Shown here: positions 1 through 64,000 of the stretch, piece after piece
Layout: every line of letters starts with the position of its first letter
Position numbering within the stretch: position 1 is the first letter of the stretch
NCBI GenBank assembly: GCA_964367745.1
Contig: CAYIYK010000002.1
Coordinates: 4,447-68,446 of the forward strand
DNA: 64,000 bases
Source: an uncultured Candidatus Saccharibacteria bacterium
Lineage (GTDB): Bacteria > Patescibacteriota > Minisyncoccia > Phycocordibacterales > PALSA-1337
Reading direction: 5' to 3'
Position numbers and translations under genes: made by a program
The notes under the pieces: model-generated
Seen by the model: only the letters and a program-made list of their open reading frames with translations
Told to the model about the DNA's origin: nothing
The model's database searches: none

Positions 1-873
1 TATATCGTCACAGCTATGGATATTGAGACATTCGGACATCATAGGCCAGGACTGGAGAGGATGCTTTTTGAAGTATTTGAAACAAAAGATGTAGAGTTTA
101 TTCAGATTTCTGATGCAGATAAATTCTATAAAGAAACTATCGATATAGAGCCTTCAAAAGCTACTTGGGCATCAAGCAAGCAAGATATAGACAATGGTAG
201 TCAGTTCCTGTCTTGGTCAGATCCAGAAAATATAATACATAAATGGCAATGGGCTCTTACAGATTTAGTTCTTAAAGAAGTCTATGCTCTTGATAAAAAT
301 CATTCTAGATACGATATGATAAGAAAGAAGATGGATATAGCACTCGCTTCAGACCATTTCTGGTGGGCATCTGCAAAACCTTGGTGGAGTATGGAGATGA
401 TCGAGGACGGAGCATTTAGACTACTTGATACACTAAGATTTATACCTGATATATCTAAAGAAAAATTGGAAAAAGGTCGTGACTATTATGAACATATAAT
501 TACAACAGGTTTCAATTGGCAAAGAACAGGAAAAATCCGACAAATGATGCAAGCTCAACAAGGAATACTTAGAATTCCTTTTAGAGACCGAACTCTGGGA
601 AAACCTGGCTCTGAAAATGTTTATTACGCTTTCCTCGACATGATGGAAAAACTTAAAAAGGGTGCTATAGAAAAAGATGAATACGAACAAGCTATTCTTT
701 GGCGCGATGCAATATTTAAATTAAAAAATAAACTAGATATTTACGATACGATGAATGCTATAGATTTGGTAAGAATAAAGATACCGCACGATGAAGTAGA
801 AAAAACTATAGTTGAATACGAAGAGAAGTATAGAAGAATGAGAGGAGGACAACCAGAACAAAGAGGTTCATAA
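1..873 (+). CDS. Hypothetical protein, possibly 5'-partial (frame is open to position 1); tentatively a GH57-family/DUF1957-like glucan-metabolism domain protein. Translationally coupled to the downstream phosphorylase.
   Basis: ORF 16..873 has no in-frame stop between positions 1 and 15. Its stop TAA (871-873) is followed by the ATG of the phosphorylase at 875. W-rich motif HFWWASAKPWW. The family call is weak. Confidence 0.35.
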   Translation, partial: YIVTAMDIETFGHHRPGLERMLFEVFETKDVEFIQISDADKFYKETIDIEPSKATWASSKQDIDNGSQFLSWSDPENIIHKWQWALTDLVLKEVYALDKNHSRYDMIRKKMDIALASDHFWWASAKPWWSMEMIEDGAFRLLDTLRFIPDISKEKLEKGRDYYEHIITTGFNWQRTGKIRQMMQAQQGILRIPFRDRTLGKPGSENVYYAFLDMMEKLKKGAIEKDEYEQAILWRDAIFKLKNKLDIYDTMNAIDLVRIKIPHDEVEKTIVEYEEKYRRMRGGQPEQRGS

Positions 874-874
874 A

Positions 875-2452
875 ATGAAAGAAAATATTAAGATATTTAA
901 AAATAGGCCAGTTGCATATTTTTGTGCTGAATATGCTCTTTTTGACCACACTCCATTGTATACAGGTGGGCTTGGTATTCTTGCTGGAGACTATATAAAT
1001 GAGATCGTAAAGCAAAACTTCCCTGCTATGGCGATAGGACTTTTTTATCATAAAGAACATTTACACGGTCTTGAATTGAGTCGAGAGAGGAAAACTCCGA
1101 GCGAACTTGGATTAGAATTATTAAAGGACAAAGATGGAAGTATTTTAAAAATACCAATTTTCCTAGGTGATCATAGTGCGAATGTACAGGTATGGAAATG
1201 GAGCAAAGGACAATTGACTCTTTTATTATTAGATACACAAGTTGAAGAAAACAGTCCTTATGATTGGACTATAACTGATACTCTGTATGTTGAAGATCGA
1301 GACTTAAGACTAAAACAAGAGATAATATTAGGAATTGGAGGAATGAAAGTTATTAAAAAACTAAACATTAATCCTTCGGTATATCATTTGAATGAAGGTC
1401 ATTCTTCTTTTATGACTTCAGAATTGATTTCAAATATTGTTGAAGAAAATAAAGTAAGCTTCGGTGAAGCAGTTAAGATCGCAAGAGAAAGAATCGTCTT
1501 TACAAATCATACATTGGTACAAGCTGGACAAGAGATGTTTGATGTAAATGCAATGAAAAGTATTTTTTCAGAAAATTTTATCAAGCTTGGTTATGAAGAA
1601 TCAGTAAAAATGTTTTCAATGACCAACCTAGCATTGAATATGTCATCAAAAGTGAATGCTGTAAGTGTTCTACACGGCAAAATGGCAAAAGATTTGTGGG
1701 GTAAATACAATAAAGAAGTAGTTACGAATGGAATTTTTATAGAGAGATGGGATAATCTTAAGTATTACAGTCACAAGGAGAGTAAAAGGAAGCTTATAGA
1801 CTATATTAAACAAAACAATAAAATAACTTTAGATGAAAATGTTTTGATTCTAGGTTGGTCAAGAAGATTTGTAGAATACAAAAGACCTTTAGCAATACTT
1901 GGAGATGTGGAGAGATTTAAGAAAATTGCAAAAGATGAAAATAGAAAAGTAGTTATCGTATATTCAAGTATTGTAAACAAGACATACGATAAAGAAAATC
2001 ATTTTATAAAGGAATTAGAGGATATTATCGATAACGATCTACAGGATAATGTTATATTCATTCCAAACTACGATATGGATATAGCTAAGATGATGGTTTC
2101 CGGTTGCGATGTATGGCTAAATACTCCAGAAGTTGGGCGAGAAGCATGTGGTACAAGTGGAATGAAAGCTTGTCTTAATGGTGTATTACCTCTAAGTACG
2201 AGCGATGGGTGGATAGATGAAGTAGATCTTACGAATATCGGTTGGAAAGTTCAAGATGGAGAAATAACCAAGAATCTATTAGATATTCTTGAACAACAGA
2301 TAGTACCGAGCTTCTATGATGATAAGAATAATTGGAATGATATGATGAAAAATTCAAGGAATCTAATTTTGAATCAATTCAGTACGGAGAGGATGTTGAA
2401 TGAATATATTAAGAAAATGTATTTACCTATTTTTTCAAAATCTTCTCATTAA
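875..2452 (+). CDS. glgP: Alpha-glucan (glycogen/maltodextrin) phosphorylase, GT35 family, short form
   Basis: N-terminal AYFCAEYAL...GGLGILAGD motif and PLP-lysine motif EACGTSGMKACLNG, both characteristic of GT35 phosphorylases. Confidence 0.75.
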   Translation: MKENIKIFKNRPVAYFCAEYALFDHTPLYTGGLGILAGDYINEIVKQNFPAMAIGLFYHKEHLHGLELSRERKTPSELGLELLKDKDGSILKIPIFLGDHSANVQVWKWSKGQLTLLLLDTQVEENSPYDWTITDTLYVEDRDLRLKQEIILGIGGMKVIKKLNINPSVYHLNEGHSSFMTSELISNIVEENKVSFGEAVKIARERIVFTNHTLVQAGQEMFDVNAMKSIFSENFIKLGYEESVKMFSMTNLALNMSSKVNAVSVLHGKMAKDLWGKYNKEVVTNGIFIERWDNLKYYSHKESKRKLIDYIKQNNKITLDENVLILGWSRRFVEYKRPLAILGDVERFKKIAKDENRKVVIVYSSIVNKTYDKENHFIKELEDIIDNDLQDNVIFIPNYDMDIAKMMVSGCDVWLNTPEVGREACGTSGMKACLNGVLPLSTSDGWIDEVDLTNIGWKVQDGEITKNLLDILEQQIVPSFYDDKNNWNDMMKNSRNLILNQFSTERMLNEYIKKMYLPIFSKSSH

Positions 2453-3398
2453 ATTGTCCGAGTAATTTCTCAGTATTTATTTCCCTTTCACCATAATCAG
2501 ATCTCAAGACTAGAATAGCAATTGGGTATACGGTACCGTTTATTTCCTGATTAAATAATGAAACCATAGCTTCTTTTGCTTGTTGAGTTCTCCCTGTCTT
2601 TCCTCCAATAAAATCTTCTCTCATCGAAAATGGATTGATATTTATTAGATGATGATATCCATGATCTGTAGTTGTAGCAATATCGATTTGATATCTCTTT
2701 GAAATATCTAGTATCCCCTTTTCTGAAGTATGGAGATATTTAGTTAGTGTCAGTAGGTCTGATGCGCTTGATACATTATCAGGACTTAGTCCTGATGAAT
2801 CCTTAAACTTTGTATTATGCATACCAATTTCTTGAGCAAATGCATTCATTTGTTCCATAAAATCTTTGTACCCAAATGAATCAGCGAATGCTACAGCAGC
2901 ATCATTACTCGATTCAAGTAGCAACACATGAAGCAATTCATCTGGTTTGAATTTCTCACCCAAAACCAAATGCCCCGCATCGCCATAAGCGTCCAGAGCA
3001 TTTTGGTTAATTTCAATATCCTTTTGTAAATCAAATAAATGATGTACAACAAGAGCAGTGTAAAGCTTACTAACTGAAGCGATTGGGAATACTTTATCTG
3101 AATTAAAGTCTATATATTTCTCTCCAGTAACAAGGTTTGCAACAAGGTAAGATTCGGCAGTTATATATGGTCTTGGAACACTTGGTTTTATTTTTGGCTT
3201 CTCTATTATATTGTTATGATCATCAATAAGTATTTTTGGATCAATCTCAATATTGTCTTCAACTTTATCTCCAAGAAACTTTGATATTTGAGGTTGTTCC
3301 AAAGCCACTCTATAAAATCTCTCATTAACATCTTTTATAGATGCAACGGCGATGATCACTATGAGGCAGAATATAAGTAAGTACTTGTTACGGTTCAT
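2427..3398 (-). CDS. D-alanyl-D-alanine carboxypeptidase (serine peptidase S11, PBP5/6-like), membrane-anchored
   Basis: N-terminal TM segment, SxxK motif (SVSKL) and SxN motif (SSND). Confidence 0.7.
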   Translation of the reverse strand: MNRNKYLLIFCLIVIIAVASIKDVNERFYRVALEQPQISKFLGDKVEDNIEIDPKILIDDHNNIIEKPKIKPSVPRPYITAESYLVANLVTGEKYIDFNSDKVFPIASVSKLYTALVVHHLFDLQKDIEINQNALDAYGDAGHLVLGEKFKPDELLHVLLLESSNDAAVAFADSFGYKDFMEQMNAFAQEIGMHNTKFKDSSGLSPDNVSSASDLLTLTKYLHTSEKGILDISKRYQIDIATTTDHGYHHLININPFSMREDFIGGKTGRTQQAKEAMVSLFNQEINGTVYPIAILVLRSDYGEREINTEKLLGQFNEKILKK

Positions 3399-3435
3399 TA
3401 CTTATATTATAGCAGATTGGATGCCACTATAGATT

Positions 3436-3888
3436 TCATCTTGTTACTGATATATCTGGGTTAATTTCACCCACAGCACTTACCTTTACTCTACCGTCAC
3501 TATCCTGAGATATTTGATATTTCGTATCATAATCAGATATACTCACAAACTTTGCACCAGTCTTTGATGGGTCAAATGGTAATGAAGAAACATAGGTCGG
3601 TACTAAACATGAAGCTATATCGGAATCACCTAAGATATTTGAAATATTTTTTGATGTACTTGCCAGAGAAACACTACATTGGAATATCCCTCTATTCTCT
3701 GCCATGTTTTGACCTACAGCATTCAATATAGCAGTGACATTTGCAACTCTTTGCGAATCCCTAGCGAGTTTGAATTGTCTTGCGGGGTTAATAGCCACAA
3801 GCACAACAGCTGCCAAAACGGCAATTATTCCGATCACAACCAAAATTTCAATCAAAGTAAAACCTCTTTTATTTTTATTATATTTTGT
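3436..3888 (-). CDS. pilA: Type IV pilin (major pilin candidate) with prepilin class III signal
   Basis: MTKYNKNKRG|FTLIEILVVIGIIAVLAAVV is the canonical G-FTLIE prepilin cleavage/methylation motif. The ORF-track start at 3936 adds 16 extra residues; the start at MTKY (3888) is more likely. Confidence 0.75.
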   Translation of the reverse strand, partial: TKYNKNKRGFTLIEILVVIGIIAVLAAVVLVAINPARQFKLARDSQRVANVTAILNAVGQNMAENRGIFQCSVSLASTSKNISNILGDSDIASCLVPTYVSSLPFDPSKTGAKFVSISDYDTKYQISQDSDGRVKVSAVGEINPDISVTR

Positions 3889-4004
3889 CATTAAATTTAA
3901 ATTAATTAATAATAGACAAATAATAATCCAATCCAATAAATTCCATTTAAAATAAAAATGAAATCTAAATGAAATTTTTATTAAAATTTCATTTATTAGA
4001 TAAT

Positions 4005-4391
4005 TTATTGAACTAATTCCAATCTATTATCATATAACTTAACTTTTGCAGTTCTATTTATATTAACACCTTTATAATCGCCTTGAGATTCAATCACAAT
4101 AACTCCATCAAAATCATATACCTTTATTATCTTACAATTTAAATATTCAATTTTAATCGGATTATTTGTCCTAAAGAAATAGTCCGATGAAAGTCTTAGC
4201 GTCGCTTGATCAATACAACTGTATGCATTGTAATAATTCATCAATCTATATTCCTTTGTTATTACTTGGTCAAAGAAGGAAGCAATCTCAATGGATTGTA
4301 AATAAGAAAAAGCTAATAACATACTAGAAACTACTATCACTAGCGTAATCGATACAAATCCCTGGTTGTAGTATTTATTTATCCTAATCAT
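4005..4391 (-). CDS. PilX-like minor pilin / pseudopilin (prepilin-like N-terminus without Glu5)
   Basis: NQG|FVSITLVIVVSSMLLAF N-terminal hydrophobic helix after a Gly; sits inside the pilus locus. Confidence 0.4.
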   Translation of the reverse strand: MIRINKYYNQGFVSITLVIVVSSMLLAFSYLQSIEIASFFDQVITKEYRLMNYYNAYSCIDQATLRLSSDYFFRTNNPIKIEYLNCKIIKVYDFDGVIVIESQGDYKGVNINRTAKVKLYDNRLELVQ

Positions 4392-4551
4392 GAAAATTCT
4401 TTATTAATATCTTATAGTCTTCATCTTTTAAAATAGGTCTCTTTTGTTGTGTGTACAAAGTTCCGACGATCGAAGAAAACACCCCAAGGATAAGTAAGGA
4501 GAGGAGACTAATATACAGAATCGTTTCAATTAGTGAAAAACCTTTATTCAT
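4384..4551 (-). CDS. Unannotated 55-aa mini-prepilin (MNKG|FSLIETILYISLLSLLILGVFSSIVG...)
   Basis: I translated the 4551->4384 minus-strand frame by hand: ATG at 4549-4551 (rc), stop TAG at 4384-4386 (rc). It carries a perfect class III signal (KG-FSLIE, Glu at +5) and overlaps the end of the upstream large pilin gene by about 8 nt. It is below the 60-aa cutoff of the ORF track. Confidence 0.5.
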   Translation of the reverse strand: MNKGFSLIETILYISLLSLLILGVFSSIVGTLYTQQKRPILKDEDYKILIKNFHD

Positions 4552-5848
4552 TCTTTTTTAGAAATAAGAATCCACTACTGTCCCCTGTTGCAAAGAAAAT
4601 ATTGTTATTATCGCAGACCATTTTGACTGGACTTGAACCTAGCCCGATATCAGATACTTTATTCATCGACTCAGTATCGAGTACTTGGAATTCTTTACCA
4701 TTATTATGAGTTAGTGTAAGAACATATTTGTCTCTTAGCAATAATCCATATACTCCTCCTGCAATATCTTTCGATTTCATGGGAGTAGATGTGGGAAAAA
4801 TAAATAGTTCATGATTTGCTTGAACATTAAAACCTCCAACTGTTCTACCTAGTGCAATAGCACTTTCAAATGATTCTAGTATTTTACCTTCTTGGGTTTG
4901 CCAACCTGATGGAGAGAATGAATTTATTAATATTGGATTATTAGGATTTGAAACGTCCAACACTCTCATTTGTTTCTCATCGGATGAAGCGATGTAAGCT
5001 TTATTATCGATAACCAAAATATCATTTATTAAAGTATTAGTCTCAAAACTTCCTACAACTACAGGATTATACGGATCTTGTACTGACACTATGGATAGTT
5101 CATAACCATTCCATTTCTCAGTACCAAGATAAATATACCCCTTTGAATAATGTATTGACGAAGCGAATGGAGGAGTTGTGCTTGATGTTGGTAAAGGTAG
5201 TTTAATCTGCGAAATCAATTTTGGATTGAACCTATCGTGTATATCAAGTACCTGTAATTGATTTATTGTGCTTGCTTGAGCCAAGTATACATAAGGTCCA
5301 ACCACTTCAAGTGAGGATACTCCAGGCCCAGTATTTATTGATGAAATAAGCTTAATACTATTAATGTCATTTACATCAAAAATAAAGAAATCACTCTTGC
5401 TTGATATACTCGAATCAGCAGATAAATAGACAATATTGTTTCTTACCTCAATGTCGGTACTAAGATTTGATATACCTATATCAATATTGTTTTGACGTAA
5501 ATTATAATCTTTAAAATCAAATTTTAATTTTGGATCACAATAGGTCTTTCCCCACGAATCTACAAAGTTTGTTTTTGAGATACTAAATAATTTATTAAAA
5601 AATATCTTAGTATAATTCCCATAATAAGTATCCTCGAGATTGGTAATATTTAAAATATCTTTAGACAAAGCTTCCATAGTATTTAGTTCCTCTATAGACC
5701 ATAACTTCATTTTAGGTATTGAAGAATTAAGAGTAAAAGTTGTTATTGTAAACAGAACAAAGAGCGAAAAAGAAATCATGATTTCTACAGTCAGGAACCC
5801 TTTATTTGATTTGATAAATTTATTTCGAAATATGATTGGTGATTTCAT
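4544..5848 (-). CDS. Large prepilin-like protein (minor pilin/tip-adhesin candidate) with repeated beta-propeller-like (LVIVD-type) segments
   Basis: N-terminus MKSPIIFRNKFIKSNKG|FLTVEIMISFSLFVLF matches the G-F-x-x-x-E prepilin motif. Repeated segments such as LVIDNKAYIASSDEKQMRVLDVSNPNNP, VYLAQASTINQLQVLDIHDRFNP and IYLGTEKWNGYELSIVSVQDPYNP look like propeller blades. Start adjusted from 5887 to the internal Met. Confidence 0.55.
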   Translation of the reverse strand: MKSPIIFRNKFIKSNKGFLTVEIMISFSLFVLFTITTFTLNSSIPKMKLWSIEELNTMEALSKDILNITNLEDTYYGNYTKIFFNKLFSISKTNFVDSWGKTYCDPKLKFDFKDYNLRQNNIDIGISNLSTDIEVRNNIVYLSADSSISSKSDFFIFDVNDINSIKLISSINTGPGVSSLEVVGPYVYLAQASTINQLQVLDIHDRFNPKLISQIKLPLPTSSTTPPFASSIHYSKGYIYLGTEKWNGYELSIVSVQDPYNPVVVGSFETNTLINDILVIDNKAYIASSDEKQMRVLDVSNPNNPILINSFSPSGWQTQEGKILESFESAIALGRTVGGFNVQANHELFIFPTSTPMKSKDIAGGVYGLLLRDKYVLTLTHNNGKEFQVLDTESMNKVSDIGLGSSPVKMVCDNNNIFFATGDSSGFLFLKKNE

Positions 5849-6896
5849 ATACAGGCAGAATGATAGATAGAGCAATAGAACCGACAATTAACCCCATTAA
5901 GACCATAAGTACAGGTTCGATAAGTGAAGAGAATCTTTTAAGAACGTTATCTATATCTTGTTCAAAAATCCGTGAGCAATGACCGAACATCTCTCCCAGA
6001 TTTCCTGATTTCTCTCCGAGAGACAACATATCGATTAGGATAGTTGGGAAAAAGTCTTTATGTTTATTTATAGAATTCGACAGTGATATACCCTTTATTG
6101 AATCGTTATATATTCCTTCATATATTATTTTATAAAACAAATTGTTAGTTGATTCTTTATAGAACAATAAAATATCAGTTAGTCCTTTGCCGGAGGATAA
6201 AAGCATTTCCCCCATCCGGCATGCTGATATCATATCGTTTGTAACAATATAGTTTGATAATATTGGAATTTTGGTAATAATTTTCTGAATCTTTAGGCGA
6301 ATAAATTCATATTTTTTAAACAAAAAATTGAATGATATAGATAATAGTACGAGTAGAATCACAACCACAACTCCCTTTGAAATCAGAAAATAATATATAG
6401 ATTGAACTATCCTAGTTATTAACGGTAGTTGTATATTTAGACTTGAGAGTAGAGGTATTATCTTAGGAAATATATAAAGGATGAGAAATAACGTCATTAG
6501 TATAGTAGCGACGACTATGAACGATGGGTAAACTAGTGAGCTGATGATTTTTTTCTTAATATCATTTTTCTTTTCTAGAAACAAATAAGCTTGGTTTAGT
6601 GATTGAGACAATCTTCCACCCTCTTCACCGTTTTTAATGAGTACGATCAGTAGATGATCAAATCTTAATCCGAGGTTCTTAATACTTCTAGCAAGTGGCA
6701 TACCCTTCTCAAGATCAGAAATTATATGAGAATAGACTTCCTTTCTTTTTATATTTTTATCTATATTTCTCATCACATAAAGAGATTCAACCAACGAAGT
6801 ATTTGATTCAAGTAATATAGACAACCTTTGAGCAAAAAATATTTGATCGGATAGATTAAAAGAATTATTTTTAATTTTATTTATTTTATTATTCAT
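5820..6896 (-). CDS. pilC: Type IV pilus assembly platform protein PilC (GspF family)
   Basis: Polytopic membrane protein with two GspF-like repeats; its ends overlap pilB and the pilin gene, indicating an operon. Confidence 0.75.
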   Translation of the reverse strand: MNNKINKIKNNSFNLSDQIFFAQRLSILLESNTSLVESLYVMRNIDKNIKRKEVYSHIISDLEKGMPLARSIKNLGLRFDHLLIVLIKNGEEGGRLSQSLNQAYLFLEKKNDIKKKIISSLVYPSFIVVATILMTLFLILYIFPKIIPLLSSLNIQLPLITRIVQSIYYFLISKGVVVVILLVLLSISFNFLFKKYEFIRLKIQKIITKIPILSNYIVTNDMISACRMGEMLLSSGKGLTDILLFYKESTNNLFYKIIYEGIYNDSIKGISLSNSINKHKDFFPTILIDMLSLGEKSGNLGEMFGHCSRIFEQDIDNVLKRFSSLIEPVLMVLMGLIVGSIALSIILPVYEITNHISK

Positions 6897-8025
6897 GTAG
6901 TATTCTCAATATTTCGTCTTGAGTAGTAATTCCCTTTTCTACCTTTTCCATCCCATCCTCGTACATAGTTCTCATTCCTTTGCTTTTTGCATATCTAGAA
7001 ATCTCATTCATCGGTGTTCTAGACATTATGTATTTCCTTAATTCATCATCTATTACAAGAGTTTCAGAGACAACAACTCTTCCCCTAAAACCCAAATCTC
7101 CGCATTCTCGGCACCCGCAACCAGCCCCTTTGCATTTTCCGCAGATCTTTCTCACTAGCCTTTGGGCAATAACTAAAGAAAGAGTTGAAGCAACTAGATA
7201 GGGGTCTATACCCATATCTATTAGCCTCAAAATCGCACCGAGAGATGAATTCGTATGTAGAGTAGATAGAAGTAGATGACCTGTTAAAGAAATATTCGTG
7301 GCTATCTGTGCAGTTTCTGTATCTCTAATTTCTCCGACCATTATGATATCTGGATCTTGTCTGACTATTGATCTAAGACCATTAGCAAAATTTATTCCAT
7401 GTCTAGTCTGAATCTGTATTTGTCTTACTTCTGGTATCGCATACTCTATCGGATCTTCTAAGGTTATTATTGAATTCTTTCCATTTGATAATAGCGAAAG
7501 CAAGGTATATAAGGTTGATGTCTTACCTGATCCAGTAGGTCCAGTTACAAGCACCATTCCCTGGTGATACGACAGACAACCGACTATTCTATCAATGTCA
7601 TGTTCTGAGAATCCCAGATCTCCAAGTTTTGGTATATCACTATCACTTCTTAATATTCTCATTACTGCATTTTCACCATGATGAGTTGGTATTATCGACA
7701 CTCTTATATCACAATCACAAATATTTTTGGCAAATCTAAACCTCCCATCTTGTGGTACAAAATGTATATCCGTTCTAAGTCCCGACAAAACCTTTATTCT
7801 AGATATGAGCTCGTCGTGAGATATATCCTGTAAACTATCTATATAAGTTAATATCCCATCGATTCTAAACTTAATTACTACACTATCCTTTGTAGGATCG
7901 ATATGTATATCAGAAGAATTCCTATAGTAAGCATAAGTAATAATAGAATCGACGAGCTCAACTATCGACCTTATATCATGCAATGTTTTTTCATTTTCAG
8001 TTATTTTATATTGTTTTTCTTGCAT
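6889..8025 (-). CDS. pilB: Type IV pilus assembly ATPase PilB/GspE family
   Basis: Walker A motif GPTGSGKTST, Asp box, Walker B, and a tetracysteine motif CGKCKGAGCGCRECGDLG. Start taken at MQEKQ (ATG at 8023-8025 rc) rather than the ORF-track 8058. Confidence 0.85.
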   Translation of the reverse strand: MQEKQYKITENEKTLHDIRSIVELVDSIITYAYYRNSSDIHIDPTKDSVVIKFRIDGILTYIDSLQDISHDELISRIKVLSGLRTDIHFVPQDGRFRFAKNICDCDIRVSIIPTHHGENAVMRILRSDSDIPKLGDLGFSEHDIDRIVGCLSYHQGMVLVTGPTGSGKTSTLYTLLSLLSNGKNSIITLEDPIEYAIPEVRQIQIQTRHGINFANGLRSIVRQDPDIIMVGEIRDTETAQIATNISLTGHLLLSTLHTNSSLGAILRLIDMGIDPYLVASTLSLVIAQRLVRKICGKCKGAGCGCRECGDLGFRGRVVVSETLVIDDELRKYIMSRTPMNEISRYAKSKGMRTMYEDGMEKVEKGITTQDEILRILHE

Positions 8026-8046
8026 GCAAAAAGAATAACAACACTC

Positions 8047-8088
8047 AATAAAATTCAAATAAAATAATAATAAAATCCGGATAAAATT
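8047..8088. promoter_or_regulatory. Phased A-tract motif (ATAAAAT x4 at about 10-11 bp spacing) immediately upstream of pilB; related copies at 26616-26657 and 34408-34450
   Basis: Copies compared by eye: ATAAAATTCAAATAAAATAATAATAAAATCCGGATAAAAT versus ATAAAATCTATTTAAAATCTAAATAAAATTGGAATAAAAT versus ATAAAATCCATATAAAAACAGAATAAAATTGAAATAAAAA. Confidence 0.35.
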
Positions 8089-8256
8089 CCCTTTTTCTGT
8101 GGAAAAGTTTAACTTTTATTCCAAAATACCCTTGTTTATAAACATAGTTGCTATTGCACTTTTTTTATTGTATATTACTCTCTGGCTGTTCTTTTCGTTT
8201 TTTAATGATTGGAAATACAGTCAAGAATGTAAATCTACGAAAAAATTAGTAGGATT

Positions 8257-8955
8257 ATGGGAAATACTAACCATAAACACATCGCCATTGCCGGACCGAC
8301 ATCAGTTGGCAAAGGTTACACTGGAAAACAAATCATTGCCTCACTTGGTGAGAAAAAAGTATGGATGATAGTGCTTGGAAAGCTCATCGTCGACAGAATG
8401 GACCGAGATGCTGGATTCCGTGGACAATACGGTGAGACTGTTCAGAAAGGAGGACTACTCCCTTACGAAGTCGTTACGCCGATGGTTGAAGAATGCTACC
8501 AAGAAGGAATCAACGCAGGGTTCGACGTCTTCTGCTGGGACGGATACGCTAGAGACAGGAGACAGGCAGAAAAACTTCTTCAGATTTGGGAAGTTCCCAA
8601 AATTGGAGGAAATAACTATAGGTTCTTCATGCTCAGAGCAAGCAGGGCGACTTGCAGAGGTCGTCTTGATGATGCGATAGCTTCGGGGAGGAGATCGAAT
8701 CGCGGAGACAATCACGTCTTCGATGACAGATACAATCTTCATTCGAAGAATGAGCCTGAAGTTATCGAAACGATCAGGCAATCTGGTGGCTATGTGAAGA
8801 TCATTGACGCCAACAAGCCACTTGGTCATATAGCAATATCTGTTCTGATTTCATGCAGGCAGATTATGACTTTCAAGGACAGTATCAGTTTCGAGAATGA
8901 ACCAACGATTGCCACAGGGACTAAGAGTCCACGTCAATCACTAGTCGCGGCCTAA
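8257..8955 (+). CDS. Divergent adenylate-kinase-family (NMP kinase) protein; GC-rich relative to its surroundings
   Basis: P-loop IAIAGPTSVGKG; GGLLPYEVV resembles the Adk G-x-LVPDE segment; GFDVFCWDGYARDRRQAE resembles GFLLDGFPRTxxQAE; a LID-like RGRLDD. The overlapping ORFs 8375..8680 and 8455..8829 are GC-induced artifacts. Confidence 0.55.
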   Translation: MGNTNHKHIAIAGPTSVGKGYTGKQIIASLGEKKVWMIVLGKLIVDRMDRDAGFRGQYGETVQKGGLLPYEVVTPMVEECYQEGINAGFDVFCWDGYARDRRQAEKLLQIWEVPKIGGNNYRFFMLRASRATCRGRLDDAIASGRRSNRGDNHVFDDRYNLHSKNEPEVIETIRQSGGYVKIIDANKPLGHIAISVLISCRQIMTFKDSISFENEPTIATGTKSPRQSLVAA

Positions 8956-8973
8956 CGGCACGCACTACAAAAC

Positions 8974-9003
8974 CGACCGCCCTATTGGACGGTCGCTTTT
9001 TTA
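8974..9003 (+). terminator. Rho-independent terminator downstream of the kinase-like gene
   Basis: Stem cgaccg(cc)...(gg)cggtcg followed by TTTTTTATT. Confidence 0.6.
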
Positions 9004-9037
9004 TTATAGATTTTTTATTTATTTTTTATATATCAAA

Positions 9038-11185
9038 CTAAACCGGCCAATCTTCTACAATCAACATTCTTTTATTCTCTACCGGCATATCTTTCCATAT
9101 TTCTTCTGTAACAAAAGGTATAAATGGGTGCAAAGTTTTTAATAGTTTTGATAGAGTATGAAGCAAGAATTGTTTTCTTGATTTCATTTCTTGCACTGTT
9201 CCCTCTTTTAGAACTTTTTTACTTTCTTCTAGTATCACATCAGCAAACTGATGCCAACTATAGTGATACAGCTTTTCGCTAGCTAGATAGAATCTAAAGT
9301 TATCCATATCTGATGTGACGTCTTTTATGATCAAATCAAATTCTTCAATCATCTTTTTATCCAAATCACTCCAATCCTTGAAATCTTTGTCATACTGTTC
9401 ACCTTCCACAGAAGTTAATACGAAACGAGTGATGTTCCAGAGCTTATTAGCAAAATGTTTATAACCCTTTATTTTGTCTTCAGACAGTGACAATGATGCT
9501 CCGGGAGTGTTTCCCACTATCATACCCATTCTGAATGCGTCTGTGCCAAATTTGGCTGTTAAATCGAGAGGATTTATAACATTACCTTTACTCTTACTCA
9601 TCTTTTTACCCTTTGCGTCTAGAACCACTCCATGCAGATATACAGTCTTAAATGGTACTTTACCAGTTATATAAAGTCCTAGCATTATCATTCTACTTAC
9701 CCAGAAGAATATAATATCTCCAGCAGTTTCCATCACATCTGTAGGATAGAAATCTTTAAAATCTTTACCGTCTGGATACCCAAGTGTTGCATAAGGCCAT
9801 TGTCCAGAAGAAAACCATGTATCGAAAGTATCATTGTCTTTTCTCAAATCCCCTCCGCACTTTTTGCATTGTTTTTCTTTATCTTCCAAATCAACAATAC
9901 CTAAATCACATTTATCACAGATCTTTGCTGGTATTGGTATTCCCCAAACTATTTGTCTTGAAATATTCCAATCGATTATATTTTCAAGCCAATGAGTAGA
10001 AATCTTTTCATATTGATCCGGAATGTATTTTATTTCTCCAGATTTTATTTTCTCTAGAGCTTTTTCTGCTAAAGGCTTCATACGAACAAACCACTGACTC
10101 TTTATTTGTGGTTCGATAGTTGTTCCACACTTATAGCAAGTCTTTATATTGTGTTTATAGTTTTCATCAACTTTTTCAACTAAACCCTTTGATCTTAATT
10201 TTTCTATTATAAGAGGTCGAGCCTTACTGATACTTAAACCTGCAAATTCTCCAGCGATCGGTAGAAGCTTTCCTCTTTCATCTATTACTTGTTCTTTATC
10301 TAGATTATGTCTTCCTGCAATATCAAAGTCTACTGCATCATGCCATGGTGTAATAGTCATAACACCAGTACCGAATTCCATATCGATTGCACTATCCTTT
10401 ATAACTGTTGCTTTTACTTTTCCATTTATCCATTCAGCTTCAAAAGTATCGCCGTGTTTGTATGCTTCATATCTTTTATCGTCTGGATGCATCACAACGT
10501 ATTTGTCTCCAAACTTGGTTTCTGGTCTAGATGTACCAATAGTAAAAGGTCCGTATTTTAGATAATAAAAAGGTTCAACTTTTTCTTCATCCTTTATTTC
10601 AAGATCGGAGAAAGAAGTCTGATGCTTTGGACACCAACTCACTATCTTTTTGCCTCTATAAAGCAAATCATCATCAGAAAGTTTCTTGAATGTCGAGTAT
10701 ACAGTTTTTATAACACTTTCATCCAAAGTAAATTTTGACCTATCCCAATCACATGAAGCTCCCATACTTTTTATTTGTGACTTGATATTTGTAGAATTTT
10801 CTAGAGTAAAAGCCATGATCTCCTCGTAGAGCTTTTTTGGTTCCATTTCAAAGCGAGACCTACCTTCTTTTTCAAGTTTCTTTTCATATACTACCTGCGT
10901 CTCAAATCCAGCATGATCAAGTCCAGGTAACCAAAGAGATTTATACCCATTCATTCTCTTATAGCGAATCATGATGTCTTGTATCGTCATAACGAGACCG
11001 TGTCCGGCATGTAATGAACCATTAGCATTGGCAGGTGGCATAATAATAGTAAAAGGTTTGCCGTTTTTGTTGGTCAAATCCTTTGGCAAATTGTCAGGAT
11101 TAAGAAAACCACTCTCAAGCCATTCACCGTAAATACGGCCTTCTACATCAGTATGATTGTATGGTTTAAGGAATTTTTCATTCAT
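9038..11185 (-). CDS. valS: Valyl-tRNA synthetase (short form)
   Basis: PPANANGSLHAGHG (HIGH region), MIRYKRMNGY, LWLPGLDHAGFETQ and the KMSKSKGN motif match ValRS signatures. Confidence 0.85.
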   Translation of the reverse strand: MNEKFLKPYNHTDVEGRIYGEWLESGFLNPDNLPKDLTNKNGKPFTIIMPPANANGSLHAGHGLVMTIQDIMIRYKRMNGYKSLWLPGLDHAGFETQVVYEKKLEKEGRSRFEMEPKKLYEEIMAFTLENSTNIKSQIKSMGASCDWDRSKFTLDESVIKTVYSTFKKLSDDDLLYRGKKIVSWCPKHQTSFSDLEIKDEEKVEPFYYLKYGPFTIGTSRPETKFGDKYVVMHPDDKRYEAYKHGDTFEAEWINGKVKATVIKDSAIDMEFGTGVMTITPWHDAVDFDIAGRHNLDKEQVIDERGKLLPIAGEFAGLSISKARPLIIEKLRSKGLVEKVDENYKHNIKTCYKCGTTIEPQIKSQWFVRMKPLAEKALEKIKSGEIKYIPDQYEKISTHWLENIIDWNISRQIVWGIPIPAKICDKCDLGIVDLEDKEKQCKKCGGDLRKDNDTFDTWFSSGQWPYATLGYPDGKDFKDFYPTDVMETAGDIIFFWVSRMIMLGLYITGKVPFKTVYLHGVVLDAKGKKMSKSKGNVINPLDLTAKFGTDAFRMGMIVGNTPGASLSLSEDKIKGYKHFANKLWNITRFVLTSVEGEQYDKDFKDWSDLDKKMIEEFDLIIKDVTSDMDNFRFYLASEKLYHYSWHQFADVILEESKKVLKEGTVQEMKSRKQFLLHTLSKLLKTLHPFIPFVTEEIWKDMPVENKRMLIVEDWPV

Positions 11186-11255
11186 ATATATGAATAATAT
11201 CAGAAATATGCATTTTTTGCCTTATTTGGGAGATTTTTTAGTATAAATAGTCTAT

Positions 11256-11284
11256 TTGACTTTTCTATTCAAATGTGATACTAT
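11256..11284 (+). promoter_or_regulatory. Sigma70-type promoter: TTGACT - 17 nt - TGaTACTAT (extended -10)
   Basis: Read directly from the sequence. The nearly identical element tctatttgactt...aaatgtgata(c/t)tatat recurs at 12455-12490. Confidence 0.45.
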
Positions 11285-11337
11285 ATTAGAAGATACTTTA
11301 AAGAATAAACAACTCAAACAAGAAAGGACTTTGACAT

Positions 11338-12357
11338 ATGACTCCCGCAAATACAAATCCCCCTGCCGGCGCGCCCCCGAATCCGTGGGTTACAGCTGCT
11401 GCCGGAGCACAACCTCCGACACCAACTCAAACTGGTAATCCTCCTGCTAACTCCGGAGGAACTGGATCAACCCCACCCACACCAACTCAAACAAGCAATC
11501 CACCGACCAATCCTGGTACGACTGGATTGACCCCTCCAAACCAACCTACGCAACAACAGACCCCAACTCGTTGGGAGAGAACAAAATCGTTTGTAGGAAG
11601 ACACCTTAATAAGTTTTTGATTACCTTGTCCGTAATCTTACTTATTGGGGTTCTAGTGGTCCTTGGTAAGAAACTCTGGAACCATTACCATCAAGAAGAT
11701 GAATCGACCACGGCAACAATGGTTGACAGACAAATTAAGGAAGAACGAGATGAGCTAAGGAGACAGGTTCGTCTTCAAATCATTGAGCAATCTCGTCTAA
11801 CAAACGAAGTCGCAGAAATACAGAAGGCTATGGATAGTTTGGTAGATAGATTTGCCAGCTACAAGAAAAATGTAGAGTCACAGACGAACACTTCGCCTAC
11901 TCAACCGACGAATCAGTCGGTGATTCAAAAAGAATTACCAAAAAATGTCGGTTCCGGCCTCGTCACTGTGAATGACAATCACGGTATTATAGAAATCACA
12001 GTCAAGAATGGTAACGGCGAAAGAAGTGTAATAACATCACAAGGCCCAGACAAGGCAGAGGATATGATTCCAAACCTTGCTGAGTCAACAGGGACTGAAA
12101 GTCCAATCACTACAGACAAGTCAGTGCCGCCAGGCGGAAATGGTATCAGGTACTACCTTCCAAAAGGATGGTCGATGAATTACAGATACTTTTGTTCTCA
12201 AGAAGACTTCGAGACCTTTGTAAACAAAGGAACTCGAGAAGTTCCTAAATGGGAGGCTACAGACGTTTCAAGCGATGGAAAGTCCGAATCCCTTTGGATT
12301 CGGAACCTATCACGAGGAAGTGTTAAGTTTACATTCACGCTAAAGCCTGCTGAATAG
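11338..12357 (+). CDS. Membrane-anchored protein with a Pro/Thr-rich tandem-repeat N-terminus and a coiled-coil; hypothetical
   Basis: Repeats PPTPTQTGNPPANSGGTGS and TPPTPTQTSNPPTNPGTTG, then the TM helix FLITLSVILLIGVLVVL, then a coiled-coil region. Confidence 0.55.
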   Translation: MTPANTNPPAGAPPNPWVTAAAGAQPPTPTQTGNPPANSGGTGSTPPTPTQTSNPPTNPGTTGLTPPNQPTQQQTPTRWERTKSFVGRHLNKFLITLSVILLIGVLVVLGKKLWNHYHQEDESTTATMVDRQIKEERDELRRQVRLQIIEQSRLTNEVAEIQKAMDSLVDRFASYKKNVESQTNTSPTQPTNQSVIQKELPKNVGSGLVTVNDNHGIIEITVKNGNGERSVITSQGPDKAEDMIPNLAESTGTESPITTDKSVPPGGNGIRYYLPKGWSMNYRYFCSQEDFETFVNKGTREVPKWEATDVSSDGKSESLWIRNLSRGSVKFTFTLKPAE

Positions 12358-12375
12358 TAGCTGTGAGTGTACACG

Positions 12376-12410
12376 AGCCCGAACGTATTCCGTTCGGGCT
12401 TTTCTATTGT
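12376..12410 (+). terminator. Rho-independent terminator
   Basis: Perfect 10-bp stem agcccgaacg / cgttcgggct with loop tattc, followed by TTTTCT. Confidence 0.8.
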
Positions 12411-12458
12411 ATGGCTAAAAGTATGAGTATTTCACACTATTTTCGATATTAAAATCTA

Positions 12459-12488
12459 TTTGACTTTATATATAAAATGTGATATTAT
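12459..12488 (+). promoter_or_regulatory. Sigma70-type promoter, a paralogous copy of the 11256 promoter
   Basis: TTGACT - about 18 nt - TGaTATTAT; about 30 bp of sequence identity with the promoter at 11251-11287. Confidence 0.45.
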
Positions 12489-12563
12489 ATGTACACATAG
12501 TTGCTTATCTTCTACGTACTGTGTACGGCCGAAGAAAAGCTTTGACAATCAAATATCAGTAAA

Positions 12564-13514
12564 ATGAATAAAACTAAATTATTTTTGGTGATTATGCTGT
12601 CCATCTCAGTATGGGCAATACTATTTGTAACCATTTTCTTTATCGGAATGGTTGCAAAAAAAGGAGGTATCGGTTTAACAGTACCTTTCATATTGTCAGG
12701 GGTAGCCTGGACATTATGGTACTTCTTCGTTGGTGGATACAAACACTTCTGGATTAATCCGGAATCAGATACTGCAGTAATACTACAAGACTACTTTCAG
12801 ACACCTCCAAAGTCACTGAAGGATTCTGAGGTAACCGGACCACTTTTTGTCCCCAAAGGCCAAGAAGCCGTGTTTACCGGTATAAATCCAAAGTTCCCTT
12901 GGCAAATACCTGTCGGCAATCCTATATCACTCAAAACAGTGTCACCATTCGAAGACACAACAGTGGCAAGTGACAAGGGTGGTGTTAGATACTTGATTGG
13001 GTTCAAGGTATTGCTTTCACCCGTAAGGAGTGAGTACTTACCAAGATTCCTACTTACTGACGACAAAAATGCTGGTGATTACTTCAAGAGTGAGATCGGA
13101 AAAGCAATCCGATCTGCGTTTGAAAATGAAGAAGATGGCGATGTGATAGTCAAGAACCACCAGGATTTTACCAAAAAGTATATCGAGCCATTATTCGGTG
13201 GTCTGAGTGAAATTTGTAATGAAGAAAACCGATATGGAAGGTTTAGTAATAGCCCTTTCATCGTAAGTGTACAACGACATCCAGATGATCAGGATGTTGC
13301 TCAGATTCCAACAATCATCAAAGAAATATCTTCGGGTGTTGATGAACTTACAAAGAAAGGTATACCATCTGGACAAGTCACACCACTAATCATGGCGGCT
13401 TTGGGCCAGAGAGTACAATTGGAAAACATAAGTGTCGACATGGGAGGAAATAAACCCAAAGACAGTTCAACGATAAATCCACTACCCTTAGCAGGTAAAA
13501 GGAGAAAGAAGTAA
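12564..13514 (+). CDS. Hypothetical membrane protein (two N-terminal TM helices plus a soluble domain)
   Basis: ORF with hydrophobic N-terminus and GC content above background. Confidence 0.55.
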   Translation: MNKTKLFLVIMLSISVWAILFVTIFFIGMVAKKGGIGLTVPFILSGVAWTLWYFFVGGYKHFWINPESDTAVILQDYFQTPPKSLKDSEVTGPLFVPKGQEAVFTGINPKFPWQIPVGNPISLKTVSPFEDTTVASDKGGVRYLIGFKVLLSPVRSEYLPRFLLTDDKNAGDYFKSEIGKAIRSAFENEEDGDVIVKNHQDFTKKYIEPLFGGLSEICNEENRYGRFSNSPFIVSVQRHPDDQDVAQIPTIIKEISSGVDELTKKGIPSGQVTPLIMAALGQRVQLENISVDMGGNKPKDSSTINPLPLAGKRRKK

Positions 13515-13515
13515 T

Positions 13516-13947
13516 ATGGAAACTGTTGCAAAAATAATTGGTTCGTTAATACTCAGCCTGCTGTTACTGTTTGGTATTTACACATACCGAACCAGTGACA
13601 AGGACGCTGAGGGTGGAGTAACCTCCTCCCCAACCCAAATCAAGTTCGGGGTGATGCAAATCATCACCGTCAACAAGATTACACCTGTAGAGGTGGAAAT
13701 CTTTGATGGTGAGAACCGGTCAGAAGTAGTTATTGGTGCAATGGATGAAAAGACGCCGTACACCTATTACTACAACCGTGGGTTGTCGAACGAGGACAAA
13801 GGTCTCGTTCCAGCCCACAAGGACTGGAATAGACTCGGATTTAAACCGAATCTTCAAAAACCAGGTATGGTGAAAGTCGAACTTTCACTACCACCAGACG
13901 CTCCGATGGAGAGCGCGCAGTTGTACTACATTATCAAGAAAAAATAA
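13516..13947 (+). CDS. Hypothetical protein with N-terminal TM anchor, coupled to the upstream gene
   Basis: The TAA of the upstream gene is followed 1 nt later by this gene's ATG. Confidence 0.5.
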   Translation: METVAKIIGSLILSLLLLFGIYTYRTSDKDAEGGVTSSPTQIKFGVMQIITVNKITPVEVEIFDGENRSEVVIGAMDEKTPYTYYYNRGLSNEDKGLVPAHKDWNRLGFKPNLQKPGMVKVELSLPPDAPMESAQLYYIIKKK

Positions 13948-13960
13948 TGCGTACACAAAA

Positions 13961-13990
13961 AGGGACCCACGAGGTCCCTTTCTTTTTTAT
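13961..13990. terminator. Bidirectional Rho-independent terminator shared by convergent operons
   Basis: Stem agggacc / ggtccct with loop cacga, flanked by an A-run and TTTCTTTTTT. Confidence 0.8.
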
Positions 13991-14001
13991 ATATTATTGA
14001 A

Positions 14002-14316
14002 TTAAAGGAATGGATCAGGAACTTCTAGGGTATTTGAAATAAGTCTAATTATTCCAAAAGCAGATAACATTATAAACATTCCAATAACTCCCCATATTAT
14101 GCTGTTCTTACCATTTGTTCTTTCTTCTGAACCCTCCTCATTCGCTATCATCTTTACGATACCGTAAGTAAATACAACAAACGCTCCAAAGAATACAACA
14201 CCGATTATAGGATTTATGATATTTTCAGAAATCTTTGCTATCAAACCACTAACTGTGGGGTTGGACATTATTTTCGATGCAGATTGTGCATTCGCTGTTT
14301 TTACCAAATCAAACAT
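14002..14316 (-). CDS. VirB2/TrbC-like small pilin-type protein (paralog 6 of 6): N-terminal leader plus two TM helices
   Basis: Hairpin topology of two hydrophobic helices separated by a charged loop (EEGSEERTNGKNS). Confidence 0.4.
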   Translation of the reverse strand: MFDLVKTANAQSASKIMSNPTVSGLIAKISENIINPIIGVVFFGAFVVFTYGIVKMIANEEGSEERTNGKNSIIWGVIGMFIMLSAFGIIRLISNTLEVPDPFL

Positions 14317-14317
14317 A

Positions 14318-14689
14318 TTAGTTTGGAACTGTTGGAGGACGAGGAAGTTTAATATTATCTACTGTAGTAGGTTGTGCTGGTTGACCAAATTTAAATGAAT
14401 TCGTAAGTAGGAATACCAATCCCCAAATAGAAAGTATTACGAAAAGTCCTATAACTCCATAAAGTATAGATTGTCCTCCCTTCTTTCGAGCTTCTTCATC
14501 ATCTGCACCTAGAACTAGATACTTCACAACACTAACTATAATCCAAAGTACTGCAAGTGATATTGCAATCTTAATAATAAGGTCACCGATATTCGTTGCC
14601 TTTTGTGCAACTGAGTCAATATCTGTAAGTGTTTGTGCGAATGCAAATACTGGTGTAGATGCAAGTACAAATGCTATAAGTTTCTTCAT
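14318..14689 (-). CDS. VirB2/TrbC-like small secreted two-TM protein (paralog 5)
   Basis: Signal peptide MKKLIAFVLASTPVFAFA|Q; TM1; loop GADDEEARKKGGQS; TM2. About 85% identical to the next paralog. Confidence 0.45.
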   Translation of the reverse strand: MKKLIAFVLASTPVFAFAQTLTDIDSVAQKATNIGDLIIKIAISLAVLWIIVSVVKYLVLGADDEEARKKGGQSILYGVIGLFVILSIWGLVFLLTNSFKFGQPAQPTTVDNIKLPRPPTVPN

Positions 14690-14772
14690 AAAAATATAAT
14701 AATAATTGATTAATAGTAACGTAGGAATTATAACAACAATATATTTTATCTACAAATAGGTATGTGGATATA

Positions 14773-15198
14773 CTATTTTCCTGGATATGGACCGTTTACA
14801 CCTGGAATAAGAGGTCCTCCATCGACACCTCTAGGTGATGGCGAGGTTCCACCATCTATTCTTACACTATCAAAACTAGGTCTTTGGGTAGTCGTAAATC
14901 TGAATGAATTTGTAAGTAGTGATACTAAACCCCAAATCGACAAGATCACAAAAAAACCAATAACTCCATAAAGTATAGATTGTCCTCCCTTCTTTCGTGC
15001 TTCTTCATCATCTGCACCGACTATAAGATACCTGACCACACTCACAACAATCCAAAGTACAGCAAAAGCAATAGCAAGCTTGATTATAAGATCACCAATA
15101 TTTGTTGCTTTTTGTGCAACACTATTTATGTCTCTTAAAGTTTGAGCAAATGATATACTCGGCAATAATGTTAATAGTAAAATAATTATTTTTTTCAT
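14773..15198 (-). CDS. VirB2/TrbC-like small secreted two-TM protein (paralog 4) with a Gly/Pro-rich C-terminal tail
   Basis: Signal peptide MKKIIILLLTLLPSISFA|Q; same GADDEEARKKGGQS loop; tail PSPRGVDGGPLIPGVNGPYPGK. Start adjusted to the internal Met. Confidence 0.45.
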   Translation of the reverse strand: MKKIIILLLTLLPSISFAQTLRDINSVAQKATNIGDLIIKLAIAFAVLWIVVSVVRYLIVGADDEEARKKGGQSILYGVIGFFVILSIWGLVSLLTNSFRFTTTQRPSFDSVRIDGGTSPSPRGVDGGPLIPGVNGPYPGK

Positions 15199-15202
15199 AT
15201 TT

Positions 15203-15580
15203 TTATTCTGGATTTGTAATAGTTCCACTTTGACCTCCTGTACCTGGTATACCTATATCTTTGAGTGCTGCAGGTTTTTGGTTTTCAAGATCGAATGTAT
15301 TCTTCAACAATGCAACCAATCCCCAGAATGAAAGAATCACAAAAAAACCAATAACACTAAAAAGTACGTATTTACCTGCTTCTACCTTATCCTTTTCTGT
15401 AAAGAAATATAGATAAACATTCCATACGAATGTAACTACAGCAAAAGCAATTATTAGTCCTAGTCCAATGTTCAAATAATCAACCACAATTGAAGCTATA
15501 TATTTTAAATCCTTCCCTACTGCAAAAGTGATGCTTGGTAGTAATGATATTAATGCAATTCCAATTTTTATTTTATTCAT
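15203..15580 (-). CDS. VirB2/TrbC-like small secreted two-TM protein (paralog 3)
   Basis: Signal peptide ...SITFA|VG; two TM helices; tail GIPGTGGQSGTITNPE. Confidence 0.4.
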   Translation of the reverse strand: MNKIKIGIALISLLPSITFAVGKDLKYIASIVVDYLNIGLGLIIAFAVVTFVWNVYLYFFTEKDKVEAGKYVLFSVIGFFVILSFWGLVALLKNTFDLENQKPAALKDIGIPGTGGQSGTITNPE

Positions 15581-15588
15581 ATTATTAA

Positions 15589-16029
15589 TTATTTTAATAG
15601 TTCTTCATTTACTAATCCTGATGATGCAAGAGTATTTCTTACAACCTCTACGATCACCTTGGAACTAATAAGTATCGCAGTGCCTATAATAGCTGCAGTA
15701 AACCATTCTTTTGCTTTATCAATCTCTCCTGGATTACCTTGAGCCATTACTAGTTTGAATCCTACCCAGATAAAAGTAAAAACAGCAACAATAGATCCTA
15801 TAAAGATAGCGAAATCAACCAAAGATAATAATAGATCTTTTAGGTTTTTTGCTTTTATTGGGTTTTCAAGCTTTATCATTTTTGCTGGTGGATTTGATGT
15901 ATTAGATCCTGTTCCAGGTGGAACTGGTGTAGTTGCTCCTGTTCCAGGAGGAACCTGTGCAAAAGCAAATGTTCCAGTAAATGATACAAGTATAGCTATC
16001 AAAGTAGAAAATATTATTTTTTTATTCAT
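15589..16029 (-). CDS. VirB2/TrbC-like small secreted two-TM protein (paralog 2) with a Pro/Gly/Thr-rich N-terminal region
   Basis: Signal peptide ...FAFA|QVPPGTGATTPVPPGTGSNTSNPP, then two TM helices. Confidence 0.4.
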   Translation of the reverse strand: MNKKIIFSTLIAILVSFTGTFAFAQVPPGTGATTPVPPGTGSNTSNPPAKMIKLENPIKAKNLKDLLLSLVDFAIFIGSIVAVFTFIWVGFKLVMAQGNPGEIDKAKEWFTAAIIGTAILISSKVIVEVVRNTLASSGLVNEELLK

Positions 16030-16034
16030 TATAT

Positions 16035-16457
16035 TTATTTACCAATAAAAATATCGAAACCGGAATTCTTTTCAACAAACCAATCGACTACAGTTATCAC
16101 TGCTATCCAAGCTACAAGCATAATTATAAACCCATAAGCCACCGATTGGAAGATGCTCCTTGCCGTCTCTATCTTACCTGGGACTCCAGTCATATACATG
16201 ATACCGGCGTAAGCAAAAGCTACTGTTGCAATAGGTATAGTTATGTAGAATAACCAACTAATAGCAGACCTTACAGTTTCCATAAGTGCATTGAAGTCAC
16301 AGACTTTTTGTCTTTCTGTTTCTCCCGGAGTAATAACTCCATCACACTTAACAAGACCACTATAATCTAGTTTCTCTTGAGCAAAACTGAAGCTTGGTAG
16401 TATTGATATTGCCAAGATTATAATAAGTGCGATTTTTTTAATATTTTTATTTATCAT
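16035..16457 (-). CDS. VirB2/TrbC-like small secreted two-TM protein (paralog 1), contains a Cys pair
   Basis: Signal peptide ...SFSFA|QEK; CDGVITPGETERQKVCD; two TM helices. Confidence 0.4.
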   Translation of the reverse strand: MINKNIKKIALIIILAISILPSFSFAQEKLDYSGLVKCDGVITPGETERQKVCDFNALMETVRSAISWLFYITIPIATVAFAYAGIMYMTGVPGKIETARSIFQSVAYGFIIMLVAWIAVITVVDWFVEKNSGFDIFIGK

Positions 16458-17752
16458 TGTGATGTTAATGAAAGATTTAATTCATCACTAGCCTTCGACA
16501 GTGCATTGTATAGACTAGATCTACCACTTGTTACACTTTCAACTAAGTCTGTAAATACTGTATTTGATTTTTGTGCATTTGTATCAAGCCAACCTTTTGA
16601 AATAAGTGCTGAATCTAGAAATATAGACATGTATGGATCTGTAGAACCACTTGCCACAGCATCTCTTCTTACAGATGGTAAATATGTAGCTTTTGACAAT
16701 AGTGATGATGCTTCTGTTGATGTGAGGATTTTTATTATTTGATAAACAGAATTTTGATCCTTTGTACTTCTTGATATTGATAGACCATACATCTTGCCAT
16801 AAGTAGCTCTATTCTCTCCATTTTTACCCTTCCATTGTGGCATTGGTGCAACATCGTAATCTATGTTTGGATTCTTTTCTCTCAATTCGCCTATTTCTGA
16901 AGCAAAACCAAAATATGTTGCTAGGTTACCTGATAAGAAACTATTTTTTGACGATGGAAGTGATCTATTCCAAGAATAATATTGACCTAGAGGATTTGAA
17001 AATTGTACATAAAAAGCTAGAGCGGGTGAAGAAGTCTTCGTACCATTGAACTGACTGTCCCCAATAGCACTCACTGTACCCTCTCCACCATTGTAAGTTA
17101 CAGGGTTACCCTTTTGCAAAAATAGTGTACTTAGAAGTTCTCTTGCATGATTTATATTTCTAAATTCTCCCATAGCTATTGCACTTCTTCTAATATTTGA
17201 ATTCTGATCTTTCTGATTTATTCTCGTTATCAAGTTTGAAAAATCATCCCAATATGCAGGATATTTTGCTATTCCAGCATTTGTAAGCATTGTTCTGTTC
17301 CAATACATAACCATTGGATCTACGATAAAAGGAATCGCTCTAGCGCCAGTGCTTGTAATATAAAGATCTGCTTGTGGAATATAAGTATTTTGGAAATCTC
17401 TTTGTGTTAAAACTGTATTTGGAATCTCTATTATCTTATCGCTAAAACCAAGTATTTCATCTTGAGAGATTAGTATTGCATCTGGACCCTTTCCTCTAGC
17501 TAGCTCTTCTATGTACTGTCTTCTAAAATCAGAGCTTGGTATCTCAATATAATTTACAGATATTTGTGACGGCCTGTTTATATTTATATTTGTTAGAAGT
17601 TCATTAAAAGTACTTTCTGGGAATGTACCCCAAATAGTAATTGATGGGAGCGATGTAATTGTACTATCACCTTTAAAAGTCGCGAATGCTACTACACCTG
17701 CTATTATAAAAACTACGAATATTGATGTAAGTATTATTTGAAATTTGCTCAT
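16454..17752 (-). CDS. Membrane-anchored extracellular solute-binding-protein-like protein (ABC SBP family 1-like), orphan
   Basis: N-terminal TM anchor followed by ITIWGTFPE...LARGKGPDAILISQDE, an SBP-like architecture. No ABC permease or ATPase is adjacent. Its start overlaps paralog 1 by an ATGA. Confidence 0.4.
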   Translation of the reverse strand: MSKFQIILTSIFVVFIIAGVVAFATFKGDSTITSLPSITIWGTFPESTFNELLTNININRPSQISVNYIEIPSSDFRRQYIEELARGKGPDAILISQDEILGFSDKIIEIPNTVLTQRDFQNTYIPQADLYITSTGARAIPFIVDPMVMYWNRTMLTNAGIAKYPAYWDDFSNLITRINQKDQNSNIRRSAIAMGEFRNINHARELLSTLFLQKGNPVTYNGGEGTVSAIGDSQFNGTKTSSPALAFYVQFSNPLGQYYSWNRSLPSSKNSFLSGNLATYFGFASEIGELREKNPNIDYDVAPMPQWKGKNGENRATYGKMYGLSISRSTKDQNSVYQIIKILTSTEASSLLSKATYLPSVRRDAVASGSTDPYMSIFLDSALISKGWLDTNAQKSNTVFTDLVESVTSGRSSLYNALSKASDELNLSLTSQ

Positions 17753-17753
17753 T

Positions 17754-18278
17754 TTAGATTTTTTTAAATATCATACCATAATGATGGTCTCCAGCGTCGA
17801 ATGTCTTCTCGATTTTGAAACCATTTTTTTCAAAAAGACCTTGGGCAAGAGATTGTGGCACTGCTTCAGCTGGCTTAAAACTACTATCCTCATTCCAATC
17901 TATGACCATCAATTTTCCTCCTGACTTTAGTAATCTTTTTATCTCTAATGCTACATTGTCTCTGTTTTTTGGATCAATTTGGAATAAAGTATTAGAAAAT
18001 ACAACACGCTCAGCTATAGCTTCGCGAACCTTTGTACCACCAAGCTTCTCTACATCGCCATTTATTACTTCTATATTATGTAGACCCGCACCCATAGCAG
18101 AGTTTTTTATTCTAGTTAAAAGATCTTGCTGTATATCTACAGCATAGACTCTTCCAGATGGACCTACCTTTTTTGCTAGCTCTATAGCATAAAAACCAGA
18201 ACCTGATCCAATATCAACAATCTTCATACCATGTTCAACACCAAGTTCTGCAATATTTTTTATTGGATCAGAAAACAT
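17754..18278 (-). CDS. Class I SAM-dependent methyltransferase
   Basis: Motif I VDIGSGSGFYAIELA; 174 aa. Confidence 0.7.
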   Translation of the reverse strand: MFSDPIKNIAELGVEHGMKIVDIGSGSGFYAIELAKKVGPSGRVYAVDIQQDLLTRIKNSAMGAGLHNIEVINGDVEKLGGTKVREAIAERVVFSNTLFQIDPKNRDNVALEIKRLLKSGGKLMVIDWNEDSSFKPAEAVPQSLAQGLFEKNGFKIEKTFDAGDHHYGMIFKKI

Positions 18279-18337
18279 AAGAATATTATATCATGAATTA
18301 TCTTTAGTTATAAACACAAGAAGTTGAAAGTGGTTTC

Positions 18338-18596
18338 CTCCAAGACTCGGAAGTTTTCTTGCTCGAAAACTTCCTATTCCGGCACCGTCGTGCCTACATA
18401 GTCTTGTCGAAAACCCTTTCAACTTCCTGTGCCAACATTTTTCTTTGCCTAGTCACCGTGCCAATAAGGAGCGTTTCTTCAATATTAAATTCAGTATCAT
18501 CAAGATAAAAGATAGAATTGTTTTTGACAAGACTGTGGATGTGCGACGGCACAGAAACAGGGAGTTTTTTACCAAAAAAACTCCCGAGTCTTGGAG
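18338..18596. other. Intergenic element bounded by an 11-bp perfect (about 15-bp imperfect) inverted repeat, with internal hairpins; candidate structured RNA or MITE-like element
   Basis: Left arm cctCCAAGACTCGGaag (18337-18353); right arm ctCCGAGTCTTGGagaag (18581-18599). Internal perfect 10-bp hairpin ggaagttttc/gaaaacttcc (18348-18373) and hairpin GGGAGTTTTTT-acca-AAAAAACTCCC (18560-18585). Confidence 0.3.
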
Positions 18597-18619
18597 AAGA
18601 CAATTCTATCTTTTCTGTT

Positions 18620-21091
18620 TTATAAGCATATCAAACTAGCCAGTGAATCCCCATCTCTTAACTTCATAACTCTAACTCCTTGAGTAGATCTTCCTAGAGT
18701 TGGAATTTCATTTAGATCAACACGTATTACCTGACTCTTCTTTGACATAGCTACCATTTCCTTTATATCTTCTGTTACAACCTTCGCTGCGATTAGCGGA
18801 CCAGTCTTCTCGGTAACATTCATAGTTAGAATACCTGAACCTCCTCTATTTTGGACCTTGTATTCATCAAGCTTTGTTTGTTTTCCATATCCATTTTCAC
18901 CCATAACGAATAGTTTTGGATTCTTTGCATCTTTTGCTACAACATCAGCACTGATCACTGCATCATCTTTTCCAAGTTTTATTATTCTAACCCCTGCAGC
19001 ATTTCTACCCATTTCTCTTACATCTTCTGCTTCAAATCGTATTGATTGACCATCTCGTGTTGCTATAACTATAGTATCTGGTTTTGAAACAAATGAAGCT
19101 GATATCAATTCATCTTTATCTTCCAAAGTAATAGCGATAAGTCCCGATCTTCGAACATCATGAAAATGTTTCGCTGAACTCTTTTTACCTGTTCCATTCT
19201 TCGTAACCATCATAAGAGCAAGATTCTCTGCTTCCTTTTTATTCTTTGGCATTGGTAGAATAGATGTTATCTTTTCTCCATCAGAAAGTGATAGGAAGTT
19301 CATAACAGACTTTCCTCGAGTGGCTCTCTTTCCCTCTGGAAGATCGTACATTTTTATTTGATATGCTTTTCCTTTATCAGTAAAGAATAGTAGATCATTG
19401 TGTGCATTCGCATATACAAGATGAGTTATGAAGTCCTCTTCTTTTGTATCCAAATCGACAACTCCAACACCACCACGTTTCTGTTGTCGATACTCATCTG
19501 GATTTGTTCTCTTTATATAGCCTCCCTTTGTAAGTACGAGTACACTTTCTTCATCTGGTATCAAATCTTCAGGATTAAAGTCTTTCAAACCATGCTTGAT
19601 AAGACGAGTTCTTCTCTCATCTCCATACTTTGCTTTTATTTCAGTCAATTCGTCTTTTATTATTCCTCTTACTTTCTTTTCACTACCTAGAATTTCTTTT
19701 AATTTCTCTATTAACTCTTGTACTTCTGCCAATTCATCAAGAACTTTCTTTCTTTCAAGGCCTGCGAGCTTTTGTAGTCTCATTTCAAGAATTGCTGTAG
19801 CTTGTTTCTCTGAGAATTTAAACTTCTTCATCAAGTTTGCATGTGCTTCTACAGCGTCTTTTGATGCACGGATAAGAGTGATGATTTCATCGATATGGTC
19901 TAGGGCCTTTTTTAGACCTAGCAAGATATGTTCTCTTTCTTCAGCTTTGTTTAGATCAAAAGTTGTTCTTCGTCTTATAACCTCTACTCTATGAGTAACG
20001 AATTCTTCTAGAATAGATTTTAGAGAAAGGGTTTGTGGAACACCATTTACTAGTGCAACGGTGTTTACATGGAATGTATCTTCTAGTTGAGTGTGTTTGT
20101 ATATATAGTTTAAAACCTTCTCTGGATATGCACCGTTCTTAAGATCGATAACGATTCGCATCTCTTTATCTGATTCATCTCGAAGGCCCTTTATACCTTC
20201 AATAGCTTTGTCTCTTACTAGATCTGCGATTTTTATGATAAGTTCTGATTTGTTAACACGATAAGGAATAGAGGAAATAATTATTTGAAATTGTCCCTTT
20301 TTATCTTCTACTATTTCTGCTTCTCCACGAACAACAATACCTCCACGTCCTGTAGAATATGCATGTTGAATATCCTTTTCTCCATACATAATACCTCCTG
20401 TTGGAAAGTCTGGACCTTTTATAAACTGCAGTAGATCGTCTGTTGTTGCATTTTTGTTTTCTATCAAGTGCATTGTTGCATCAACAACTTCATTTAAGTT
20501 GTGGGGTGCAATGTTTGTCGCCATACCTACAGCAATACCTAGTGTTCCATTCAAAAGAAGATTTGGAACTGCTGTTGGAAGAACGACTGGTTCTTTTCTA
20601 GTACCGTCATAGTTTGGTCGGAAATCTACCGTATCTTTTTCTATATCTCTTAAAAGTTCTGCAGCTGGACGTGACATCTTCGCTTCTGTATATCGCATTG
20701 CCGCTTGAGGATCTCCATCAATGTTACCGAAGTTTCCTTGTCCAAGGATAAGCTGATATCTCATCTTAAAGTCTTGAGCCATACCAACCATAGAATCATA
20801 AACCGCAACGTCACCGTGAGGGTGATAGTTACCAAGCACATCTCCCACTACTACAGCAGACTTTCGAAACTTCGCAGAGGCTGTAAGACCTTTTTCATGC
20901 ATAGCATAAAGGATTCTTCTGTGTACAGGCTTCAAACCATCACGCACATCTGGTAGTGCACGCGCTGTAATAACTGACATAGCATAGTCGAGATATGACT
21001 CTCGCATTTCAGCTGTAATATTTCTAGCGACGATTCCAAGAGCTGGATCTCGTGGTTCAGGTTCAGCAGTAATTTCAGGTTTTTTTGCCAT
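18620..21091 (-). CDS. gyrA: DNA gyrase subunit A
   Basis: [28 protein letters not shown] and the C-terminal beta-pinwheel repeats. Confidence 0.95.
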
Positions 21092-21204
21092 AGTTTTGTG
21101 GTATTTTTGATAATTTTATTTAAAAAGTATATCAAAAAACTATAACTTTGTCGCTATTTGATTGTGTTGACATAGCATATTTAGTATCATAGAGTATCGG
21201 TAGA

Positions 21205-21489
21205 ATGAGTACAAAAAACATCCTATTTGAAACGGTAAGTACTGCTCTCATCACAACATTATTCATCATCGGTATCATAAAAGGTAGTGTGATATTTTGT
21301 ATCTTAATGTGGATCACTGGCGGGGCTTTTGCTTTCGAAATCAACGTTGGCATACATTTCCTACTTTTCCGAAAACAGAAAAAGAGACATATCGGAACAT
21401 TCTGTTTATTCGTAATTTTCGGTTTAATCGGACTTTTGTACAGTACATACGTGTACTTTGACTGTTATCTCTCTGAAATCAAAAAGTAG
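21205..21489 (+). CDS. Small hypothetical membrane protein (3 TM)
   Basis: Hydrophobic ORF downstream of a TTGACA box at 21167. Confidence 0.35.
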   Translation: MSTKNILFETVSTALITTLFIIGIIKGSVIFCILMWITGGAFAFEINVGIHFLLFRKQKKRHIGTFCLFVIFGLIGLLYSTYVYFDCYLSEIKK

Positions 21490-21561
21490 ATTATGTTGGG
21501 AATTCACTCAAAATCTCGCTTGTGGCTTCTGCCCGGGCGATTTTCTTTTATAAAATTTATA

Positions 21562-21864
21562 TTATCTCTTCCCTCCTTTTACTTCGATAGGCGCACTATA
21601 TTCGATTTTATTTGAACCAGAAAACATAGACTTAAGATCATCAAAAAGTCCTGACACTGAAGCAGTAAGAGCTGATGCTGGAGCTTCGACTTTTGTCTCT
21701 GAATCTGTATCCTTTTTATCCAAAACTATCGGTGTCTTGTGTAAACCATAAGAAGCAATCCATCCAACGAATATTAGAGTTGATATAGAAAACGAAATCA
21801 AAAAAGCATATCTTTTTTTAATATGTTCAGGCTTTGATCTCATATTTTCAATATGTTCAAGCAT
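21562..21864 (-). CDS. Hypothetical single-TM protein
   Basis: ORF with one TM helix (LISFSISTLIFVGWIASYGL). Confidence 0.4.
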   Translation of the reverse strand: MLEHIENMRSKPEHIKKRYAFLISFSISTLIFVGWIASYGLHKTPIVLDKKDTDSETKVEAPASALTASVSGLFDDLKSMFSGSNKIEYSAPIEVKGGKR

Positions 21865-21898
21865 GTTTTAATTTTAACATAGAAAAACCAAACACAAA

Positions 21899-22537
21899 CT
21901 ATTCATTCACTGAATCGAGCAGGATAATGTCACCTTCTTTACCTTCTAGATCCTTTTTCTTAAGTGTGAGCTTTGATTCTGATTTTGGATTCTCTCCTGC
22001 TTCTTTCAAAAAGACTTTCAAAGCATCATTTGCTCCGACATCGCCGTAATGCATCGGTATTATTATTTTTGGTTCAAGAGAAACTGCGAGTTTGTATGCT
22101 TTTACTGGATCCAATACTCCATCACCACCTATTGGTACAAAAAGAATGTCTATTTCGTCCAAAGCTTCTACTGTTTCATTCTTTAATTCTGAATTGTTCA
22201 AAGCACCTAGGAAACAAATGTTCATATTTTCCAAAGATACTGTATATATTGTGTTCACTAGATCCTTTCCGCCATACTTTGACTCTGAAGGAAGCCCTTT
22301 TATAAAAACTTCTTTGACTTCATATTCACCAGGACCTGATATAACGAAAGGCTTTTTGTCTCCATGACTTACCTGTTCAACACCGTTGAAATCAGCATGA
22401 TATGTAGTAGAAAGAACAATATCAGCACCGAAACGACTAGATTTTAGTTTTGAATCTTTTGAAATAGGATTAAAAGCCAAAGTTGTATCTCCGAATTGAA
22501 CCTTAAAAAATTCTCCTCCGTAATATGTAATTATCAT
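21899..22537 (-). CDS. Metallo-beta-lactamase-fold hydrolase (UPF0173-like)
   Basis: Pattern conserved in small MBL-fold hydrolases: ...FGADIVLSTTYHADF...PIGG...IIPMHYGD. Confidence 0.55.
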   Translation of the reverse strand: MIITYYGGEFFKVQFGDTTLAFNPISKDSKLKSSRFGADIVLSTTYHADFNGVEQVSHGDKKPFVISGPGEYEVKEVFIKGLPSESKYGGKDLVNTIYTVSLENMNICFLGALNNSELKNETVEALDEIDILFVPIGGDGVLDPVKAYKLAVSLEPKIIIPMHYGDVGANDALKVFLKEAGENPKSESKLTLKKKDLEGKEGDIILLDSVNE

Positions 22538-22578
22538 AGTAAATGCATTATAACAGAAAGATATGTTATCGTTAATAG

Positions 22579-23253
22579 ATGCAAGAAAATATATGGGAAA
22601 AAGAGTACAAAAACCCCACTCTAGTAAGTCTCAGTGATATTCCGGCACAATGTGTGCGCGATTTTGTGCGCTTCTTAAGAAAAGAAAGAAGTGTAGAGAT
22701 TGATAATAAAAATATACTAGACCTTGGTTGTGGTAATGGAAAAAATAGTCACTATATAGCTGAACAAGGTTTAAATAATAAAATCACTGGAATCGAAATA
22801 TCCGAAACCGCTCTTTCATTTGCAAAGAATCTAGTCCCAAACGGGAATTTTATAAAACAAAGTATTGGAACTCCTCTCAACTTCCCTGATTCCTCTTTTG
22901 ATATTATTTTAGATGTTACAAGCTCAAATTCTTTAAATGAAAATGAACGCGATATTTATTTAAAAGAAATTCACAGACTTATAAAGCCTGATGGATACTT
23001 TTTTCTAAGAACACTATGTAAAGATGGAGACAAAAACGCTCAAAGTCTACTAAAAACAAATCCAGGCAAAGAATATGATACTTATATTATGCCTTCACTT
23101 GGTCTTACTGAGAGAGTTTTTTCAAAAGAGGATTTGATAAAAATGTATTCAATATTTGGCGAACCTTTATATTTAAAAAAAGAGACTCACTATACAAAGT
23201 TCAACAATCAGTCATATAAGCGGAACTTTTGGGTTGGGGTGTGGAAAAAATAG
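22579..23253 (+). CDS. Class I SAM-dependent methyltransferase
   Basis: Motif I ILDLGCGNGKNSHYIAEQG. Confidence 0.7.
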   Translation: MQENIWEKEYKNPTLVSLSDIPAQCVRDFVRFLRKERSVEIDNKNILDLGCGNGKNSHYIAEQGLNNKITGIEISETALSFAKNLVPNGNFIKQSIGTPLNFPDSSFDIILDVTSSNSLNENERDIYLKEIHRLIKPDGYFFLRTLCKDGDKNAQSLLKTNPGKEYDTYIMPSLGLTERVFSKEDLIKMYSIFGEPLYLKKETHYTKFNNQSYKRNFWVGVWKK

Positions 23254-23306
23254 ACAAATACAAATCAAATATTACAAAAGTATAGGCGTATGTTATAGTA
23301 CTTACG

Positions 23307-23561
23307 GATCGATATTCCTATGAAAACATCAAGAGACGGTTCGTGTATACCGAGTTGCACGAGAGTAAGAGTGGTATTCTCACCTCACACACTCGCCCTT
23401 CGAGAGAAGGTCCAACAAGAGCTCAGGATGCTCGAACAAGTACCTGGAGCCGTACCGCAGGTTAACATTGGTGGCTTTCCACCAAGGACTTTTGTAACAG
23501 ACAAAGTCTGATGATACTCATTTATCGAAACTTCGCATAACACATATGCGGAGTTTTTTTA
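23307..23561 (+). ncRNA. Candidate structured sRNA 1 (about 255 nt, about 50% GC), unknown family. It contains a 63-codon ORF that could instead be a small protein.
   Basis: Promoter TTACAA - 16 nt - TGtTATAGT at 23273-23300. Intrinsic terminator cttcgcata-acaca-tatgcggag + TTTTTTT at 23531-23560. GC content far above the flanking DNA. Lies between convergent genes. Confidence 0.3.
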
Positions 23562-23601
23562 ATTCAATTGCTTTTTTAGTTAAATCAGTTATTATATAGA
23601 T

Positions 23602-23687
23602 GTGTCTGCGGGTCGTCAGACCTATCTAGTCCTTTGTGAGCTGGAGACAGACACATTAAAGTATGCCACCTTGTGTGGCATTTTTTA
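23602..23687 (+). ncRNA. Candidate sRNA 2 (about 85 nt)
   Basis: Promoter TTGCTT - 16 nt - TATTAT at 23568-23595. Long-range stem GUGUCUG...CAGACAC. Terminator atgccac-cttg-tgtggcat + TTTTTT at 23663-23687. Confidence 0.3.
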
Positions 23688-23801
23688 ATAATCATTATCC
23701 ACAACTTTCTTGATTTTATGGGTAAAAAAAGTTAGTATATTCTTATGGACTGGAGGTATCTTCCAGTCGGCAAAGCCTCGAGAAATCGGGGTTTTTGCTT
23801 T

Positions 23802-24644
23802 TTAAGGCCATTCTTTTAAGCCATAATCCCCATAATCACCAAGATAGATATATTTACGAACCAAGTCAAAAAGCTTATTATCTATATCCTTAGGGTCTCT
23901 TGCGTGACGTGCAAAAGGGTAAGTACAGTAATCTACCATTTGGGTACCATTAACATTATCTTGTTTTGTAAAGAATAGGATTTGTTCATTTATATTTTTG
24001 AATCGATCTTTTGAACAATAGAAAGTTCCATTATTTCTTGCATTAGTTAATACTCCTTGTATCTTTCTACTTTCTTTATTTCCTCGTGTTTCGAAGATGA
24101 TTTTTGCTGTATCATTATTAAGAAAATGACCTATTCTTTCAAGGACCCAATCAACATTGCGTAAATATAAATCTCCAGGATTGTATTTCTGACCAGAAAT
24201 ACTTTCAAATTTTTCAGCTTTTTTCAAAAGTTTCATTTTATTAATGGATGAGGATATGATAGTTACAGAACTTTTTTCCAAAGTCTCAATCATCTTTTCT
24301 TTAAAGTAGGTATAATTATCTTCATTGAGTAGTTCTTTAAAAATACCGTCCTTCCTTCTTATTTCATTAGAATGAAAATGTATATCTCGGTTATGCCAAA
24401 ATTTTTCCTTAATTTCATCCATTGATGGGACCATTAGTTCCTGATAGACTTTTCTATCAACGATTAGAGCTGTGACTGTCATAACTGGAAAAACAGTAGG
24501 ATGATCATACTTTTTAATATCTTTATGCATGAATGGGTCTCCAGTTTCATCAATAAAAACCAAGTATCTTTCTGGTACCTTAAAAATCTCATTTTCTTTC
24601 AGATCACATTTCTGTATTTGCATCTTAGTGGCTGTATTATACAA
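23802..24644 (-). CDS. DUF3800-family protein
   Basis: N-terminal YLVFIDETGDP matches the DUF3800 signature (x-IDESG). Confidence 0.6.
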   Translation of the reverse strand: MYNTATKMQIQKCDLKENEIFKVPERYLVFIDETGDPFMHKDIKKYDHPTVFPVMTVTALIVDRKVYQELMVPSMDEIKEKFWHNRDIHFHSNEIRRKDGIFKELLNEDNYTYFKEKMIETLEKSSVTIISSSINKMKLLKKAEKFESISGQKYNPGDLYLRNVDWVLERIGHFLNNDTAKIIFETRGNKESRKIQGVLTNARNNGTFYCSKDRFKNINEQILFFTKQDNVNGTQMVDYCTYPFARHARDPKDIDNKLFDLVRKYIYLGDYGDYGLKEWP

Positions 24645-24821
24645 GAAATATTATTCCTTTAAAAAAAAATATTTCCTAGACATTTCCCCTTTTTTATACT
24701 ATAGTACCCTCCAAGGCATTTATATTATTTATTTAATATTTAAGCCATTTATTAACAACTATATACGCTAAACCCGCACATTTATATTATTAGTTTAAAA
24801 AGCGGACCGTATATTATAAAT

Positions 24822-25979
24822 ATGATCAAAAAAACAAAAGAAGTAGTTAAGGAAGTAGTGGCTGAAGAAAAGCCAAAGAAGGTTAAAAAGGAGAAGGTAA
24901 TCGTAGAACCAAAGCTTGATACAGTTATGGATAGAATAATCCATGATTCAGCTAATCCACCTATCATAGGTGACTTGGTAGAAGGACCAGTTATAAATAT
25001 AGAGAAGTCAGCAGTTTATATCGACCTAGCACCTTTCGGTACTGGTATTATATACGGTCGTGAATACATCACAGCTAGAGATATTATAAAGAAAATAAAC
25101 ATCGGCGACGTTGTAGCTGCAAAAGTAGTTGAAACAGATAATAAAGAAGGCTATATAGAACTTTCTCTAAAAGAAGCTCGACAAGCACTTATCTGGAGTG
25201 AAGCTGAAGTTGCAATAAACAATAAGACAACTCTAGAGCTTCCTATTATCGAAGCAAATAAAGGTGGACTTATCGTTCAATGGCAAGGTATTTCAGGATT
25301 CCTACCAGCTTCTCAACTAAAAACAGAACATTATCCTCGTGTAGCTGATGGCGACAAAGATAAGATTCTAGAAGAATTGAAGAAACTAGTTGGAACAAAG
25401 ATTTCAGTTTCAATCATTTCAGCAATTCCAAAGGAAGGCAAACTTATTTTTTCTGAAAAGACTCCAGAATCAAAGGATAAAGAGAAGATTGTTGGAAAAT
25501 ACAAAGTAGATGATGTTATAGAAGGCACAGTAACAGGAATCGTAGACTTTGGAGTTTTCGTAAAGCTTGAAGATGGTCTAGAAGGTTTAGTGCACATATC
25601 AGAAATCGATTGGTCACTAATAGAAGATCCTAGAGCATTGTTTAAGGTAGGACAAAAGATAAAAGTAAAAGTAATTGAGATCAAAGAAGGAAAAGTTTCT
25701 CTATCTCTAAAAGCTTTGAAAGAAAATCCATGGGTAGAAGCTTCAAAGAAGTACAAGAAGGATCAGCAAGTTCAAGGAGTTGTTATAAAGTTCAATAAGC
25801 ATGGAGCTTTGGCATCTATTGAAGAAGGAATTGCGGGTCTAGTACATATATCAGAATTCGGTTCTGAAGAAAAACTAAGAAAGACTTTGGCACTTGGAAA
25901 ATCTTATGACTTTAAAATCACTTTGTTTGATGTAAAAGAACAAAAGATGGCATTGTCATTTATTGGGGAGAAGAAATAA
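24822..25979 (+). CDS. rpsA: 30S ribosomal protein S1 (short, four S1 domains)
   Basis: Repeated S1-domain signatures: GDLVEGPVINI...GTGIIYGREY, GDVVAAKVVE, EGTVTGIVDFGVFVKL, VQGVVIKFNKHGA. Confidence 0.8.
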   Translation: MIKKTKEVVKEVVAEEKPKKVKKEKVIVEPKLDTVMDRIIHDSANPPIIGDLVEGPVINIEKSAVYIDLAPFGTGIIYGREYITARDIIKKINIGDVVAAKVVETDNKEGYIELSLKEARQALIWSEAEVAINNKTTLELPIIEANKGGLIVQWQGISGFLPASQLKTEHYPRVADGDKDKILEELKKLVGTKISVSIISAIPKEGKLIFSEKTPESKDKEKIVGKYKVDDVIEGTVTGIVDFGVFVKLEDGLEGLVHISEIDWSLIEDPRALFKVGQKIKVKVIEIKEGKVSLSLKALKENPWVEASKKYKKDQQVQGVVIKFNKHGALASIEEGIAGLVHISEFGSEEKLRKTLALGKSYDFKITLFDVKEQKMALSFIGEKK

Positions 25980-26081
25980 AGATCAATAATTAGACATTTG
26001 CATTTATTTTATTGTTGTATATACTGATACTGTATCAACACGAAAAAGGATCCGAACGGAGAAATACCTAAGGAGCCTTTT

Positions 26082-26594
26082 TCATTTACGGACATATTTT
26101 ATTTTTTCTTTAGTGTATTGATCTTCTAGATAATCGAAGAATTCTGAACCCAATACTTGGTATAACGATGAAGCATATTGTTTGTTGGGAAACAACATTT
26201 TTCCAAATTTACTCTTCTTTATTAGATAATCTACCAACTTTTTATAATCACCATCTCCAGATACGATGAGAACTTTATTAAAAACTTCTTGATCAACTAA
26301 TTTCTTCATAAGTTCGAAAATGATATCAGAATCTACATTTCCCTTCTTATTTCCTCTAAGAGTTTGTGAATGTTCTTTGAATAGTAGATTGAAACCAGCT
26401 TTCTCTAAATTTCTATATAAATCTCGTTCTTTCTCTGTCATATAGCCTATAAAATAATAAGCTTCCTTTACATGATATTTTTCAGTTAAATAAATTCTAA
26501 AACGAGTATGGTCTATAGACCATCCATTATCTCTTGTACCGAGATACAGATTTTGACCATCGATAAAAGCGATGTTTGATATTTTTTCATTCAT
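26082..26594 (-). CDS. NYN/LabA-like PIN-domain protein
   Basis: IAFIDGQNLY...DSDIIFELM...LIVSGDGDY. Confidence 0.65.
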   Translation of the reverse strand: MNEKISNIAFIDGQNLYLGTRDNGWSIDHTRFRIYLTEKYHVKEAYYFIGYMTEKERDLYRNLEKAGFNLLFKEHSQTLRGNKKGNVDSDIIFELMKKLVDQEVFNKVLIVSGDGDYKKLVDYLIKKSKFGKMLFPNKQYASSLYQVLGSEFFDYLEDQYTKEKIKYVRK

Positions 26595-26682
26595 CTACCA
26601 AACTTAGCAAACCGAGATAAAATCTATTTAAAATCTAAATAAAATTGGAATAAAATACTGTATTGCTATTATTTAGACCTGT

Positions 26683-27267
26683 TTACCCCGCATTAAACAC
26701 ACTCATAGCCTTCTCTCTCCCCTCTTTAATCAAAACTGGGATTATCTCTTCTACAGTCTTCCCCATCTTTTTTATCTCTTTCATTTCATCATCTTTAAAC
26801 TTACCCAATATAAATTTCTCTATCTTTTCATCTCCATGTGGAACTTTTGCATCACCTTTTGCGGTTTCTGGAGCAACACCAATTCTTATTCTTACAAAAG
26901 CTTCGGTCTTTACTGATTTTATTATTGATTCAATACCATTATGTCCTCCTGAACTTCGATTGTATGAAATTCGAATTTTCCCCATAGGTAAATTGAAATC
27001 ATCATAAATAACAACTAACTTTTCAGCTGCTTTTATACTTTTTACAAGACTCGCGACAGATTTCCCTGAATTATTCATAAAAGTATCTGGAGCAACTAGC
27101 TTTACTTTTTCTTTTCCTACTTTTATTTCAGAAATGTGAGCATTTATTTTTTTATCAAAAGAAAATTCTTCATCTGTTAACGATTGTAAAATAATTCTTC
27201 CGGTATTGTGACGAGTATTTTCATATTCTTCACCCGGATTACCCAAACCAACGATTATGTATGCCAT
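26683..27267 (-). CDS. pth: Peptidyl-tRNA hydrolase
   Basis: MAYIIVGLGNPGEEYENTRHNTG. Confidence 0.9.
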   Translation of the reverse strand: MAYIIVGLGNPGEEYENTRHNTGRIILQSLTDEEFSFDKKINAHISEIKVGKEKVKLVAPDTFMNNSGKSVASLVKSIKAAEKLVVIYDDFNLPMGKIRISYNRSSGGHNGIESIIKSVKTEAFVRIRIGVAPETAKGDAKVPHGDEKIEKFILGKFKDDEMKEIKKMGKTVEEIIPVLIKEGREKAMSVFNAG

Positions 27268-27330
27268 ATGACCATTATGTCACATACAAAAATCTTGTGT
27301 CAAACGAATATTGGCAGTACAATTATTCTA

Positions 27331-27912
27331 ATGAATCCTGAAATTCAAAAAAATTCTGAAATTGAAACTCCAAAAAAAGAAAATTTCTTTAAAGAAATAA
27401 TTAAATTCACTCTAATTGCTCTTGTTATCGTAATTCCAGTCAGAACATACATCGCTCAACCCTTCATAGTTAACGGTCCATCTATGGATCCGACATTTAA
27501 TACCGGACAATATTTAATAATCGATCAAATAAGTTACAGATTCAATGAACCAAAGAGAAATGATGTTATAGTTTTCAGATATCCAAACAATCCAAAAGTT
27601 TTTTATATTAAAAGAATCATCGGCCTTCCTGGAGAGACGGTTTCTATCGATACAGGAAAGGTTAGCATAATAAATTCTGAGAATCCTAAAGGAATGATTT
27701 TGCCTGATGACTATATAGCAAAGAATCATAGGACTAGTGAGACATACAGGACTACTTTGGGTGATAGTGAATACTTCGTTATGGGCGACAATCGCGCAGA
27801 GAGCTCTGACTCTAGACTTTGGGGTCCTCTTGATAAGAAATTCATAATGGGAAAACCGGTAGTAAGACTATTCCCTTTTACAAAGATTGATCTTGTACCA
27901 GGAAAAATATAA
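27331..27912 (+). CDS. lepB: Signal peptidase I (S26)
   Basis: VNGPSMDPTF...GDNRAESSDSRLWGPL. Start adjusted to MNPEIQ to avoid overlapping pth. Confidence 0.85.
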   Translation: MNPEIQKNSEIETPKKENFFKEIIKFTLIALVIVIPVRTYIAQPFIVNGPSMDPTFNTGQYLIIDQISYRFNEPKRNDVIVFRYPNNPKVFYIKRIIGLPGETVSIDTGKVSIINSENPKGMILPDDYIAKNHRTSETYRTTLGDSEYFVMGDNRAESSDSRLWGPLDKKFIMGKPVVRLFPFTKIDLVPGKI

Positions 27913-29166
27913 TTGGTACATCAAATTACAGTTATGCAAAAAAATAAAAAAAGTTCAAACGATCAGAAATTTACTAACTTTGAAAATTTAGATAAGATCG
28001 GCGAAATACCAGTTTATTATGGTTTTCTCCCACACAAAAGTCCTGAAATAAAAAAGTCTGATATTGATCTAGCAAAAAACCTTCTTGAGGGAGACTATAT
28101 CGATGACGATAATAGTTCAAATGCAAAACTTCCACTACACGTAGAAGAGAAAATTGCTCTAGTTCGCATGTATACAGAGGATGAGATGCATATGTTACCT
28201 CAACCTGTGATGTTTTATTTCAAAGAACCTTTCAAAGGGTCTATAAAAAAGGGTTCGGGTAATTACAATAGATATTGTGATCTAGAAATCATGGGTGGAT
28301 CAAAGAGTATTGCAGAAGCACTACTTATACAAACAACTCGTGCAATACTAAAAGAAGAAGGGTACGAGAATATCTGTGTTGAAATAAATAGTATCGGCGA
28401 TAAAGAATCGATAAACCGTTTTACAAGAGATCTTGGTAATTATTATAGAAAACATGTAAACGATATGCATGCAGAATGCAGACAACTTCTAAAAAAGGAT
28501 CCTTTTGATCTATTGAGTTGTCAGAATGATAAATGTAAAAAGATGAATGAAAGTGCACCAAGCTCAATGGACTTCCTATCAGAATCAAGTAGAGCACATT
28601 TCCAAGAAGTCTTGGAATATCTCGAGGCTTTGGATATACCTTACAGAATAAATAACAATTTGATTGGAAATAAAAAATACTGTACAGAAACTATTTTTTC
28701 TATAAACAATCTCGATAATGAAAAGGATAAAAAGAAACAAAAAGTTCTAGCTATAGGAGTCCGATATGACGGTCTTTCGAAGAAAATTGGTGCAAAAAAG
28801 GAGATTCACGGAGTCGGCATTTCTCTTTTAATTAAAAACAATAAAGCCGATTTGAGAAAAGAAGTTAAAAAAATAAAGAGACCTTTTGCTTCATTCGTAC
28901 AGCTAGGTTTTGAATCAAAGCTACTTAGTTTAAGTATTATAGAATCATTGAGAAAAGAGAAGATTCCCCTATTCCTTTCTCTGGCTCGAGACAGACTTGG
29001 AGCTCAAGTTTCGGCAGTAGAAAAGTACCATATTCCTTATGCTCTGATAATGGGAAAAAAGGAAGCAGTAGAAAAATCAGTAATAGTCAGAAATAACGAT
29101 ACACACGCTCAAGAAATCGTAGAAATCGAGAATTTGCCTAAATATATGAAAAAGCTTGAAAAGTAA
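27913..29166 (+). CDS. Histidyl-tRNA synthetase-like class II protein (HisRS/HisZ family) with a degenerate motif 2
   Basis: Motif 3 AIGVRYDGL and the anticodon-binding-like C-terminus IPYALIMGKKEAVEKSVIVRNN are present. The motif 2 region is FYFKEPFKGS...YNRYCDLEIMG rather than the canonical fRHERPQKGRYRQFHQ. Confidence 0.5.
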   Translation: MVHQITVMQKNKKSSNDQKFTNFENLDKIGEIPVYYGFLPHKSPEIKKSDIDLAKNLLEGDYIDDDNSSNAKLPLHVEEKIALVRMYTEDEMHMLPQPVMFYFKEPFKGSIKKGSGNYNRYCDLEIMGGSKSIAEALLIQTTRAILKEEGYENICVEINSIGDKESINRFTRDLGNYYRKHVNDMHAECRQLLKKDPFDLLSCQNDKCKKMNESAPSSMDFLSESSRAHFQEVLEYLEALDIPYRINNNLIGNKKYCTETIFSINNLDNEKDKKKQKVLAIGVRYDGLSKKIGAKKEIHGVGISLLIKNNKADLRKEVKKIKRPFASFVQLGFESKLLSLSIIESLRKEKIPLFLSLARDRLGAQVSAVEKYHIPYALIMGKKEAVEKSVIVRNNDTHAQEIVEIENLPKYMKKLEK

Positions 29167-29193
29167 GACATAATATAGTAATATACATAAATC

Positions 29194-29439
29194 ATGATAA
29201 ACGTAGAAATAACAAGAAACGGAACAGAAAATAGTATTGGACTTATTCGAAGATTCACAAAGAAGGTCCAAGGCTCTGGTATTTTGCCTAGAGTTCGATC
29301 TATTAGATACAATCAAAGAGTACTTTCAGCTTACAAAACAAAGATGAAGACTCTAAAATCTCTAAAAAGAAAGGCAGAAGTTACTGAACTTATAAAGCTT
29401 GGTAAGATGCAAGAAAAGACATCTCGTTTCTCTAAATAA
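29194..29439 (+). CDS. rpsU: 30S ribosomal protein S21
   Basis: Basic 81-aa protein, IGLIRRFTKKVQGSGILPRVRSIRYNQ, lying upstream of ybeY. Confidence 0.55.
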   Translation: MINVEITRNGTENSIGLIRRFTKKVQGSGILPRVRSIRYNQRVLSAYKTKMKTLKSLKRKAEVTELIKLGKMQEKTSRFSK

Positions 29440-29825
29440 TGTCTGACATAAACTTCAACATCACAAATACAACAAAATCAAAGTTGCCTGTTTTTGATTT
29501 TGAGAAGATGAAGAATGCAGTTTTGGGTAAGAAATATGAGCTCTCAGTTATTATTATAGGTAAAAAAGAGATCCAGAAATTAAATAAAGAATACAGGGAT
29601 ATAAATAAACCAACAGATATCCTTAGTTTCCCTTTATCTGATGACTTTGGAGAAATTTATATAAATCCGGAAATGACAAAGATTGAAGCGAAGAAATTCG
29701 AGCGAGATTACGACAATTTTTTTGCTTTTTTATTTATCCACGGATTAGTGCATTTGAAAGGATTCGATCATGGTAGTACAATGGAGAATATAGAGGCTCA
29801 ATTCCGCAAAAAATTCCACATTTAG
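29439..29825 (+). CDS. ybeY: rRNA maturation endoribonuclease YbeY
   Basis: HGLVHLKGFDH metal-binding motif. Confidence 0.85.
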   Translation: MSDINFNITNTTKSKLPVFDFEKMKNAVLGKKYELSVIIIGKKEIQKLNKEYRDINKPTDILSFPLSDDFGEIYINPEMTKIEAKKFERDYDNFFAFLFIHGLVHLKGFDHGSTMENIEAQFRKKFHI

Positions 29826-29857
29826 TTTGAGCCTATTGTTTTTATTTTTTAGGCTCA

Positions 29858-31057
29858 ATGTCACGATCAATTATAACTGGTATAGATATTGGAACACACC
29901 ACATAAAAGTGGTTATTGCTGATGCAATAGAAAAAAATGATGCAAAAAGCGGACAAAATGGTCAGCCAAAAGTACTTGCTGTCGGACTAGCAGAAGCGAG
30001 AGGGCTTAGACATGGTTATGTTTTAAATATTACTGATGTTGTTTCTAGTATTAGACAAGCGGTTTCGATTGCAGAAAAAAAGGCCAATGTAAAAGTTAAA
30101 AAAGCTTTTATTTCTATAGGAGGTATCGGACTTGGAAGTATAACTTCAACAAGTTCGATTATCATTTCTCGTGCAGATTCAGAGATAACTGCTTTAGACA
30201 TTAAAAAGGTTCAAGAGCAATGTGAAAAGGATATACCTTCAGCACTTTCATTAAATAAGAAAATAATACACAGTATTCCAGTTCAGTACAAAATAGATGG
30301 AAAACCAGTACTTGGCAAACCTGAAGGAATGCGTGGAAGTAAGTTTGAAATAAAAACACTTTATATAACATGTCTTGAACATCATTTAAATGACATGATT
30401 GAGGCTGTAGAAGAAGCTGGTATCAGCGTACAAGACGTTATGGCTTCACCTATTGCAGCTAGCCTAGTGACACTTACAAAATCTCAAAAGATTGCTGGTT
30501 GTGTTTTGGTAAATATTGGAGCAGAGACTGTTTCTATTGCTGTATTTGAAAACAATATTCCAGTATCACTTGAAGTCTTCCCTATTGGTTCAACAGATAT
30601 TACAAATGATATTGCTTTAGGACTAAAGGTTCCACTGGAAGAAGCAGAGCAAATAAAGATCGGTGCAATAACTGGCGCTTCATATCCAAGGAAAAAGCTA
30701 GAAGAAATAGTTTCTGCAAGACTTTCTGATGTATTTGAATTGATTGAAGCACATCTTAAAAAGATTGGGAGAAATGGACTCTTGCCTGCGGGTATTATTC
30801 TTACAGGTGGAGGTTCAAGTCTTTCTGGAATAGAAGATATGGCAAAACTTGCACTTAGATTGCCTTCAAGACTAGCTAGTCTAAATCTCGGTTTGGCTGA
30901 TAAACAAGGAACTAGAGAATCAAGTTGGGCAGTTAGTTATGGCTTATGTATTTTGGGTCTACACGCTGAAGAAGATTTACCTATAGATACAAGTACTCGT
31001 ATTTTTGAAAATTCAAAAAAAACACTTATAGCTTGGCTGAAACAGTTTTTGCCATAA
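29858..31057 (+). CDS. ftsA: Cell division protein FtsA
   Basis: Actin-like ATPase with N-terminal ITGIDIGTHHIKVVIA, located upstream of ftsZ. Confidence 0.85.
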   Translation: MSRSIITGIDIGTHHIKVVIADAIEKNDAKSGQNGQPKVLAVGLAEARGLRHGYVLNITDVVSSIRQAVSIAEKKANVKVKKAFISIGGIGLGSITSTSSIIISRADSEITALDIKKVQEQCEKDIPSALSLNKKIIHSIPVQYKIDGKPVLGKPEGMRGSKFEIKTLYITCLEHHLNDMIEAVEEAGISVQDVMASPIAASLVTLTKSQKIAGCVLVNIGAETVSIAVFENNIPVSLEVFPIGSTDITNDIALGLKVPLEEAEQIKIGAITGASYPRKKLEEIVSARLSDVFELIEAHLKKIGRNGLLPAGIILTGGGSSLSGIEDMAKLALRLPSRLASLNLGLADKQGTRESSWAVSYGLCILGLHAEEDLPIDTSTRIFENSKKTLIAWLKQFLP

Positions 31058-31112
31058 AAAATAGATAAAACCCAGCATTTGCCTTATTTTCACCATTTGG
31101 TAAGATTGCATT

Positions 31113-32327
31113 ATGCCGAACATCACCCCAGAAATCGAAGCTTTCGCCAGAATCAAAGTAATTGGTGTCGGAGGCTCAGGAAAAAATGCTGTAAACCACA
31201 TGATCAACTCTAAGGTCAAAGGTGTGGATTTTATTTCTATAAATACTGATGCTCAAGACCTTCACCACTCTCTAGCTAAGAAAAGAATACATATTGGTAA
31301 AAACCTTACTCGTGGCCTAGGTACAGGTATGAATCCAGAAATGGGTCGCCGTGCAGTCGAGGAAACGAAAGAAGATGTACAAGAGGCTCTGAAAGGCGCT
31401 GATATGGTCTTTGTAGCGTGCGGACTAGGCGGAGGTACCGGAAGTGGAGCAAGTCCTGTTGTAGCACGTACAGCGAAGGAATTGGGTGCTTTGACTGTAG
31501 CTGTAGTTACAAAGCCTTTCTTTTTTGAAGGACAAGCAAGGTCAAAGATTGCAGAAGCAGGACTCGAAGAACTTCGAAAAGAAGTAGACGCTATCATCGT
31601 TATTCCAAATGATAGACTACTTTCTACGATTGATAAAAACACTACAGTAAAGAATGCATTCTCAATTTGTGACGAGATACTTAGACAAGCTGTGGAAGGT
31701 ATTTCTGATTTGATTACAACTCCAGGACTTATTAACATAGACTTTGCTGACATAAGAACAGTTATGGAAAATGCTGGCTCAGCACTTATGGGTATTGGTT
31801 CTGCTATTGGTGATAACAGAGCGATAGAAGCAGCAAAAATGGCTATTAACTCTCCTCTTCTTGATGTATCGATAAATGGAGCAAAGGGTGTCCTATTCTC
31901 TATCGCTGGAGGTGAAGATCTAACAATGTTTGAAATACAAGATGCTGCAAAAGTTATAACAGAATCAGTAGATCCAAATGCGAAAGTTATTTTCGGTACT
32001 GTAAGAGATGACAAGCTAAAGAAAAATGAAGTTAAAGTAACTGTTATTGCTGCAGGTTTCCCAGAAGGAATGATAAGTAATGCAGAAGCTCAAGCAAGGA
32101 ATTCTACAGGTTCAGGTTTCGTAGCACCAGAAGTGAAACCTAGAGAGGAATCACCTTCTATGAAAACAAGAATGTTTGGTTCAAGTCCAGCACCAGTACA
32201 ACAACCACCTCAACCAAAGATTGTTGAAAAGGTTGAAGAGAAAAAGGATTTAAAAAATGAAATACAAAATGATGATGACGATTGGGGTGCAGTTCCAGCT
32301 TTCTTGAGAAGATCAAAGTTAAAATAA
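31113..32327 (+). CDS. ftsZ: Cell division GTPase FtsZ
   Basis: IKVIGVGGSGKNAVNHM and the tubulin signature GGGTGSGASPVVA. Confidence 0.95.
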   Translation: MPNITPEIEAFARIKVIGVGGSGKNAVNHMINSKVKGVDFISINTDAQDLHHSLAKKRIHIGKNLTRGLGTGMNPEMGRRAVEETKEDVQEALKGADMVFVACGLGGGTGSGASPVVARTAKELGALTVAVVTKPFFFEGQARSKIAEAGLEELRKEVDAIIVIPNDRLLSTIDKNTTVKNAFSICDEILRQAVEGISDLITTPGLINIDFADIRTVMENAGSALMGIGSAIGDNRAIEAAKMAINSPLLDVSINGAKGVLFSIAGGEDLTMFEIQDAAKVITESVDPNAKVIFGTVRDDKLKKNEVKVTVIAAGFPEGMISNAEAQARNSTGSGFVAPEVKPREESPSMKTRMFGSSPAPVQQPPQPKIVEKVEEKKDLKNEIQNDDDDWGAVPAFLRRSKLK

Positions 32328-32336
32328 AAAAAACGA

Positions 32337-32363
32337 AACCGCATATAATGCGGTTTTTGTTTG
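32337..32363. terminator. Bidirectional Rho-independent terminator
   Basis: aaccgcat-ataa-tgcggttt flanked by an A-run and TTTGTTT. Confidence 0.8.
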
Positions 32364-32391
32364 GTTTTCGTTGAAGCAATAAGATTTACTT

Positions 32392-32619
32392 TTACTTCTT
32401 TACCCCAAGATTTTTGAGCTGTTCATTCAGCTCACGGATTTTTGTAATCCGTTGTTTATTGAACTCGCTCCTTGTGATATTTGGATCCCTAGGCCTCCCG
32501 GTTTCGAGAGAGATCTTTTCCCTCTCGATTTGTTTGATGATTTCACTTTTCTCACTCGCGTAAGAAAAAGATTGGAATGTTGCGACCAACAGAATGGCTA
32601 TGAAGATTTTTTTGATCAT
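32392..32619 (-). CDS. Small secreted hypothetical protein (signal peptide)
   Basis: MIKKIFIAILLVATFQSFSYA|SEK. Confidence 0.45.
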   Translation of the reverse strand: MIKKIFIAILLVATFQSFSYASEKSEIIKQIEREKISLETGRPRDPNITRSEFNKQRITKIRELNEQLKNLGVKK

Positions 32620-32692
32620 TTGTCCTCCAATTTATTATTAACATTTTTATATCGATTAGTCAATAGGTAGATATAAATCACTAAAGTATAAT

Positions 32693-33622
32693 ATGTATAT
32701 GATTTATGACTTAACAATTGTGGGTGGAGGTCCAGCAGGAGTTTCTGCTGGAGTTTATGCAGCAAGAAAAGAATTGAAAACTCTTTTTATTACAAAAGAC
32801 TGGAATAGTCAGAGTACAGTATCAGAAGGTATAGAAAATTGGATTGGAACAATTAAAATTTCTGGCGCTGATTTTGCCAAGAGTCTTGAATCTCATCTTA
32901 AAGCTTATGCAAAAGATTCAGTTCAAATAAATGTTAGTGAATCCGTAGAAAAAGTAGAGAAAGCTTCAAATGGTTTTAAAGTCACAACAAATAAAGGGAC
33001 TTATGAATCAAAGACTGTTCTCATAACCGCAGGAAGTTTCAGAAAAAAGCTTGAAGCAAAAGGTGCGGATATTTTTGAACATAAAGGACTTACCTACTGT
33101 GCATCGTGTGATGGGCCACTTTTTGCAGGACAGGATGTTGTTGTTATCGGTGGCGGAAATGCAGCATTTGAGAGTGCATCACAACTCTTGGCATATTGTA
33201 AAAGTGTTACTCTTATAAATCGTTCTGAACAATTCAGAGCAGATCCAGTTACGGTAGAAGCTGTCTCAAAGAATCCTCACTTCAAGATAATTACAAATGC
33301 TATATCAAAAGAAGTTAAAGGAGATAAATTCGTTAATGCTTTTGTATATACTGATGCAAAGACAAATACAGATATAGAGTTAAAGGTATCAGGAATTTTC
33401 GTTGAGATCGGATCAATACCTACAACATATTTTGTTAAAGATTTGGTAAAACTTACTCAATACAATCAAGTTATAGTTGATCCAAGAAATCAAAGAACTT
33501 CAGTAGAAGGAGTATGGGCCGCTGGAGATTGTACAGATGGTCTATATCACCAAAACAATATCGCTGCTGGAGATGCAGTGAAGGCTTTGGAGGATATATA
33601 TTTATTTATTAAAGCTAAATAG
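32693..33622 (+). CDS. trxB: Thioredoxin reductase
   Basis: IVGGGPAGVSAGVYAAR, redox-active CASCDG, and a second GGG NADPH-binding motif. Confidence 0.9.
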   Translation: MYMIYDLTIVGGGPAGVSAGVYAARKELKTLFITKDWNSQSTVSEGIENWIGTIKISGADFAKSLESHLKAYAKDSVQINVSESVEKVEKASNGFKVTTNKGTYESKTVLITAGSFRKKLEAKGADIFEHKGLTYCASCDGPLFAGQDVVVIGGGNAAFESASQLLAYCKSVTLINRSEQFRADPVTVEAVSKNPHFKIITNAISKEVKGDKFVNAFVYTDAKTNTDIELKVSGIFVEIGSIPTTYFVKDLVKLTQYNQVIVDPRNQRTSVEGVWAAGDCTDGLYHQNNIAAGDAVKALEDIYLFIKAK

Positions 33623-33639
33623 CTACAGATAGCTCGAGA

Positions 33640-34179
33640 TTATTCACCTTGGCACGCAGTTCCCCACAAACCAATCTTTTTCTTCTTTGCTAGATTTTCT
33701 AGTTTCTTGAATTCTTTTCTCTCTTGATAATCGAATTTATATTTGTATTCACGGGCATAACCATATTCCAGTAGGTATTGATTGATAGGTATCCCATCTT
33801 TTACATTTACATAAGCAAGTATTCTGCCAAATTTATCAGTAGTATTTTGACTAGAATCTATACTTAATGATACATATTTCCCCAAGAGTAATTCTTTAGT
33901 TTTATCTGATGCTTGTTTACCATAACATTGTATTCCCTTTCTAGGGTCTACAGTTTCTGGGGTATCTATACCTAACATTCTTACAGTAACTATTTCTTTA
34001 TTTATTTTGATCTGAAATGTATCGCCGTCTAAGACCTTCACTACTTGATATTGTTCTTTTAGGTCTATTTGGGGAATTTTCTTTTTGTATACAGAAGTAG
34101 GAGCAGAGAAATGTACACATGCAAAACAAAAAGACATGATAAAGGTGATGAGAATAATTTTAATTTTATATTTTTTCAT
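33640..34179 (-). CDS. Secreted thermonuclease (staphylococcal nuclease-like, SNase)
   Basis: VVKVLDGDTFQI...VRMLGIDTPE...GRILAYV. Confidence 0.8.
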   Translation of the reverse strand: MKKYKIKIILITFIMSFCFACVHFSAPTSVYKKKIPQIDLKEQYQVVKVLDGDTFQIKINKEIVTVRMLGIDTPETVDPRKGIQCYGKQASDKTKELLLGKYVSLSIDSSQNTTDKFGRILAYVNVKDGIPINQYLLEYGYAREYKYKFDYQERKEFKKLENLAKKKKIGLWGTACQGE

Positions 34180-34290
34180 ATTGACAGTTTATTTTGTTTT
34201 GATAATATATCGACATAATCCTTGTGAATCATTAGGGAAACCTAAGCAGGTTCGATTCGACATTATTGTTGATGGCAAGAATTCACACAG

Positions 34291-34316
34291 CCTCCTTCGG
34301 GAGGTTTTGTGTTTAT
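34291..34316 (+). terminator. Rho-independent terminator on the plus strand (no plus-strand CDS upstream)
   Basis: cctcc-ttcg-ggagg followed by TTTTGTGTTTAT; a TTGACA-16-TGaTAATAT promoter lies at 34181-34208. Confidence 0.5.
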
Positions 34317-34440
34317 TCTTTCATAATGCTGAAAAAATGTAGGTTAACATTATTTAATTTCTTTATTTCTTCCATTTTTCCCTCCATTACCCAACCCTAA
34401 CAAATCGAAATAAAATCCATATAAAAACAGAATAAAATTG

Positions 34441-34468
34441 AAATAAAAAAACAGCGCGAACGCTGTTT
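34441..34468 (-). terminator. Terminator of the desaturase gene
   Basis: acagcg-cgaa-cgctgt followed by a T-run on the minus strand (forward A-run 34441-34450). Confidence 0.7.
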
Positions 34469-34490
34469 GTGTTGCGGAATTTACATTCCA

Positions 34491-35441
34491 TCAATTTGTT
34501 CTTAAAATCCCTATCTTTATAAGTAACAAGATTGATATCCCTGACCAATCAAAGCATCTTTCAAAGAAAGTCTTGCCTTGCCAATATAGTTCTTTGGAAT
34601 TTCTTTGAACCTTACCCTTTAACTCTCTTGCTTTTTCAAGCGTTGGAAAATCCCAATGATGATTGTTATGCCAACCCTCACCCATAGTAAGAATTGCACA
34701 AATGAGACTATTTTTACTCTCATCTCCTGTATCAAACCTCTGAGAGCCAATAAGATGCATAGCAGAATTGATAAGAAAAGTACCATGCCAAAGCAAGAAA
34801 GTTGAAAAGAAGTAAGCACAAAGTGAAAAAGTAAAGTTTGCTATAAACGATTGAAATCCACCGATTGATAGTATTGCACCAATAAGTGAAAATATTCCAC
34901 CGAAAAGTACAATACCTATCCATTGGCGTTCCTCAATCCATCTTATACTCTTACTACTTGAAAGATTTGGTATCAACCTCCAATCTACATAGCGATCTTC
35001 ACCCTTCTTTACAACCCATAACCAATGACACCATTGTGTGCCATTTTGTTTGCAACTATGATGATCCTCTGGTTTATCAGAGTATTTATGGTGATAAATA
35101 TGTTCAGCAGCCCATTGACCAACACCTCTCTGTGCGTCTGCAGAACAGATAAATGCGATAATAGGTTCTATCCAAAGAAATCTAGGATTTATCTTGAATG
35201 ACCTATGTGCGAAATACCTATGTCTCCATGCAGTTACAAACCACATACCAGCATAGTATCGTGTAAAGATTAAAGCAAATATTAACCAATTCCTTGATTG
35301 TAAAGGGGAGCTGGAAATTACTTGATTATAGACCAGAGAAATAAACCAAACTACCCCGATCAATTGGACGAAAAAGAATACGTGCGTATTCGGTGATACC
35401 CAGTCGACTCTAGAAAGAGCAAGTTTCGTTTTTGCATTCAT
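34491..35441 (-). CDS. Membrane fatty-acid (acyl-CoA/acyl-lipid delta-9-type) desaturase
   Basis: Three histidine boxes: HRYFAHRS, HHKYSDKPEDHH, HNNHH. Confidence 0.85.
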   Translation of the reverse strand: MNAKTKLALSRVDWVSPNTHVFFFVQLIGVVWFISLVYNQVISSSPLQSRNWLIFALIFTRYYAGMWFVTAWRHRYFAHRSFKINPRFLWIEPIIAFICSADAQRGVGQWAAEHIYHHKYSDKPEDHHSCKQNGTQWCHWLWVVKKGEDRYVDWRLIPNLSSSKSIRWIEERQWIGIVLFGGIFSLIGAILSIGGFQSFIANFTFSLCAYFFSTFLLWHGTFLINSAMHLIGSQRFDTGDESKNSLICAILTMGEGWHNNHHWDFPTLEKARELKGKVQRNSKELYWQGKTFFERCFDWSGISILLLIKIGILRTN

Positions 35442-35484
35442 AATTTCAAATCTGATTGAATTCTATCACATTTATTTTATAGAA

Positions 35485-35517
35485 ATAAAAAAACTCGGAC
35501 ACTAAGTCCGAGTTTTT
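35485..35517. terminator. Bidirectional terminator, mainly serving the sigma factor gene
   Basis: actcggac-actaa-gtccgagt flanked by an A-run and T-run. Confidence 0.75.
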
Positions 35518-35530
35518 GACTTGTGGAAGT

Positions 35531-36451
35531 TTAAACAACCACTTCTTTGACTTCCTCGTCATTCCTTTCTTTACAAGTAGTCTTACGAGCTACGGATTGC
35601 CTTTTTCTGATCCCCATCAGTACTCCAAGCTTTTGAAGAGCACTTGCTTCGATTTGCCGGATCCTCTCTCGGGTTAAACGGAATTTTTTACCGACTTCTT
35701 CAAGAGTCATTTCATCACAACCAATCCCAAATCGACTCTTAATAATAATCCTTTGACGTCTACTAAGCTCGTCTATGTACTTTGCGATCAACTCAATATA
35801 ATCCGACTTGACGCAAGTCTCATATGGATCGGCTACATTCTCGTCAGGAACAACATTTGAAAACGACTCGCCGTCATCAGATAGCATAAAATCTAATGAC
35901 GATGTTCCAGTTTCACTCAACAAGTCTTCGACCTTCTCAGGTTCGAGACTGAGTGCATCTGAAATTTCCTCAAGAGTGGGTTCTCTTTCAAGTTTTATAC
36001 TGAGTCTTTCAATACTCTTATTTAAATTACGGATATTTTGACCTCTATATGTTGGTATTCTTATTGTCCTAGATCTTCTTGAAAGTTCGAGCCTTATTGC
36101 TTGTTTTATCCACCAAGCAGCGTAAGTAGAGAATTTTACATGCTTATATCGAACTGGGTCGTATTTACGTGCTGCGACCATGAGACCAGAATTACCAGCA
36201 CTAATCAAGTCATTGAGCTCGAGAGTAGTTGATGTTGGATAATCTCTAGCTATTTTCACCACCAAAAGAGTATTTGAAGCCACAAATTCAATATAGGCAG
36301 ACTCATCCCCATTCTTGATTCTCACTGCAAGTTCCACCTCCTTTTCTCTTTCGATTAAAGGTGTCTTGGATGCCAGATTCAAATACCAGCGTAATGTCGA
36401 ACCGTTGTAGCCCCGATCAGAATCAGATTCATTATCTCTATTTGCTCCCAT
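35531..36451 (-). CDS. rpoD: RNA polymerase sigma-70 family factor (short RpoD/SigA-like)
   Basis: Region 2 DLISAGNSGLMVAARKYDP...FSTYAAWWIKQAI and region 4 TLEEVGKKFRLTRERIRQIEASALQKL. Confidence 0.8.
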   Translation of the reverse strand: MGANRDNESDSDRGYNGSTLRWYLNLASKTPLIEREKEVELAVRIKNGDESAYIEFVASNTLLVVKIARDYPTSTTLELNDLISAGNSGLMVAARKYDPVRYKHVKFSTYAAWWIKQAIRLELSRRSRTIRIPTYRGQNIRNLNKSIERLSIKLEREPTLEEISDALSLEPEKVEDLLSETGTSSLDFMLSDDGESFSNVVPDENVADPYETCVKSDYIELIAKYIDELSRRQRIIIKSRFGIGCDEMTLEEVGKKFRLTRERIRQIEASALQKLGVLMGIRKRQSVARKTTCKERNDEEVKEVVV

Positions 36452-36523
36452 ATATCCTCCATTTTTTATGGTTTACTATCCACAAAAATATTACAATACT
36501 TTAAAATATGAGTCAAACATATT

Positions 36524-37162
36524 CTACTTCAAATACTTCCCCACCTCTTTATATATTCTATCCGCCATAATTGCATATCCGATATCATTTGGATGTATTG
36601 CATCAGACATATAGTTGTCATTTCCCAAAAGTCCTAACAAAACATTCTTAACATAAGGAACATGCATTTCTTTTGATAGAGCTTTGAATTCTGATTCGAA
36701 ATGATCAGTCAAAAGTCCACCTCGAATACCAAGCATCACAACAAATATTCCTTCACTTTGTAATCGAAATATCATCTCTTTAAGATTTCTGAAAGTTTGC
36801 TCTTCTGGAACCTTTTTTAAATAGTCATTGCCACCAAGTAGAAGGATAACTGTGCCAGGTTCATAAGATATTGCTTCATTTATTCTAGTTAGACCATCTG
36901 CTGTAGTATTCCCGGAAACTCCGAGATTTTTAATGGGTTTATCGATTTTAATAGAAAGTAGAGATACAAAATCATAGCCTTTTTTAGCGCCGACTCCTTG
37001 CACCAAACTATCACCAAAAGCAATTATTGTAGGATTCTTAGGAGGATAATTCCTATATGATGGAGTGTTGTTAAAATAAATAAAAAGACCAAATACAACA
37101 ATCGCACCAACGATAATAGTTACGTAAGTTTTATTCATTTTTATATTATAACAATAAAACAA
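36524..37162 (-). CDS. SGNH/GDSL hydrolase (lipase/esterase)
   Basis: GDS block (IIAFGDSLVQG), GGNDY block, and the DxxHPN block (DAIHPNDIGY). Confidence 0.75.
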   Translation of the reverse strand: MFYCYNIKMNKTYVTIIVGAIVVFGLFIYFNNTPSYRNYPPKNPTIIAFGDSLVQGVGAKKGYDFVSLLSIKIDKPIKNLGVSGNTTADGLTRINEAISYEPGTVILLLGGNDYLKKVPEEQTFRNLKEMIFRLQSEGIFVVMLGIRGGLLTDHFESEFKALSKEMHVPYVKNVLLGLLGNDNYMSDAIHPNDIGYAIMADRIYKEVGKYLK

Positions 37163-37186
37163 AAAAGACCCATACGGGTCTTTTTG
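37161..37186. terminator. Bidirectional terminator
   Basis: agaccc-atac-gggtct flanked by an A-run and TTTTTGT. Confidence 0.7.
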
Positions 37187-37187
37187 T

Positions 37188-37799
37188 CTATCTAGGATAT
37201 CTTTTCATTATTTCCTTAACTTCATTTTTCATCTTTGCAAACAGTTCATCAGATATTTTATCATTTGGGTCAAACCCTTCTTCATAAGTATGGTGACTTA
37301 GGGATGCGAATATCTTATTTTTAATAAAATATATCGTGTAGTCTTTATCATATCCAATATACCAAGCCCTATCAGCAAGACCATCAATTTCTTTAGTTAT
37401 ACCCGCAGCTTTTCCTTCTGCAATAGACTTATCAGCATAAGAAACGTCATAATTTGAAAAATGAATCAAGAATGATACATCACTATCTGGATTTGGTGAT
37501 ATATACTTACAAAGATTTGATGTATGAGCTTCTTCATCAATTGTAACTGGTTCATTCAACAATCTTTTTGCAGCAGATAAAGTAAAATAATCACAAGCGT
37601 CTTTACTCATACCCGCTAAATTGTTTTTTCCTATCACCCCGCCATCCTCAGAATCCTTCAAATCATCGAGTACACCTGTCTCTAAACCACCACCGACACT
37701 TGCTTTATTACTATAAAAATAGTATCCACCAGCACCAACAGCTGACAAAGCTATTATTATAAGTAGTAACGATAAAATAGAACCTTTATTCTTTGTCAT
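37188..37799 (-). CDS. Hypothetical secreted/membrane-anchored protein
   Basis: N-terminal TM (ILSLLLIIIALSAVGAGGYYFY). Confidence 0.5.
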   Translation of the reverse strand: MTKNKGSILSLLLIIIALSAVGAGGYYFYSNKASVGGGLETGVLDDLKDSEDGGVIGKNNLAGMSKDACDYFTLSAAKRLLNEPVTIDEEAHTSNLCKYISPNPDSDVSFLIHFSNYDVSYADKSIAEGKAAGITKEIDGLADRAWYIGYDKDYTIYFIKNKIFASLSHHTYEEGFDPNDKISDELFAKMKNEVKEIMKRYPR

Positions 37800-37803
37800 A
37801 TTT

Positions 37804-38403
37804 TTATTTGAATCTTACTGGTATTGAAACTGTCTTTAAACTCTTACCATCTTTTTGTTCACTAGTTGAAAACTTAACTGTTCCTGTATCAGTCTTTATA
37901 TAACTCATCATTTCTCGATCCCCAACTGAAGCTTTGAAGTATACTGGGTATTTCATCCAATCTGTGATTGAACGGAGAATTGCTACATTACTTATACTCT
38001 TACCATTCGCATCAAATACCTCAACATTACCAACTTCCCCTTCATTTGCCGCCCAACCACTACCGTTAGAATATCCTTCTACATTCAATGGCAATTTGAT
38101 CAAATCATTTGGTTTAAAAGAAGTGATCACTATACCTCCAACATAATAGTTTGTATTACTAACTACAGGTGTATCATTTTTAACTGGTGCTGATGCTTTG
38201 GTTTCAACTTTAACACTTTCGTCTGGTTTCGATTCAGTTACTGATTTTGGTTGAACATAAGGATCATTAGAATTATCAGTATCTATTGCACTATCTGCAT
38301 CTACATTCATACTTTCTTTCTTAACTTCCCCTTTTCTAAAAACAAAAACTCCGGAAACAACTATCAAAATAACAATTACCAATGAAATTAATTTTGTATT
38401 CAT
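37804..38403 (-). CDS. Hypothetical secreted/membrane-anchored protein
   Basis: N-terminal TM, 199 aa. Confidence 0.5.
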   Translation of the reverse strand: MNTKLISLVIVILIVVSGVFVFRKGEVKKESMNVDADSAIDTDNSNDPYVQPKSVTESKPDESVKVETKASAPVKNDTPVVSNTNYYVGGIVITSFKPNDLIKLPLNVEGYSNGSGWAANEGEVGNVEVFDANGKSISNVAILRSITDWMKYPVYFKASVGDREMMSYIKTDTGTVKFSTSEQKDGKSLKTVSIPVRFK

Positions 38404-38507
38404 TGATAAATTGTATCATATTAAAAAGTCGGGATTAACGAGTATTTATATAACCATTGACTTTTCACTAAAAAGTGTTAGTTTGAGGGTAGAGAGAAAG
38501 GCACGTT

Positions 38508-39044
38508 GTGAAATATGATGATGTGGATCACTATTCGATCTGGCTTGAAACTGAAAATCCCAATTGCCCACACAGAAAAGCAATTGATGAGATCTCAAGG
38601 ACAACTGGTACACCAGCATTCACACCTCATATTACCTTAATTGGTGATATCCGAAGACAGGGTGTTGATGTAATACAGAAAAAAATAGACGAATTAGCTG
38701 GATATACCTGCGCATTCGATGTACATTTCGGTTACTTCTTTATCGGACCAAATTGGTTAAATGTAATCCTGATTTTCGCAAGACAAAACTCTACTCTCAC
38801 CAACCTGCACCTGAGAGCTGAAAGAGTTTTCGAGAAACGATCACTTCTCTATTTACCGCACATGTCACTGCTTTATGGAAAAGTATCGAGAGTGGTCAAA
38901 AAGAGAGTGATTAAAAAAGTAAAAGAAGATGGAATTCTGAAACACTCTTTTACAGTCAATCGCATTTCATTGTGGCATTGTAGGAATGGTGTCGCAAATT
39001 GGAAAAAAATTACGAGTGTTGAGCTTCGGCCAACACCCAAATGA
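38508..39044 (+). CDS. 2H phosphoesterase superfamily protein (LigT/CPDase-like); GC-rich
   Basis: Two H-x-(T/S)-x motifs about 80 residues apart: PHITLIGD and PHMSLLYG. Confidence 0.55.
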   Translation: MKYDDVDHYSIWLETENPNCPHRKAIDEISRTTGTPAFTPHITLIGDIRRQGVDVIQKKIDELAGYTCAFDVHFGYFFIGPNWLNVILIFARQNSTLTNLHLRAERVFEKRSLLYLPHMSLLYGKVSRVVKKRVIKKVKEDGILKHSFTVNRISLWHCRNGVANWKKITSVELRPTPK

Positions 39045-39047
39045 CAT

Positions 39048-39071
39048 AAGGGGCTTCGGCCTCTTTTTTTA
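39048..39071 (+). terminator. Rho-independent terminator
   Basis: aaggggc-ttcg-gcctctt followed by TTTTTTT. Confidence 0.65.
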
Positions 39072-39079
39072 ATGCATTA

Positions 39080-39661
39080 TTAATTCCTAAAAAATCTTTT
39101 TATTAGAAGAAAGTACAATGTTCCAACTGTCACCACTAGTACTATTGGGTAAAGCCATATTTCAAACCCGGTATCAGTACCAACAACAACAGTAGTAAGG
39201 TTAAGAACAACTCCAATGAAAAATAGAGTCCAAGCAAACAGACTTTCACTTTCGGGGTTAACCATAGCTTTTTTAATTGTAGAAATGTAACCGCTAATAT
39301 AAATAATAAGATTCATTAGAAAAGCAACAAATGCATTCCCAGTAATTAACCAGATGCCCAGACTGGAGATTGCTATTACTAAAGAAATTTTATCAGTTTT
39401 AGACCATCCACCAACACCAAAGCGAATAGACAGAATAAATATAATAAAACATCCTACAGCATCAGCGATTGGAACCCATATTGCTTCATTTGTACCTGTT
39501 TCCTTTACTCCTAGGAGAATAACTACTGTTGAAAGTGCCCATATGAACCAGCTTGCACGGTTTGGAGTATCAGTACCCTTAATTACTTCATAGGTATATG
39601 GAATGTACCCAGAGATTAGGAATAGACCAGATATCAAACCGAGTGTTTCAGGAAATGTCAT
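39080..39661 (-). CDS. Polytopic integral membrane protein (about 6 TM), hypothetical
   Basis: Hydropathy read by eye. Confidence 0.5.
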   Translation of the reverse strand: MTFPETLGLISGLFLISGYIPYTYEVIKGTDTPNRASWFIWALSTVVILLGVKETGTNEAIWVPIADAVGCFIIFILSIRFGVGGWSKTDKISLVIAISSLGIWLITGNAFVAFLMNLIIYISGYISTIKKAMVNPESESLFAWTLFFIGVVLNLTTVVVGTDTGFEIWLYPIVLVVTVGTLYFLLIKRFFRN

Positions 39662-39783
39662 GGGTTAATTATAACAATATATGATATTAAATAGTAGTTG
39701 GATTTTTATAGTAAAATTTTCTCTTATAAGACTTATAATCGCAAATTTATAAAACGAAATCCCCTGTTTTGGCAGGGGATTTT

Positions 39784-40302
39784 TTACTTTTTGGCCCCAT
39801 CATTAGCTAAAGCTGATTCTTTAGCTCTTCTCAATATCCTTTTCCATCTTTTTGACTCCTTAAACAAGTCTCTGTTTCTCACAGTTTTACTAACTGCTTG
39901 ATCAGGGACGTAGAAATTGTATCCGAATCGATTGAATGTTCCTTTTGCAGGAATAAGAAGAGGATTGATATTGAGCGTTCCAACAGGATATGGATCTATT
40001 ATAGTTTGATCAGGTGTAACCAACCATGAGTGTTCGCAATATTCAATAGTAAAATCATTTTTGTTTGGAGAGTTTGATTTCAAACCTAAATAAAATCCGT
40101 CAATCACTCCCAATTCATATTTATCAACATTGAATGCTATTGCATCGCATAATGAATGGCATCGAAAATGACCAGCATCCGCATATTTTGGATTTCCTCC
40201 CAAAAAAGTAGTGGTATTGTTTAAAAGCTCTGCAACTTCACACCAAGCCAATCTATCATTGTCACTGATGTGTTTATAAATTGAACAATTTATTAGATGC
40301 AT
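39784..40302 (-). CDS. Hypothetical protein (Cys/His-containing)
   Basis: ORF; no confident family. Confidence 0.45.
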   Translation of the reverse strand: MHLINCSIYKHISDNDRLAWCEVAELLNNTTTFLGGNPKYADAGHFRCHSLCDAIAFNVDKYELGVIDGFYLGLKSNSPNKNDFTIEYCEHSWLVTPDQTIIDPYPVGTLNINPLLIPAKGTFNRFGYNFYVPDQAVSKTVRNRDLFKESKRWKRILRRAKESALANDGAKK

Positions 40303-40383
40303 CGAAATCCTTTCTTTCTATTTTCAGATTACAATATTTTATAATAAAGTCAAATATAAATCATATTATTACTAATCTTTTTT

Positions 40384-40414
40384 AAAAAAATGACGCACCA
40401 TTTCTGATGCGTCA
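40384..40414 (-). terminator. Terminator of gene 40443..41135
   Basis: tgacgca-N10-tgcgtca preceded by an A-run (a T-run on the minus strand). Confidence 0.6.
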
Positions 40415-40442
40415 GTGAAAAGTAATACAGCTAATTGAATAC

Positions 40443-41135
40443 TCAATAGAAAGCTGCAGATCCACGACATATATGACCTTGTGGTGCCTTAAAGGACCAT
40501 ACAATTGGCGGGTCTTCAACGCGAGGTTTATTAGATGATGGATATCGATCGGTAAATCGTATATCTAATGCTACATATACATTCACACATCCTCCACTTT
40601 TCCACTGAGCTCGATGTGCTGCACCAAGAAAGTGTATTGGTAAAAAAATTGAAATTTTCCTCCTGAATTCGACATCCGTCTCAGCTCTCTTCTTAATAGC
40701 GAAAGCATGAAAGATTGTACATGCCTTTAAACCATTTTTCTCACCACTTTCTCGAATTCTCTTAGGGTAATCGCCCCCATCAATACATTGAAAGTGGAGA
40801 TGTTCCTGTCTGGTACACTCGATATCGATCTTTGGACTAAAATACTTTAGACTTCTGCACTTAATAGTTACCCTATCTCCATCAGTATGAATTTCTTCGT
40901 CGAAACGATATGGATTGTAGTCCACTTCAATCCCAGTGTCTTCGGGGTTTAACTTGGGTTTTGGTGTTAGCCAGGCAATATTTGAAGCAATCGTATTGGC
41001 GACTTCTTCATAATACTTATGTTCCTGTGAACCAAAGAAATGCGCTAGATCTTCTGGTTTTCCACCTTGTTCCTGAACTTTTTTTCCAATACAATCCAAG
41101 AACTGTGTAATTTGTTCGTCAGTTGGTATTTTCAA
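40443..41135 (-). CDS. Hypothetical protein, GC-rich
   Basis: ORF; no recognised family. Confidence 0.45.
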   Translation of the reverse strand: MKIPTDEQITQFLDCIGKKVQEQGGKPEDLAHFFGSQEHKYYEEVANTIASNIAWLTPKPKLNPEDTGIEVDYNPYRFDEEIHTDGDRVTIKCRSLKYFSPKIDIECTRQEHLHFQCIDGGDYPKRIRESGEKNGLKACTIFHAFAIKKRAETDVEFRRKISIFLPIHFLGAAHRAQWKSGGCVNVYVALDIRFTDRYPSSNKPRVEDPPIVWSFKAPQGHICRGSAAFY

Positions 41136-41213
41136 ATTTCCTTTCTAAAGCACCCTTATGGTGACTTTTTGTTCAAATTCAATGAAAACATAACACTTTT
41201 ATTTTATACAGTC

Positions 41214-41288
41214 AATGGTGACCCTACAGGGAGTCGAACCCTGCTTACTGCCTTGAAAAGGCAATGTCCTAGCCGATAGACGATAGGG
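41214..41288 (-). tRNA. tRNA-Glu (anticodon UUC)
   Basis: I folded it by hand: acceptor stem GGCCCTA/TAGGGTC, anticodon stem TTGCC/GGCAG with loop TTTTCAA (anticodon TTC), T-arm CAGGG-TTCGACT-CCCTG, 3' discriminator A plus an encoded CCA. A promoter TTGCTT-16-TATAGT lies upstream. Confidence 0.85.
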
Positions 41289-41382
41289 CCGGTAAAAAAT
41301 ACTATAGCATTTTTACCATAAAAAGCAAAATTTTTATTTAAAACAAGTTGAACTTGATTTAATAGTAATTTATAATGATGTA

Positions 41383-42069
41383 ATGGGTTCAAATATTCAT
41401 CTAAAAGAAGAAGCTATTGCTCTCCGTAGAGGAGGTAAGAGCTACAATGAGATTACAAAAGCGTTAGGTATCAAATCTAAAGGTACCTTGAGTCTATGGT
41501 TTAAAAATCTTGATCTCTCAAAAAAATCCAAAGATCTTTTAGAAAAAAACAACATACTTGCTCACCAAAGAGGATTATTTACTTCAAATAGCGCAAGAAA
41601 AGCTAGAATTGTAATTGAAAATAATGAATCATATTTGGAAGGAAAAAATCTGATAGATTATATATCAGAAAGAGAACTACTTCTTATAGGTGCTGCATTG
41701 TATTGGGGTGAAGGTTCTAAATCAGAGAGGATGCCAGCTACTCCTCTTGATTTTAGTAACTCTGATCCACTCATGGTAATGGTATATATGAAATTTCTTA
41801 GAAAGATTCTAAAAGTTCCTGAGGATAGAATACGTGCTGGGATTCATTTATATTCTTCCATACCCGTAGATAAAGCTAGAAAGTTTTGGGCTTCTAAAAC
41901 AGGATTACCTGAGGATCGATTCTATATAATTAATCAAGTCAGTAGAGCTAGTCAAGGTAAAAGACCTTTTAATATATTACCTTTCGGAACTGTAGCAATA
42001 AAAGTTAATAGTCGAATCCAATTTCAAAAAGTCAAAGGTATGATTGCGGGGATTGCAGAGAAATTATAG
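41383..42069 (+). CDS. Hypothetical protein with an N-terminal helix-turn-helix
   Basis: IALRRGGKSYNEITKALGI is HTH-like. The LYWGEGSK segment only weakly recalls LAGLIDADG. Confidence 0.45.
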   Translation: MGSNIHLKEEAIALRRGGKSYNEITKALGIKSKGTLSLWFKNLDLSKKSKDLLEKNNILAHQRGLFTSNSARKARIVIENNESYLEGKNLIDYISERELLLIGAALYWGEGSKSERMPATPLDFSNSDPLMVMVYMKFLRKILKVPEDRIRAGIHLYSSIPVDKARKFWASKTGLPEDRFYIINQVSRASQGKRPFNILPFGTVAIKVNSRIQFQKVKGMIAGIAEKL

Positions 42070-43278
42070 CTCTTTTATAAACCTCCTCGCCCTCAGCTTC
42101 TTATGATACGCTATCGCAAACCTATGTGCTTCACTATTTGCCAAAAGAGCGTATTTACCATATTGTTCAACCATTTTTTCATCTCCAAGGAAATGATCCG
42201 GTTTATGAGCTTCATTTTTTACAATAGAGATGACCGGAATATCTTTTACTACCTCTTTTGCTGTATTTATCTGTCCCACTCCCCCATCTATTACGATAAG
42301 ATCAGGAGATTTCCATTCTGGGTGTGTGAATCTTCTAGTTAAAATCTCTCTGAGGCCAGCTGTATCATTGTTTGCATCTTTTGAAATCCTAAACTTTTTG
42401 TATTGAGACTTTTGAGGTTCACCATTTATAACAACGGTCATTACACCTACTGTATCTTTGCCAGACATATGAGCGATATCGTATGCTTCAATTCTAAATC
42501 CTTCTATATTTTTATCTTCTTCTGTTTTTATTAAAGAAACATCTTGAATATGATTCAAAGCATAAAGAGTATTTCTAACATTCCTAGCTTTTTCAAATTC
42601 TTGTGACTTCGCATATCCATCCATTTCATTTTCTAGAGTTTTTATCAATTTACTCTTTTTTCCTTCAAAAAATAGTACTAGATTCCTGATTGTCTTTTGA
42701 TATTCTGATTTTGCATCTGGAGAACCGGTATCTGGAGAAAGACCAAGAGATCTATAGAATGATTCTTGATGTTTTAGAACTGCTTTTGCATCTCTAAAAG
42801 GAAATATCTTTCTAATAATCTTCAATGCATCTCTCAAAAGTGATCCTTGAGGATATGGGCCGAATTGATATTTTATCTTATACCCCAAATCTTTCTCATC
42901 GAGCTTATCTAGAGTTCTACCACGAGCAATTACAACTCTTGGGAATTCTTCATCTGTTATAACTACAAAGTTATAGCTTCTATTATCTTTTTCTTTTGTA
43001 TTAAAATACGGAAGGTATTTCTTTATTTCATTACTTTCAAGAATAATAGCTTCAAGTACTGAATCAGTTTGGATAAAATCGACTGTACTAGCTTTTGTAA
43101 CCATATCTACAAGTAAAGGACCTCTTGTAGCTATAAGGTCATTTGAAAAATAACTATAAACACGATCATGTAGGGAGGTTGCTCTACCTATGTACAATAT
43201 TTCTTCTTTTATATCCTTAAAAAAATACACTCCAGGAGCTTCTGGAAGTTTCAAATGTTTAAAGTCTTGAACTCGCAT
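42064..43278 (-). CDS. uvrC: Excinuclease ABC subunit C (short form lacking the C-terminal HhH region)
   Basis: GIY-YIG N-terminus PGVYFFKDIKEEILYIGRATSLHDRVYSYF and the UvrC endonuclease domain ...AYDIAHMSG...LIVIDGGVGQ. Confidence 0.7.
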   Translation of the reverse strand: MRVQDFKHLKLPEAPGVYFFKDIKEEILYIGRATSLHDRVYSYFSNDLIATRGPLLVDMVTKASTVDFIQTDSVLEAIILESNEIKKYLPYFNTKEKDNRSYNFVVITDEEFPRVVIARGRTLDKLDEKDLGYKIKYQFGPYPQGSLLRDALKIIRKIFPFRDAKAVLKHQESFYRSLGLSPDTGSPDAKSEYQKTIRNLVLFFEGKKSKLIKTLENEMDGYAKSQEFEKARNVRNTLYALNHIQDVSLIKTEEDKNIEGFRIEAYDIAHMSGKDTVGVMTVVINGEPQKSQYKKFRISKDANNDTAGLREILTRRFTHPEWKSPDLIVIDGGVGQINTAKEVVKDIPVISIVKNEAHKPDHFLGDEKMVEQYGKYALLANSEAHRFAIAYHKKLRARRFIKEL

Positions 43279-43315
43279 GTATATGAGTTTATCGTAAATA
43301 TCGAATTGGTCAATA

Positions 43316-43353
43316 ACAAAAAAGAACCGTTATATATTTTATATACGGTTCTT
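43316..43353 (-). terminator. Terminator of gene 43393..43938
   Basis: agaaccgt - 15-nt loop - acggttct with a preceding A-run. Confidence 0.6.
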
Positions 43354-43392
43354 TGAGATAGATAAGAGTTTTATATTAATTCATTATATATA

Positions 43393-43938
43393 TCACTTAG
43401 GATATAAGAAATGAATTACCTCCTTTCCATCGAAATAAATGTAATTTCCGCCTTCAAAACTTAGACGAGTATCTACATTCAAATACTCATTGAACAACTT
43501 TTCTTGAACACTTGTTACCCCCGCAATCATTTCCTCCACGACTTTGTATCTGTAATACAAGGCCCATGCAACATGGTAAGGTAAGCTAGGTACTGTACCA
43601 TCTTCTCTTGACCAAGCCAAGGAGTCATCGGTTTCCTTGAAGGTAGCAGGTATGCCATATTTTACTACTGATACTATTGATAATAATTCATCAATATCGA
43701 TGTGTGAGAGTACCACAGAATTAACGAGATACCCTCCTTCTTTGCATATTCGAATTAGTGGACCCATCGGATCATTCCGATTTACAATCTTCATATCCAA
43801 ACCCTTTGAAGGTTTAAATGGTAATTTAGATTGCGTTCGAAAATCTTTCTTGTCGAACACCATAGCGAGTAGATTACTTGGCCTTTCCCATACTGCAAGA
43901 GCTTCTTGTTCTTGGAGACTTATTTCTTTAGTTTTCAC
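43393..43938 (-). CDS. Hypothetical protein
   Basis: ORF only. Confidence 0.45.
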   Translation of the reverse strand: MKTKEISLQEQEALAVWERPSNLLAMVFDKKDFRTQSKLPFKPSKGLDMKIVNRNDPMGPLIRICKEGGYLVNSVVLSHIDIDELLSIVSVVKYGIPATFKETDDSLAWSREDGTVPSLPYHVAWALYYRYKVVEEMIAGVTSVQEKLFNEYLNVDTRLSFEGGNYIYFDGKEVIHFLYPK

Positions 43939-44039
43939 TTTTTTCCTTCTTTTTGTTGTTGTACTACTAAAATTACGTTATCATAAAATACAACAATGTC
44001 AATACCTTCGTAATCCTCCACCAGCATGGCACCAAGAAG

Positions 44040-46655
44040 CTACTTTTTTAGTATCTTTTTCAAATACTGCCCTGTATATGATTTCTCATTTCGAGCTACA
44101 TCTTCTGGAGTACCCTTTGCCACTATTTTACCACCACGACTTCCACCTTCTGGACCAATATCGATGACATAGTCTGCGGATTTTATAAGATCCAAGTTGT
44201 GTTCAATAACTACAACAGTATTCCCCTTATCAACTAATCTTTGTAATATTTCTATAAGTTTCTTAACATCTTCATAATGAAGTCCGACAGTTGGTTCATC
44301 TAGTAGATAAATAGTCTTTTGTAGATGTGCTCTATAAAGTTCTGAAGAAATCTTCACTCTTTGTGCTTCACCACCTGAAAGAGTAGTTGCACTTTGTCCC
44401 AATTTTAAATATCCCAAACCTACTTCTTGTAGTGTTTGCAATCGATCAGATACAGATGGAATATCTTCAAAGAATTTCAGACCTTCCTCCACGGTCATTT
44501 CCAAGATATCAAAAACATTTTTACCTTTATATTTAACATCGAGCGTTTCTTTCATAAATCTCTTACCGCCACAGACTTCACAAGGAACATAGACGGTTGG
44601 AAGGAAATGCATTTCAACTGCAATCTCGCCATTACCCTGACATGCTTCACATCTTCCACCTTTTACATTGAATGAGAATCTTCCAGCACCCCAACCATGA
44701 GCTCGAGCTTCAGCAGATCCAGCAAAAAGATCACGGATATGAGTCCAGGCACCAGTATATGTAACCGGATTTGATCTTGGTGTACGACCGATAGCACTTT
44801 GATCTATTAGAATTGTTCTTCCAAGATATTCTGTACCAGTAAAACTTGCACAGTTGAAAATCTGCGCAGTTCTATGTCTAAACTCAAGTCTTGCAGCAAG
44901 ATTTTTATGTAAAATCTCATACATAAAAGAAGATTTACCTGAACCAGAGACACCAGTAATAACATTTAGACAGTTCAAAGATATTTCAGCATTTATATCT
45001 TTTATATTAAAAACATTTCCGCCTTTTATAACTATTTTACCCTTTGGCTCTCTTCGAACTTCTGGTACTTCGATTTTCTTTTCTCCACGAAGATATGCAA
45101 GAGTTAGGGAACCTGAAGTATTTTTCTTTGCAGTCAAAAGATCATCTAGATATCCTGATACAACAACATTTCCGCCATGTACCCCAGCTCCAGGGCCAAT
45201 ATCTATAATATAGTCTGATGAAAACATAGTATCTTCATCATGTTCAACAACAATGATTGTATTACCCAAATCTCTTAGACTTGTTAGAGTTTTTATCAGA
45301 CGATCATTGTCTCTTTGATGTAGACCGATGGTTGGTTCATCGAGTACATAAAGTGCACCCACAAGCCCAGAACCGAGCTGTGAAGCGAGTCTGATTCTTT
45401 GTGCTTCTCCTCCAGAAAGGGTGTGCGCACGTCTATCAAGGGTCAAATATTCAATACCCACATTTATCATAAATTGTAGACGAGACTCTATTTCTTTTAA
45501 AATAATCTTAGCTATTTCTTTTTCGGTTTCTGAAAGTTCTATTTCTTTAAAGAATTTATTTGATTCTTCTATAGACATTGACGTTACAGAAATGATGTTT
45601 ATATTATTTATCTTTACATTCAATGCTTCATCACGAAGTCTAGCACCCTTACATGTTGGACAAGTTTCATTACTAAAAAATTCTCTAGTTCCAAGACCAT
45701 TACAAGCTGAACAAGCACCGTAAGGCGAGTTAAAAGAAAACAATCTTGGTTCGATTTCAGGATATGAGAATCCATCGTATGGACACATAAACTTCACTGA
45801 CATTAGTTTCTCTTCATCTGGGAATTCTATTTTTATAAGTCCTTGAGCTTCTTCAATAGCTTTTTCTAGTGATTCAGAAAGTCTTTCTCTAGCATTATCA
45901 ACTTGTTTATTTCTTTCAGAATTGCCTTTTGGAGCAGACTTAAATTCACTCAGAAACATTTCATCAACCAGAACGTCGATATCATGCTTTTTATTTTTAT
46001 CCAAAATGATTTGTTCACGCAATCGCATTACTTTTCCATCAACTTTTACACGATCATAACCCTTACCCAAAAGATCATAAAGCAACTGGTAGTATTCACC
46101 CTTTCTACCAACAACAATAGGTGCGTAGATTTTTACTTTTTGTTCATTGAGTTCAACGCCCATTACCTTTTTTCCACTCTTATTATGTGTACTTACTTGT
46201 TTTATTATTGTCTCTAGAATTTCTTCTTTAGAAATACGATGGATTTCTCTTCCGCAAGTTAGACAATGTGGTTTACCGACTCTAGCAAAAAGGATACGTA
46301 GATAGTCATATATTTCGGTAATAGTCGCTACTGTTGAACGTGGGTTATTTGACCTAGATTTTTGATCGATAGATATAGCTGGAGAAAGACCGATGATTTC
46401 ATCGACATCTGGCTTCTGCATTTGTTTTAGGAATTGTCTTGCATATGAAGAGAGAGATTCTACATATCTTCTTTGACCTTCAGCAAATATAGTATCAAAA
46501 GCAAAAGACGACTTTCCTGATCCAGAAAGACCTGTTACCGCTATCATTTTATTCCTAGGCATTTCAACACTTATATTCTTCAGATTGTGTGTTCTTGCCC
46601 CTTTTACGATGATTTTATCGCTTTCTAAGCCCTTTTCTGATGGTTTTTTAGACAT
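44040..46655 (-). CDS. uvrA: Excinuclease ABC subunit A
   Basis: Two ABC ATPase modules (GLSGSGKSS, GVSGSGKSS), zinc-finger Cys clusters, LSGGE signatures. Confidence 0.95.
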   Translation of the reverse strand: MSKKPSEKGLESDKIIVKGARTHNLKNISVEMPRNKMIAVTGLSGSGKSSFAFDTIFAEGQRRYVESLSSYARQFLKQMQKPDVDEIIGLSPAISIDQKSRSNNPRSTVATITEIYDYLRILFARVGKPHCLTCGREIHRISKEEILETIIKQVSTHNKSGKKVMGVELNEQKVKIYAPIVVGRKGEYYQLLYDLLGKGYDRVKVDGKVMRLREQIILDKNKKHDIDVLVDEMFLSEFKSAPKGNSERNKQVDNARERLSESLEKAIEEAQGLIKIEFPDEEKLMSVKFMCPYDGFSYPEIEPRLFSFNSPYGACSACNGLGTREFFSNETCPTCKGARLRDEALNVKINNINIISVTSMSIEESNKFFKEIELSETEKEIAKIILKEIESRLQFMINVGIEYLTLDRRAHTLSGGEAQRIRLASQLGSGLVGALYVLDEPTIGLHQRDNDRLIKTLTSLRDLGNTIIVVEHDEDTMFSSDYIIDIGPGAGVHGGNVVVSGYLDDLLTAKKNTSGSLTLAYLRGEKKIEVPEVRREPKGKIVIKGGNVFNIKDINAEISLNCLNVITGVSGSGKSSFMYEILHKNLAARLEFRHRTAQIFNCASFTGTEYLGRTILIDQSAIGRTPRSNPVTYTGAWTHIRDLFAGSAEARAHGWGAGRFSFNVKGGRCEACQGNGEIAVEMHFLPTVYVPCEVCGGKRFMKETLDVKYKGKNVFDILEMTVEEGLKFFEDIPSVSDRLQTLQEVGLGYLKLGQSATTLSGGEAQRVKISSELYRAHLQKTIYLLDEPTVGLHYEDVKKLIEILQRLVDKGNTVVVIEHNLDLIKSADYVIDIGPEGGSRGGKIVAKGTPEDVARNEKSYTGQYLKKILKK

Positions 46656-46692
46656 TTCCTATAACTATACCAACATGTAGATAATAGGCAAA

Positions 46693-47490
46693 TTATTTGG
46701 CACTTGCGGGAATAAGCTCGTTTACAGCATTTATTATTTCATCTAGCGAAGCAGCAGCTTTTACCATGAACTTATTTGCACCTAAGACTTTTGCTTTCTC
46801 AATATCACTCTGTCTATTTAGATTTGTAAGCATCATAACTGGAATTTTTCGAAGTTTTTCTTCCATTTTAATCTTTTGTAGAATATCCATTCCATTCATT
46901 CCAGGAAGCATGATGTCTAGAACTATTACATCTGGAATTTCAGTCTCTAGAAACTTCATTGCTTCATCTCCACTATTTGCTTTAAGCAAAGAGAATCCAC
47001 TACTTTCAATTTTTCGAGCGAGAATAGTACTAAGTAGTCTATCATCTTCTACCCATAGAATCTTTTTGACTTTTTTAGTTGCTGCACCGATCGGGCCAAC
47101 CTCAGCACTTGGAACACTTTTACCGAAGACTTTATTTACTTTTTCCAACACTTCATTTGGCTCAACATGTGACTTGATAACATAATCACGTATTGTTGGA
47201 GTCGAAGGAATATTCTTCATTTGTATAGGTTCTCCAGAATTTGAAATGATTATTACCGGAATTCTAGTTACGTCTTTATCAAGACTCTTTTGAAAAAGAA
47301 CATCATATCCATTTTTATCTGGCAAAACTGTATCTATCAAAAGTAAATCTGAAGCATTCGCTTTCAACTTTTCTATAACTTCATTACCACTCGTAACATT
47401 GTCGACAGCAAAACCTGCATCGATCAATTTTTCCATTAATATTTTTGTAAGGTTTAAATCACTTAATGCTATCAAAATTTTTTCTTTCAT
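46693..47490 (-). CDS. Stand-alone response-regulator protein with two tandem receiver (REC) domains and no output domain
   Basis: REC1 ILIALSD...LLLIDTVLPDKNGYDV...VIIIS; REC2 ILWVEDD...VIVLDIMLPGMNGMD...MMLTN..KF. Sits between uvrA and uvrB on the same strand. Confidence 0.7.
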   Translation of the reverse strand: MKEKILIALSDLNLTKILMEKLIDAGFAVDNVTSGNEVIEKLKANASDLLLIDTVLPDKNGYDVLFQKSLDKDVTRIPVIIISNSGEPIQMKNIPSTPTIRDYVIKSHVEPNEVLEKVNKVFGKSVPSAEVGPIGAATKKVKKILWVEDDRLLSTILARKIESSGFSLLKANSGDEAMKFLETEIPDVIVLDIMLPGMNGMDILQKIKMEEKLRKIPVMMLTNLNRQSDIEKAKVLGANKFMVKAAASLDEIINAVNELIPASAK

Positions 47491-47499
47491 TTGAAACTA

Positions 47500-49512
47500 T
47501 TATACCACCCTTTGTTTTAGTATAGCAATTTCATCACGTAGTATTGCAGCAGTCTCAAAGTCTAGTACTTTTACCGCTTCAGACATCTCATCTTCTTTCA
47601 TCTTTATGAGTTTCTTTGGATCTTCTGAGAGCATTTTTTCATCCAATCTAACTAGTTCATTCACAGCTTTATCATGCTCGGTTTGCAATTGATCTGTAAT
47701 ATCCTGAATCTTTTTGATAATAGTCTTTGGAGTGATTCCATTTTTTTCATTATATTCTAACTGTATCTTTCGACGACGTTCTGTCTCTTTTATTGCATAG
47801 TTTAAAGCATCGTTCATAAAATCTGCATAGAGTATTACTCGGCCATTTATATTTCTAGCTGCACGACCAATGATTTGTATTAGTGATGTTTCAGATCTAA
47901 GGAAACCAGCTTTGTCTGCATCTAGAATACCAATGAGTGAAACCTCTGGAAGATCTAGTCCTTCTCGAAGTAAGTTTACTCCAACCAAAACATCGAACTT
48001 TCCTCTTCTAAATTCAGTAAGAATTGTAATTCTATCAATAGTCTTTATATCACTATGAAGATATTCTGCTTTTATTTTTTTCTCTTTTAAATATTCGCTC
48101 AAATCCTCTGCCATTTTCTTTGTAAGGGTTGTGGCTATGACTCTATCTCCCTTTTTAATTACTTTTTCTGCTTCTTCTATAAAATCGAAAATCTGTCCTT
48201 TGTAACTTCCTTTTTCTGCAACAGGTTTTACATCAATAACAGGGTCGATAAGTCCAGTAGGTCGGATAACCTGTTCGACAATTTGTTCACTATGTTCTTT
48301 TTCGAACTTACCCGGAGTTGCTGTTGTATATATTACTTGTCCTACAGCTTTTTCAAATTCATCAAACTTCATCGGACGATTGTCTTTTGCAGATGGTAAA
48401 CGGAAACCATAATCTACAAGTGTAGTTTTTCTAGAAAGGTCGCCGGCATACATACCACCGATTTGTGGAACTGTAACGTGTGATTCGTCTATAACAGTTA
48501 AGAAATCAGGACTACCATCATGTTTATGAGGAAAATATGATAAAAGTGAATCGGGTGCTTCGCCTGGTTTCTTACCTGAGAAATGTCTTGAATAATTTTC
48601 AATTCCATTACAATATCCAACTTCTCGTATCAAAGCCAAATCGTATTTTACTCTCCTCTTCAATCTTTCTGCTTCCAGATTTTTCCCTGCTTTTTCCAAT
48701 TCTTTTAATCTCTCTTCCAATTCTTTTTTAATTGTTTCAAAAGCTTTCTTTGATTGTTCATCTGTACTTATGAAATGTTTCGCTGGAAAAATAAAAATGG
48801 AATTGTGTTCTCTCTTTATTGCCATAGTAACTGAGTCCAACTCAATAATTTGAGAAATAGTATTCATATCATATTGAATACGATAAATAGTTCTTTCATT
48901 TACCGGCATTATTTCAATCATATTTCCCAAAGCTCGGAATTGACCTGCATTTATATCTGCATTCGTTCTTTCAAAATGAACATCGATCAATCTTCGTATA
49001 AGGTCAGCTCGTGAGAATTCCATTCCGACTGATAGTTTCGTATTTTCCTTTTCATATTCTTCTGGACTACCCAAACCATAAATACAAGAAACCGAAGCGA
49101 CAATGATCACATCTTTTCTAGTCAAAAGCGCTTGAGTCGATGCATGTCGAAGTCTATCAATCTCTTCATTTATCATTGCTTCCTTTTCTATATAAGTATC
49201 AGTCACAGGCATATAAGCTTCTGGCTGATAGTAGTCATAATATGATACGAAATAGTGAACAGCATTCTCTGGGAAAAATTCTTTATACTCTTGAGCAAGC
49301 TGAGCTGCTAGAGTTTTGTTGTGTGCGATTACTAGAGTAGGTTTGTCGTTATTTGCTATGACATTTGCCATAGTAAAAGTCTTACCAGAACCAGTAACAC
49401 CGAAGAGTGTTTGCTTCTTCATACCCTTTTTAAGGCCTTGGCTAAGCGCTTCTATCGCTTTTGGTTGGTCCCCCGCTGGAGACATGTTTTTTGAGAGATT
49501 AAATAGTGACAT
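47500..49512 (-). CDS. uvrB: Excinuclease ABC subunit B
   Basis: Walker A GVTGSGKTFTMANVIA, helicase motifs, and the C-terminal UVR domain. Confidence 0.95.
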   Translation of the reverse strand: MSLFNLSKNMSPAGDQPKAIEALSQGLKKGMKKQTLFGVTGSGKTFTMANVIANNDKPTLVIAHNKTLAAQLAQEYKEFFPENAVHYFVSYYDYYQPEAYMPVTDTYIEKEAMINEEIDRLRHASTQALLTRKDVIIVASVSCIYGLGSPEEYEKENTKLSVGMEFSRADLIRRLIDVHFERTNADINAGQFRALGNMIEIMPVNERTIYRIQYDMNTISQIIELDSVTMAIKREHNSIFIFPAKHFISTDEQSKKAFETIKKELEERLKELEKAGKNLEAERLKRRVKYDLALIREVGYCNGIENYSRHFSGKKPGEAPDSLLSYFPHKHDGSPDFLTVIDESHVTVPQIGGMYAGDLSRKTTLVDYGFRLPSAKDNRPMKFDEFEKAVGQVIYTTATPGKFEKEHSEQIVEQVIRPTGLIDPVIDVKPVAEKGSYKGQIFDFIEEAEKVIKKGDRVIATTLTKKMAEDLSEYLKEKKIKAEYLHSDIKTIDRITILTEFRRGKFDVLVGVNLLREGLDLPEVSLIGILDADKAGFLRSETSLIQIIGRAARNINGRVILYADFMNDALNYAIKETERRRKIQLEYNEKNGITPKTIIKKIQDITDQLQTEHDKAVNELVRLDEKMLSEDPKKLIKMKEDEMSEAVKVLDFETAAILRDEIAILKQRVV

Positions 49513-49552
49513 TTGTTTTTACTATACATTAAAATGAGAGGTTTTATAAGGG

Positions 49553-49581
49553 TTGACTATATATGTTAAATATGGTAATAT
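49553..49581 (+). promoter_or_regulatory. Sigma70-type promoter TTGACT - 17 nt - TGgTAATAT with an about 100-nt leader
   Basis: Read from the sequence; the leader contains the palindromic segment tgtgtatgtacacat. Confidence 0.45.
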
Positions 49582-49680
49582 ATTAGAGGTTAGTTAACAC
49601 CTTGCCTGCTCACGGAAATGTCTGATGTGTATGTACACATTGTAATTCCATGGCCTGGGGAAGGTTAGATAGTTGAAAAA

Positions 49681-50127
49681 ATGAATCCCAAAATTGATCA
49701 TCTGATTAGGACTTACCCTAACCTAATTAGAGACATTGCAGATGCGATACCTGGACTTGGATTAAGCATGTATCCAAGGAGACAAGATGTTGGTCATAGG
49801 TTTGTGCACAGTGTAGGTAATATGCGCAAACTCGTAGTTTTTATGACCACAATGTCATATGACCGAAACGGCTGGTATAACGTCATTAATGATATCCAAA
49901 AAGCTGGAATCTATACCGATGTAACTCCGGTAATGAACCCCTACGATGCCGGTGCGGTTTGTGAGGACAAGAGTTACAAAATCGCTATCTGCACTCCAGA
50001 GGAGAAGGAGATTCTCCTCAAGAACGGTTGGGCGATTGGTAATATCATCGTTTCCGTACCCAACATGGACAAAGCAACAGCTCTGAAAGGACTCGTTCGA
50101 GCCTGGATCGCGACCTGGATCAAGTAA
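49681..50127 (+). CDS. Hypothetical protein, GC-rich
   Basis: ORF bracketed by a promoter and a strong terminator. Confidence 0.5.
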   Translation: MNPKIDHLIRTYPNLIRDIADAIPGLGLSMYPRRQDVGHRFVHSVGNMRKLVVFMTTMSYDRNGWYNVINDIQKAGIYTDVTPVMNPYDAGAVCEDKSYKIAICTPEEKEILLKNGWAIGNIIVSVPNMDKATALKGLVRAWIATWIK

Positions 50128-50145
50128 TCCTAACAATTTCAAACT

Positions 50146-50178
50146 CCGCTAGTCACTTGTGACTGGCGGTTTCTTTTT
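50146..50178 (+). terminator. Rho-independent terminator
   Basis: ccgctagtcac-ttg-tgactggcgg followed by TTTCTTTTT. Confidence 0.75.
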
Positions 50179-50551
50179 ATATATTATTTTTTGTCTCCAA
50201 CAAGTCTAACCTATTCTCACATCTACTTACTTTTTCTTGAATCATAAATACACCGTCTTTATATACCAACATTTCATCTATAAAACCCTGTTTCATAGCA
50301 GACATATATCTTTCTGATTCTTTTCTATAGTATTCCTTTGCTCCTTCAAAAGTAATAGTCATGATTTCATACATCATAGATCTGGTTTCACTTAATATTT
50401 CTCCCTTAAGAGAGATTAAGGCACCTCTAAGATATTCTTTTGTAACAAAATTAGACATGAGATAATCTTTTGTGACAAAATTAGACAATTCTTCTCTAAG
50501 AATTTTCCTTGTAACTATTTCATCATCACTATTTGTAACTTTTTTCTTCAC
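50177..50551 (-). CDS. Hypothetical coiled-coil protein with an internal repeat (LSNFVTKDYL / MSNFVTKEYL); apparent GTG start
   Basis: The ORF-track start codon is GTG (forward cac at 50549-50551). Confidence 0.35.
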   Translation of the reverse strand: MKKKVTNSDDEIVTRKILREELSNFVTKDYLMSNFVTKEYLRGALISLKGEILSETRSMMYEIMTITFEGAKEYYRKESERYMSAMKQGFIDEMLVYKDGVFMIQEKVSRCENRLDLLETKNNI

Positions 50552-50635
50552 AATACCATTCTATTTAAAATAAAAAATTATAGCAATACAAAAAATGATA
50601 AAAATTTTATCAAAATTTCATAACTCTGTGGATAA

Positions 50636-50665
50636 TTAAAAAAGCCGTCTCATACGAGAACGGCT
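50636..50665 (-). terminator. Terminator of gene 50687..51001
   Basis: aagccgt-N12-acggctt preceded by an A-run. Confidence 0.55.
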
Positions 50666-50686
50666 GATTGACCGACAAACCTGTAA

Positions 50687-51001
50687 TCAAGCGGATAAAC
50701 TTGTCATGTGATGAAAGTTTCCCCTTGAAGACCGTCTTTTGGAATCAATTATTTTTCTTAACTCTTCTGGATGTCTTTTAAGGAACGACGCCTTGGCATA
50801 TTTTCTATCTCTCTTTTTTTTCAGATACTCATCGAGTGTAATCCATCCCTTTTCTTCACCCATAATGTAATATCTCATTTCTACAAAATCACCTTCTTTC
50901 CAAATCCACCCAACAGAACCATTACTCGGGGTTTTTTTGAAGATCGGTCCATTTTTCGAACTAAGTACTATAATTTCAGTATTCATACAATACCAATCCA
51001 T
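50687..51001 (-). CDS. Hypothetical protein (start adjusted to MDWYC; the upstream hairpin abuts the ORF-track start)
   Basis: ORF; the tktC terminator hairpin at 51037-51060 is directly adjacent to the annotated ATG at 51031. Confidence 0.35.
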   Translation of the reverse strand: MDWYCMNTEIIVLSSKNGPIFKKTPSNGSVGWIWKEGDFVEMRYYIMGEEKGWITLDEYLKKKRDRKYAKASFLKRHPEELRKIIDSKRRSSRGNFHHMTSLSA

Positions 51002-51036
51002 TTTTTTATTTGTGCTGTTTTGTACATACAAAACAA

Positions 51037-51066
51037 GAGCTCTGGGTTGTTCCAGAGCTCGTATTT
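51037..51066 (-). terminator. Terminator of tktC
   Basis: gagctctgg-gttgtt-ccagagctc followed on the minus strand by TTGTTTTGT. Confidence 0.65.
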
Positions 51067-51186
51067 AGGATTTATCTATATAGATATATCACAAACACCA
51101 ACCCTAGAACAAAGTCTAGTTACCAGAATGTGCTTAATAAAATGTGTTTGTGAACGATTTTTCATTGTTTGATATTCTAACAGATA

Positions 51187-52200
51187 TTATTTCTTTCGCA
51201 ATACCACCCTCTTCACAGCCTCGCGTATATGACTTTCACCCATTTCATAATGTTCAATCAACTCTTCAGGTGTACCCGATTGGCCAAATTTATCTTTTAC
51301 TCCAATGAATTCTATAGGTGCTGGATAATGCTTTGCTAAACATTCAGAAACAGCTGATCCCATACCTCCTGCAATCTGATGCTCTTCAACTGTAACTATT
51401 GCACCAGTCTCATGTGCCAATCTCCACACTGCTTCTTCATCCAATGGCTTTATTGTACTTAAATTTAGAACTTTTACTCTCAAGCCCAATTTCTCTCCTT
51501 CTTTTTCAAAATTTTCCGCAACTTTCAAAGCTTTATAGACAAGTGAACCAGTAACAATTATTCCGACATCGGCCTTTTTATCTCCTTTTGGAGAAAAAAG
51601 TAATTGCGCTTTACCTATTTCAAATGGACTATCTTCTGTAGTTATAACTGGAGTTTTTTCTCTAGCGAGTCTTATATATGTTGGAAACTTTGTTTTTGCA
51701 CAAGCTAACGTCGCTTTCTTTGCTTCTATAGAATCACAAGGTGAGATAACTATCATGTTTGGTATAACACGAGTTATTGCTAAATCCTCAATTGCTTGAT
51801 GAGTTCCTCCGTCTGGGCCAACAGAAATTCCAGCGTGTGAACCAGCTATCTTAACTGGTCGATCGTTGTAACATATTGTAGTACGTATTTGCTCCCAATT
51901 TCTTCCTGGACTAAACATTGCATAAGAAGTCATAAAAGGGATTTTACCCATCGCAGCCATACCTGAAGCAACACTAGCAAGGTTTTGTTCTGCGACACCG
52001 ATCTCTACGAATCTATCTGGGAATTTTTGTTTAAATAGATTCATATATGTTGAATCAGTAAGATCAGCACAAAGACCAACCACGTTTTTATCCAATTCAG
52101 CAGATTTCAAAAGTCCTTCTCCAAATCCTTTACGTATAGGAACTTGCTCAACATCTTTATCGAAAAGTTTTGGATTTAATTTTTGAATTGGATTTATCAT
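51187..52200 (-). CDS. tktC: Transketolase, C-terminal (pyrimidine-binding) subunit
   Basis: FVEIGVAEQNLASVASGMAAMGKIPF...AGSHAGISVGPDGGTHQAIEDLAITRVIPNMIV. Confidence 0.85.
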   Translation of the reverse strand: MINPIQKLNPKLFDKDVEQVPIRKGFGEGLLKSAELDKNVVGLCADLTDSTYMNLFKQKFPDRFVEIGVAEQNLASVASGMAAMGKIPFMTSYAMFSPGRNWEQIRTTICYNDRPVKIAGSHAGISVGPDGGTHQAIEDLAITRVIPNMIVISPCDSIEAKKATLACAKTKFPTYIRLAREKTPVITTEDSPFEIGKAQLLFSPKGDKKADVGIIVTGSLVYKALKVAENFEKEGEKLGLRVKVLNLSTIKPLDEEAVWRLAHETGAIVTVEEHQIAGGMGSAVSECLAKHYPAPIEFIGVKDKFGQSGTPEELIEHYEMGESHIREAVKRVVLRKK

Positions 52201-52664
52201 AAATAATAAATTAAAATAATAGAAAAAAATAAGAAAGATGAAATTCCAAAAACAAAAAATGTCAAAGTGATCAGATTTAATAAATTGATAATTTTCTCTA
52301 AGTAACTATTTTTACTTTTTTCAACAGAGATATTATATTCTTTAACACTGACGTCGGGTTGCCTAATCATACTATTAAGATCCTCAAAAAGATATTTATT
52401 ATTTAACCTACTTAAATAATAATTTATCGCCTCAAATACGATTGTTATTGAAAGAAATAACCAAGTAATTATTAATAATCTTTTTGAACACTCGGCAACA
52501 AGGTAAGGTTTAGCTAAAAAAAGAGTCACCGATACCCCTATTACACCAGTAGACACATTTAAAATAAGTTTTGATAATTGACTATCTGAATATTTCATAA
52601 TATCAATACACCTAACCTGCTGATCTTTCATAAATTGTTTTAAATTGTAATCTTGATCTAGCAT
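52197..52664 (-). CDS. Hypothetical membrane protein (3-4 TM)
   Basis: Hydrophobic ORF overlapping the tktC start. Confidence 0.45.
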   Translation of the reverse strand: MLDQDYNLKQFMKDQQVRCIDIMKYSDSQLSKLILNVSTGVIGVSVTLFLAKPYLVAECSKRLLIITWLFLSITIVFEAINYYLSRLNNKYLFEDLNSMIRQPDVSVKEYNISVEKSKNSYLEKIINLLNLITLTFFVFGISSFLFFSIILIYYL

Positions 52665-52670
52665 ATAATT

Positions 52671-52961
52671 TTAACTAAACAAAAATACAAATATAGAAAA
52701 TGAGCATAGTAATACTCCTTCTATTCTTCTTATCACTATTTCTCTTTTTGATAATTCATAACCATAACTCTGCTTTTTATTAAAAAACAAAAAAATTCCA
52801 AGGACAGCACATACCAAAAGATACGATATTAAAAAAGGATAAGGTACTGTTTCAGCTTTAATAGAATAAATAGATCCGAATAAGAATAAAATTTTAAGAA
52901 CTATTTCAAATATCTTCATGCTGTAATTATACCCTATTTTTAAGAAACTTTTTACCTTCAA
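52671..52961 (-). CDS. Hypothetical small membrane protein
   Basis: Hydrophobic ORF. Confidence 0.4.
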   Translation of the reverse strand: MKVKSFLKIGYNYSMKIFEIVLKILFLFGSIYSIKAETVPYPFLISYLLVCAVLGIFLFFNKKQSYGYELSKREIVIRRIEGVLLCSFSIFVFLFS

Positions 52962-53763
52962 CCTTTAATCTCCTATCAACTTTTTTAATATCCTCTTCAG
53001 CCGGCAGAGCTTCCGGTCTAATTCCACTTTTACCCAATAACTCTCTTACATTTTTATTATTCTTAACATGCTCATTTATAATCGGATTCTCTCCTCGAAT
53101 ATATGCGTCCCGCTTGAGAGTAAAGTTTGTAATTTCATTTGCCATGTCTTTAGCTTTTACAGTTATTGCTGGTAAAAAATCAGCAAGGGCTCTTGAGGTA
53201 GGAACATTTAATTTCTTCTTCATATCTAAGGTCGTCTTACCTCCAAACAAAGCCTCATCTCCTTTACTTCTAATTTTAGCAAAACCTATACTATCCACAC
53301 CCCTCTCATATAATATTCCTGAAAGTTCTTTTTCGGAATTTGAGAGTTTCTCGCGAAAAACTAATCTTTCAATCTCAGACAACCTTTTCTCCACTAATTC
53401 TTGCTTGCGAGTTTGAATTGCAAAGTAAGCCATTGCAAAAGCTATTGGTTCTTTGCTTGGATCTCCATTTTGGGCAATTAGGTAACAAGCATGCCGGGTT
53501 AGTGCGTAATCATTAATAGTCATTTTTGAACCTTTGCCACCGGTGATGCCTTTGCTGACGTCAGCAAAGTGATCAGTGGTAACAAGTCCTGTCTTATCAC
53601 ATGCTATTTTAGCTTTATCTATGACCTTTTGAAAATTCCTCCACTGATCATACCCCAGTAATCCTTGCAAATCTCTCGCAAACCAAAACTCTAAACCATC
53701 TTCTGTTTTATGTACATAATCATTAAAACTCTTATGTAGACTTTTTACTATTTCTTGTTTCAT
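52927..53763 (-). CDS. dinD: DNA-damage-inducible protein D (DinD) / RhuM-family (Bro-N-like) protein
   Basis: EFWFARDLQGLLGYDQWRNFQKVIDKAKIAC aligns with E. coli DinD EFWSARELAPLLDYRDWRNFQKVLARATQAC. Also ...LTRHACYLIAQNGDPSKEPIAFAMAYFAIQTRKQEL matches ...[36 protein letters not shown]. Confidence 0.75.
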   Translation of the reverse strand: MKQEIVKSLHKSFNDYVHKTEDGLEFWFARDLQGLLGYDQWRNFQKVIDKAKIACDKTGLVTTDHFADVSKGITGGKGSKMTINDYALTRHACYLIAQNGDPSKEPIAFAMAYFAIQTRKQELVEKRLSEIERLVFREKLSNSEKELSGILYERGVDSIGFAKIRSKGDEALFGGKTTLDMKKKLNVPTSRALADFLPAITVKAKDMANEITNFTLKRDAYIRGENPIINEHVKNNKNVRELLGKSGIRPEALPAEEDIKKVDRRLKVEGKKFLKNRV

Positions 53764-53888
53764 TTATTTTTATTTGTTAGTTAATAAAATCTATCAGCTA
53801 ACATTAACAAAATAAAAATATGAGTAAAGTGGAAAACAAAAAAGGCGATTTTATCAAAATTTCACACTAAATATAGTCTAATTTAAAA

Positions 53889-54746
53889 TTATTTAATTTT
53901 AACCCCAAAAGCATTCGTCGCTATTTCTATCTCTTCCGGTGTTGTCGGTGGTTTGCCATGCCATTCATATTTTCTTTCGAATTCCCGAATTCCTTTTGAA
54001 GATATTGTATTTGCTATAATCACCGATGGTTTATCAAACACCGCTTGAGCTTGTCCCCAAGCTGCATCAATATCTCTGAAGTTATGTCCATCAACTTCTT
54101 GTACATGCCAGTTGAAAGCTCTCCATTTATCTCCTAGAGGATTTAAAGGCATTATATCTTCTGTAAAACCGTCTATCTGAATATTATTTCTATCAACTAT
54201 CACTGTTAGATTCTGTATTTTCTCTTTGCCAGCGAGCATTATCGCTTCCCAATTTTGTCCTTCATTCAGTTCCCCATCTCCAAGAAGGCAGATAAATTGT
54301 TTTCCGGATGTCTTTCCAAGATTCATTTTTTCAGCTAAAGCCATACCTACAGCTTGAGATAGTCCTGAACCAAGGGGTCCAGAAGAATTCTCAAGCATTG
54401 GCAAATATTCACGATGTGGATGTCCCTGTAAACGACTTCCGAATTTTCTTAAAGTATTTAATTCTGATACTGGGAAATATCCTGCATGAGCCATAGTTGC
54501 ATATAGTACTGGACATATATGCCCATTTGAAAGTATCAATCTATCCCTATATTCCCAATTCGGTTTCTTTGGATCATGTCTCATTGCATGAAAAAATAGA
54601 TAGGTAAAAATATCTGCCATATCTAGAGGTCCAGCAGTATGACCGGACTTAGCATGTATGAGCATTTCTATTATCGAACCTCTTATTGCATAAGCTTTTT
54701 CAAAAAGAAATTTGGCTTTTTCATCTGTTAAAGGTTGAACTGGCAT
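53889..54746 (-). CDS. tktN: Transketolase, N-terminal (TPP-binding) subunit
   Basis: GHTAGPL...GSRLQGHPH...GPLGSGLSQAVGMA...GDGELNEGQNWEA. Confidence 0.85.
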   Translation of the reverse strand: MPVQPLTDEKAKFLFEKAYAIRGSIIEMLIHAKSGHTAGPLDMADIFTYLFFHAMRHDPKKPNWEYRDRLILSNGHICPVLYATMAHAGYFPVSELNTLRKFGSRLQGHPHREYLPMLENSSGPLGSGLSQAVGMALAEKMNLGKTSGKQFICLLGDGELNEGQNWEAIMLAGKEKIQNLTVIVDRNNIQIDGFTEDIMPLNPLGDKWRAFNWHVQEVDGHNFRDIDAAWGQAQAVFDKPSVIIANTISSKGIREFERKYEWHGKPPTTPEEIEIATNAFGVKIK

Positions 54747-54765
54747 TATGCCAATATTATAGCAT

Positions 54766-55452
54766 TTAAATCCCCCTAAACTCTTCTAGTGTATCCACAA
54801 TATCTTCAAGAGAATTGTTTCCAAACAAAGCAGAGCCAACAGCTAGACTATCAGCACCTGATTCTTTTAATATATCTGCATTATCTAGACTTACTCCACC
54901 ATCTACTTGTACTTTCAAATCGGGATATAATTTTTTAATTTCTTTTACTTTATTTATAGTGCTATCTTCAAATTTCTGACCTTGAAAACCAGGTTTTCTA
55001 ATGCCCATAACTTGAACAAAATCTATTTTATCAATATATTTCTTCAAATCATCCACATTCCCTAGATTACCAATTGCTATACCAATCTCTACCAAACCTT
55101 TTAAAACATCGATGACAGGATTTAGATCTTTTGATGATTCCAAATGTAGAATTATTTTTGTTGCACCTGCAGAAAGCCATTTGCGAGCATCATCCTCACT
55201 TGGATCCTTTATCATCAAATCAAATTCATAATCTATTCTCTCCCACTCAGGCATACCTCTAACTTCTTTTAAAATTGCTTCGAAATTTTCATCAGGTTTA
55301 ATATCCGCTTTCCAATATGGCCAAGTAATAGTTGGTACATATTTACCATCACAAATATCGATCTGAACTTTATCAGAAAAGTCTTTAATCAAATCTATCT
55401 TCTCTTCAATTTCTTTAAAATTTTTCGGTAGTATTGCTGGTATTATTTCCAT
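54766..55452 (-). CDS. rpe: Ribulose-phosphate 3-epimerase
   Basis: IIPAILPKNF...QIDICDGKYVP...MGIRKPGFQGQKF...VQVDGGVS. Confidence 0.85.
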   Translation of the reverse strand: MEIIPAILPKNFKEIEEKIDLIKDFSDKVQIDICDGKYVPTITWPYWKADIKPDENFEAILKEVRGMPEWERIDYEFDLMIKDPSEDDARKWLSAGATKIILHLESSKDLNPVIDVLKGLVEIGIAIGNLGNVDDLKKYIDKIDFVQVMGIRKPGFQGQKFEDSTINKVKEIKKLYPDLKVQVDGGVSLDNADILKESGADSLAVGSALFGNNSLEDIVDTLEEFRGI

Positions 55453-55456
55453 AAAA

Positions 55457-55906
55457 TTATTCTATAGTGTCTAACATTTCATTTCTTAAAACATGTCTTT
55501 TATCATTACTAAATGGTGTCGATATCCAAAATCTTATTGCTTCTTTTGCTTCTTCAAATCCTACAAAACCTGCACCTATAGATAGTATATTTGAATCATT
55601 GTGTTCTCTAGCTAGTCTTATTATCTCCAAGTCTTGACCATAATAGACTATAGCTCTAGCTCCAGGAAGACGGTTACATATTATTGCTTCACCTTGTCCA
55701 GACTTTCCAAAAACTATTGCATGGGTATTGGTTGGATCACTAATCACTCTCATAGCGGCAGGAAGGATGAGTTCTGGATAATTATCACCTTCTTCATAGA
55801 CATGAGCTCCCAAATCTTCAACTTCAAAACCTTCTTGATTCAAAAAATCTTTTATTTTATTTTTCAATTCAAATCCAGCATGATCACTAGCCAATATTAT
55901 TTTCAT
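55457..55906 (-). CDS. rpiB: Ribose-5-phosphate isomerase B
   Basis: MKIILASDHAGFELKNKIKDFL; RpiB/LacAB family. Confidence 0.9.
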   Translation of the reverse strand: MKIILASDHAGFELKNKIKDFLNQEGFEVEDLGAHVYEEGDNYPELILPAAMRVISDPTNTHAIVFGKSGQGEAIICNRLPGARAIVYYGQDLEIIRLAREHNDSNILSIGAGFVGFEEAKEAIRFWISTPFSNDKRHVLRNEMLDTIE

Positions 55907-55936
55907 GTCATGATTCTAGCATTTTGAATAGATAAA

Positions 55937-55972
55937 AGAAAACCCCGGCCATATATGGCACGGGGTTTTTGT
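55937..55972. terminator. Bidirectional terminator
   Basis: ccccg-gccatatatggc-acgggg flanked by an A-run and TTTTTGT. Confidence 0.75.
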
Positions 55973-55983
55973 AAGGGAGTATT

Positions 55984-56376
55984 TTACTCCTCGGGAAACC
56001 TTTCCCTGAGTTTCTTCATACCGTCGGGTGTGACTTTCTGACCGAGAACCTTGTTCCTCTTGTCTGAAAGCCTGACCTCACTAATCCTGATAACACCTTT
56101 GTTTCCATCGCTGGTTGAGAAACTAACGTCCGCTCCATCTTTGGCGCAGACGATACTGATTTCCACCTCGCCGCTGTAATAGATGTTGTATTTCTGCCCA
56201 TCATCCACAACAGCGAACTCAACTCCATCGACAGGCTGGAACACGAACCCTTGCATCTGGAATTCCTTCTTCGACTTCTTGTCTTTGTTGAACCCAAGCC
56301 GTCCAGCTTGGGTTTCATTCACTGAAGTGAACAGGAACGCGATGATGAGCGCGAAAACCGAGATAATATTCTTCAT
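55984..56376 (-). CDS. Secreted hypothetical protein (signal peptide), GC-rich
   Basis: MKNIISVFALIIAFLFTSVNETQA|G. Confidence 0.5.
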   Translation of the reverse strand: MKNIISVFALIIAFLFTSVNETQAGRLGFNKDKKSKKEFQMQGFVFQPVDGVEFAVVDDGQKYNIYYSGEVEISIVCAKDGADVSFSTSDGNKGVIRISEVRLSDKRNKVLGQKVTPDGMKKLRERFPEE

Positions 56377-56569
56377 TTTCTGACCTTTTTTTGATTGTTT
56401 CTTTGATACTGGCTGGCGTGCAATATATCATACAATATATAGAAAATCAAGGGGTTTGGTTAATGCGAAGTTATTAGGGTATTATGCATTTTTGACATAA
56501 CTATATAATAGTGATATACTTACTAATAGAGAAAACACCTAAAAGATACGCTATTTCCATAAAAACGTT

Positions 56570-56815
56570 ATGTTACTGACACTTATTACTGTTCTGTTTT
56601 TCGTCGGAGTTATCGGCTCCTTTGTTCAGTTCTTTCTGAAACTGGAGTCTAGCAATATTACAGGTGCTATATGGATAGTCCTCTTGATATCGTCGTTCAT
56701 TGGTTGGTACATTCAATGGCAATCATCTCAAAGAACCCTTGTGATTCTTTCTGTGACACTTTGGATGATACAAATCATCTGCAGATATTGGAGTTCAGTA
56801 CTCCAAAAAAATTGA
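56570..56815 (+). CDS. Small hypothetical membrane protein
   Basis: Promoter TTGACA-17-TGaTATACT at 56492-56520; hairpin plus T-run at 56833-56869. Confidence 0.4.
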   Translation: MLLTLITVLFFVGVIGSFVQFFLKLESSNITGAIWIVLLISSFIGWYIQWQSSQRTLVILSVTLWMIQIICRYWSSVLQKN

Positions 56816-56944
56816 GACATCCGATCTCAACGACCGCGTACTACTTAATTGATAGGCGCGGTTTTTTGTTACAACATTTTAAAATGACTCCTCATTACAC
56901 ATCTCACCAAAATATATTTTTATCTTACTTAAATGTCATACCAA

Positions 56945-57220
56945 TTAATTTCTATTTTTTATTTTTCCATACAATCCACCTATCACTAGACCGATCACAG
57001 CCAAAGCGAGAATAGTGCCAGTATCCCCTAAGTTCACAGGGCTTGTGTGTGCCACAGAGGAAGCTGCGAGAGTTTTGCACTCTGTCCACCATGCTTTTTT
57101 AAGACCAACATATTCACTCAAACAACTTTTGTTCCAAATCAGTATAAGATCAATTATAAATCCAAATATCACAGTGACTAACCATCCGATAATTGAATAT
57201 TCATAGGTGCTTGTTTTCAT
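56945..57220 (-). CDS. Small membrane protein (cassette array, unit 1)
   Basis: ORF immediately preceded by gap 3'-end remnant R1. Confidence 0.4.
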   Translation of the reverse strand: MKTSTYEYSIIGWLVTVIFGFIIDLILIWNKSCLSEYVGLKKAWWTECKTLAASSVAHTSPVNLGDTGTILALAVIGLVIGGLYGKIKNRN

Positions 57221-57262
57221 AATAATATATTTAAATTAACCTCCCCGCCTTCACTAAATACC

Positions 57263-57493
57263 TCATTTAACATCAGACAACCAACCACTCTCCTTAAGTA
57301 CAGCTCGTGCTTCATTTATTTTAGTATCATCAACAAAAATATCGTATGGTACATTTGGACCATGACTACGACCCGAAGGGCTTAGACTGCCCATTCCAGG
57401 ACCAATCGATGCTTTAATATCAATATTTTCTAATACACCTTTGATTATGGTTGCATCTATTTCTGTTGGTGCTGTGAACAATTTAATTTTCAT
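57263..57493 (-). CDS. Small soluble protein (DUF2007-like?)
   Basis: ORF; the family call is weak. Confidence 0.35.
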   Translation of the reverse strand: MKIKLFTAPTEIDATIIKGVLENIDIKASIGPGMGSLSPSGRSHGPNVPYDIFVDDTKINEARAVLKESGWLSDVK

Positions 57494-57502
57494 TTTTATA
57501 TA

Positions 57503-57745
57503 TTAGCTAATTTTCGCACCATCATCAGATTCAGAATAACTTATCAACCTCCAGACAATTACAACCGATGGAATACTCCAGAATAAAACGTAAGTAAGTA
57601 TTGCATACCACTCAGGTAGATTAATAACTTTTGATGCATTATCGAAATCCATGAATGCTAACACCCATAATATTGCTAGCAAAACGAAACTAATTGGTAA
57701 TGTTACCTTCAGGCTTCTTAGTGCGTAAAATATTCTTTTTTTCAT
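57503..57745 (-). CDS. Small membrane protein (2 TM)
   Basis: ORF immediately preceded by remnant R2. Confidence 0.4.
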   Translation of the reverse strand: MKKRIFYALRSLKVTLPISFVLLAILWVLAFMDFDNASKVINLPEWYAILTYVLFWSIPSVVIVWRLISYSESDDGAKIS

Positions 57746-57815
57746 ATTAAATTATTAATTATTTTTAAATTAACCTTTCCGCTTTCACCACATCAATTTT
57801 ATTATATTCTATCAC

Positions 57816-57890
57816 AATTTTAAAAAATCTCCCCGCGCCCACTCTTGAAAATCTGACGATTCAGATACTCAAGAAATGGCGTGTTGGTGT
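57816..57890. repeat. Conserved about 75-bp hairpin element, copy 1 (copy 2 at 58805-58880), adjacent to the gap-remnant repeats
   Basis: Copy 1: ctcttgaaaatctgacgattcagatactcaagaaatggcgtgttggtgttcttatttcattatcaaagaacag. Copy 2: cctcttgaaaactcaaatgatttaagtactcaagaggtggcgttagtgtttaatattttgctatcaaagtacag. Nested stems CTCTTGA...TCAAGAG. Confidence 0.5.
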
Positions 57891-58033
57891 TCTTATTTCA
57901 TTATCAAAGAACAGATTAAAGATATGCAAACTCCTAACCAGTAGCAACTTTTTCGACTATTTACATAGATTATAATATGTGTTAATATAAAACAAGAAAA
58001 CTGTAGCGGCCACACTTGAAAGGAAGCCTTTAA

Positions 58034-58399
58034 ATGAAAAATGAAATTCTTGTTGGGGTAGTAGCAAATGGATCACCCTCTCTCTTAACCACAATATACA
58101 CTAGCGGCAAATTTGTTTGCGGTGTCAAAAGTGGAACTCCATGGGGTAAATCAATCTACATTAGTGCGGACAATTCGTGTCCGATTAATGATGACAAGAT
58201 CATTCGGGATGGGGCGAAAGACGTTGCCAAAACCCTGAATAAACAGCGAATCCGGATTGTAACACTTACACATGGAGAAAGAGGCCGGTTCACTAACCAC
58301 TCTCGAGTGAAGTGTTTAAAACTTCCACCGAAAGAACTTAATCTTTTCGTAACCACTCTAAAGAGATGTCTAGGTAAAGGTACCAGAGTGGTTACCTAA
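58034..58399 (+). CDS. Hypothetical protein, GC-rich, opposite strand within the cassette array
   Basis: ORF with a hairpin plus T-run downstream (58405-58455). Confidence 0.3.
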   Translation: MKNEILVGVVANGSPSLLTTIYTSGKFVCGVKSGTPWGKSIYISADNSCPINDDKIIRDGAKDVAKTLNKQRIRIVTLTHGERGRFTNHSRVKCLKLPPKELNLFVTTLKRCLGKGTRVVT

Positions 58400-58460
58400 A
58401 AACACTACTTAGATTTCCCCGCCGATCACTTCACTGTGGTCGGCGAATTTTTTATCCAAA

Positions 58461-58718
58461 TCAACCCCAATTAGTGAAAGTTAGAGCAAGAATTAAATAG
58501 ATTAGAGCCAAATCTATAATAATAACTAACGACCCTGCAATTAACCACTTATCTTCTTTCATGACTTTAAAAGCAAAGAAAATTGAAACTAGAACTGGAA
58601 TTATGGTCATTATAAGTACAAAGTATAGTGAGGTTCCAAAAAATCTAGGGGCAATGTTCACCAGAAAAATAAGGACTGGTGAGAGTATTACCGCTAATAA
58701 ACTTTTAATTAAATTCAT
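58461..58718 (-). CDS. Small membrane protein (3 TM)
   Basis: ORF immediately preceded by remnant R3. Confidence 0.4.
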   Translation of the reverse strand: MNLIKSLLAVILSPVLIFLVNIAPRFFGTSLYFVLIMTIIPVLVSIFFAFKVMKEDKWLIAGSLVIIIDLALIYLILALTFTNWG

Positions 58719-58946
58719 GTTCTTTAGATTAACCTCTCTACTTTTTAATCACCCAATTTTGTAAACATATTATAACACAATTTTAGAAAAACCTCCTCGC
58801 TCTTACCTCTTGAAAACTCAAATGATTTAAGTACTCAAGAGGTGGCGTTAGTGTTTAATATTTTGCTATCAAAGTACAGTATTATGCTATCGGAAATCCT
58901 GATGAATAGCGAGGAATATCTGATACCTTTGCAATATTTGATAACA

Positions 58947-59417
58947 TTACTTAGTATCATATACTGATCTCGTCATATAGAAGAACGAAATTATTATTAA
59001 AATAATATAAATACCTACAACCAACATCCACAAACTAGGACTATATTCCGAATATCTGTGATCATTACCACATATACCAATTAAATTAAAACCATTCAAC
59101 ATATAAGAAAGGAAACTGAATGAACCCATAGCATCTCCGCAATCTTGTCTGTTGAATAACAATCCAAGTAATTGAAAAATTACAAGGGGTATTAATCCTA
59201 GCAAATTATAAGATATATATTTTATATGCTTCACACTCCTGATTACACTTATGATTAACATTATTAGAGCGATTACAGCGAACGGTAACCATATATATAA
59301 AAGTACTACAAACCCACTCCAGCCTCCAGTTGTCAACAAAAATAACCACCCATTAACGATCAAGTACAGAACGGTTAGTAGAAAAAAATTCCAATTACCT
59401 AATTTTATTATTTTCAT
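58947..59417 (-). CDS. Membrane protein (4 TM)
   Basis: Hydrophobic ORF. Confidence 0.4.
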   Translation of the reverse strand: MKIIKLGNWNFFLLTVLYLIVNGWLFLLTTGGWSGFVVLLYIWLPFAVIALIMLIISVIRSVKHIKYISYNLLGLIPLVIFQLLGLLFNRQDCGDAMGSFSFLSYMLNGFNLIGICGNDHRYSEYSPSLWMLVVGIYIILIIISFFYMTRSVYDTK

Positions 59418-59761
59418 AAATTTTTATAAGATACCGACTTAATAAGGCCAATTAATAAAGTTACGAGACTTACTAAACCTAAAACAATCCATAACCCCCA
59501 AATCATATAACCAAACACGAAATTTCCAGGATCACCCACGAAAACAAGTGGTAAAGAGATAAGTAGAAATAAAATAGTATACGATGATATTGAGATCAAT
59601 CTATTTGATCGCAAAAAACCCGTCGCAAAAAGTAGATTAGAAACTCCAATGGTAATTACTCCTATCCCAAGTGTCGGCTGAGCGTTATCAAACCATCCCA
59701 TAAATAATACTACGGCACCTATAATCAATAAAAGCCCTACGATCCATTGAATTATTCTCAT
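59414..59761 (-). CDS. Membrane protein (4 TM)
   Basis: ORF immediately preceded by remnant R4. Confidence 0.4.
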   Translation of the reverse strand: MRIIQWIVGLLLIIGAVVLFMGWFDNAQPTLGIGVITIGVSNLLFATGFLRSNRLISISSYTILFLLISLPLVFVGDPGNFVFGYMIWGLWIVLGLVSLVTLLIGLIKSVSYKNL

Positions 59762-59850
59762 ATATTTTTATTATATTAACCTCCCCGCTTTCACCACATG
59801 CCTCACAAACGTATTCGTATACCTCATCTCGTTATTGTGCCAAGCGACGC
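59762..59850 (-). repeat. R4: an about 85-bp direct-repeat copy of the gap 3' end. It still encodes ...SVAWHNNEMRYTNTFVRHVVKAGRLI* in frame; gap itself ends ...LAWYDNEMGYTHTLVRHVIKAGRLI*.
   Basis: I compared the nucleotide and translated sequences by hand. Other copies are R5 at 60075-60150 (frameshifted), R3 at 58719-58760, R2 at 57746-57790, R1 at 57221-57262, and partial copies at 57801-57816 and 58793-58815. Confidence 0.6.
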
Positions 59851-60074
59851 TTTCTAATTATTCCGTATAACCATCCCGCTATTACTCCAAATGCTATTAA
59901 TGGTAGGTAAGCAAATTTAATCAGAACCGGATCTACCAATAAACTAGTAAAAGTTAGGGGCTCACAAATAGGACCACTACAAGGAACCTCGACGGTACTC
60001 AAATATATTGCGATCGTGAAAGAAGCTAGTACTCCACAGAAACCTCCAATAATCCAAGATTGTGTTAGTTTCAT
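59832..60074 (-). CDS. Small membrane protein (2 TM, CxxxxC)
   Basis: ORF immediately preceded by remnant R5. Confidence 0.4.
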   Translation of the reverse strand: MKLTQSWIIGGFCGVLASFTIAIYLSTVEVPCSGPICEPLTFTSLLVDPVLIKFAYLPLIAFGVIAGWLYGIIRKRRLAQ

Positions 60075-60150
60075 ATGTTTAAATTAATTTACCCACTTTC
60101 ACCACATGCCTCACCGACATATTCTTGTACCTATCTCATTCTCACACCAC
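60075..60150 (-). repeat. R5: a degenerate copy of the gap 3' end
   Basis: ggtgtgagaatgagataggtacaagaatatgtcggtgaggcatgtggtgaaagtgggtaaattaatttaa aligns with the gap 3' end ggtatgataatgagatggggtatacgcatactttggttaggcatgttattaaagcaggacgattaatataa. Confidence 0.6.
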
Positions 60151-60151
60151 C

Positions 60152-60382
60152 CTAATAAACTGCCTTATTCTCAATTTTACCTCCACAGTTAGCATCGACC
60201 CAGTTTGCATCGTAATCAGATATTTTTCGTACTTCACCATTTTTTAGGTAGTAAGCTTTTCCTCCAGCACCTGGCATCAGATCACCAGCAATTGCATCTG
60301 GACATTCTTGAAGTTTTGGTTGGTAGACTGCATATGCAGATATTCCTATCACAATTACCACAATAATGATTACATATTTCAT
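60152..60382 (-). CDS. Small exported or anchored protein (N-terminal TM, two Cys)
   Basis: ORF starting 5 nt after the gap stop codon. Confidence 0.4.
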   Translation of the reverse strand: MKYVIIIVVIVIGISAYAVYQPKLQECPDAIAGDLMPGAGGKAYYLKNGEVRKISDYDANWVDANCGGKIENKAVY

Positions 60383-60387
60383 AATAG

Positions 60388-61380
60388 TTATATTAATCGT
60401 CCTGCTTTAATAACATGCCTAACCAAAGTATGCGTATACCCCATCTCATTATCATACCAAGCCAAAACTTTCACTAGATTCCCCCCAACCACTCTCGTAA
60501 AAGCTAGATCTGCTATTGAAGCATAACTACTTCCCTTTATGTCTGAAGAAACTAGGTTTTCTTCTGTAACTGTAAATATTCCTTCCCATCTTTTATTCCC
60601 CGCAGCTTTTTTTAATATTTCATTTACTTCTTCAGCTGTTGTATTTTTCTTTGAAATAAAAGTTATATCAACAATAGAACCAACAACTACAGGAACTCGT
60701 ATAGATATGCCATCGAAAAGTCCTTTTAGATTCTCCATCACTTTTGTAACAGCGATTGCTGCACCTGTTGATGAAGGTACGATATTTTGTGCTGCTGCGC
60801 GACCTTCTCGCATATCCTTTTTACTTGGACCATCTACTATAGCCTGACTTGCTGTATATGCATGAACAGTATTTAGAAGAGCCTTTTCCACACCTAGTGC
60901 TTCATCAAGTATTGCAAGCAATGGACTTCCTGCATTTGTAGTGCAAGATGCGTTTGAAGAGATTTGGCATGTACTAAGCTTGTCTTCATTCATTCCCATA
61001 AGCACTGTCTCGCCTTTTACAACTGAACCTGGTTCGTCTTTTATAGGAGCAGTTACAACAACTCTTTTTGCACCAGCTACTATATGAGCTTGTGCTTTGT
61101 CACTAGAAGTAAAGAGGCCTGTAGATTCTACAACTACGTCTATATCCATATCTTTCCAAGGAAGTTTTGTAGGATCCTTTTCGCTAATATATTTTACCCC
61201 TTTCAAATCATAGTTGGTCTTGCCATAAGCAGTATCGTATTTTAAAAGGTATTCAATATTTTCAATTGATGTTAGATCATTAATTGCCACAACTTCCAAA
61301 TCTGAACTTTCTTTAGATAATTTATAAAATGCTCGTCCGATTCTTCCGAAACCATTTATTGCAACTTTTATTTTTTTCAT
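60388..61380 (-). CDS. gap: Glyceraldehyde-3-phosphate dehydrogenase (type I)
   Basis: KVAINGFGRIGR, the catalytic ASCTTN motif, and WYDNE near the C-terminus. Start adjusted to MKKIKV. Confidence 0.9.
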   Translation of the reverse strand: MKKIKVAINGFGRIGRAFYKLSKESSDLEVVAINDLTSIENIEYLLKYDTAYGKTNYDLKGVKYISEKDPTKLPWKDMDIDVVVESTGLFTSSDKAQAHIVAGAKRVVVTAPIKDEPGSVVKGETVLMGMNEDKLSTCQISSNASCTTNAGSPLLAILDEALGVEKALLNTVHAYTASQAIVDGPSKKDMREGRAAAQNIVPSSTGAAIAVTKVMENLKGLFDGISIRVPVVVGSIVDITFISKKNTTAEEVNEILKKAAGNKRWEGIFTVTEENLVSSDIKGSSYASIADLAFTRVVGGNLVKVLAWYDNEMGYTHTLVRHVIKAGRLI

Positions 61381-61417
61381 TCCCATATTATATGATATAT
61401 GTAGTATAATAGGAAGA

Positions 61418-63100
61418 ATGAAAGCAACAAAAGTATTTTTAAAAACAAGAAAAGTTTTATCAATAACAATACTATTAGTAGTGCTCGGTATTGGATATTG
61501 GTCATACAATAAATTCTTTTCAAAACCTCCACAACCAAGCTATGTAGTAGCAAATGCAAAAAGAGGAGATATAGTAAAATCTGTCACAGGAACTGGCCAA
61601 GTCTCTGCATCAAGTCAAATAGATATAAAATCAAAAGCGTCTGGAGATCTAGTTTTCTTAAATACAAAGGACAATGGTACAGAAATAAAAAAAGGGACTT
61701 TGATCGCTCAAGTAGATACAAGAGATATAGCTATTAGTCTTGAAAATGCAAAAATCGCTTATGCAAAACTAGTTAAGCCTGCGGACTTACCAAGTACTCT
61801 TGAAGCAGAGAGTGCATTAAATGATGCAATATCATCAAGTAAAAAATCATACGATGATGCTTGGAATACTGTTGCTGATACCTTCACTGATCTACCAACA
61901 ATAATGGCTGGCGCTGATAGCCTTATTTATAGCAAAAATGGATATTTAAATGAATCACAAGTCAGAAGTGTCTCCCTACTCGCAGTTAGTTATCAAAGAA
62001 AAGCAGGTTTAAGTTACGATAAAGCTGAAAAAAAATACGAGTCTTTGCTTGAAGAATACAAGAACTTTTCAAGGACAAGTTCTCCTGATACCATCGAATC
62101 TTTTACAAATAGTGTTTATCTTCTAACAAAAGATGTATCTGATGCAGTAAAAAATATTCAAGGTACTTTGGACTATGTTAGAAAACAAAAAAATGATGAT
62201 AGTGGATCAGCTGAAGCAACAAGTGCTAACGAATGGGCAAATACGATAAATACTGACTTGGCAAATCTACTAACAGCGAAAACTGCAATTACAAGTGCAG
62301 GTGAAAGCGTAAAGAAAAAAAATGCCGATCTTATAAAACTAAAAACAGGTCCGGACAATTTAGATATTTCTGCCCAAAAACTAAATCTGCAGCAAGCACA
62401 GAACAATTATGATGACTATTTCATAAGAGCTCCATTTGATGGTGTTCTAGCCAGACTATCAGTCAAACCAACTGATACTGTTAGTAATGGAACAGTGATT
62501 GGTACATTAGTATCTTCACATAAGATAACTACGATAACATTAAACGAAGTTGATGTTGAAAAAGTAAGAGTAGGTCAAAAAGCAGAATTAACTTTTGATG
62601 CAATACAAGATCTAAGGATTCCAGGTACAGTAATAACGGTTGATCTAGTAGGCACAGTATCTCAGGGCGTTGTTAATTACAATGTAGAACTTTCACTAGA
62701 CGAACAGGATGAAAGAATAAAATCTGGAATGAGTGTTACGGCAGATATAAAAACCGAAACAACTCAAAACGTAATAATTGTTCCAAATAGTTCAGTTAAA
62801 ACCCAAGGAAGAATGAGTTTTGTTGAAGTATTTGAAAATCCACTTCCAATGATAAAAGGAAATACACCTATAACGTCTAGTATTCCTCCCGTACAAAAGA
62901 AAGTAGAAATAGGAACATCGAATGATTCTTTTACAGAGATTATTTCTGGAATAAATGAAGGAGATCAAGTCGTAGTTAGAACTATCACAACAGCAGTCGT
63001 AGCAAAAACAACTCCAACAATATTTAGTGCAGCGGGTGTTGGAAATAGAAATATTGGTGGCAGTACAAGGCCAAGTACAACAGGAGCACCAAGAAATTAA
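61418..63100 (+). CDS. Efflux periplasmic adaptor (membrane fusion protein, MacA/HlyD family)
   Basis: N-terminal TM, long coiled coil, YFIRAPFDGVLARLSVKPTDTV lipoyl/beta-barrel motifs; located upstream of a MacB-type ATPase. Confidence 0.7.
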   Translation: MKATKVFLKTRKVLSITILLVVLGIGYWSYNKFFSKPPQPSYVVANAKRGDIVKSVTGTGQVSASSQIDIKSKASGDLVFLNTKDNGTEIKKGTLIAQVDTRDIAISLENAKIAYAKLVKPADLPSTLEAESALNDAISSSKKSYDDAWNTVADTFTDLPTIMAGADSLIYSKNGYLNESQVRSVSLLAVSYQRKAGLSYDKAEKKYESLLEEYKNFSRTSSPDTIESFTNSVYLLTKDVSDAVKNIQGTLDYVRKQKNDDSGSAEATSANEWANTINTDLANLLTAKTAITSAGESVKKKNADLIKLKTGPDNLDISAQKLNLQQAQNNYDDYFIRAPFDGVLARLSVKPTDTVSNGTVIGTLVSSHKITTITLNEVDVEKVRVGQKAELTFDAIQDLRIPGTVITVDLVGTVSQGVVNYNVELSLDEQDERIKSGMSVTADIKTETTQNVIIVPNSSVKTQGRMSFVEVFENPLPMIKGNTPITSSIPPVQKKVEIGTSNDSFTEIISGINEGDQVVVRTITTAVVAKTTPTIFSAAGVGNRNIGGSTRPSTTGAPRN

Positions 63101-63105
63101 AAAAT

Positions 63106-63810
63106 ATGATTGAAATTACAAATGTTACAAAAACTTACAATAGTGGTGAGACTAGCTTCCAAGCACTAAAAGGAGTCAGTTTTGAAATCGAAGAAGGAGA
63201 ATTCGTAGCTATTATGGGTCCATCAGGATCAGGTAAATCTACTCTCATGCATATTTTGGGCGCTCTAGATACTCCAAGTTCAGGAAAATATTTCCTAGCT
63301 GGAAAGGATGTATCAAAACTTTCAGACGATGAACTGGCAAACATAAGAAGAGAAAAAATTGGTTTCGTTTTTCAATCGTTTAATCTTTTATCTAGAGCAA
63401 CTGTACTTAGAAACGTTACCCTTCCCCTTGTATATGAAGGTATTGAAATAAAAGAAAGAGAAAGACGTGCGCGTGAAGCATTGTTTGCAGCTGGACTTGA
63501 TGAAACTCATTTCCTTCATCTTTCAAATCAACTATCTGGAGGTCAGATACAAAGAGTTGCTATCGCACGTGCTCTAGTAAACAATCCAAAACTAATACTT
63601 GCAGATGAACCTACTGGTAATCTAGATTCAAAGACTGGAGAAATAGTTCTAGGAACTTTTCAAAAATTAAATAAAGATTTGGGAAGAACTATTATACTTA
63701 TTACTCACGAAACTGATGTAGCTCAACATGCAGAAAGAATAATACATATAAAAGATGGTTTGATTCTTAGTGATAAGAAAAATACAAATAGAAAAATAAT
63801 AAAACAATGA
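63106..63810 (+). CDS. ABC transporter ATP-binding protein (MacB/LolD-type)
   Basis: GPSGSGKST Walker [16 protein letters not shown] signature, [11 protein letters not shown] Walker B. Confidence 0.9.
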
Positions 63811-64000
63811 CAATTTTGGACATAATACAAGAGACAAATAGTGCCCTATCAGCCAACAAAGTAAGGTCAGGTTTGACTATGCTAGGCATTGTTATAGGAA
63901 TAAGCTCGGTAATTGCCCTAATATCCATTGGAAACGGCGCTAAAGCTAGTATAGAGGGTAATATAGAGAAATTAGGCTCAAATCTATTAACCGTAGTTCC
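63807..64000 (+). CDS. ABC transporter permease (MacB/FtsX family), 3'-truncated by the window end
   Basis: I translated 63807 onward by hand: [51 protein letters not shown]..., the canonical MacB N-terminal TM1. Confidence 0.7.
   Translation, partial: MTILDIIQETNSALSANKVRSGLTMLGIVIGISSVIALISIGNGAKASIEGNIEKLGSNLLTVV

Follow-up and report, generated by a model that had tools for sequence, protein, structure and literature searches.

A conserved type IV pilus-like operon of the Paceibacteria encodes a putative beta-propeller pilin and a stick-only mini-prepilin

The 64,000-nucleotide stretch of DNA analysed here (the window) carries a real type IV pilus-like operon which is conserved across the Paceibacteria, bacteria of ultra-small size. 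Its ATPase and platform genes are followed by those for three putative minor pilins, and it seems to us fairly probable that these constitute a minimal priming and tip complex which presents a beta-propeller, with a headless pilin as adaptor or spacer. The original prediction of a type IV pilus locus with four prepilin-like genes was right in its anatomy, and the genome is one of the Patescibacteria. All six ORFs were confirmed on the minus strand of the window, where two arrays of phased repeats accompany them:

8046..8089, minus strand: promoter-like array of four phased 11-nt direct repeats, GAATTTTATCC GGATTTTATTA TTATTTTATTT GAATTTTATTG
8025-6889, minus strand: extension ATPase (pilB), 378 aa, ATG at 8025
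6896-5820, minus strand: platform protein (pilC-type), 358 aa
5848-4544, minus strand: putative modular propeller prepilin, 434 aa, ATG at 5848
4551-4384, minus strand: stick-only mini-prepilin, 55 aa
4391-4005, minus strand: Glu5-less pilin-like protein, 128 aa
3947..3992, minus strand: TTTYAT array of phased 11-nt repeats with an inverted copy, between the 128-aa gene and the major pilin gene
3891-3436, minus strand: major pilin candidate, 151 aa, ATG at 3891

Neighbouring genes of the operon overlap by 8, 29, 8 and 8 nt. The start of the platform gene overlaps the pilB stop by 8 nt, and the mini-prepilin gene shares 8 nt with each of its neighbours (ATGAATAA and ATGATTAG). Short proteins are poorly served by the word-indexed homologue search, which returned only 5 matches with the 55-aa product and 19 with the 128-aa one; conservation was therefore established by synteny in 80 fetched related loci. 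In essentially all 80 species-level genomes the genes stand in the order ATPase, platform protein, propeller pilin, mini-pilin and 128-aa protein. The major pilin gene lies downstream of this cassette, with a repeat array of its own, in about half of the related loci. A search for the prepilin peptidase (A24) motif was negative in the window, as had been predicted, and in the 80 related loci, as were those for PilM/N/O and a retraction ATPase. No second ATPase or second platform gene is present in the window. A terminator scan found none across the region, and a promoter scan gave background level only.

The ATPase is a member of the PilB/GspE/ComGA superfamily (Pfam T2SSE, PF00437; E = 3.5e-111), with NCBIfam scores which all lie below the equivalog cut-offs (GspE 441 bits vs 630, PilB 387 vs 676, ComGA 237 vs 300). 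Its alignments to the GspE and PilB models begin at model positions 92 and 169, which indicates that the N-terminal N1 domain is absent; the C-terminal tetracysteine motif is present, and homologues measure 376-378 aa. Against TadA the match is weak (6e-14), compared with 1e-115 or better for PilB and GspE. The platform protein, of the PilC/GspF/ComGB family, matches Pfam T2SSF in two stretches (E = 1.8e-41) and the NCBIfam models for GspF, PilC and ComGB, all under cut-off (ComGB 138 vs 240). At the other end of the locus the major pilin candidate, MTKYNKNKRG|FTLIEILVVIGIIAVLAAVVLVAINPARQFKLARDSQR, was recognized by N_methyl (E = 1.4e-9) and TIGR02532 (5.5e-8), and its N-terminus agrees with those of solved type IV pilins, including Geopilin matches in the PDB. 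Its proposed pilin identity stands, at 151 rather than 150 aa.

The array upstream of pilB stops 22 nt short of the ATG, and an extended -10-like box (TGTTATTCT) follows it; many related loci show this arrangement before pilB, also with the +22 nt spacing. In the second array, of period 11, the inverted copy forms a 12-bp A/T palindrome (fold z = -3.1), and the lag-11 autocorrelation of the array upstream of the major pilin is 0.384 vs about 0.31. It is likely that the major pilin gene has in this array a promoter or regulatory site of its own. A terminator-like hairpin at the palindrome (3965-3992) was considered and dropped, because the palindrome belongs to the conserved repeat array. Phased arrays precede pilB and the major pilin gene across the family, and five occur in the window against 0.07 expected. 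Arrays are also located in the window upstream of an NYN-domain gene (26594-26082), and upstream of a small ORF and a secreted-type staphylococcal-nuclease homologue (34179-33640).

Arrays common to the pilus operon and two nuclease-type genes, a link seen in one genome only, hint at DNA acquisition. With the same anatomy, the filament might then be a competence-type pilus for DNA capture or nucleotide scavenging, with a tip that binds DNA or anchors the cell at a DNA source, and the whole might form a DNA-acquisition regulon. Besides the arrays, the ATPase resembles ComGA in lacking the N1 domain and aligns over the full length of that model; in its small gene number the operon is comparable to comG, and Patescibacteria rely on imported nucleotides. 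Nevertheless, the equivalog cut-offs for ComGA, ComGB, ComGC, ComGD, ComGE and ComGF were all missed (ComGC 19.8 vs 75, ComGE 29.9 vs 49), and the ATPase scores higher with GspE and PilB. Neither comEA, comEC nor dprA was recognized among the window ORFs read by eye, the array may mark strong promoters in general and not a regulon, and the TM7x pilus which carries a propeller pilin makes no contribution to competence (PMC11623550). We regard a DNA-capture pilus as a possibility to be entertained, although hardly the likely one.

The 55-aa ORF is a real gene. Its product, MNKG|FSLIETILYISLLSLLILGVF, which starts MNKG|FSLIE and would leave a mature protein of 51 aa, passes the Pfam N_methyl (PF07963) gathering score (22.9 bits vs 21.2). 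A syntenic homologue exists in all 79 assessable related loci, and purifying selection is evident from a dN/dS of 0.08 versus the closest relative (L001). Glu5 (69 aligned), Tyr9, LLS12-14 and Gly19 are invariant among the homologues, and a C-terminal motif is conserved. Together the dN/dS value and the conserved residues rule out a chance ORF. A Flp/Tad pilin was likewise rejected: there is no Flp profile match, the motif is G|FSLIE and not G|xxxxEY, and the TadA match of the ATPase is weak. The original prediction had called this ORF unannotated, and in this genome it is. A collection of 15 billion proteins includes both flanking products, from the same 78-kb NCBI contig, but not the exact 55-aa sequence; the gene caller therefore missed it. 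Two Logan contigs of identical DNA have no gene called over it, and relatives are called in some JGI data as PulJ, PulG or hypothetical.

Judged by its sequence, the mini-prepilin carries a type IV pilin (class III) signal, with a short leader that is charged and has Gly as its last residue, a hydrophobic +1 residue, Glu+5, a hydrophobic stretch of about 20 residues and the N_methyl match. It had been described as far shorter than typical pilins, and the mature product indeed amounts to the length of the alpha-1 helix alone, which in pilins is about 50 residues (PMC10191384), leaving no room for a globular head; the lollipop fold of alpha-1 plus head is thus not found here. Homologues have a median mature length of 46 aa, falling to 31-43 aa in L027, L029 and L030, and those of L057 and L080 are without Gly-1 and may start directly at Met-x-L-I-E. 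In eight loci the mini-prepilin is fused in frame with a 128-aa-type protein, which suggests that the two act together. The two hydrophobic helices of these fusions lie only about 20 residues apart, and with this spacing it is difficult to see how both halves could be N-in and processed as pilins.

The missing head, the fusions, the loss of Gly-1 in two loci and the still shorter C-terminal part in three would all suit a pilin-like protein that resides in the membrane and serves the propeller pilin or the 128-aa protein as assembly factor or chaperone, or else a full-length minor pilin in decay. Decay is ruled out by the conserved C-terminal motifs, the low dN/dS and retention in all 79 loci across deep divergence. 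An assembly factor is at odds with the invariance of Glu5, a residue important for filament assembly (PMC9934059), and short stick-type pilins are known to polymerise elsewhere, e.g. Geobacter PilA-N (PMC10191384). We consider this explanation improbable and prefer a headless minor pilin. Our literature search for headless, truncated or stick-only minor pilins found Geobacter-type major pilins only.

The 128-aa protein begins MIRINKYYNQG|FVSIT and has Thr at +5 instead of Glu, so that it does not carry the class III signal motif with Glu5; the family consensus at this site is KGF(I/V)A(L/I)T. The family, which is present in 76 loci, has a conserved motif (KEYRLMNYYNAYSCIDQA) and two invariant cysteines (C59 and C86). 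AlphaFold2 (pLDDT 81) predicts a helix at 6-69 and a four-stranded sheet. Pfam and NCBIfam gave no match at E <= 0.1 for this protein and nothing relevant at E <= 5 for 15 family members, and Foldseek of the model against the PDB gave a best E of 0.19, with none at E <= 1e-3. The label "PilX-like" that had been attached to it is unsupported: there is no PilX_N (PF14341), ComGG or GspK profile match and no fold match, and the protein shares with PilX, ComGG and GspK only the missing Glu5 and its position in the operon. As modelled, it has the lollipop shape of a pilin but no Glu5; it belongs to an unclassified family and is a candidate cap subunit.

The first of the three putative minor pilins had been presented as a 447-aa prepilin with the signal KG|FLTVE and an LVIVD-like propeller. 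The signal and the predicted propeller stand; the length does not, being that of the maximal ORF from a TTG start. The ATG at 5848 gives 434 aa, in agreement with the homologues, and this exact sequence is a called gene in public data. The leader is 17 aa long (MKSPIIFRNKFIKSNKG|FLTVE). Across the family (36 sequences) Gly-1 and Phe+1 are conserved, Glu+5 (Glu22) is invariant, and so are two cysteines, C104 and C412. The N_methyl profile matches none of the 36 members, and the sole profile match at the N-terminus is a weak one to ComGE (7e-4). LVIVD (PF08309), which we take to be equivalent to IPR013211, matches 34 of the 36 (best 1.3e-14), and the window protein scores 18.8 bits, slightly under the cut-off of 20.2. 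The AlphaFold2 model (pLDDT 89, pTM 0.82) has a 49-residue alpha-1 helix (18-66) which begins exactly at +1, followed by a small three-stranded sheet with strands within 72-93. A further 28 strands, read as seven four-stranded blades, make up the predicted propeller from about residue 115 to 432. Among PDB folds it comes closest to propellers of 7 and 8 blades (TM-score 0.5-0.7). Searched against the PDB by profile and by sequence, this family, the 128-aa family and the 55-aa protein gave no match, and there was no PilY1/Neisseria_PilC Pfam match.

Sequence and model together suggest a class III signal motif with an alpha-1 helix of about 50 residues, and repeat profiles and predicted fold point to an LVIVD-repeat beta-propeller. 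The protein would then be a modular pilin in the sense of Raynaud et al. 2021, in which a pilin module is linked to an independently folding module. That it is instead a signal-anchored surface propeller, co-transcribed with the pilus genes and not polymerised, is very unlikely. In favour of it, N_methyl fails on the whole family, surface proteins of very large size often carry LVIVD propellers (many multi-LVIVD proteins of 2,000-6,900 aa) and some homologues are called from starts past the motif (P0015, P0030, P0054, P0120); against it stand the signal residues, the helix from +1 with its small pilin-like sheet, the ComGE match and a fixed position between the platform gene and two pilins in 80 genomes. 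A prepilin motif had been claimed for all four proteins; profiles bear this out for the major pilin and the mini-prepilin, while the other two depend on conserved residues, operon position and AlphaFold2 models. The three grounds on which the original prediction could have fallen, namely no prepilin motif by profile methods, a 55-aa ORF lacking conservation and no repeat fold, did not materialise.

From the observed gene content, motifs, conservation, purifying selection and predicted folds we arrive at the following model of a tip complex. The ATPase and platform genes would be translationally coupled to the three minor pilins, and the separately promoted major pilin would then follow. Processing by a prepilin peptidase encoded elsewhere and incorporation into the filament are presumed, and we infer the order and function of the subunits. 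The 128-aa pilin, lacking Glu5, would fit only at the very top, as the cap, since no N-terminus of a subunit above it has to be neutralised there. The 434-aa pilin would insert via its short pilin module and display the seven-bladed LVIVD propeller as a ligand-binding module, whose ligand could be the host cell surface, a glycan or DNA; by analogy it may be a tip adhesin and act in host interaction. The processed 55-aa pilin, essentially a bare alpha-1, would continue the helical core and leave room for the bulky propeller; purely as conjecture, it would join the tip to the shaft of major pilins as an adaptor or a spacer.

Several known systems resemble this arrangement. Streptococcus sanguinis PilABC is a three-minor-pilin tip complex (PMC9934059), and there too the minor pilins are encoded together in a monoderm-type locus, with a functional domain grafted on an unusually short pilin moiety and a proposed tip location and priming role (PMC9934059, PMC8179133). 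Its Glu5-less member, PilA, has a signal peptide invisible to tools and stabilises the short pilin moiety of the modular pilin (PMC9934059). In contrast, the present operon has one modular pilin only, with an LVIVD propeller rather than a vWA or lectin domain, and a headless 51-aa pilin to which nothing in S. sanguinis corresponds; no homology was detected between the sequences. The operons GspH-I-J-K, PilH-I-J-K and ComGD-E-F-G likewise lie beside machinery genes, include a Glu5-less cap member and specify a complex that primes assembly; GspK, without Glu5, caps HIJK (PMC9934059). They have four members against three here, of which one is headless, and no equivalog-level match was found.

Closer in lineage is PilX2 of the thin T4P-2 of Nanosynbacter lyticus TM7x, a minor pilin from the Patescibacteria whose C-terminal part is a seven-bladed beta-propeller (PMC11623550). 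This Saccharibacteria pilin is required for efficient host binding and not for filament extrusion (PMC11623550). Compared by description, PilX2 has RCC1 repeats and a non-canonical signal peptide, whereas the pilin described here has LVIVD repeats and a canonical class III motif with Glu5; the PilX2 locus encodes several full-size minor pilins (PilK, PilW2, PilV2, PilZ2), whereas here the propeller pilin has only two partners, both very small. Proteins with a pilin N-terminus and LVIVD repeats also appear in the InterPro census of Raynaud et al. 2021 (PMC8179133). It lists IPR012902-IPR013211 architectures for candidate-phyla bacteria, the motif being of unknown function, with an 860-aa Falkowbacteria protein containing 12 copies as an example (PMC8179133, supplementary file 2). 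Unlike these, the present family has a fixed size of about 430 aa, a single propeller and a fixed cassette. Without the N_methyl/IPR012902 signature it was probably missed by that census, beyond which our literature search for LVIVD with pilins, or for Parcubacteria pilins with a propeller, found nothing.

The pilin of Geobacter is also reduced to an alpha-1 stick of about 60 aa; PilA-N is, however, the major pilin and obtains its head from the adjacent PilA-C (PMC10191384), whereas the stick-only protein here is presumed to be a minor pilin, and the protein encoded beside it brings an alpha-1 of its own. PilY1/PilC, the tip adhesin of diderm T4aP, places a beta-propeller at the pilus tip via minor pilins; PilY1, unlike the present protein, is not a pilin and is far larger.

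Since propeller-bearing and LVIVD-bearing pilins have already been catalogued, the novelty is modest, and the operon is a neat variant of a known design and not a new kind of machine. More speculatively, and with considerable doubt, it might encode an undescribed three-subunit tip complex in which the headless pilin is an obligatory partner, making room for and docking the propeller pilin under the Glu5-less cap, while a dedicated regulator that recognises the phased 11-nt TTTYATC arrays drives pilus and secreted nucleases as one regulon for both attachment and DNA scavenging. With the shared repeat-array promoter as a guide, the pilus regulon could be delimited computationally. A 55-aa subunit which co-occurs universally and was missed by gene callers means that pilin inventories for these lineages are incomplete, and a headless minor pilin, if true, would let one study on a natural example how a bulky module is fitted into the tip of a type IV filament. 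Little is understood of the Paceibacteria, which are abundant and uncultured; pili are the most plausible means by which they attach to hosts and acquire DNA. For these bacteria the cassette provides a compact, well-defined and highly conserved target of five coupled genes, and its propeller, modelled with confidence, is a candidate for the receptor-binding module.

The window carries a single compact pilus locus on the minus strand (8089-3436), with the following genes:

8025-6889, minus strand: extension ATPase (pilB), ATG at 8025, 378 aa; Pfam T2SSE, E = 3.5e-111
6896-5820, minus strand: platform protein, 358 aa; Pfam T2SSF, E = 1.8e-41
5848-4544, minus strand: propeller pilin, ATG start, 434 aa
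4551-4384, minus strand: mini-prepilin (mini-pilin), 55 aa
4391-4005, minus strand: pilin-like protein, 128 aa
3891-3436, minus strand: major pilin, 151 aa; N_methyl match

The T2SSE and T2SSF matches, with four pilin-type genes behind them on the same strand, uphold the original prediction of a pilB-pilC pair followed by four such genes. The overlaps between consecutive genes are 8, 29, 8 and 8 nt long, with ATGAATAA and ATGATTAG at the last two junctions, and a 113-nt spacer separates the 128-aa gene from the major pilin gene. The propeller pilin, mini-pilin and 128-aa genes are tightly coupled. No second ATPase, platform or further pilin gene was found within the window. A search for the peptidase-A24 motif was empty for the window, as predicted for a prepilin peptidase, and for all 80 related loci. 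The latter (L001-L080) were collected from GTDB one-genome-per-species assemblies with the propeller pilin as probe; L060 comes from a complete genome, OY969557.1. The nearest relatives are without exception Patescibacteria known from metagenome assemblies, of the Paceibacteria type (Taylorbacteria, Nomurabacteria, Paceibacterota). In essentially all 80 loci the cassette order ATPase-platform-propeller pilin-mini-pilin-128-aa protein is identical, and the major pilin gene comes after the cassette in about half.

Elsewhere in the window, five tandem paralogues of 123-151 aa (14318-16457, minus strand), each with a signal peptide and two transmembrane helices, adjoin a solute-binding protein gene (17752-16454). 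The two tested match Pfam T4SS_pilin (PF18895) at 5e-9 and 1.5e-4, the weaker scoring 22.2 bits, under the 26.6-bit gathering score. This is a second pilin-type family, unrelated to the pilins of the pilus operon. As read from translations, a transketolase is split between 51187-52200 and 53889-54746 (both minus strand), the halves being separated by an unrelated 155-aa membrane protein (52197-52664) and an equally unrelated 278-aa protein (52927-53763).

A Pfam N_methyl scan of the four putative prepilins bore out two, the major pilin and the 55-aa protein; the 128-aa protein gave no match, nor did any of the 36 members of the propeller pilin family. The major pilin, MTKYNKNKRG/FTLIEILVVIGIIAVLAAVV... 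(the slash marks the processing site), passes N_methyl (1.4e-9) and TIGR02532, and its N-terminus aligns with those of solved type IV pilins.

The propeller pilin gene had been predicted correctly, with the exception of its length: 447 aa corresponds to the maximal, TTG-started ORF, whereas the ATG at 5848 yields 434 aa, a length which agrees with that of the homologues, and the exact protein was found in public collections. Its N-terminus reads MKSPIIFRNKFIKSNKG/FLTVE. When 36 family members (44-72% identity) are aligned, the Glu never varies and the consensus before it is Gly-Phe; the sole profile support for this N-terminus is a weak match to that of ComGE (7e-4). AlphaFold2, given the 36-sequence alignment, returned a confident model (pLDDT 89.1, pTM 0.82) with a disordered leader of 17 residues, a 49-residue helix (18-66) which opens exactly at Phe+1, a small three-stranded sheet (72-93), and 28 further strands, which we interpret, from the listed secondary structure, as seven blades of four strands each. 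LVIVD repeats, which we take to be IPR013211, were detected in 34 of the 36 members (best 1.3e-14), the window copy scoring 18.8 bits, slightly below the 20.2-bit threshold. Together, the blades and the repeats support the predicted beta-propeller. Foldseek against the PDB retrieved generic seven- and eight-bladed propellers only (designed Tako8, beta-TrCP, RACK1, BamB), and C104 and C412 are invariant across the family alignment. When 1.84 billion representative proteins were searched with a profile, the best 150 matches included about 100 full-length clusters at 50% identity (420-530 aa), and the named homologues are all labelled "hypothetical".

For several homologues (P0015, P0030, P0054, P0120) the annotated start is an internal Met just ahead of Glu5 (M-x-E-I-M...). 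This is a systematic start-site error, by which the leader and Gly-Phe cleavage site are lost and the pilin nature of the family is hidden. The leader itself, MK[SL][QP]II..., is unusually conserved (columns 1-11 of A1, the alignment of this family), probably because its first 29 nt (5820-5848, minus strand) also serve, in a different frame, as the 3' end of the platform gene. The search of the 1.84 billion proteins also recovered giant proteins (2,000-6,900 aa) in which the propeller profile matches at 10-29 separate places (P0149-P0152, P0161, P0235 and others); they look like surface proteins with several LVIVD propellers, related to the module of the pilin.

The 55-aa ORF is a real gene. 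Its product, MNKG/FSLIETILYISLLSLLILGVF..., passes N_methyl (22.9 bits versus 21.2). Of the 80 loci, 79 include sequence beyond the 3' end of the propeller gene, and every one of these has a small pilin-like ORF directly 3' of that gene; the predicted prepilin signal was recovered together with conservation of the ORF. A strict motif recovers 76 of the 79; L033 needs a wider search window, and L057 and L080 hold variants lacking Gly-1. It is a separate gene in 68 loci, with a mature length of 31-53 aa (median 46). Glu5, Tyr9, Leu-Leu-Ser 12-14 and Gly19 are invariant or almost so, and two clades are distinguished by a conserved C-terminal motif, DYxxLIxNFHE (that of the window) versus IxLxxEIxDAY. 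Comparison with the closest relative, L001, gave dN = 0.112, dS = 1.38 and omega = 0.08. The gene callers did miss it in the source genome, as had been proposed: the exact sequence was not found in a 15-billion-protein collection which holds both flanking products, from one 78-kb NCBI contig, and in two Logan contigs of identical DNA the gene calls leave a gap exactly at this ORF. Relatives are called in some JGI data as PulJ, PulG or hypothetical proteins. Since the mature length equals that of the pilin alpha-1 "stick", about 50 residues (PMC10191384), the mini-pilin is a headless pilin.

The two variants without Gly at -1, L057 3568-3783 (..FL/MTLIELLIY) and L080 5998-6156 (..LL/MLIELLLY), might begin directly at Met-x-L-I-E, in which case no prepilin peptidase might be needed.

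The 128-aa protein begins NQG/FVSIT, without Glu5. It had been called PilX-like, a label which is unsupported since profile, sequence and fold searches were all empty: Pfam and NCBIfam gave no match even at E <= 5 over 15 members, and neither sequence nor Foldseek searches matched the PDB. What it has in common with PilX, GspK, ComGG and S. sanguinis PilA is the missing Glu5 and the place in the operon only. The model (pLDDT 81) shows a long helix (6-69) on a four-stranded sheet, a minimal pilin lollipop, and the family has two invariant cysteines. In eight loci, a mini-pilin is fused in frame to a 128-aa-type protein:

L036, 3698-4105
L037, 5935-6357
L040, 5954-6352
L048, 5941-6345
L049, 5945-6340
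L053, 5933-6331
L056, 6024-6518
L078, 1905-2447

Such fusion speaks for joint action of the two proteins. Six of the products (L036, L040, L048, L049, L053 and L056) have lost the beta-sheet of the 128-aa part; they measure about 132 aa, or 164 aa in L056, and have two hydrophobic helices some 20 residues apart, and no major pilin gene follows them. The membrane topology of the fusions is difficult to reconcile with two processed pilins that are both N-in.

The spacer 5' of the major pilin gene contains phased 11-nt TTTYAT direct repeats (TRF period 11; fold z = -3.1). The pair TTTYAT-N5-TTTYAT occurs 13 times in the window versus 0.57 expected, and arrays of at least three units five times versus 0.07 in simulations. 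Four of the five arrays lie directly upstream of minus-strand genes:

Minus strand, upstream of pilB: four near-perfect units, the last of which stops 22 nt short of the ATG, then a TGnTAnnnT box
Minus strand, upstream of the major pilin gene
26617-26658, minus strand: upstream of an NYN-domain gene (26594-26082), with the same 22-nt spacing to the ATG
34410-34451, minus strand: 5' of a 20-aa small ORF, then a staphylococcal-nuclease homologue (34179-33640) with a lipoprotein-like signal

Across the 80 related loci the arrays stand almost exclusively 5' of the major pilin gene and of pilB, in the latter case with the same fixed spacing. The array resembles a dedicated class of promoter or a site for a regulator, and the arrays may mark either a regulon of pilus and nuclease genes or a special kind of promoter. 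That pilus genes share the array with two nuclease-type genes in the source genome would suit a competence-like, DNA-scavenging pilus, a role we consider unlikely: every ComG equivalog threshold was missed, neither comEC nor comEA was recognised by eye among the window's ORFs, and the propeller pilus of the Saccharibacterium TM7x is dispensable for competence (PMC11623550).

The 20-aa ORF, MEEIKKLNNVNLHFFSIMKE (34313-34375, minus strand), directly follows its array and has a strong GGAGGG ribosome-binding site; a CCTCC-cgaa-GGAGG hairpin (34291-34304) lies between it and the nuclease gene. Possible roles are those of a leader peptide, of an attenuator or of a small RNA.

Adhesion is the default reading of the propeller, because the propeller-bearing minor pilin PilX2 of TM7x is needed for host binding (PMC11623550). 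We think it reasonably probable that the three minor pilins would form a minimal tip and priming complex. In GspHIJK and S. sanguinis PilABC the Glu5-less subunit enters first and caps the filament, the complex is confined to the tip because it is bulky, and a small partner stabilises modular pilins whose pilin moiety is short (PMC9934059). By analogy, the 128-aa protein would be the cap, the 434-aa pilin would display the propeller, and the stick-only pilin would extend the helical core beneath or beside it while adding no head; we propose that a steric problem would thereby be solved and the tip joined to the major pilin. The order of the subunits and the mini-pilin's role as a spacer are much less certain than the anatomy at gene level.

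Modular pilins are widespread, and architectures combining the pilin motif with IPR013211 have been listed, candidate-phyla bacteria included (PMC8179133, supplementary file 2). A propeller minor pilin of Saccharibacteria has already been characterised, and tip complexes of three members, one lacking Glu5, are known; so are stick-only pilins in Geobacter, although there as major pilins. In the literature we found no description of a headless minor pilin as the fixed partner of a propeller pilin, of the five-gene Paceibacteria cassette or of its repeat-array promoter. The finding is in principle unsurprising; it is solid, and useful to specialists in type IV filaments and the candidate phyla.

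Follow-up and report, generated by a model that had tools for sequence, protein, structure and literature searches.

The locus at positions 14002 to 18278, on the minus strand of the stretch of DNA analysed here (64 kb in all, hereafter the window), raises the question of what a row of six small pilin-like proteins might do when they are encoded directly behind a methyltransferase and a protein resembling a solute-binding protein (SBP). All eight open reading frames (ORFs) of the initial annotation were found at their assigned positions, which confirms the arrangement. The operon begins with the methyltransferase (17754-18278, 174 aa), continues with the SBP-like protein (16454-17752, 432 aa), and then contains pilin classes A (16035-16457, 140 aa), B (15589-16029, 146 aa), and C (15203-15580, 125 aa), pilin X (14773-15198, 141 aa), which is an extra class D copy, and classes D (14318-14689, 123 aa) and E (14002-14316, 104 aa), the last gene, all on the minus strand. 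The genes had been described as tightly packed with overlapping ends; the packing holds, most gaps being 1 to 8 nt, but the only overlapping junction is the 4-nt ATGA shared by the SBP stop codon and the class A start. The one exception to the short spacing is a gap of 83 nt (14690-14772), which contains a conserved promoter. A GC-rich hairpin flanked by T runs left and right, found by a terminator scan between convergent stop codons (13959-13981), is likely a bidirectional terminator closing the operon.

The family of the small proteins gives the first part of an answer. T4SS_pilin (PF18895) is the best Pfam match of all six; its gathering score of 26.6 bits is exceeded by B (42.4), D (36.5), E (40.1), and X (42.0), and although classes C (23.2) and A (22.2) fall below this threshold, no other family matches them better. 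Jackhmmer searches started from each of the six proteins returned one common set of 383 ORFs in related loci, and hydropathy analysis places a leader and two hydrophobic helices in each of the six; judged from sequence, they are one family. TrbC (PF04956) matched class B of the window with an E value of 1.2e-3, all window proteins being under the PF04956 cut-off, and among the class B orthologues PF18895 matched 55 of 55 and TrbC 50 of 55 (best 5.5e-11), by which class B is the class nearest to classical TrbC/VirB2. These matches agree with the topology proposed initially, that of VirB2/TrbC and not of type IV pilus pilins, and Pfam reported no N_methyl motif for the six small proteins or the SBP-like protein. 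The assignment to two-helix pilins of the VirB2/TrbC (T4SS) superfamily, as opposed to type IV pilus pilins, is thus supported.

In class A, a predicted Sec leader that ends SFA↓Q precedes an ecto segment, which contains two conserved cysteines, and a two-helix hairpin; in class B, the hairpin follows a Sec leader and an N-terminal ecto extension rich in Pro, Gly, and Thr. Class C, recognised by jackhmmer membership and its third position in the array, combines a Sec leader and a hairpin with a Gly/Pro/Thr-rich C-terminal tail, and class D, recognised by PF18895, positional orthology, and tail comparison, has a leader ending AFA↓Q, a hairpin, and a C-terminal tail that ends LPRPPTVPN. Class E consists of a short conserved leader of 10 to 15 aa ending A-x-A and a tailless hairpin, for which the AF2 model (pLDDT 72) gives helices at residues 20-58 and 64-96. 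A Sec leader had been attributed to all six proteins; the two-helix architecture is indeed common to them, but the leader of the class E protein in the window has only 10 aa (MFDLVKTANA↓Q). Truncation was ruled out as an explanation, since alignment shows the same short A-x-A leader to be kept in the orthologues.

The operon recurs as a unit. A pilin gene adjoins the SBP gene in 73 of 73 informative related loci, at least five pilins are present in 57 of 59, and the SBP gene is directly preceded by that of the methyltransferase in all 75 loci with enough upstream DNA. A search seeded with class E pilins led to the same operon, precomputed Pfam labels on the neighbouring genes concur with the operon calls, and the operon stays whole while its spacing from gyrA, measured to the methyltransferase, differs by as much as 7 kb. 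Sequence comparison shows the methyltransferase-SBP-pilin order to be invariant across informative relatives, and the possibility, raised at the outset, that the SBP-like protein is not co-conserved with the small genes runs counter to these counts and to its fusion with a pilin in some loci. All sampled loci come from one syntenic clade, with gyrA upstream and SPFH genes downstream, so part of this co-conservation is inheritance. SBP relatives were found at 543 places in a collection of species-representative genomes.

Within the array, positional orthology separates five pilin classes that are kept across at least 80 species and have a fixed order in at least 57, class A occupying position 1 in 78 of 79 arrays. 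These classes are ancient and position-specific, and the array is, on this evidence, a fixed set and not a random reservoir. The initial annotation had suggested a reservoir, with hypervariable tails and ongoing duplication, which is true of class D alone and not of the other four classes: duplications recur in that class only, and the resulting copies diverge in their tails. Pilin X, which precedes the intra-array gap, is a lineage-specific copy of this kind, with a D-like core and another C-terminal tail; it is present in 18 of 65 arrays, and its identity to D within a genome ranges from 47 to 99%. The two copies in the window, put earlier at about 85% identity, reach that value in the mature core (69/81) but are 70% identical over 115 aa, with 78 matches in the first 100 residues.

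The gap before D and E contains the internal promoter (14727-14769, minus strand), predicted as ATCCACA, 7 nt, TTTGTA, 17 nt, and TATAAT. Of 63 orthologous gaps, 51 contain TCCACA, whose background frequency is 0.026 per 100 nt, and the box sits 24 to 32 nt (mostly 29 to 32) ahead of a -10-like hexamer. The composite pattern has a single match in the window, which is this promoter; across 1.15 Mb of related loci it matches 54 times, 42 of them at the same position. In six species, the methyltransferase gene also has a TCCACA box about 55 nt ahead of it. In the window, a consensus scan placed a putative promoter immediately ahead of the start codon of the methyltransferase (18285-18314, minus strand; TTTATA, 18 nt, TATAAT, with TG before it), and an ATCCACA box (18534-18540) with TTGTCA, 17 nt, and TATCTT lies farther upstream, past the hairpin that follows gyrA. 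For both of these sites, we infer promoter function only.

The SBP-like protein matches Pfam SBP_bac_1 (7.6e-16) and SBP_bac_8, and a profile built from it has MBP1 (4r9f) as its best match in the PDB over the full length (1.1e-13). Its AF2 model (pLDDT 89.9) gives the same mannobiose-bound SBP as the top Foldseek match (1.9e-23). The protein is thereby shown to have the fold and sequence of a family-1 carbohydrate-type SBP, and sugar binding itself is predicted. Its N-terminal helix (residues 3-25) follows an invariant M-S-K-F-Q start, in which K3, F4, and Q5 never vary, and would anchor it in the membrane; a conserved F-A↓T site is a possible point for cleavage of this helix.

In several divergent lineages, the link between this ectodomain and the pilins is covalent. 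The SBP gene is joined in frame to the class A pilin gene in L025, L026, L027, P0243, and P0247, so that a single polypeptide runs from the SBP ectodomain into mature pilin A at its extracellular N-terminal end. The first three fusions are 67 to 71% identical to one another and contain no Ns, and in the junction alignment a linker that is no longer hydrophobic stands where the pilin signal peptide was; the SBP parts of P0243 and P0247 are 46% and 39% identical to P0105. Fusion is thus seen in at least three clusters with SBP parts only 39 to 46% identical. The SBP keeps its own N-terminal hydrophobic helix in the fused forms too. If uncleaved at F-A↓T, a fusion protein would be tethered by three membrane helices, an arrangement more in keeping with a complex that stays in the membrane than with a filament that is extruded.

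The first gene of the operon matches Methyltransf_31 (5.5e-18), Methyltransf_25, and Methyltransf_11, and its translation contains the SAM-binding motif VDIGSGSG, as expected of a small cytoplasmic class I SAM-dependent methyltransferase. Because the enzyme would be cytoplasmic, it could reach only those parts of the operon products that face the cytoplasm, namely the invariant M-S-K-F-Q start of the SBP, the n-regions of the signal peptides, and the inter-helix loops of the pilins, one of which it probably modifies.

With moderate confidence, we read the operon as a Patescibacteria (class Paceibacteria) T4SS pilin module whose VirB4 core is encoded elsewhere and in which a sugar-binding ectodomain is coupled to pilin A for the recognition or sensing of host glycans; the dependence on a T4SS and the formation of a filament are, like the methyltransferase target, inferred. 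The module would run from the methyltransferase and the SBP-like protein through pilins A, B, and C (and X) to the internal promoter and pilins D and E. The pilins would be inserted by Sec/YidC and cut after A-x-A by signal peptidase I, for which the window has a lepB gene (27208-27912), and a VirB4-type machine encoded elsewhere could then pull them out of the membrane to build a short heteromeric pilus or channel. The bulk subunits may be D and E, with a conserved promoter of their own, and A to C may be low-copy initiators or adaptors, pilin A docking the SBP-like ectodomain or carrying it in fusions. By binding a host-derived glycan, this ectodomain might serve as an adhesin at the tip or let the secretion system sense contact, and the duplicated D copies, with one polymerisation core and different exposed tails, could widen the host range. 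The SBP-pilin link is a new, testable clue to host recognition by ultrasmall (candidate-phyla-radiation) bacteria.

Several observations count against this reading. As initially noted, no VirB4, VirB6, or VirD4 gene lies nearby; none turned up in the window when some 58 ORFs spread over its 64 kb, mostly of at least 120 aa, were scanned against Pfam. Two of the six proteins are under the Pfam cut-off, the retained SBP helix, unless cleaved, fits a filament poorly, and the sampling of one clade means that co-conservation is partly inherited. In the part of the published Table S1 covered here, which lists drafts at least 50% complete, so that VirB4-negative calls are weak evidence, VirB4 is scored present in 19 of 20 Ca. 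Nomurabacteria and 14 of 23 Ca. Taylorbacteria drafts and negative in the other 9 of the 23. A distally encoded T4SS is the most economical partner. In a published survey, pilins and virB4 are separated in 813 of 1948 assemblies, around 40% of VirB4-positive Patescibacteria (PMC12102498). The earlier suggestion of a pilin set serving a distal T4SS survives in this form, without the reservoir.

A self-contained envelope device without a VirB4 T4SS, in which the SBP and five kinds of hairpin form a membrane or surface scaffold that gathers a sugar binder at the cell surface, or else an uptake conduit, is an unlikely reading. It would explain the lack of T4SS genes in the window, an operon that is always complete in itself, the three-helix fusions, the unusual invariance of the SBP N-terminus, and the VirB4-negative Ca. 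Taylorbacteria drafts, although such calls are weak evidence, and it has a precedent in the bindosome (PMC3047682). Genes for a type IV pilus ATPase and platform are located 6-10 kb off the operon (5820-8058). However, no gene of the operon encodes an ATPase or supplies energy in another way, the small proteins belong to the VirB2 type and not to the type IV pilin type, and the only homologous six-pilin array studied experimentally, in Southlakia, is part of a T4SS cluster and essential together with it (PMC10633639).

The proteins might instead be membrane-embedded channel or stator subunits of a T4SS that never form an extracellular filament, with the SBP as an outward sensor gating secretion. 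The family and conservation evidence is the same as for the pilus, the SBP helix kept in fusions favours a membrane-resident complex, and reviews grant Patescibacteria only the "potential to elaborate conjugative pili" (PMC12857230). Nevertheless, the exposed, low-complexity, fast-changing N- and C-terminal tails and the class D duplicates with different tails are what one would expect of surface filament subunits, and the operon has no sensor kinase. We give this reading a similarly small chance. It does have precedents, as ChvE tunes VirA and PrgZ offers a comparable case.

Far less probable, and already disfavoured, is an ordinary ABC-importer SBP with its permease elsewhere, which, like the methyltransferase, would lie beside the pilins only by inherited gene order. 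The clear family-1 sequence and fold would fit, as would the sampling of one syntenic clade in which gyrA is also conserved nearby, but the in-frame fusions, the ATGA overlap, the variation of outside neighbours around a constant operon, and the TCCACA box common to both promoters all speak against it, and no sugar ABC permease was found among the same 58 or so ORFs or around four annotated related loci. Less probable still is the initial alternative of secreted bacteriocin- or holin-like membrane-active peptides exported with the aid of the SBP-like protein, which small two-helix membrane proteins and one marginal PHROG holin match (14002-14316, E 0.002; none for the other five) might suggest, but which is disfavoured by the significant T4SS_pilin and TrbC membership, by five orthologous classes in a fixed order unlike toxin/immunity turnover, and by the lack of immunity, ABC exporter, endolysin, or phage genes in Pfam scans of the operon.

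Returning to the T4SS pilin module, the array as such is a recognised hallmark of these bacteria and not the novelty that the initial annotation took it for, as tandem VirB2-like arrays in Patescibacteria were published between 2020 and 2025 (PMC7427843, PMC10633639, PMC12102498, PMC12857230). Quinonero-Coronel et al. (2025) surveyed 441 arrays, and 2 to 11 pilin genes per array are reported in 383 assemblies (PMC12102498). The window array resembles these, for instance the six PF18895 pilins of Ca. Southlakia epibionticum (SEML1_0014-0019) or the "array of small Sec-secreted proteins" of TM7x. All are tandem sets of small PF18895 proteins, 4-6 in a set (range 2-11), in a CPR genome, with a signal peptide, two helices, and divergent sequences within an array, and some of the published arrays lie away from virB4. 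In contrast to them, the window array stands outside a T4SS cluster and has a constant place after a methyltransferase gene and an SBP-like gene, with the SBP sometimes fused to the first pilin, and its members fall into five positional classes with an internal promoter; within-array identity, at most 54% in the published cases, is 70% for one pair in the window, and in a relative it reaches 99%. What appears to be new is the conserved operon, the in-frame fusions, the five classes of which only D is repeatedly duplicated with differing tails, and the TCCACA promoter before D and E; the papers searched make no mention of the SBP/methyltransferase linkage, fusion, classes, promoter, or higher within-array identity.

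The Sulfolobus bindosome (Bas) also brings carbohydrate-type binding proteins and several small pilin-like membrane proteins together at the surface (PMC3047682), but it is archaeal, the signal peptides of its binders and Bas subunits are of the type IV pilin kind (class III), and it uses a PilB/PilC-type motor, whereas the small proteins of the window are VirB2-type with no motor in the operon. Family-1 carbohydrate SBPs such as CpMnBP1 (PDB 4r9f) and MalE share Pfam families and fold with the window SBP, which differs in its roughly 15% identity, its lack of nearby permease or ATPase genes, its anchoring M-S-K-F-Q helix, and its operonic and sometimes fused pilins. Classical TrbC/VirB2 pilins (PF04956) of diderm T4SSs resemble the window proteins in leader, two hydrophobic helices, short charged loop, and small size, but here there are six genes in five classes instead of one major pilin, in a monoderm host and with no adjoining virB genes. 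The leaders of TraA and VirB2 are long; those in the window are short and Sec-type, with 10 aa in class E. In ChvE-VirA of Agrobacterium and PrgZ of pCF10, a binding-protein fold can signal the presence of molecules from a host or partner to a machine of the conjugation type, although neither ChvE nor PrgZ is known to be encoded with the pilin genes, and in FimH and the bimodular type IV pilins of Streptococcus sanguinis, a ligand-binding domain is carried on a pilin module. To our knowledge, none of these joins a family-1 SBP and a pilin of the VirB2 type in one protein. Since both pilin termini face outward in F-type and VirB2-type pili, with the loop facing the lumen, an N-terminal ectodomain like that of the fusions would be topologically compatible with a pilus.

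The eight tightly packed minus-strand reading frames that the initial annotation had placed between 18278 and 14002 are all present when the reading frames are called. The operon begins with the gene for a 174-aa methyltransferase (17754-18278), which is separated by a 1-nt gap from the gene for a 432-aa protein resembling solute-binding proteins (SBPs; 16454-17752). It continues with six small genes, namely classes A (16035-16457, 140 aa), B (15589-16029, 146 aa), and C (15203-15580, 125 aa), in array positions 1 to 3; an extra class D copy, termed X (14773-15198, 141 aa); class D (14318-14689, 123 aa), in the penultimate position; and class E (14002-14316, 104 aa), in the last. An ATGA overlap joins the SBP stop codon to the first small gene, and the remaining spacers measure 1-8 nt, barring one 83-nt gap (14690-14772) directly after X. 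The operon ends at a GC-rich hairpin with T runs (13959-13981) that faces a convergent gene set, and gyrA lies directly upstream. The window has a G+C content of about 34% and is otherwise rich in housekeeping genes (an ileS-type tRNA synthetase, uvrABC, ftsAZ, rpsA, lepB, sigma-70, and pentose-phosphate enzymes). Among these lie genes for a BRO-N domain protein (52927-53763), a DUF3800 protein (23802-24644), and a NYN-domain nuclease (26082-26594), all on the minus strand and possibly of mobile or defence type. The close homologues of the window genes all belong to Patescibacteria of the class Paceibacteria, in records named Ca. Taylorbacteria, Nomurabacteria, or Paceibacterota.

The convergent set directly downstream of the operon consists of three plus-strand genes without a Pfam match (11338-12357, 12564-13514, and 13516-13947), whose position is kept in many relatives and whose G+C content is 0.41 over 11338-13947, against about 0.34. 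The first encodes a protein rich in Pro and Thr at its N-terminus, with a single membrane helix and a coiled coil. The second encodes a very divergent SPFH/Band-7 (prohibitin/stomatin-like) membrane protein, with a prohibitin match of 1.2e-4 in a profile search against the PDB; Band_7 is matched by 5 of its 28 orthologues, and one related locus (L085) carries a precomputed Band_7 label. The third, of 143 aa, follows after a 1-nt gap and may encode an NfeD/YbbJ-like partner.

The proposal that the six small proteins are VirB2/TrbC-type pilins is supported by several lines of evidence. The best Pfam match of all six is PF18895 (T4SS_pilin; T4SS, type IV secretion system), whose curated cut-off of 26.6 bits is exceeded by E (40.1), D (36.5), X (42.0), and B (42.4), while C and A fall just under it (23.2 and 22.2 bits). 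Thus, of the two families named for this check in the initial annotation, PF18895 is reached by four of the six proteins, whereas the PF04956 (TrbC-VirB2) cut-off is reached by none in the window (best 19.5 against 27.9). Among the class B orthologues, 50 of 55 do match PF04956, with a best E of 5.5e-11. Furthermore, jackhmmer searches seeded with any of the six, the pair below the cut-off included, retrieved an identical set of 383 ORFs from the related loci. A single-sequence search for pilin homologues gave only 5 matches, owing to its word index, and was repeated with an alignment as the query. Hydropathy segments place in every protein a leader and then two hydrophobic helices with a short charged loop between them, as in the AF2 model of class E (helices 20-58 and 64-96). 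The leaders of five are of Sec type and end in (A/S/T)-F-A, and that of class E is short, conserved, and of A-x-A form. With the class E model as the query, the hairpin fold proved too generic in shape for fold searches to discriminate, and the class E profile retrieved only hydrophobic noise from PDB sequences (E >= 0.5). Six tandem PF18895-type genes agree with the published definition of a VirB2 array in Patescibacteria (PMC12102498), namely at least two PF18895 or PF04956 genes, in tandem or split by one non-pilin gene, in a Patescibacteria genome.

Arrays of this kind are already known, since tandem pilin arrays have been published. In 2020, a conserved array of 4-6 small Sec-secreted proteins adjoining VirB4/B6/B2 homologues was reported in Saccharibacteria (PMC7427843), and in the experimentally studied Ca. 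Southlakia epibionticum (Southlakia), six PF18895 genes (SEML1_0014-0019) lie inside the T4SS cluster, and Tn-seq showed them to be essential (PMC10633639). With PF18895 and PF04956 as its search families, a survey published in 2025 and covering 3,035 genomes described 441 arrays, each of 2-11 pilin genes, whose members share 25% identity on average (PMC12102498). According to a review of the same year, monoderm T4SS lack VirB2, with these pilins as the sole exception (PMC12857230).

The initial annotation had also claimed that no VirB4, VirB6, or VirD4 gene lies near the array, and this holds for the whole window: Pfam domains of the VirB4/CagE, VirB6/TrbL, VirD4/TraG, or relaxase type were not found in a scan of about 58 ORFs, most of them at least 120 aa long, from across the 64 kb. 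The array is therefore not linked within the window to VirB4 or a T4SS core. Such separation is a known situation, since VirB2-like genes were reported in 1,948 VirB4-positive assemblies and near virB4 in only 1,135 of them (PMC12102498). According to the entries drawn from the published T4SS table, VirB4-positive drafts make up 19 of 20 in Ca. Nomurabacteria and 14 of 23 in Ca. Taylorbacteria. The 'No VirB4' entry of C7867-002 is uninformative, as this draft has only 206 annotated CDSs, and comparing the contig accessions of our relatives with the table gave zero matches. The only secretion-related genes in the window are a minus-strand type IV pilus set at 3436-8058, with a type IV pilin matching N_methyl (PF07963; 3436-3936), PilC (5820-6896), and a PilB/T-type ATPase (6889-8058). 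This set also holds a beta-propeller protein, and the two pilin systems are neighbours, 6-10 kb apart. A MacAB-like pair (61418-63810) is the sole ABC component found in the window.

The two genes that precede the array were assigned as follows. The first encodes a class I SAM methyltransferase of minimal size (174 aa); it matches Methyltransf_31 at 5.5e-18, its VDIGSGSG motif is intact, and NCBIfam offered only generic partial matches. A larger class I paralogue of 224 aa (Methyltransf_31/25/11) is encoded on the plus strand at 22579-23253, on the other side of gyrA, and is syntenic in related loci (L003 4170-4865, L061 4163-4837, and L086 432-1118). The 432-aa protein matches SBP_bac_1 and SBP_bac_8 (59.4 and 50.1 bits), and its family profile gives a full-length match to the mannooligosaccharide-binding protein 4r9f (1.1e-13), along with many maltose and other sugar binders. 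In its AF2 model (pLDDT 89.9), helix 3-25 at the N-terminus leads through about 10 residues of low confidence (26-32 below pLDDT 50) into a two-lobe fold, for which the top Foldseek match was again 4r9f (1.9e-23), so that both the sequence match and the fold of a family-1 SBP were found. Many aromatic residues are invariant (W41, Y68, W151, W168, Y259, W261, Y280, and W388). Pfam scans found no cognate sugar ABC permease or ATPase in the window, nor was a sugar ABC permease found within 9-10 kb on either side in four relatives (L001, L003, L085, and L086). In Southlakia, SEML1_0634 (Table S1 of PMC10633639) gives a second hint of non-transport roles for orphan binding proteins. Residues 1-27 are conserved far beyond the needs of a plain signal anchor, with little or no variation in M-S-K-F-Q and F23-A24-T25 among 73 homologues whose overall identity is only 53-92%; this start could be a recognition site, for instance for the co-transcribed methyltransferase, or a processing site. 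Reading it as the class III signal of a type IV pilin was rejected because no N_methyl (PF07963) match was reported at E <= 1, either for this protein or for the six small ones. The M-S-K-F-Q start lacks the Gly/Ala at -1.

The operon is conserved as a unit. A word-indexed search gave 1,623 SBP relatives at E <= 1e-3, and an exhaustive search with a fusion protein as the query gave 4,213 cluster representatives at this threshold and 1,067 at E <= 1e-30. In a collection of species-representative genomes, a relative is encoded at 543 places, and we analysed the best 80 of these (44-92% identical) together with four metagenome loci, relying on ORF calls and HMM searches of our own. In all 73 loci that extend at least 500 nt downstream, the SBP gene is followed by a pilin gene, and in 57 of the 59 that extend at least 2.7 kb, by at least five. 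The methyltransferase gene lies directly 5′ of the SBP gene in 75 of the 75 loci with sufficient upstream DNA, six of which were checked manually, as the longest-ORF call for the SBP extended back over the methyltransferase gene. Starting from class E homologues led to the same operon. While gyrA is usually upstream at a variable distance (insertions of up to ~7 kb), the operon itself never opens. Relative to the window orthologues, median identities are 83% (GyrA), 60% (methyltransferase), 50% (SBP-like protein), and 39-49% (pilins), and such fast evolution of envelope proteins would be as expected if they are exposed. In seven relatives (L015, L016, L017, L018, L024, L028, and L038), an extra PF18895-family match (jackhmmer E 1e-10 to 1e-26), of which the window has none, lies between gyrA and the methyltransferase gene and is transcribed divergently from the operon; the one in L015 overlaps the latter on the opposite strand and may be spurious.

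Best-match assignment of the array genes resolved them into five classes, A to E, with strict positional orthology. In class A, the ecto segment contains a conserved pair of cysteines, class B has an N-terminal extension rich in Pro, Gly, and Thr, and classes C and D have low-complexity C-terminal tails, while class E is tail-less, with a conserved leader of 10-15 residues ending in A-x-A and a conserved D..AR..G motif in its inter-helix loop. A sixth gene occurs in 18 of 65 arrays and is always a class D copy just before the gap. Within one genome, X and D are 47-99% identical, with 70% in the window pair and 99% in the related locus L014, their helical cores homogenised and their exposed ends different. 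In another locus (L006), the extra copy ends after the loop (3096-3398, a 100-aa ORF), is 97% identical to the intact D, and is followed by a 200-nt gap; it looks like a recent duplicate in decay. The earlier idea of ongoing duplication with variable tails is therefore true for class D alone, whereas the other classes form a fixed set, and the description of the array as a reservoir of pilin subunits needs to be revised to that of an ordered set of five classes.

The sole long spacer of the array, with a median of 85-92 nt, always precedes class D; in 51 of 63 species it carries TCCACA, whose background frequency is 0.026 per 100 nt. From this box to a downstream TAtAAT/TACAAT element the distance is 24-32 nt (mostly 29-32), and a TTTGT-like -35 region lies in between. 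The composite pattern occurs once in the 64-kb window, at 14727-14768, and 42 of its 54 matches in 1.15 Mb of related loci are at the pre-class-D site. The specificity was found only for the composite motif including the -10 element, as ATCCACA alone is not significantly enriched in the window (14 observed, 8.3 expected). This conservation implies that classes D and E have their own promoter, which is probably regulated. Six further composite matches, about 55 nt upstream of the methyltransferase gene, suggest that the same box can head the whole operon. In the window, the first start codon lies immediately next to a promoter-like site, TTTATA-18-TATAAT with a TG in front of it. Between gyrA and the methyltransferase gene is a spacer of 340 nt (18279-18619, minus strand), which may serve as a long, regulated leader; it contains a terminator-like hairpin (18560-18585), two more short hairpins, and an ATCCACA box accompanied by another promoter-like site (18502-18540). 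An Rfam search of 13800-18700 found nothing near any gathering score.

In some relatives, the SBP-like protein and pilin A are joined in one polypeptide. In three MAGs (L025, L026, and L027), with zero ambiguous bases, the SBP gene is continuous in frame with the first pilin gene, giving products of 560-568 aa that are 67-71% identical to each other. The junction falls exactly at the would-be signal-peptide cleavage point of the pilin, where 20-35 residues that once formed the signal peptide now make up a linker that is not hydrophobic. The exhaustive search added two proteins of fusion length, P0243 (586 aa) and P0247 (579 aa), which are 46% and 39% identical over the matched stretches and end in class-A-like pilins that share the hairpin and the cysteine pair. 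The topology is consistent, since an SBP domain on the outside joins the outside-facing N-terminus of the mature pilin. That the fusion persists or recurs in such divergent lineages is classical Rosetta-stone evidence for the two proteins working as one unit. Our literature search turned up no paper that connects these pilins with an SBP.

From homology and the essential Southlakia precedent, we argue that the six small proteins are subunits for a VirB4-driven T4SS encoded elsewhere. Membrane insertion of the pilins would rely on Sec/YidC, and their trimming on signal peptidase I (lepB, 27208-27912); the separately promoted D and E would be candidate bulk subunits, with A to C as low-copy adaptors. 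Pilin A, to which the fusions point, would carry the sugar-binding ectodomain, a putative host-glycan adhesin or contact sensor. Given that the methyltransferase is cytoplasmic, its reach would be limited to the M-S-K-F-Q start of the SBP-like protein, the n-regions of the leaders, and the pilin loops, which are its candidate targets. The main caveat is that the N-terminal helix is retained by the SBP-like protein and by the fusion proteins. Without cleavage of this helix at the conserved F-A|T site, the complex remains membrane-bound, which would favour a channel or sensor, or a VirB4-independent, bindosome-like device (PMC3047682). In the boldest form of the latter, the methyltransferase, SBP-like protein, and five pilin classes would be a self-sufficient surface organelle of ultrasmall bacteria, a scaffold or conduit of VirB2 hairpins with a sugar-binding head that captures or imports host glycans without a VirB4 T4SS; we consider this quite improbable. 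The secreted, membrane-active (bacteriocin- or holin-like) peptides proposed as an alternative were rejected after a PHROG scan gave one marginal holin match (E 0.002) for one small protein and none for the other five, with no lysis or immunity/export genes adjoining. Matches to DctQ, the TRAP small subunit, in 13 of 55 class B proteins were judged hydrophobic-helix noise; DctM and a TRAP-type SBP are both absent.

The coupling of the array to an SBP-like protein yields a directly testable hypothesis on host recognition in Paceibacteria. Patescibacteria represent a large share of bacterial diversity and apparently make their living on other cells. For the only species that is genetically tractable, both the T4SS and its set of six pilins proved essential; no adhesin was found in the published surveys. 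A concrete candidate for a recognition module is the SBP-like ectodomain, encoded in the same operon as one specific pilin and in some relatives covalently joined to it; this ectodomain is soluble, expressible, and amenable to glycan arrays. The arrays themselves can be recast as ordered five-class subunit sets with one variable class rather than random pools of paralogues, and the conserved TCCACA box offers a handle on their regulation.

Compared with the arrays already known, what appears to be new is the conserved coupling to an SBP-like protein, including the fusions, and to a methyltransferase, together with the five-class architecture and the dedicated promoter. The identities of 70% in the window pair and 99% in the L014 pair also exceed the published within-array maximum of 54% (PMC12102498). 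In contrast to the Sulfolobus Bas bindosome, neither the SBP-like protein nor the six small proteins carry a class III signal peptide; a self-sufficient organelle, if true, would be the bacterial, conjugative-pilin-based counterpart of that archaeal device.

What the first reader, a model, noticed from the sequence alone, without database searches (positions are those of the whole stretch)
23254..23801. GC-rich intergenic region with two promoter-and-terminator-delimited candidate sRNAs between convergent genes
A 550-bp gap between convergent genes has about 50% GC against a background near 30%. Unit 1: TTACAA-16-TGtTATAGT promoter (23273-23300), about 255 nt of GC-rich sequence, then a clean intrinsic terminator (cttcgcata-acaca-tatgcggag + T7, 23531-23560). 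Unit 2: TTGCTT-16-TATTAT (23568-23595), an about 85-nt segment with a long-range stem GUGUCUG...CAGACAC, then a terminator (atgccac-cttg-tgtggcat + T6). I checked unit 1 against remembered RNase P, tmRNA and SRP-RNA consensus motifs without a convincing match. It could be 6S RNA, another structured RNA, or an mRNA for the 63-codon ORF 23320-23511, which has no obvious SD.
Basis: seen in the sequence. Interest (0 to 1): 0.55.

Follow-up and report, generated by a model that had tools for sequence, protein, structure and literature searches.

The report
Three stacked small-RNA genes, accessory islet
The gap holds three separate small-RNA genes inside a 1.4-kb accessory insertion of a Patescibacteria genome; two belong to conserved RNA families absent from Rfam, each normally tied to one accessory protein gene (a DUF3800 nuclease-like gene, a 181-residue protein of unknown function).

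Summary
The features are real, but there are three promoter-plus-terminator units, not two. They sit in a 1,426-bp insertion that a close relative lacks exactly.

This roughly 57-nt RNA has a 26-nt invariant core. It lies tail-to-tail against the DUF3800 gene here, in L011 and in all 7 other DUF3800 loci fetched. It looks like a new DUF3800-associated RNA. Eleven such motifs of unknown function are published; none matches.
- **Unit 2 (23600-23687).** This is a three-way-junction RNA with covariation support. Thirty metagenome contigs carry it, 23 of them tail-to-tail with a conserved 181-residue protein gene. The window lacks that gene, so this copy is an orphan.
- **Unit 1 (about 23306-23560).** Found only in one genus-level clade. 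It is most likely a structured RNA, but the 63-codon ORF is not excluded.

No unit is 6S, SRP, RNase P or tmRNA. The proposed function, RNA partners or regulators of neighbouring accessory genes, is inferred. Interest is moderate.

The parts
23251..23256 (+). Left copy of the direct repeat TAGACA. TAG is the methyltransferase stop codon. This marks the left edge of the insertion relative to the empty site.
   Evidence: The empty site in L012 reads ...AAAAATAGACATTTCCCC.... The window reads TAGACA|AATAC... on the left and ...TTTCCTAGACA|TTTCCCC on the right.
23272..23299 (+). Unit 1 promoter: -35 TTACAA (23272-23277), 16-nt spacer, extended -10 TGtTATAGT (23291-23299).
   Evidence: Found by the scan. 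The -10 box is invariant in all 5 lineages.
23306..23560 (+). Unit 1 transcript, about 255 nt, 46-53% GC over its core. A genus-restricted candidate structured RNA. The start is inferred from the -10 box.
   Evidence: Fold z = -3.8. Conserved at 77-94% identity in L006, L009, L010 and L011 at the same locus. Absent from L012 and from all 80 species loci fetched with the S1 protein, L012-L091. No Rfam hit.
23320..23511 (+). 63-codon ORF inside unit 1. Coding status is unresolved; translation is judged unlikely.
   Evidence: Open in all 5 lineages, but those lineages were found through this ORF. Variable columns by codon position are 19/19/23, and dN/dS is 0.38-0.75. Flanking genes give dN/dS of 0.01-0.09. 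Synonymous excess has p = 0.025. No family among 1.84 billion representative proteins. AlphaFold2 pLDDT is 61.
23527..23560 (+). Unit 1 intrinsic terminator: 13-bp stem, 5-nt loop, T7 run.
   Evidence: The stem is kept in 5 lineages with only G-U-compatible changes (helix 10).
23568..23595 (+). Unit 2 promoter: TTGCTT, 16-nt spacer, TATTAT.
   Evidence: Read in the sequence. A TTGnnn, 17-18-nt spacer and TAtAnT box sit at the same distance from GTGTCTG in nearly all 30 homologues, with unrelated spacers.
23600..23687 (+). Unit 2 small RNA, about 87 nt. P1 is 23602-23608 with 23648-23654. P2 is 23610-23614 with 23619-23623 (GUCA loop). P3 is 23625-23632 with 23638-23645. A linker AUUAAAG follows, then the terminator 23663-23681 and U6. 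This is an orphan copy of a Patescibacteria RNA family.
   Evidence: Covariance-model hit of 96.5 bits, E = 6e-18. Family alignment A6. 94% of cells paired against at most 52% in slid controls, 7 pairs with compensatory changes, and 0 of 500 shuffles reach the covariation score. The partner protein gene is absent from the window.
23710..23738 (+). Unit 3 promoter: TTGATT (23710-23715), 17-nt spacer, TAGTAT (23733-23738).
   Evidence: Read in the sequence. -35/-10 hexamers are kept in register in 8 distinct loci while the spacers differ.
23745..23803 (+). Unit 3 small RNA, about 57 nt. The invariant core GGACUGGAGGUAUCUUCCAGUCGGCA is 23747-23772, with a 9-bp hairpin at 23748-23768. The terminator is 23772-23795 plus a U run that reaches the DUF3800 stop codon.
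   Evidence: Fold z = -4.6. Terminator found. The same RNA lies immediately 3' of, and convergent with, DUF3800 homologues of 58-81% identity in 7 of 7 fetched loci with different neighbouring genes.
23802..24623 (-). DUF3800 gene (273 aa from the ATG; 280 aa from an upstream TTG at 24644). Presumed protein partner of unit 3.
   Evidence: Pfam PF12686, E = 1.6e-10. The DE motif (D25, E26) and QxxD (Q228, D231) are conserved. An RNase H-like fold is reported in PMC7736814 and PMC10910872.
24677..24682 (+). Right copy of TAGACA, the right edge of the insertion. It also serves as the -35 box of the S1 gene promoter (TAGACA, 17-nt spacer, TATAGT at 24700-24705).
   Evidence: The S1 upstream region is conserved across many species loci.

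Best explanation
**What it is.** The 550-bp gap is a stack of three independent small-RNA genes, each with its own sigma-70-type promoter and intrinsic terminator. They lie inside a 1.4-kb accessory islet (23257-24682) inserted between a methyltransferase gene and the ribosomal-protein-S1-like gene of a Patescibacteria (Paceibacteria) genome. Across related species this gap is a hotspot for restriction-modification, MazF-like, NYN and similar cargo.

- **Unit 3** is the cognate RNA of the adjacent DUF3800 (RNase H-like) gene. The two travel together as a tail-to-tail module.
- **Unit 2** belongs to a widespread RNA family that normally sits tail-to-tail with a conserved 181-residue protein gene. 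Its terminator hairpin overlaps the last 10-12 codons of that gene. In this window the protein gene is gone and the RNA survives as an orphan.
- **Unit 1** is a genus-restricted transcript of about 255 nt. It is most likely a structured non-coding RNA of the same general kind; in L009 it abuts a convergent 257-residue gene.

**How it most likely works (inferred, not shown).** Each RNA controls or partners its accessory protein in the manner of an RNA antitoxin or regulator. The sequence-invariant hairpin or junction would serve as a protein-recognition element. The convergent 3' overlap would give antisense pairing with the protein's mRNA. Orphan RNAs would persist as stand-alone copies that keep their fold.
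For: **Anatomy**
- Promoters, terminators and folds are documented.
- G-U pairs in the stems fit the plus strand only.

**Islet and hotspot**
- The empty site in L012 is an exact match, with a TAGACA repeat at both edges of the insertion.
- The gap ranges from 90 to 2,622 bp in related species. Its cargo includes EcoO109I plus an N6/N4 methylase, PemK/MazF, NYN and HAD genes.

**Unit 3**
- The 26-nt core is invariant next to DUF3800 in the window, L011 and 7 of 7 other loci.
- The DUF3800 proteins there are 58-81% identical to the window's, and their neighbouring genes differ.
- DUF3800 genes are already known to attract unrelated structured RNAs, several with terminators (PMC5737381).

**Unit 2**
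- 30 metagenome contigs carry it, with GC from about 30% to about 55%.
- Covariation supports the fold.
- 23 of 30 contigs have the 181-residue gene convergent and abutting.
- A locus chosen by the protein alone (L130) also carries the RNA, at 102.7 bits, overlapping the gene by 31 nt.
- Diverged RNA variants accompany paralogous proteins in L026, L027, L030 and L038.
- The two substitutions between the orphan copies in the window and L011 both keep pairing.

**Unit 1**
- GC and GC3 stay well above neighbouring genes in all lineages.
- dN/dS is 0.38-0.75 against 0.01-0.09 in flanking genes.
- The most conserved stretch coincides with two hairpins. As protein, that stretch is predicted disordered.
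Against: - No expression data exist; transcripts are inferred from sequence signals.
- The functional link between RNA and protein rests on genomic association only. No toxicity, binding or cleavage has been tested.
- The 181-residue protein has no recognisable fold or domain. Its Pfam LPD3 hit is below threshold and Foldseek found no PDB match.
- Seven of 30 unit 2 copies, plus the window and L011, lack the protein, so the RNA may act independently of it.
- Unit 1 has only weak covariation: 28/500 and 34/500 shuffles reach the observed values.
- Unit 1 also shows a weak coding-like signal: synonymous fraction 0.37 against 0.25, p = 0.025, and 2/4/8 variable columns by codon position in the last third.
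- The antisense strand of unit 1 folds equally well.
- The unit 2 homologues were found with an exact 22-mer, so the invariance of P2 and most of P1 is partly by construction.
Confidence: 0.6

Rival explanations
1. Unit 1 is the mRNA of a small, fast-evolving 63-residue accessory protein, and its GC richness reflects foreign origin or amino-acid composition.
For: - The ORF is open with the same start and stop in all 5 lineages.
- The only indel is 12 nt and in frame.
- Synonymous codon differences are in excess over column shuffles: 0.37 against 0.25, p = 0.025. The other forward frames give 0.14-0.17.
- The last third of the ORF varies 2/4/8 by codon position.
- GC1 > GC2 > GC3 in three of the five lineages.
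- Lack of a Shine-Dalgarno sequence is not an argument here: only 14 of 64 genes have one.
Against: - The homologues were found through the ORF translation, so ORF retention is partly ascertainment.
- Overall codon-position variation is flat at 19/19/23.
- dN/dS is 0.38-0.75 against 0.01-0.09 in neighbouring genes.
- GC3 is 0.35-0.43 against 0.22-0.25 in neighbours, including the foreign DUF3800 gene.
- No relatives were found in a profile search of 1.84 billion proteins, in Pfam, or in PADLOC and PHROGs.
- AlphaFold2 gives pLDDT 61, with the most conserved part disordered.
- The ATG lies 20 nt from the -10 box, whereas apparently leaderless genes here have 6-12 nt.
Confidence: 0.25
2. The hairpins are only bidirectional terminators or insulators between convergent genes, and the upstream promoter-like hexamers are chance matches in AT-rich DNA.
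For: - Promoter-like sites are not enriched in the region: 9 found against 8.4 expected.
- The hairpins abut the 3' ends of minus-strand genes.
- The hairpin at 23663-23681 scores on both strands.
Against: - The -35/-10 hexamers keep their register in nearly all of the 30 unit 2 loci and in the 8 unit 3 loci while the spacers are scrambled.
- The non-terminator domains are the most conserved parts: the unit 2 three-way junction and the unit 3 26-nt core.
- U tracts and G-U pairs fit only the plus strand.
- Orphan copies keep the fold without any convergent partner gene.
Confidence: 0.07
3. Unit 1 (or another unit) is a divergent housekeeping RNA: 6S, SRP, RNase P or tmRNA.
For: It is GC-rich and structured, has its own promoter and terminator in an AT-rich genome, and its size is near that of 6S or large SRP RNA.
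Against: - No Rfam match over unit 1 even at E <= 10.
- No tmRNA by ARAGORN.
- Precisely absent from L012 and from all 80 related species loci at this position.
- Restricted to one genus-level clade.
- The predicted fold is multi-branched, not a 6S-like rod.
Confidence: 0.02
4. The RNAs are not regulators but functional cofactors, guides or substrates of their partner proteins. For example, unit 3 could be the RNA on which the RNase H-like DUF3800 enzyme acts, by analogy with the non-coding RNA of type VII retrons.
For: - The invariance is in sequence, not only in structure: the 26-nt core of unit 3.
- DUF3800 is the effector of type VII retrons, which carry a non-coding RNA (PMC7736814), and it is linked to Cas12a2 loci (PMC10910872).
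- Eleven unrelated RNA motifs accompany DUF3800 genes (PMC5737381).
Against: - No reverse transcriptase or cas gene lies in the islet or its flanks.
- Orphan unit 2 copies exist without the protein.
- Nothing distinguishes this reading from the regulator reading by sequence alone.
Confidence: 0.25

Closest known systems
DUF3800-I to DUF3800-XI RNA motifs (Weinberg et al. 2017, PMC5737381; for example Rfam RF02969, RF02968)
   Same: A conserved structured RNA sits next to a DUF3800 gene, on either strand. It is often followed by an intrinsic terminator and is not a 5' leader. Function is unknown. Unit 3 fits this description in 9 of 9 loci examined.
   Different: No match to any Rfam model, including these motifs. 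Unit 3 is very small (about 57 nt: one 9-bp hairpin plus the terminator). It is sequence-invariant, has its own promoter, and always lies tail-to-tail with the gene in a Patescibacteria DUF3800 clade.
drum, skipping-rope and FuFi-1 motifs (same paper): highly conserved RNAs with 3' terminators, the first two tied to a nearby protein family
   Same: Unit 2 is highly conserved, ends in a terminator, is not a leader, and is strongly associated with one protein family encoded nearby on the other strand.
   Different: The fold differs (a three-way junction of about 55 nt) and there is no Rfam hit. The partner is a 181-residue Patescibacteria protein unrelated to DUF3800 by profile comparison. I could not read the paper's supplement to compare the partner proteins.
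Type I toxin-antitoxin pairs with 3'-overlapping antisense RNA (for example Bacillus subtilis txpA/RatA, bsrG/SR4; from my own knowledge)
   Same: Convergent small RNA and protein gene with overlapping 3' ends, located in accessory DNA, with orphan RNAs occurring.
   Different: The partners are 181-273-residue soluble proteins, not short hydrophobic peptides. The most conserved part of the RNA lies outside the overlap. Toxicity has not been tested.
Type III toxin-antitoxin systems (ToxIN and similar; from my own knowledge)
   Same: A structured RNA presumed to bind and neutralise a nuclease-like protein of about 170-270 residues, in a defence-island context.
   Different: No tandem RNA repeats. 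The RNA is not upstream on the same strand but convergent with its own promoter.
Type VII retrons (reverse transcriptase + non-coding RNA + DUF3800; PMC7736814)
   Same: A DUF3800 effector accompanied by a dedicated non-coding RNA.
   Different: No reverse transcriptase gene in the islet. The RNA is far smaller than a retron msr-msd.

Membership tests
   Rfam 15 gave no hit at gathering scores. At E <= 10 there was no hit over unit 1. ARAGORN found no tmRNA.
6S / SRP / RNase P / tmRNA | Housekeeping distribution: present in close relatives | tested here: not met
   Unit 1 is precisely absent from L012 (S1 protein 99% identical) and from the other species loci at this position. Whole genomes could not be searched.
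DUF3800-associated RNA motifs | Conserved RNA consistently adjacent to DUF3800 genes in different genomic contexts | tested here: met
   Unit 3 lies next to the DUF3800 gene in the window, L011 and 7 of 7 fetched homologue loci.
DUF3800-associated RNA motifs | Match to one of the 11 described motifs (Rfam models) | tested here: not met
   No DUF3800-* family appears among hits at E <= 10 over 23150-23900. The library holds RF02969 and RF02968 (PMC11701678).
DUF3800-associated RNA motifs | Conserved secondary structure shown by covariation | tested here: inconclusive
   The hairpin is sequence-invariant, so no covariation is possible. Terminator-stem changes are compatible with pairing.
Type I toxin-antitoxin (3'-overlap class) | Convergent small RNA overlapping the 3' end of the partner gene | tested here: met
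   Unit 2 overlaps the 181-residue gene by about 31-35 nt in L130 and others. Unit 3's U tract reaches the DUF3800 stop codon.
Type I toxin-antitoxin (3'-overlap class) | Toxin is a short hydrophobic peptide | tested here: not met
   The partners are 181-residue and 273-residue soluble proteins.
Type I toxin-antitoxin (3'-overlap class) | Protein is toxic and the RNA relieves the toxicity | not testable with these tools
   Needs expression experiments.
Type III toxin-antitoxin | Tandem-repeat RNA upstream of the toxin gene on the same strand | tested here: not met
   The RNAs are single-copy and convergent.
Retron (type VII) | Reverse transcriptase gene adjacent to the non-coding RNA and DUF3800 | tested here: not met
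   Genes in and around the islet are a methyltransferase, DUF3800 and S1. No reverse transcriptase domain was found.
Riboswitch / 5' leader | A same-strand gene downstream under its control | tested here: not met
   Each unit ends in a terminator facing a convergent gene or the next promoter.
Small protein gene (ORF63) | Purifying selection on the protein: third-position bias and low dN/dS | tested here: inconclusive
   Codon positions vary 19/19/23 and dN/dS is 0.38-0.75. Weak synonymous excess, p = 0.025. The last third varies 2/4/8.
Small protein gene (ORF63) | Membership of a wider protein family or a confident fold | tested here: not met
   Only itself and repeat-driven spurious hits among 1.84 billion representatives. 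No hits in Pfam, PADLOC or PHROGs. pLDDT is 61.

The most novel reading that the evidence does not exclude
Patescibacteria carry a previously undescribed class of mobile two-gene modules. In each, a tiny, sequence-invariant, separately promoted RNA is the obligate partner (antitoxin, activator or substrate) of an accessory protein encoded tail-to-tail. The DUF3800-plus-unit-3 pair and the 181-residue-protein-plus-unit-2 pair (with its diverged paralogous pairs) would be two independent instances. This window would preserve a stack of one intact module and two orphaned RNAs. If so, the unit 3 pair offers a minimal, tractable system for solving the long-open question of what DUF3800-associated RNAs do.
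Probability: 0.35. Interest if true: 0.75.

Novelty: new variant of a known kind. Interest (0 to 1): 0.6.

Why it matters
**An open question becomes testable.** Structured RNAs that shadow DUF3800 genes have been known since 2017, and the papers I could search report no function for them. Unit 3 is a very small example in which the sequence, the promoter, the terminator and the partner gene are all defined. That makes co-expression, binding and cleavage tests straightforward.

**A new RNA family in a poorly charted phylum.** Unit 2 defines a conserved RNA family in Patescibacteria, a phylum whose non-coding RNAs are almost uncharted. It comes with a conserved partner protein of unknown fold and with co-diverged paralogous pairs. 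That pattern is the usual signature of a functional RNA-protein system.

**Annotation.** These GC-rich islands should not be called as short ORFs, as unit 1 currently is in public assemblies. The methyltransferase-S1 gap is an accessory-gene hotspot in this lineage.

Tried and rejected
- **Known RNA families.** Rfam at gathering scores and at E <= 10 on the window, and on 12 related loci, assigned nothing to any unit.
- **Phage origin.** blastn of the gap against phage genomes found nothing. Viral-contig scans for the unit 1 and unit 3 cores found nothing. The one viral hit for a unit 2 19-mer is a chance match in GC-rich coding DNA.
- **Metagenome scan for unit 1.** A degenerate 3'-domain pattern found nothing. 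The collection does not even hold the known L010 contig, so this is uninformative.
- **Other copies of unit 1.** nhmmer with the unit 1 alignment against all held loci found no copies outside the one clade.
- **Hammerhead reading by eye** (CUGAUGA...GAAAC in unit 1). Rejected because the core positions change in L010, the stem II region cannot pair, and position 17 is G.
- **RNase P P4-like and SRP Alu-like or helix-8-like resemblances by eye.** Rejected: the order and motifs do not fit, and Rfam found nothing.
- **Homology of unit 1 to the unit 2 superfamily** (shared GUAACAGACA and CAUUGG...CCAAG with L030). Not significant: p = 0.02 for the best of five comparisons.
- **Trans targets.** No complementarity of 14 nt or more between any unit and the rest of the window.
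- **Relationship of the 181-residue family to DUF3800.** hhalign probability 0.2%.
- **Terminal inverted repeats.** None seen by eye at the insertion ends; only the TAGACA direct repeat is present.
- **Strand of unit 1 from folding energy.** Both strands fold alike.
Full report
**Observation**

The gap 23254-23801 lies between a SAM-dependent methyltransferase gene (22579-23253, +) and a DUF3800 gene (23802-24623, -).

- GC reaches 0.46-0.53 only over about 23300-23500. Elsewhere the gap is 0.28-0.43, against a local background of 0.23-0.42.
- Terminator-like sites are strongly enriched: 7 found against 0.8 +/- 1.0 in shuffles. Promoter-like sites are not enriched on their own: 9 against 8.4.
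- There are three strong plus-strand terminators in the gap, not two (a weaker hairpin at 23468-23485 also scores). That unit has TTGATT (23710-23715), a 17-nt spacer and TAGTAT (23733-23738), a 9-bp hairpin (23748-23768) and a terminator (23772-23795 plus a U run).
- All three units fold better than shuffled sequence: z = -3.8, -4.8 and -4.6.

**Organism and context**

Neighbouring genes include gyrA, an S1-domain protein and peptidyl-tRNA hydrolase. Searching species-representative genomes with the S1 protein returned 80 loci. All are Patescibacteria metagenome-assembled genomes labelled Paceibacteria, Taylorbacteria, Nomurabacteria and similar.

The closest locus, L012, has an S1 protein 99% identical to the window's. 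There the methyltransferase stop codon runs straight into the S1 promoter...AAAAATAGACATTTCCCC.... In the window the same TAGACA occurs twice, at 23251-23256 and at 24677-24682. Everything between the two copies is a 1,426-bp insertion relative to that empty site: units 1-3 and the DUF3800 gene. The right-hand TAGACA is also the -35 box of the S1 promoter.

Across the other species the methyltransferase-S1 gap ranges from 90 to 2,622 bp. Its cargo includes an EcoO109I-type restriction enzyme with an N6/N4 DNA methylase, a PemK/MazF-like toxin, a NYN-domain protein and a HAD hydrolase. The gap is an accessory-gene hotspot.

**Not a housekeeping RNA**

- Rfam 15 gave only a tRNA elsewhere in the window at gathering scores.
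- At E <= 10 the only hits in the gap were terminator-driven chance matches, and none covered unit 1.
- ARAGORN found no tmRNA.
- nhmmer with the unit 1 alignment found no copy in any of the 80 species loci.

**Unit 3**

The DUF3800 protein has 86 relatives in the protein collection. I fetched seven loci for proteins 58-81% identical to it. Their neighbouring genes are unrelated to one another: CYTH, peptidase M23, a ResIII helicase, AhpC, UvrD, ClpB and others.

In every locus the same small RNA gene lies immediately 3' of the DUF3800 stop codon, on the opposite strand. The 26-nt core GGACUGGAGGUAUCUUCCAGUCGGCA is invariant apart from one loop base in L126. A terminator follows it, and -35/-10 boxes precede it in conserved register with scrambled spacers. 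G-U pairs in both stems fit only this strand.

The literature places this in a known but unexplained phenomenon:
- Weinberg et al. (PMC5737381) described eleven mutually unrelated RNA motifs, DUF3800-I to -XI. They lie beside DUF3800 genes on either strand, several with terminators, and their function is unknown.
- DUF3800 has an RNase H-like fold and is the effector of type VII retrons (PMC7736814). It also accompanies some Cas12a2 loci (PMC10910872).
- The Rfam library holds these motifs (PMC11701678), and none matches here.

Unit 3 is therefore best described as a new, very small DUF3800-associated RNA. The window's DUF3800 protein keeps the conserved DE and QxxD motifs.

**Unit 2**

An exact 22-mer from unit 2 found 30 metagenome contigs whose GC ranges from about 30% to about 55%. 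In all but a few, a TTGnnn, 17-18-nt spacer and TAtAnT promoter sits about 7 nt upstream of GUGUCUG. Each copy ends in a hairpin plus a U run.

The 30 distinct sequences support this structure:
- a three-way junction with P1 of 7 bp, P2 of 5 bp with a GUCA loop, and P3 of 7-8 bp with a variable tip;
- a linker ACUAAAG;
- the terminator.

On that structure 94% of cells are paired, against at most 52% when partners are slid. Seven pairs show compensatory changes, and no shuffle of 500 reaches the observed covariation score. The invariance of P2 and most of P1 is partly a consequence of the search pattern.

In 23 of the 30 contigs the RNA is convergent with a conserved gene of about 181 residues. 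The last 10-12 codons of that gene (…EVLKNATxSDxL) are encoded on the other strand of the terminator hairpin. Compensatory changes in that stem alter the protein tail.

A locus chosen through the protein alone (L130; its protein is 53% identical to the query) also carries the RNA. It scores 102.7 bits and overlaps the gene by 31 nt.

The protein family has 161 clusters, all named hypothetical and all from Paceibacterota or Patescibacteria where named.
- It has only a sub-threshold Pfam LPD3 hit.
- Its AlphaFold2 model is reasonably confident (pLDDT 81), but Foldseek found no PDB match.
- It is unrelated to DUF3800 by profile comparison.

Paralogues at 24-29% identity, in L026, L027, L030 and L038, are each accompanied by a diverged RNA. 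These RNAs share the same plan: a closing stem (AUGUCUG/CAGACAC in L030), an expanded P2, a linker (UAUAAG in L030, UAUAAAAG in L027) and a terminator. They lie at the expected position and give weak model hits. Two of these modules lie in the methyltransferase-S1 hotspot.

The window has no such protein gene, so its unit 2 is an orphan. So are the copies in L011 and in seven of the metagenome contigs. The two substitutions between the window and L011 orphans both keep pairing (U-G to C-G, and G-C to G-U). This suggests the orphan is still under selection.

**Unit 1**

Translating the 63-codon ORF was a useful proxy for a nucleotide search. It found four diverged copies (70-89% protein identity), all at the same locus. 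L006 and L010 carry unit 1 alone. L009 carries it tail-to-tail with a 257-residue gene that has no Pfam hit. L011, like the window, carries it with units 2 and 3 and DUF3800. Unit 1 is thus independent of the DUF3800 module and restricted to one genus-level clade.

Coding tests give a mixed but mostly negative picture.

*Against coding*
- Variable columns by codon position are 19/19/23, and dN/dS is 0.38-0.75. The flanking methyltransferase and S1 genes give 0.01-0.09 for the same genomes.
- GC3 is 0.35-0.43, against 0.22-0.25 in neighbours including the foreign DUF3800 gene.
- A profile of the five sequences finds no family among 1.84 billion representative proteins.
- AlphaFold2 gives pLDDT 61, and the most conserved segment (residues 46-63) is disordered. 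In the RNA that segment forms two well-kept hairpins.

*For coding*
- The ORF is open in all five lineages, although they were ascertained through it.
- The one indel is 12 nt and in frame.
- Synonymous differences are modestly in excess (0.37 against 0.25 in column shuffles, p = 0.025).
- The last third of the ORF varies 2/4/8 by codon position.

*Neutral points*
- Absence of a Shine-Dalgarno sequence is not informative. Only 14 of 64 genes have one, and many have a -10 box 6-12 nt from the ATG. The ORF63 ATG is 20 nt from its -10 box, which fits neither pattern well.
- Covariation support for a specific fold is weak with five sequences.
- The antisense strand folds equally well.

I rate unit 1 as a structured non-coding RNA at about 0.6. 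A small-protein mRNA is at about 0.25. The remainder covers a dual-function transcript or something else.

**Mechanism (inferred)**

The shared anatomy is a small, separately promoted RNA placed tail-to-tail with one particular accessory protein gene, inside variable islands. Its most conserved part lies outside the antisense overlap. The RNA variants have co-diverged with the protein paralogues.

This anatomy points to RNA-protein partnership. The most economical reading is an antitoxin-like or regulatory RNA that is recognised by its protein. Through the 3' overlap it can also pair with the protein's mRNA. A cofactor or substrate role, as in retrons, cannot be separated from this reading by sequence. 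None of it has been tested.

**Verdict**

The housekeeping-RNA idea is rejected. Two of the three units are new members or variants of a known but unexplained kind: protein-linked, terminator-bearing structured RNAs. Interest is moderate (0.6).

Noticed in passing
window, all gene starts (for example 2427-3398, 17754-18278, 21899-22537, 23802-24623, 26683-27267, 39080-39661): Only 14 of 64 long ORFs have a Shine-Dalgarno-like motif. Many have a TATAAT-like box ending 6-12 nt before the ATG. This suggests widespread leaderless or very short-leader mRNAs in this organism.
   Followed up: partly
window 24683-24821 (S1 gene upstream region): The roughly 140-bp S1 leader is conserved across many species loci. 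It includes AACCCGCAC...AAAAGCGGA, which can pair (CCGC/GCGG). It may be an autoregulatory leader of the S1 gene. It has no Rfam hit.
   Followed up: no
window 26082-26594 (-), between the S1 gene and pth: The NYN-domain gene is absent from L006-L008, where pth follows S1 directly. L030 and L038 carry a unit-2-like RNA plus a paralogue module just after S1. The S1-pth gap therefore looks like a second accessory hotspot.
   Followed up: partly
L011 396-510; L025 2071-2184: L011 has a fourth unit between units 1 and 2, with a perfect TTGACT, 17-nt spacer, TATAAT promoter, about 75 nt of GC-rich sequence and a weak terminator. L025 has an 87%-identical copy, a few hundred bases from a PemK/MazF-like gene.
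   Followed up: partly
L056 3386-3720; L057 3370-3700; also the L050, L051, L054, L069 and L081 gaps: More distant species have ORF-poor stretches of 43-46% GC in the same methyltransferase-S1 gap, with promoter-like and terminator-like signals. They show no similarity to units 1-3 and have no Rfam hit. These may be further lineage-specific RNAs.
   Followed up: partly
L009 5228-6001 (-): A 257-residue gene with no Pfam, PADLOC or other homologue in the held loci abuts the unit 1 terminator tail-to-tail. This is the only hint of a protein partner for unit 1.
   Followed up: partly
window 22579-23253 (+): The methyltransferase flanking the hotspot gives a PADLOC hit to mad2 (E = 8e-20). This is probably generic methyltransferase-domain similarity. 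The gene is conserved in relatives whatever the cargo.
   Followed up: no
L014 683-1360: The methyltransferase orthologue is split by an in-frame stop (ORFs 683-1036 and 1058-1360). It is either a pseudogene or an assembly error.
   Followed up: no
L111 314-574: Only residues 95-181 of the 181-residue protein are alignable next to an intact unit 2. This may be a decaying partner gene, intermediate between a full module and an orphan RNA.
   Followed up: no
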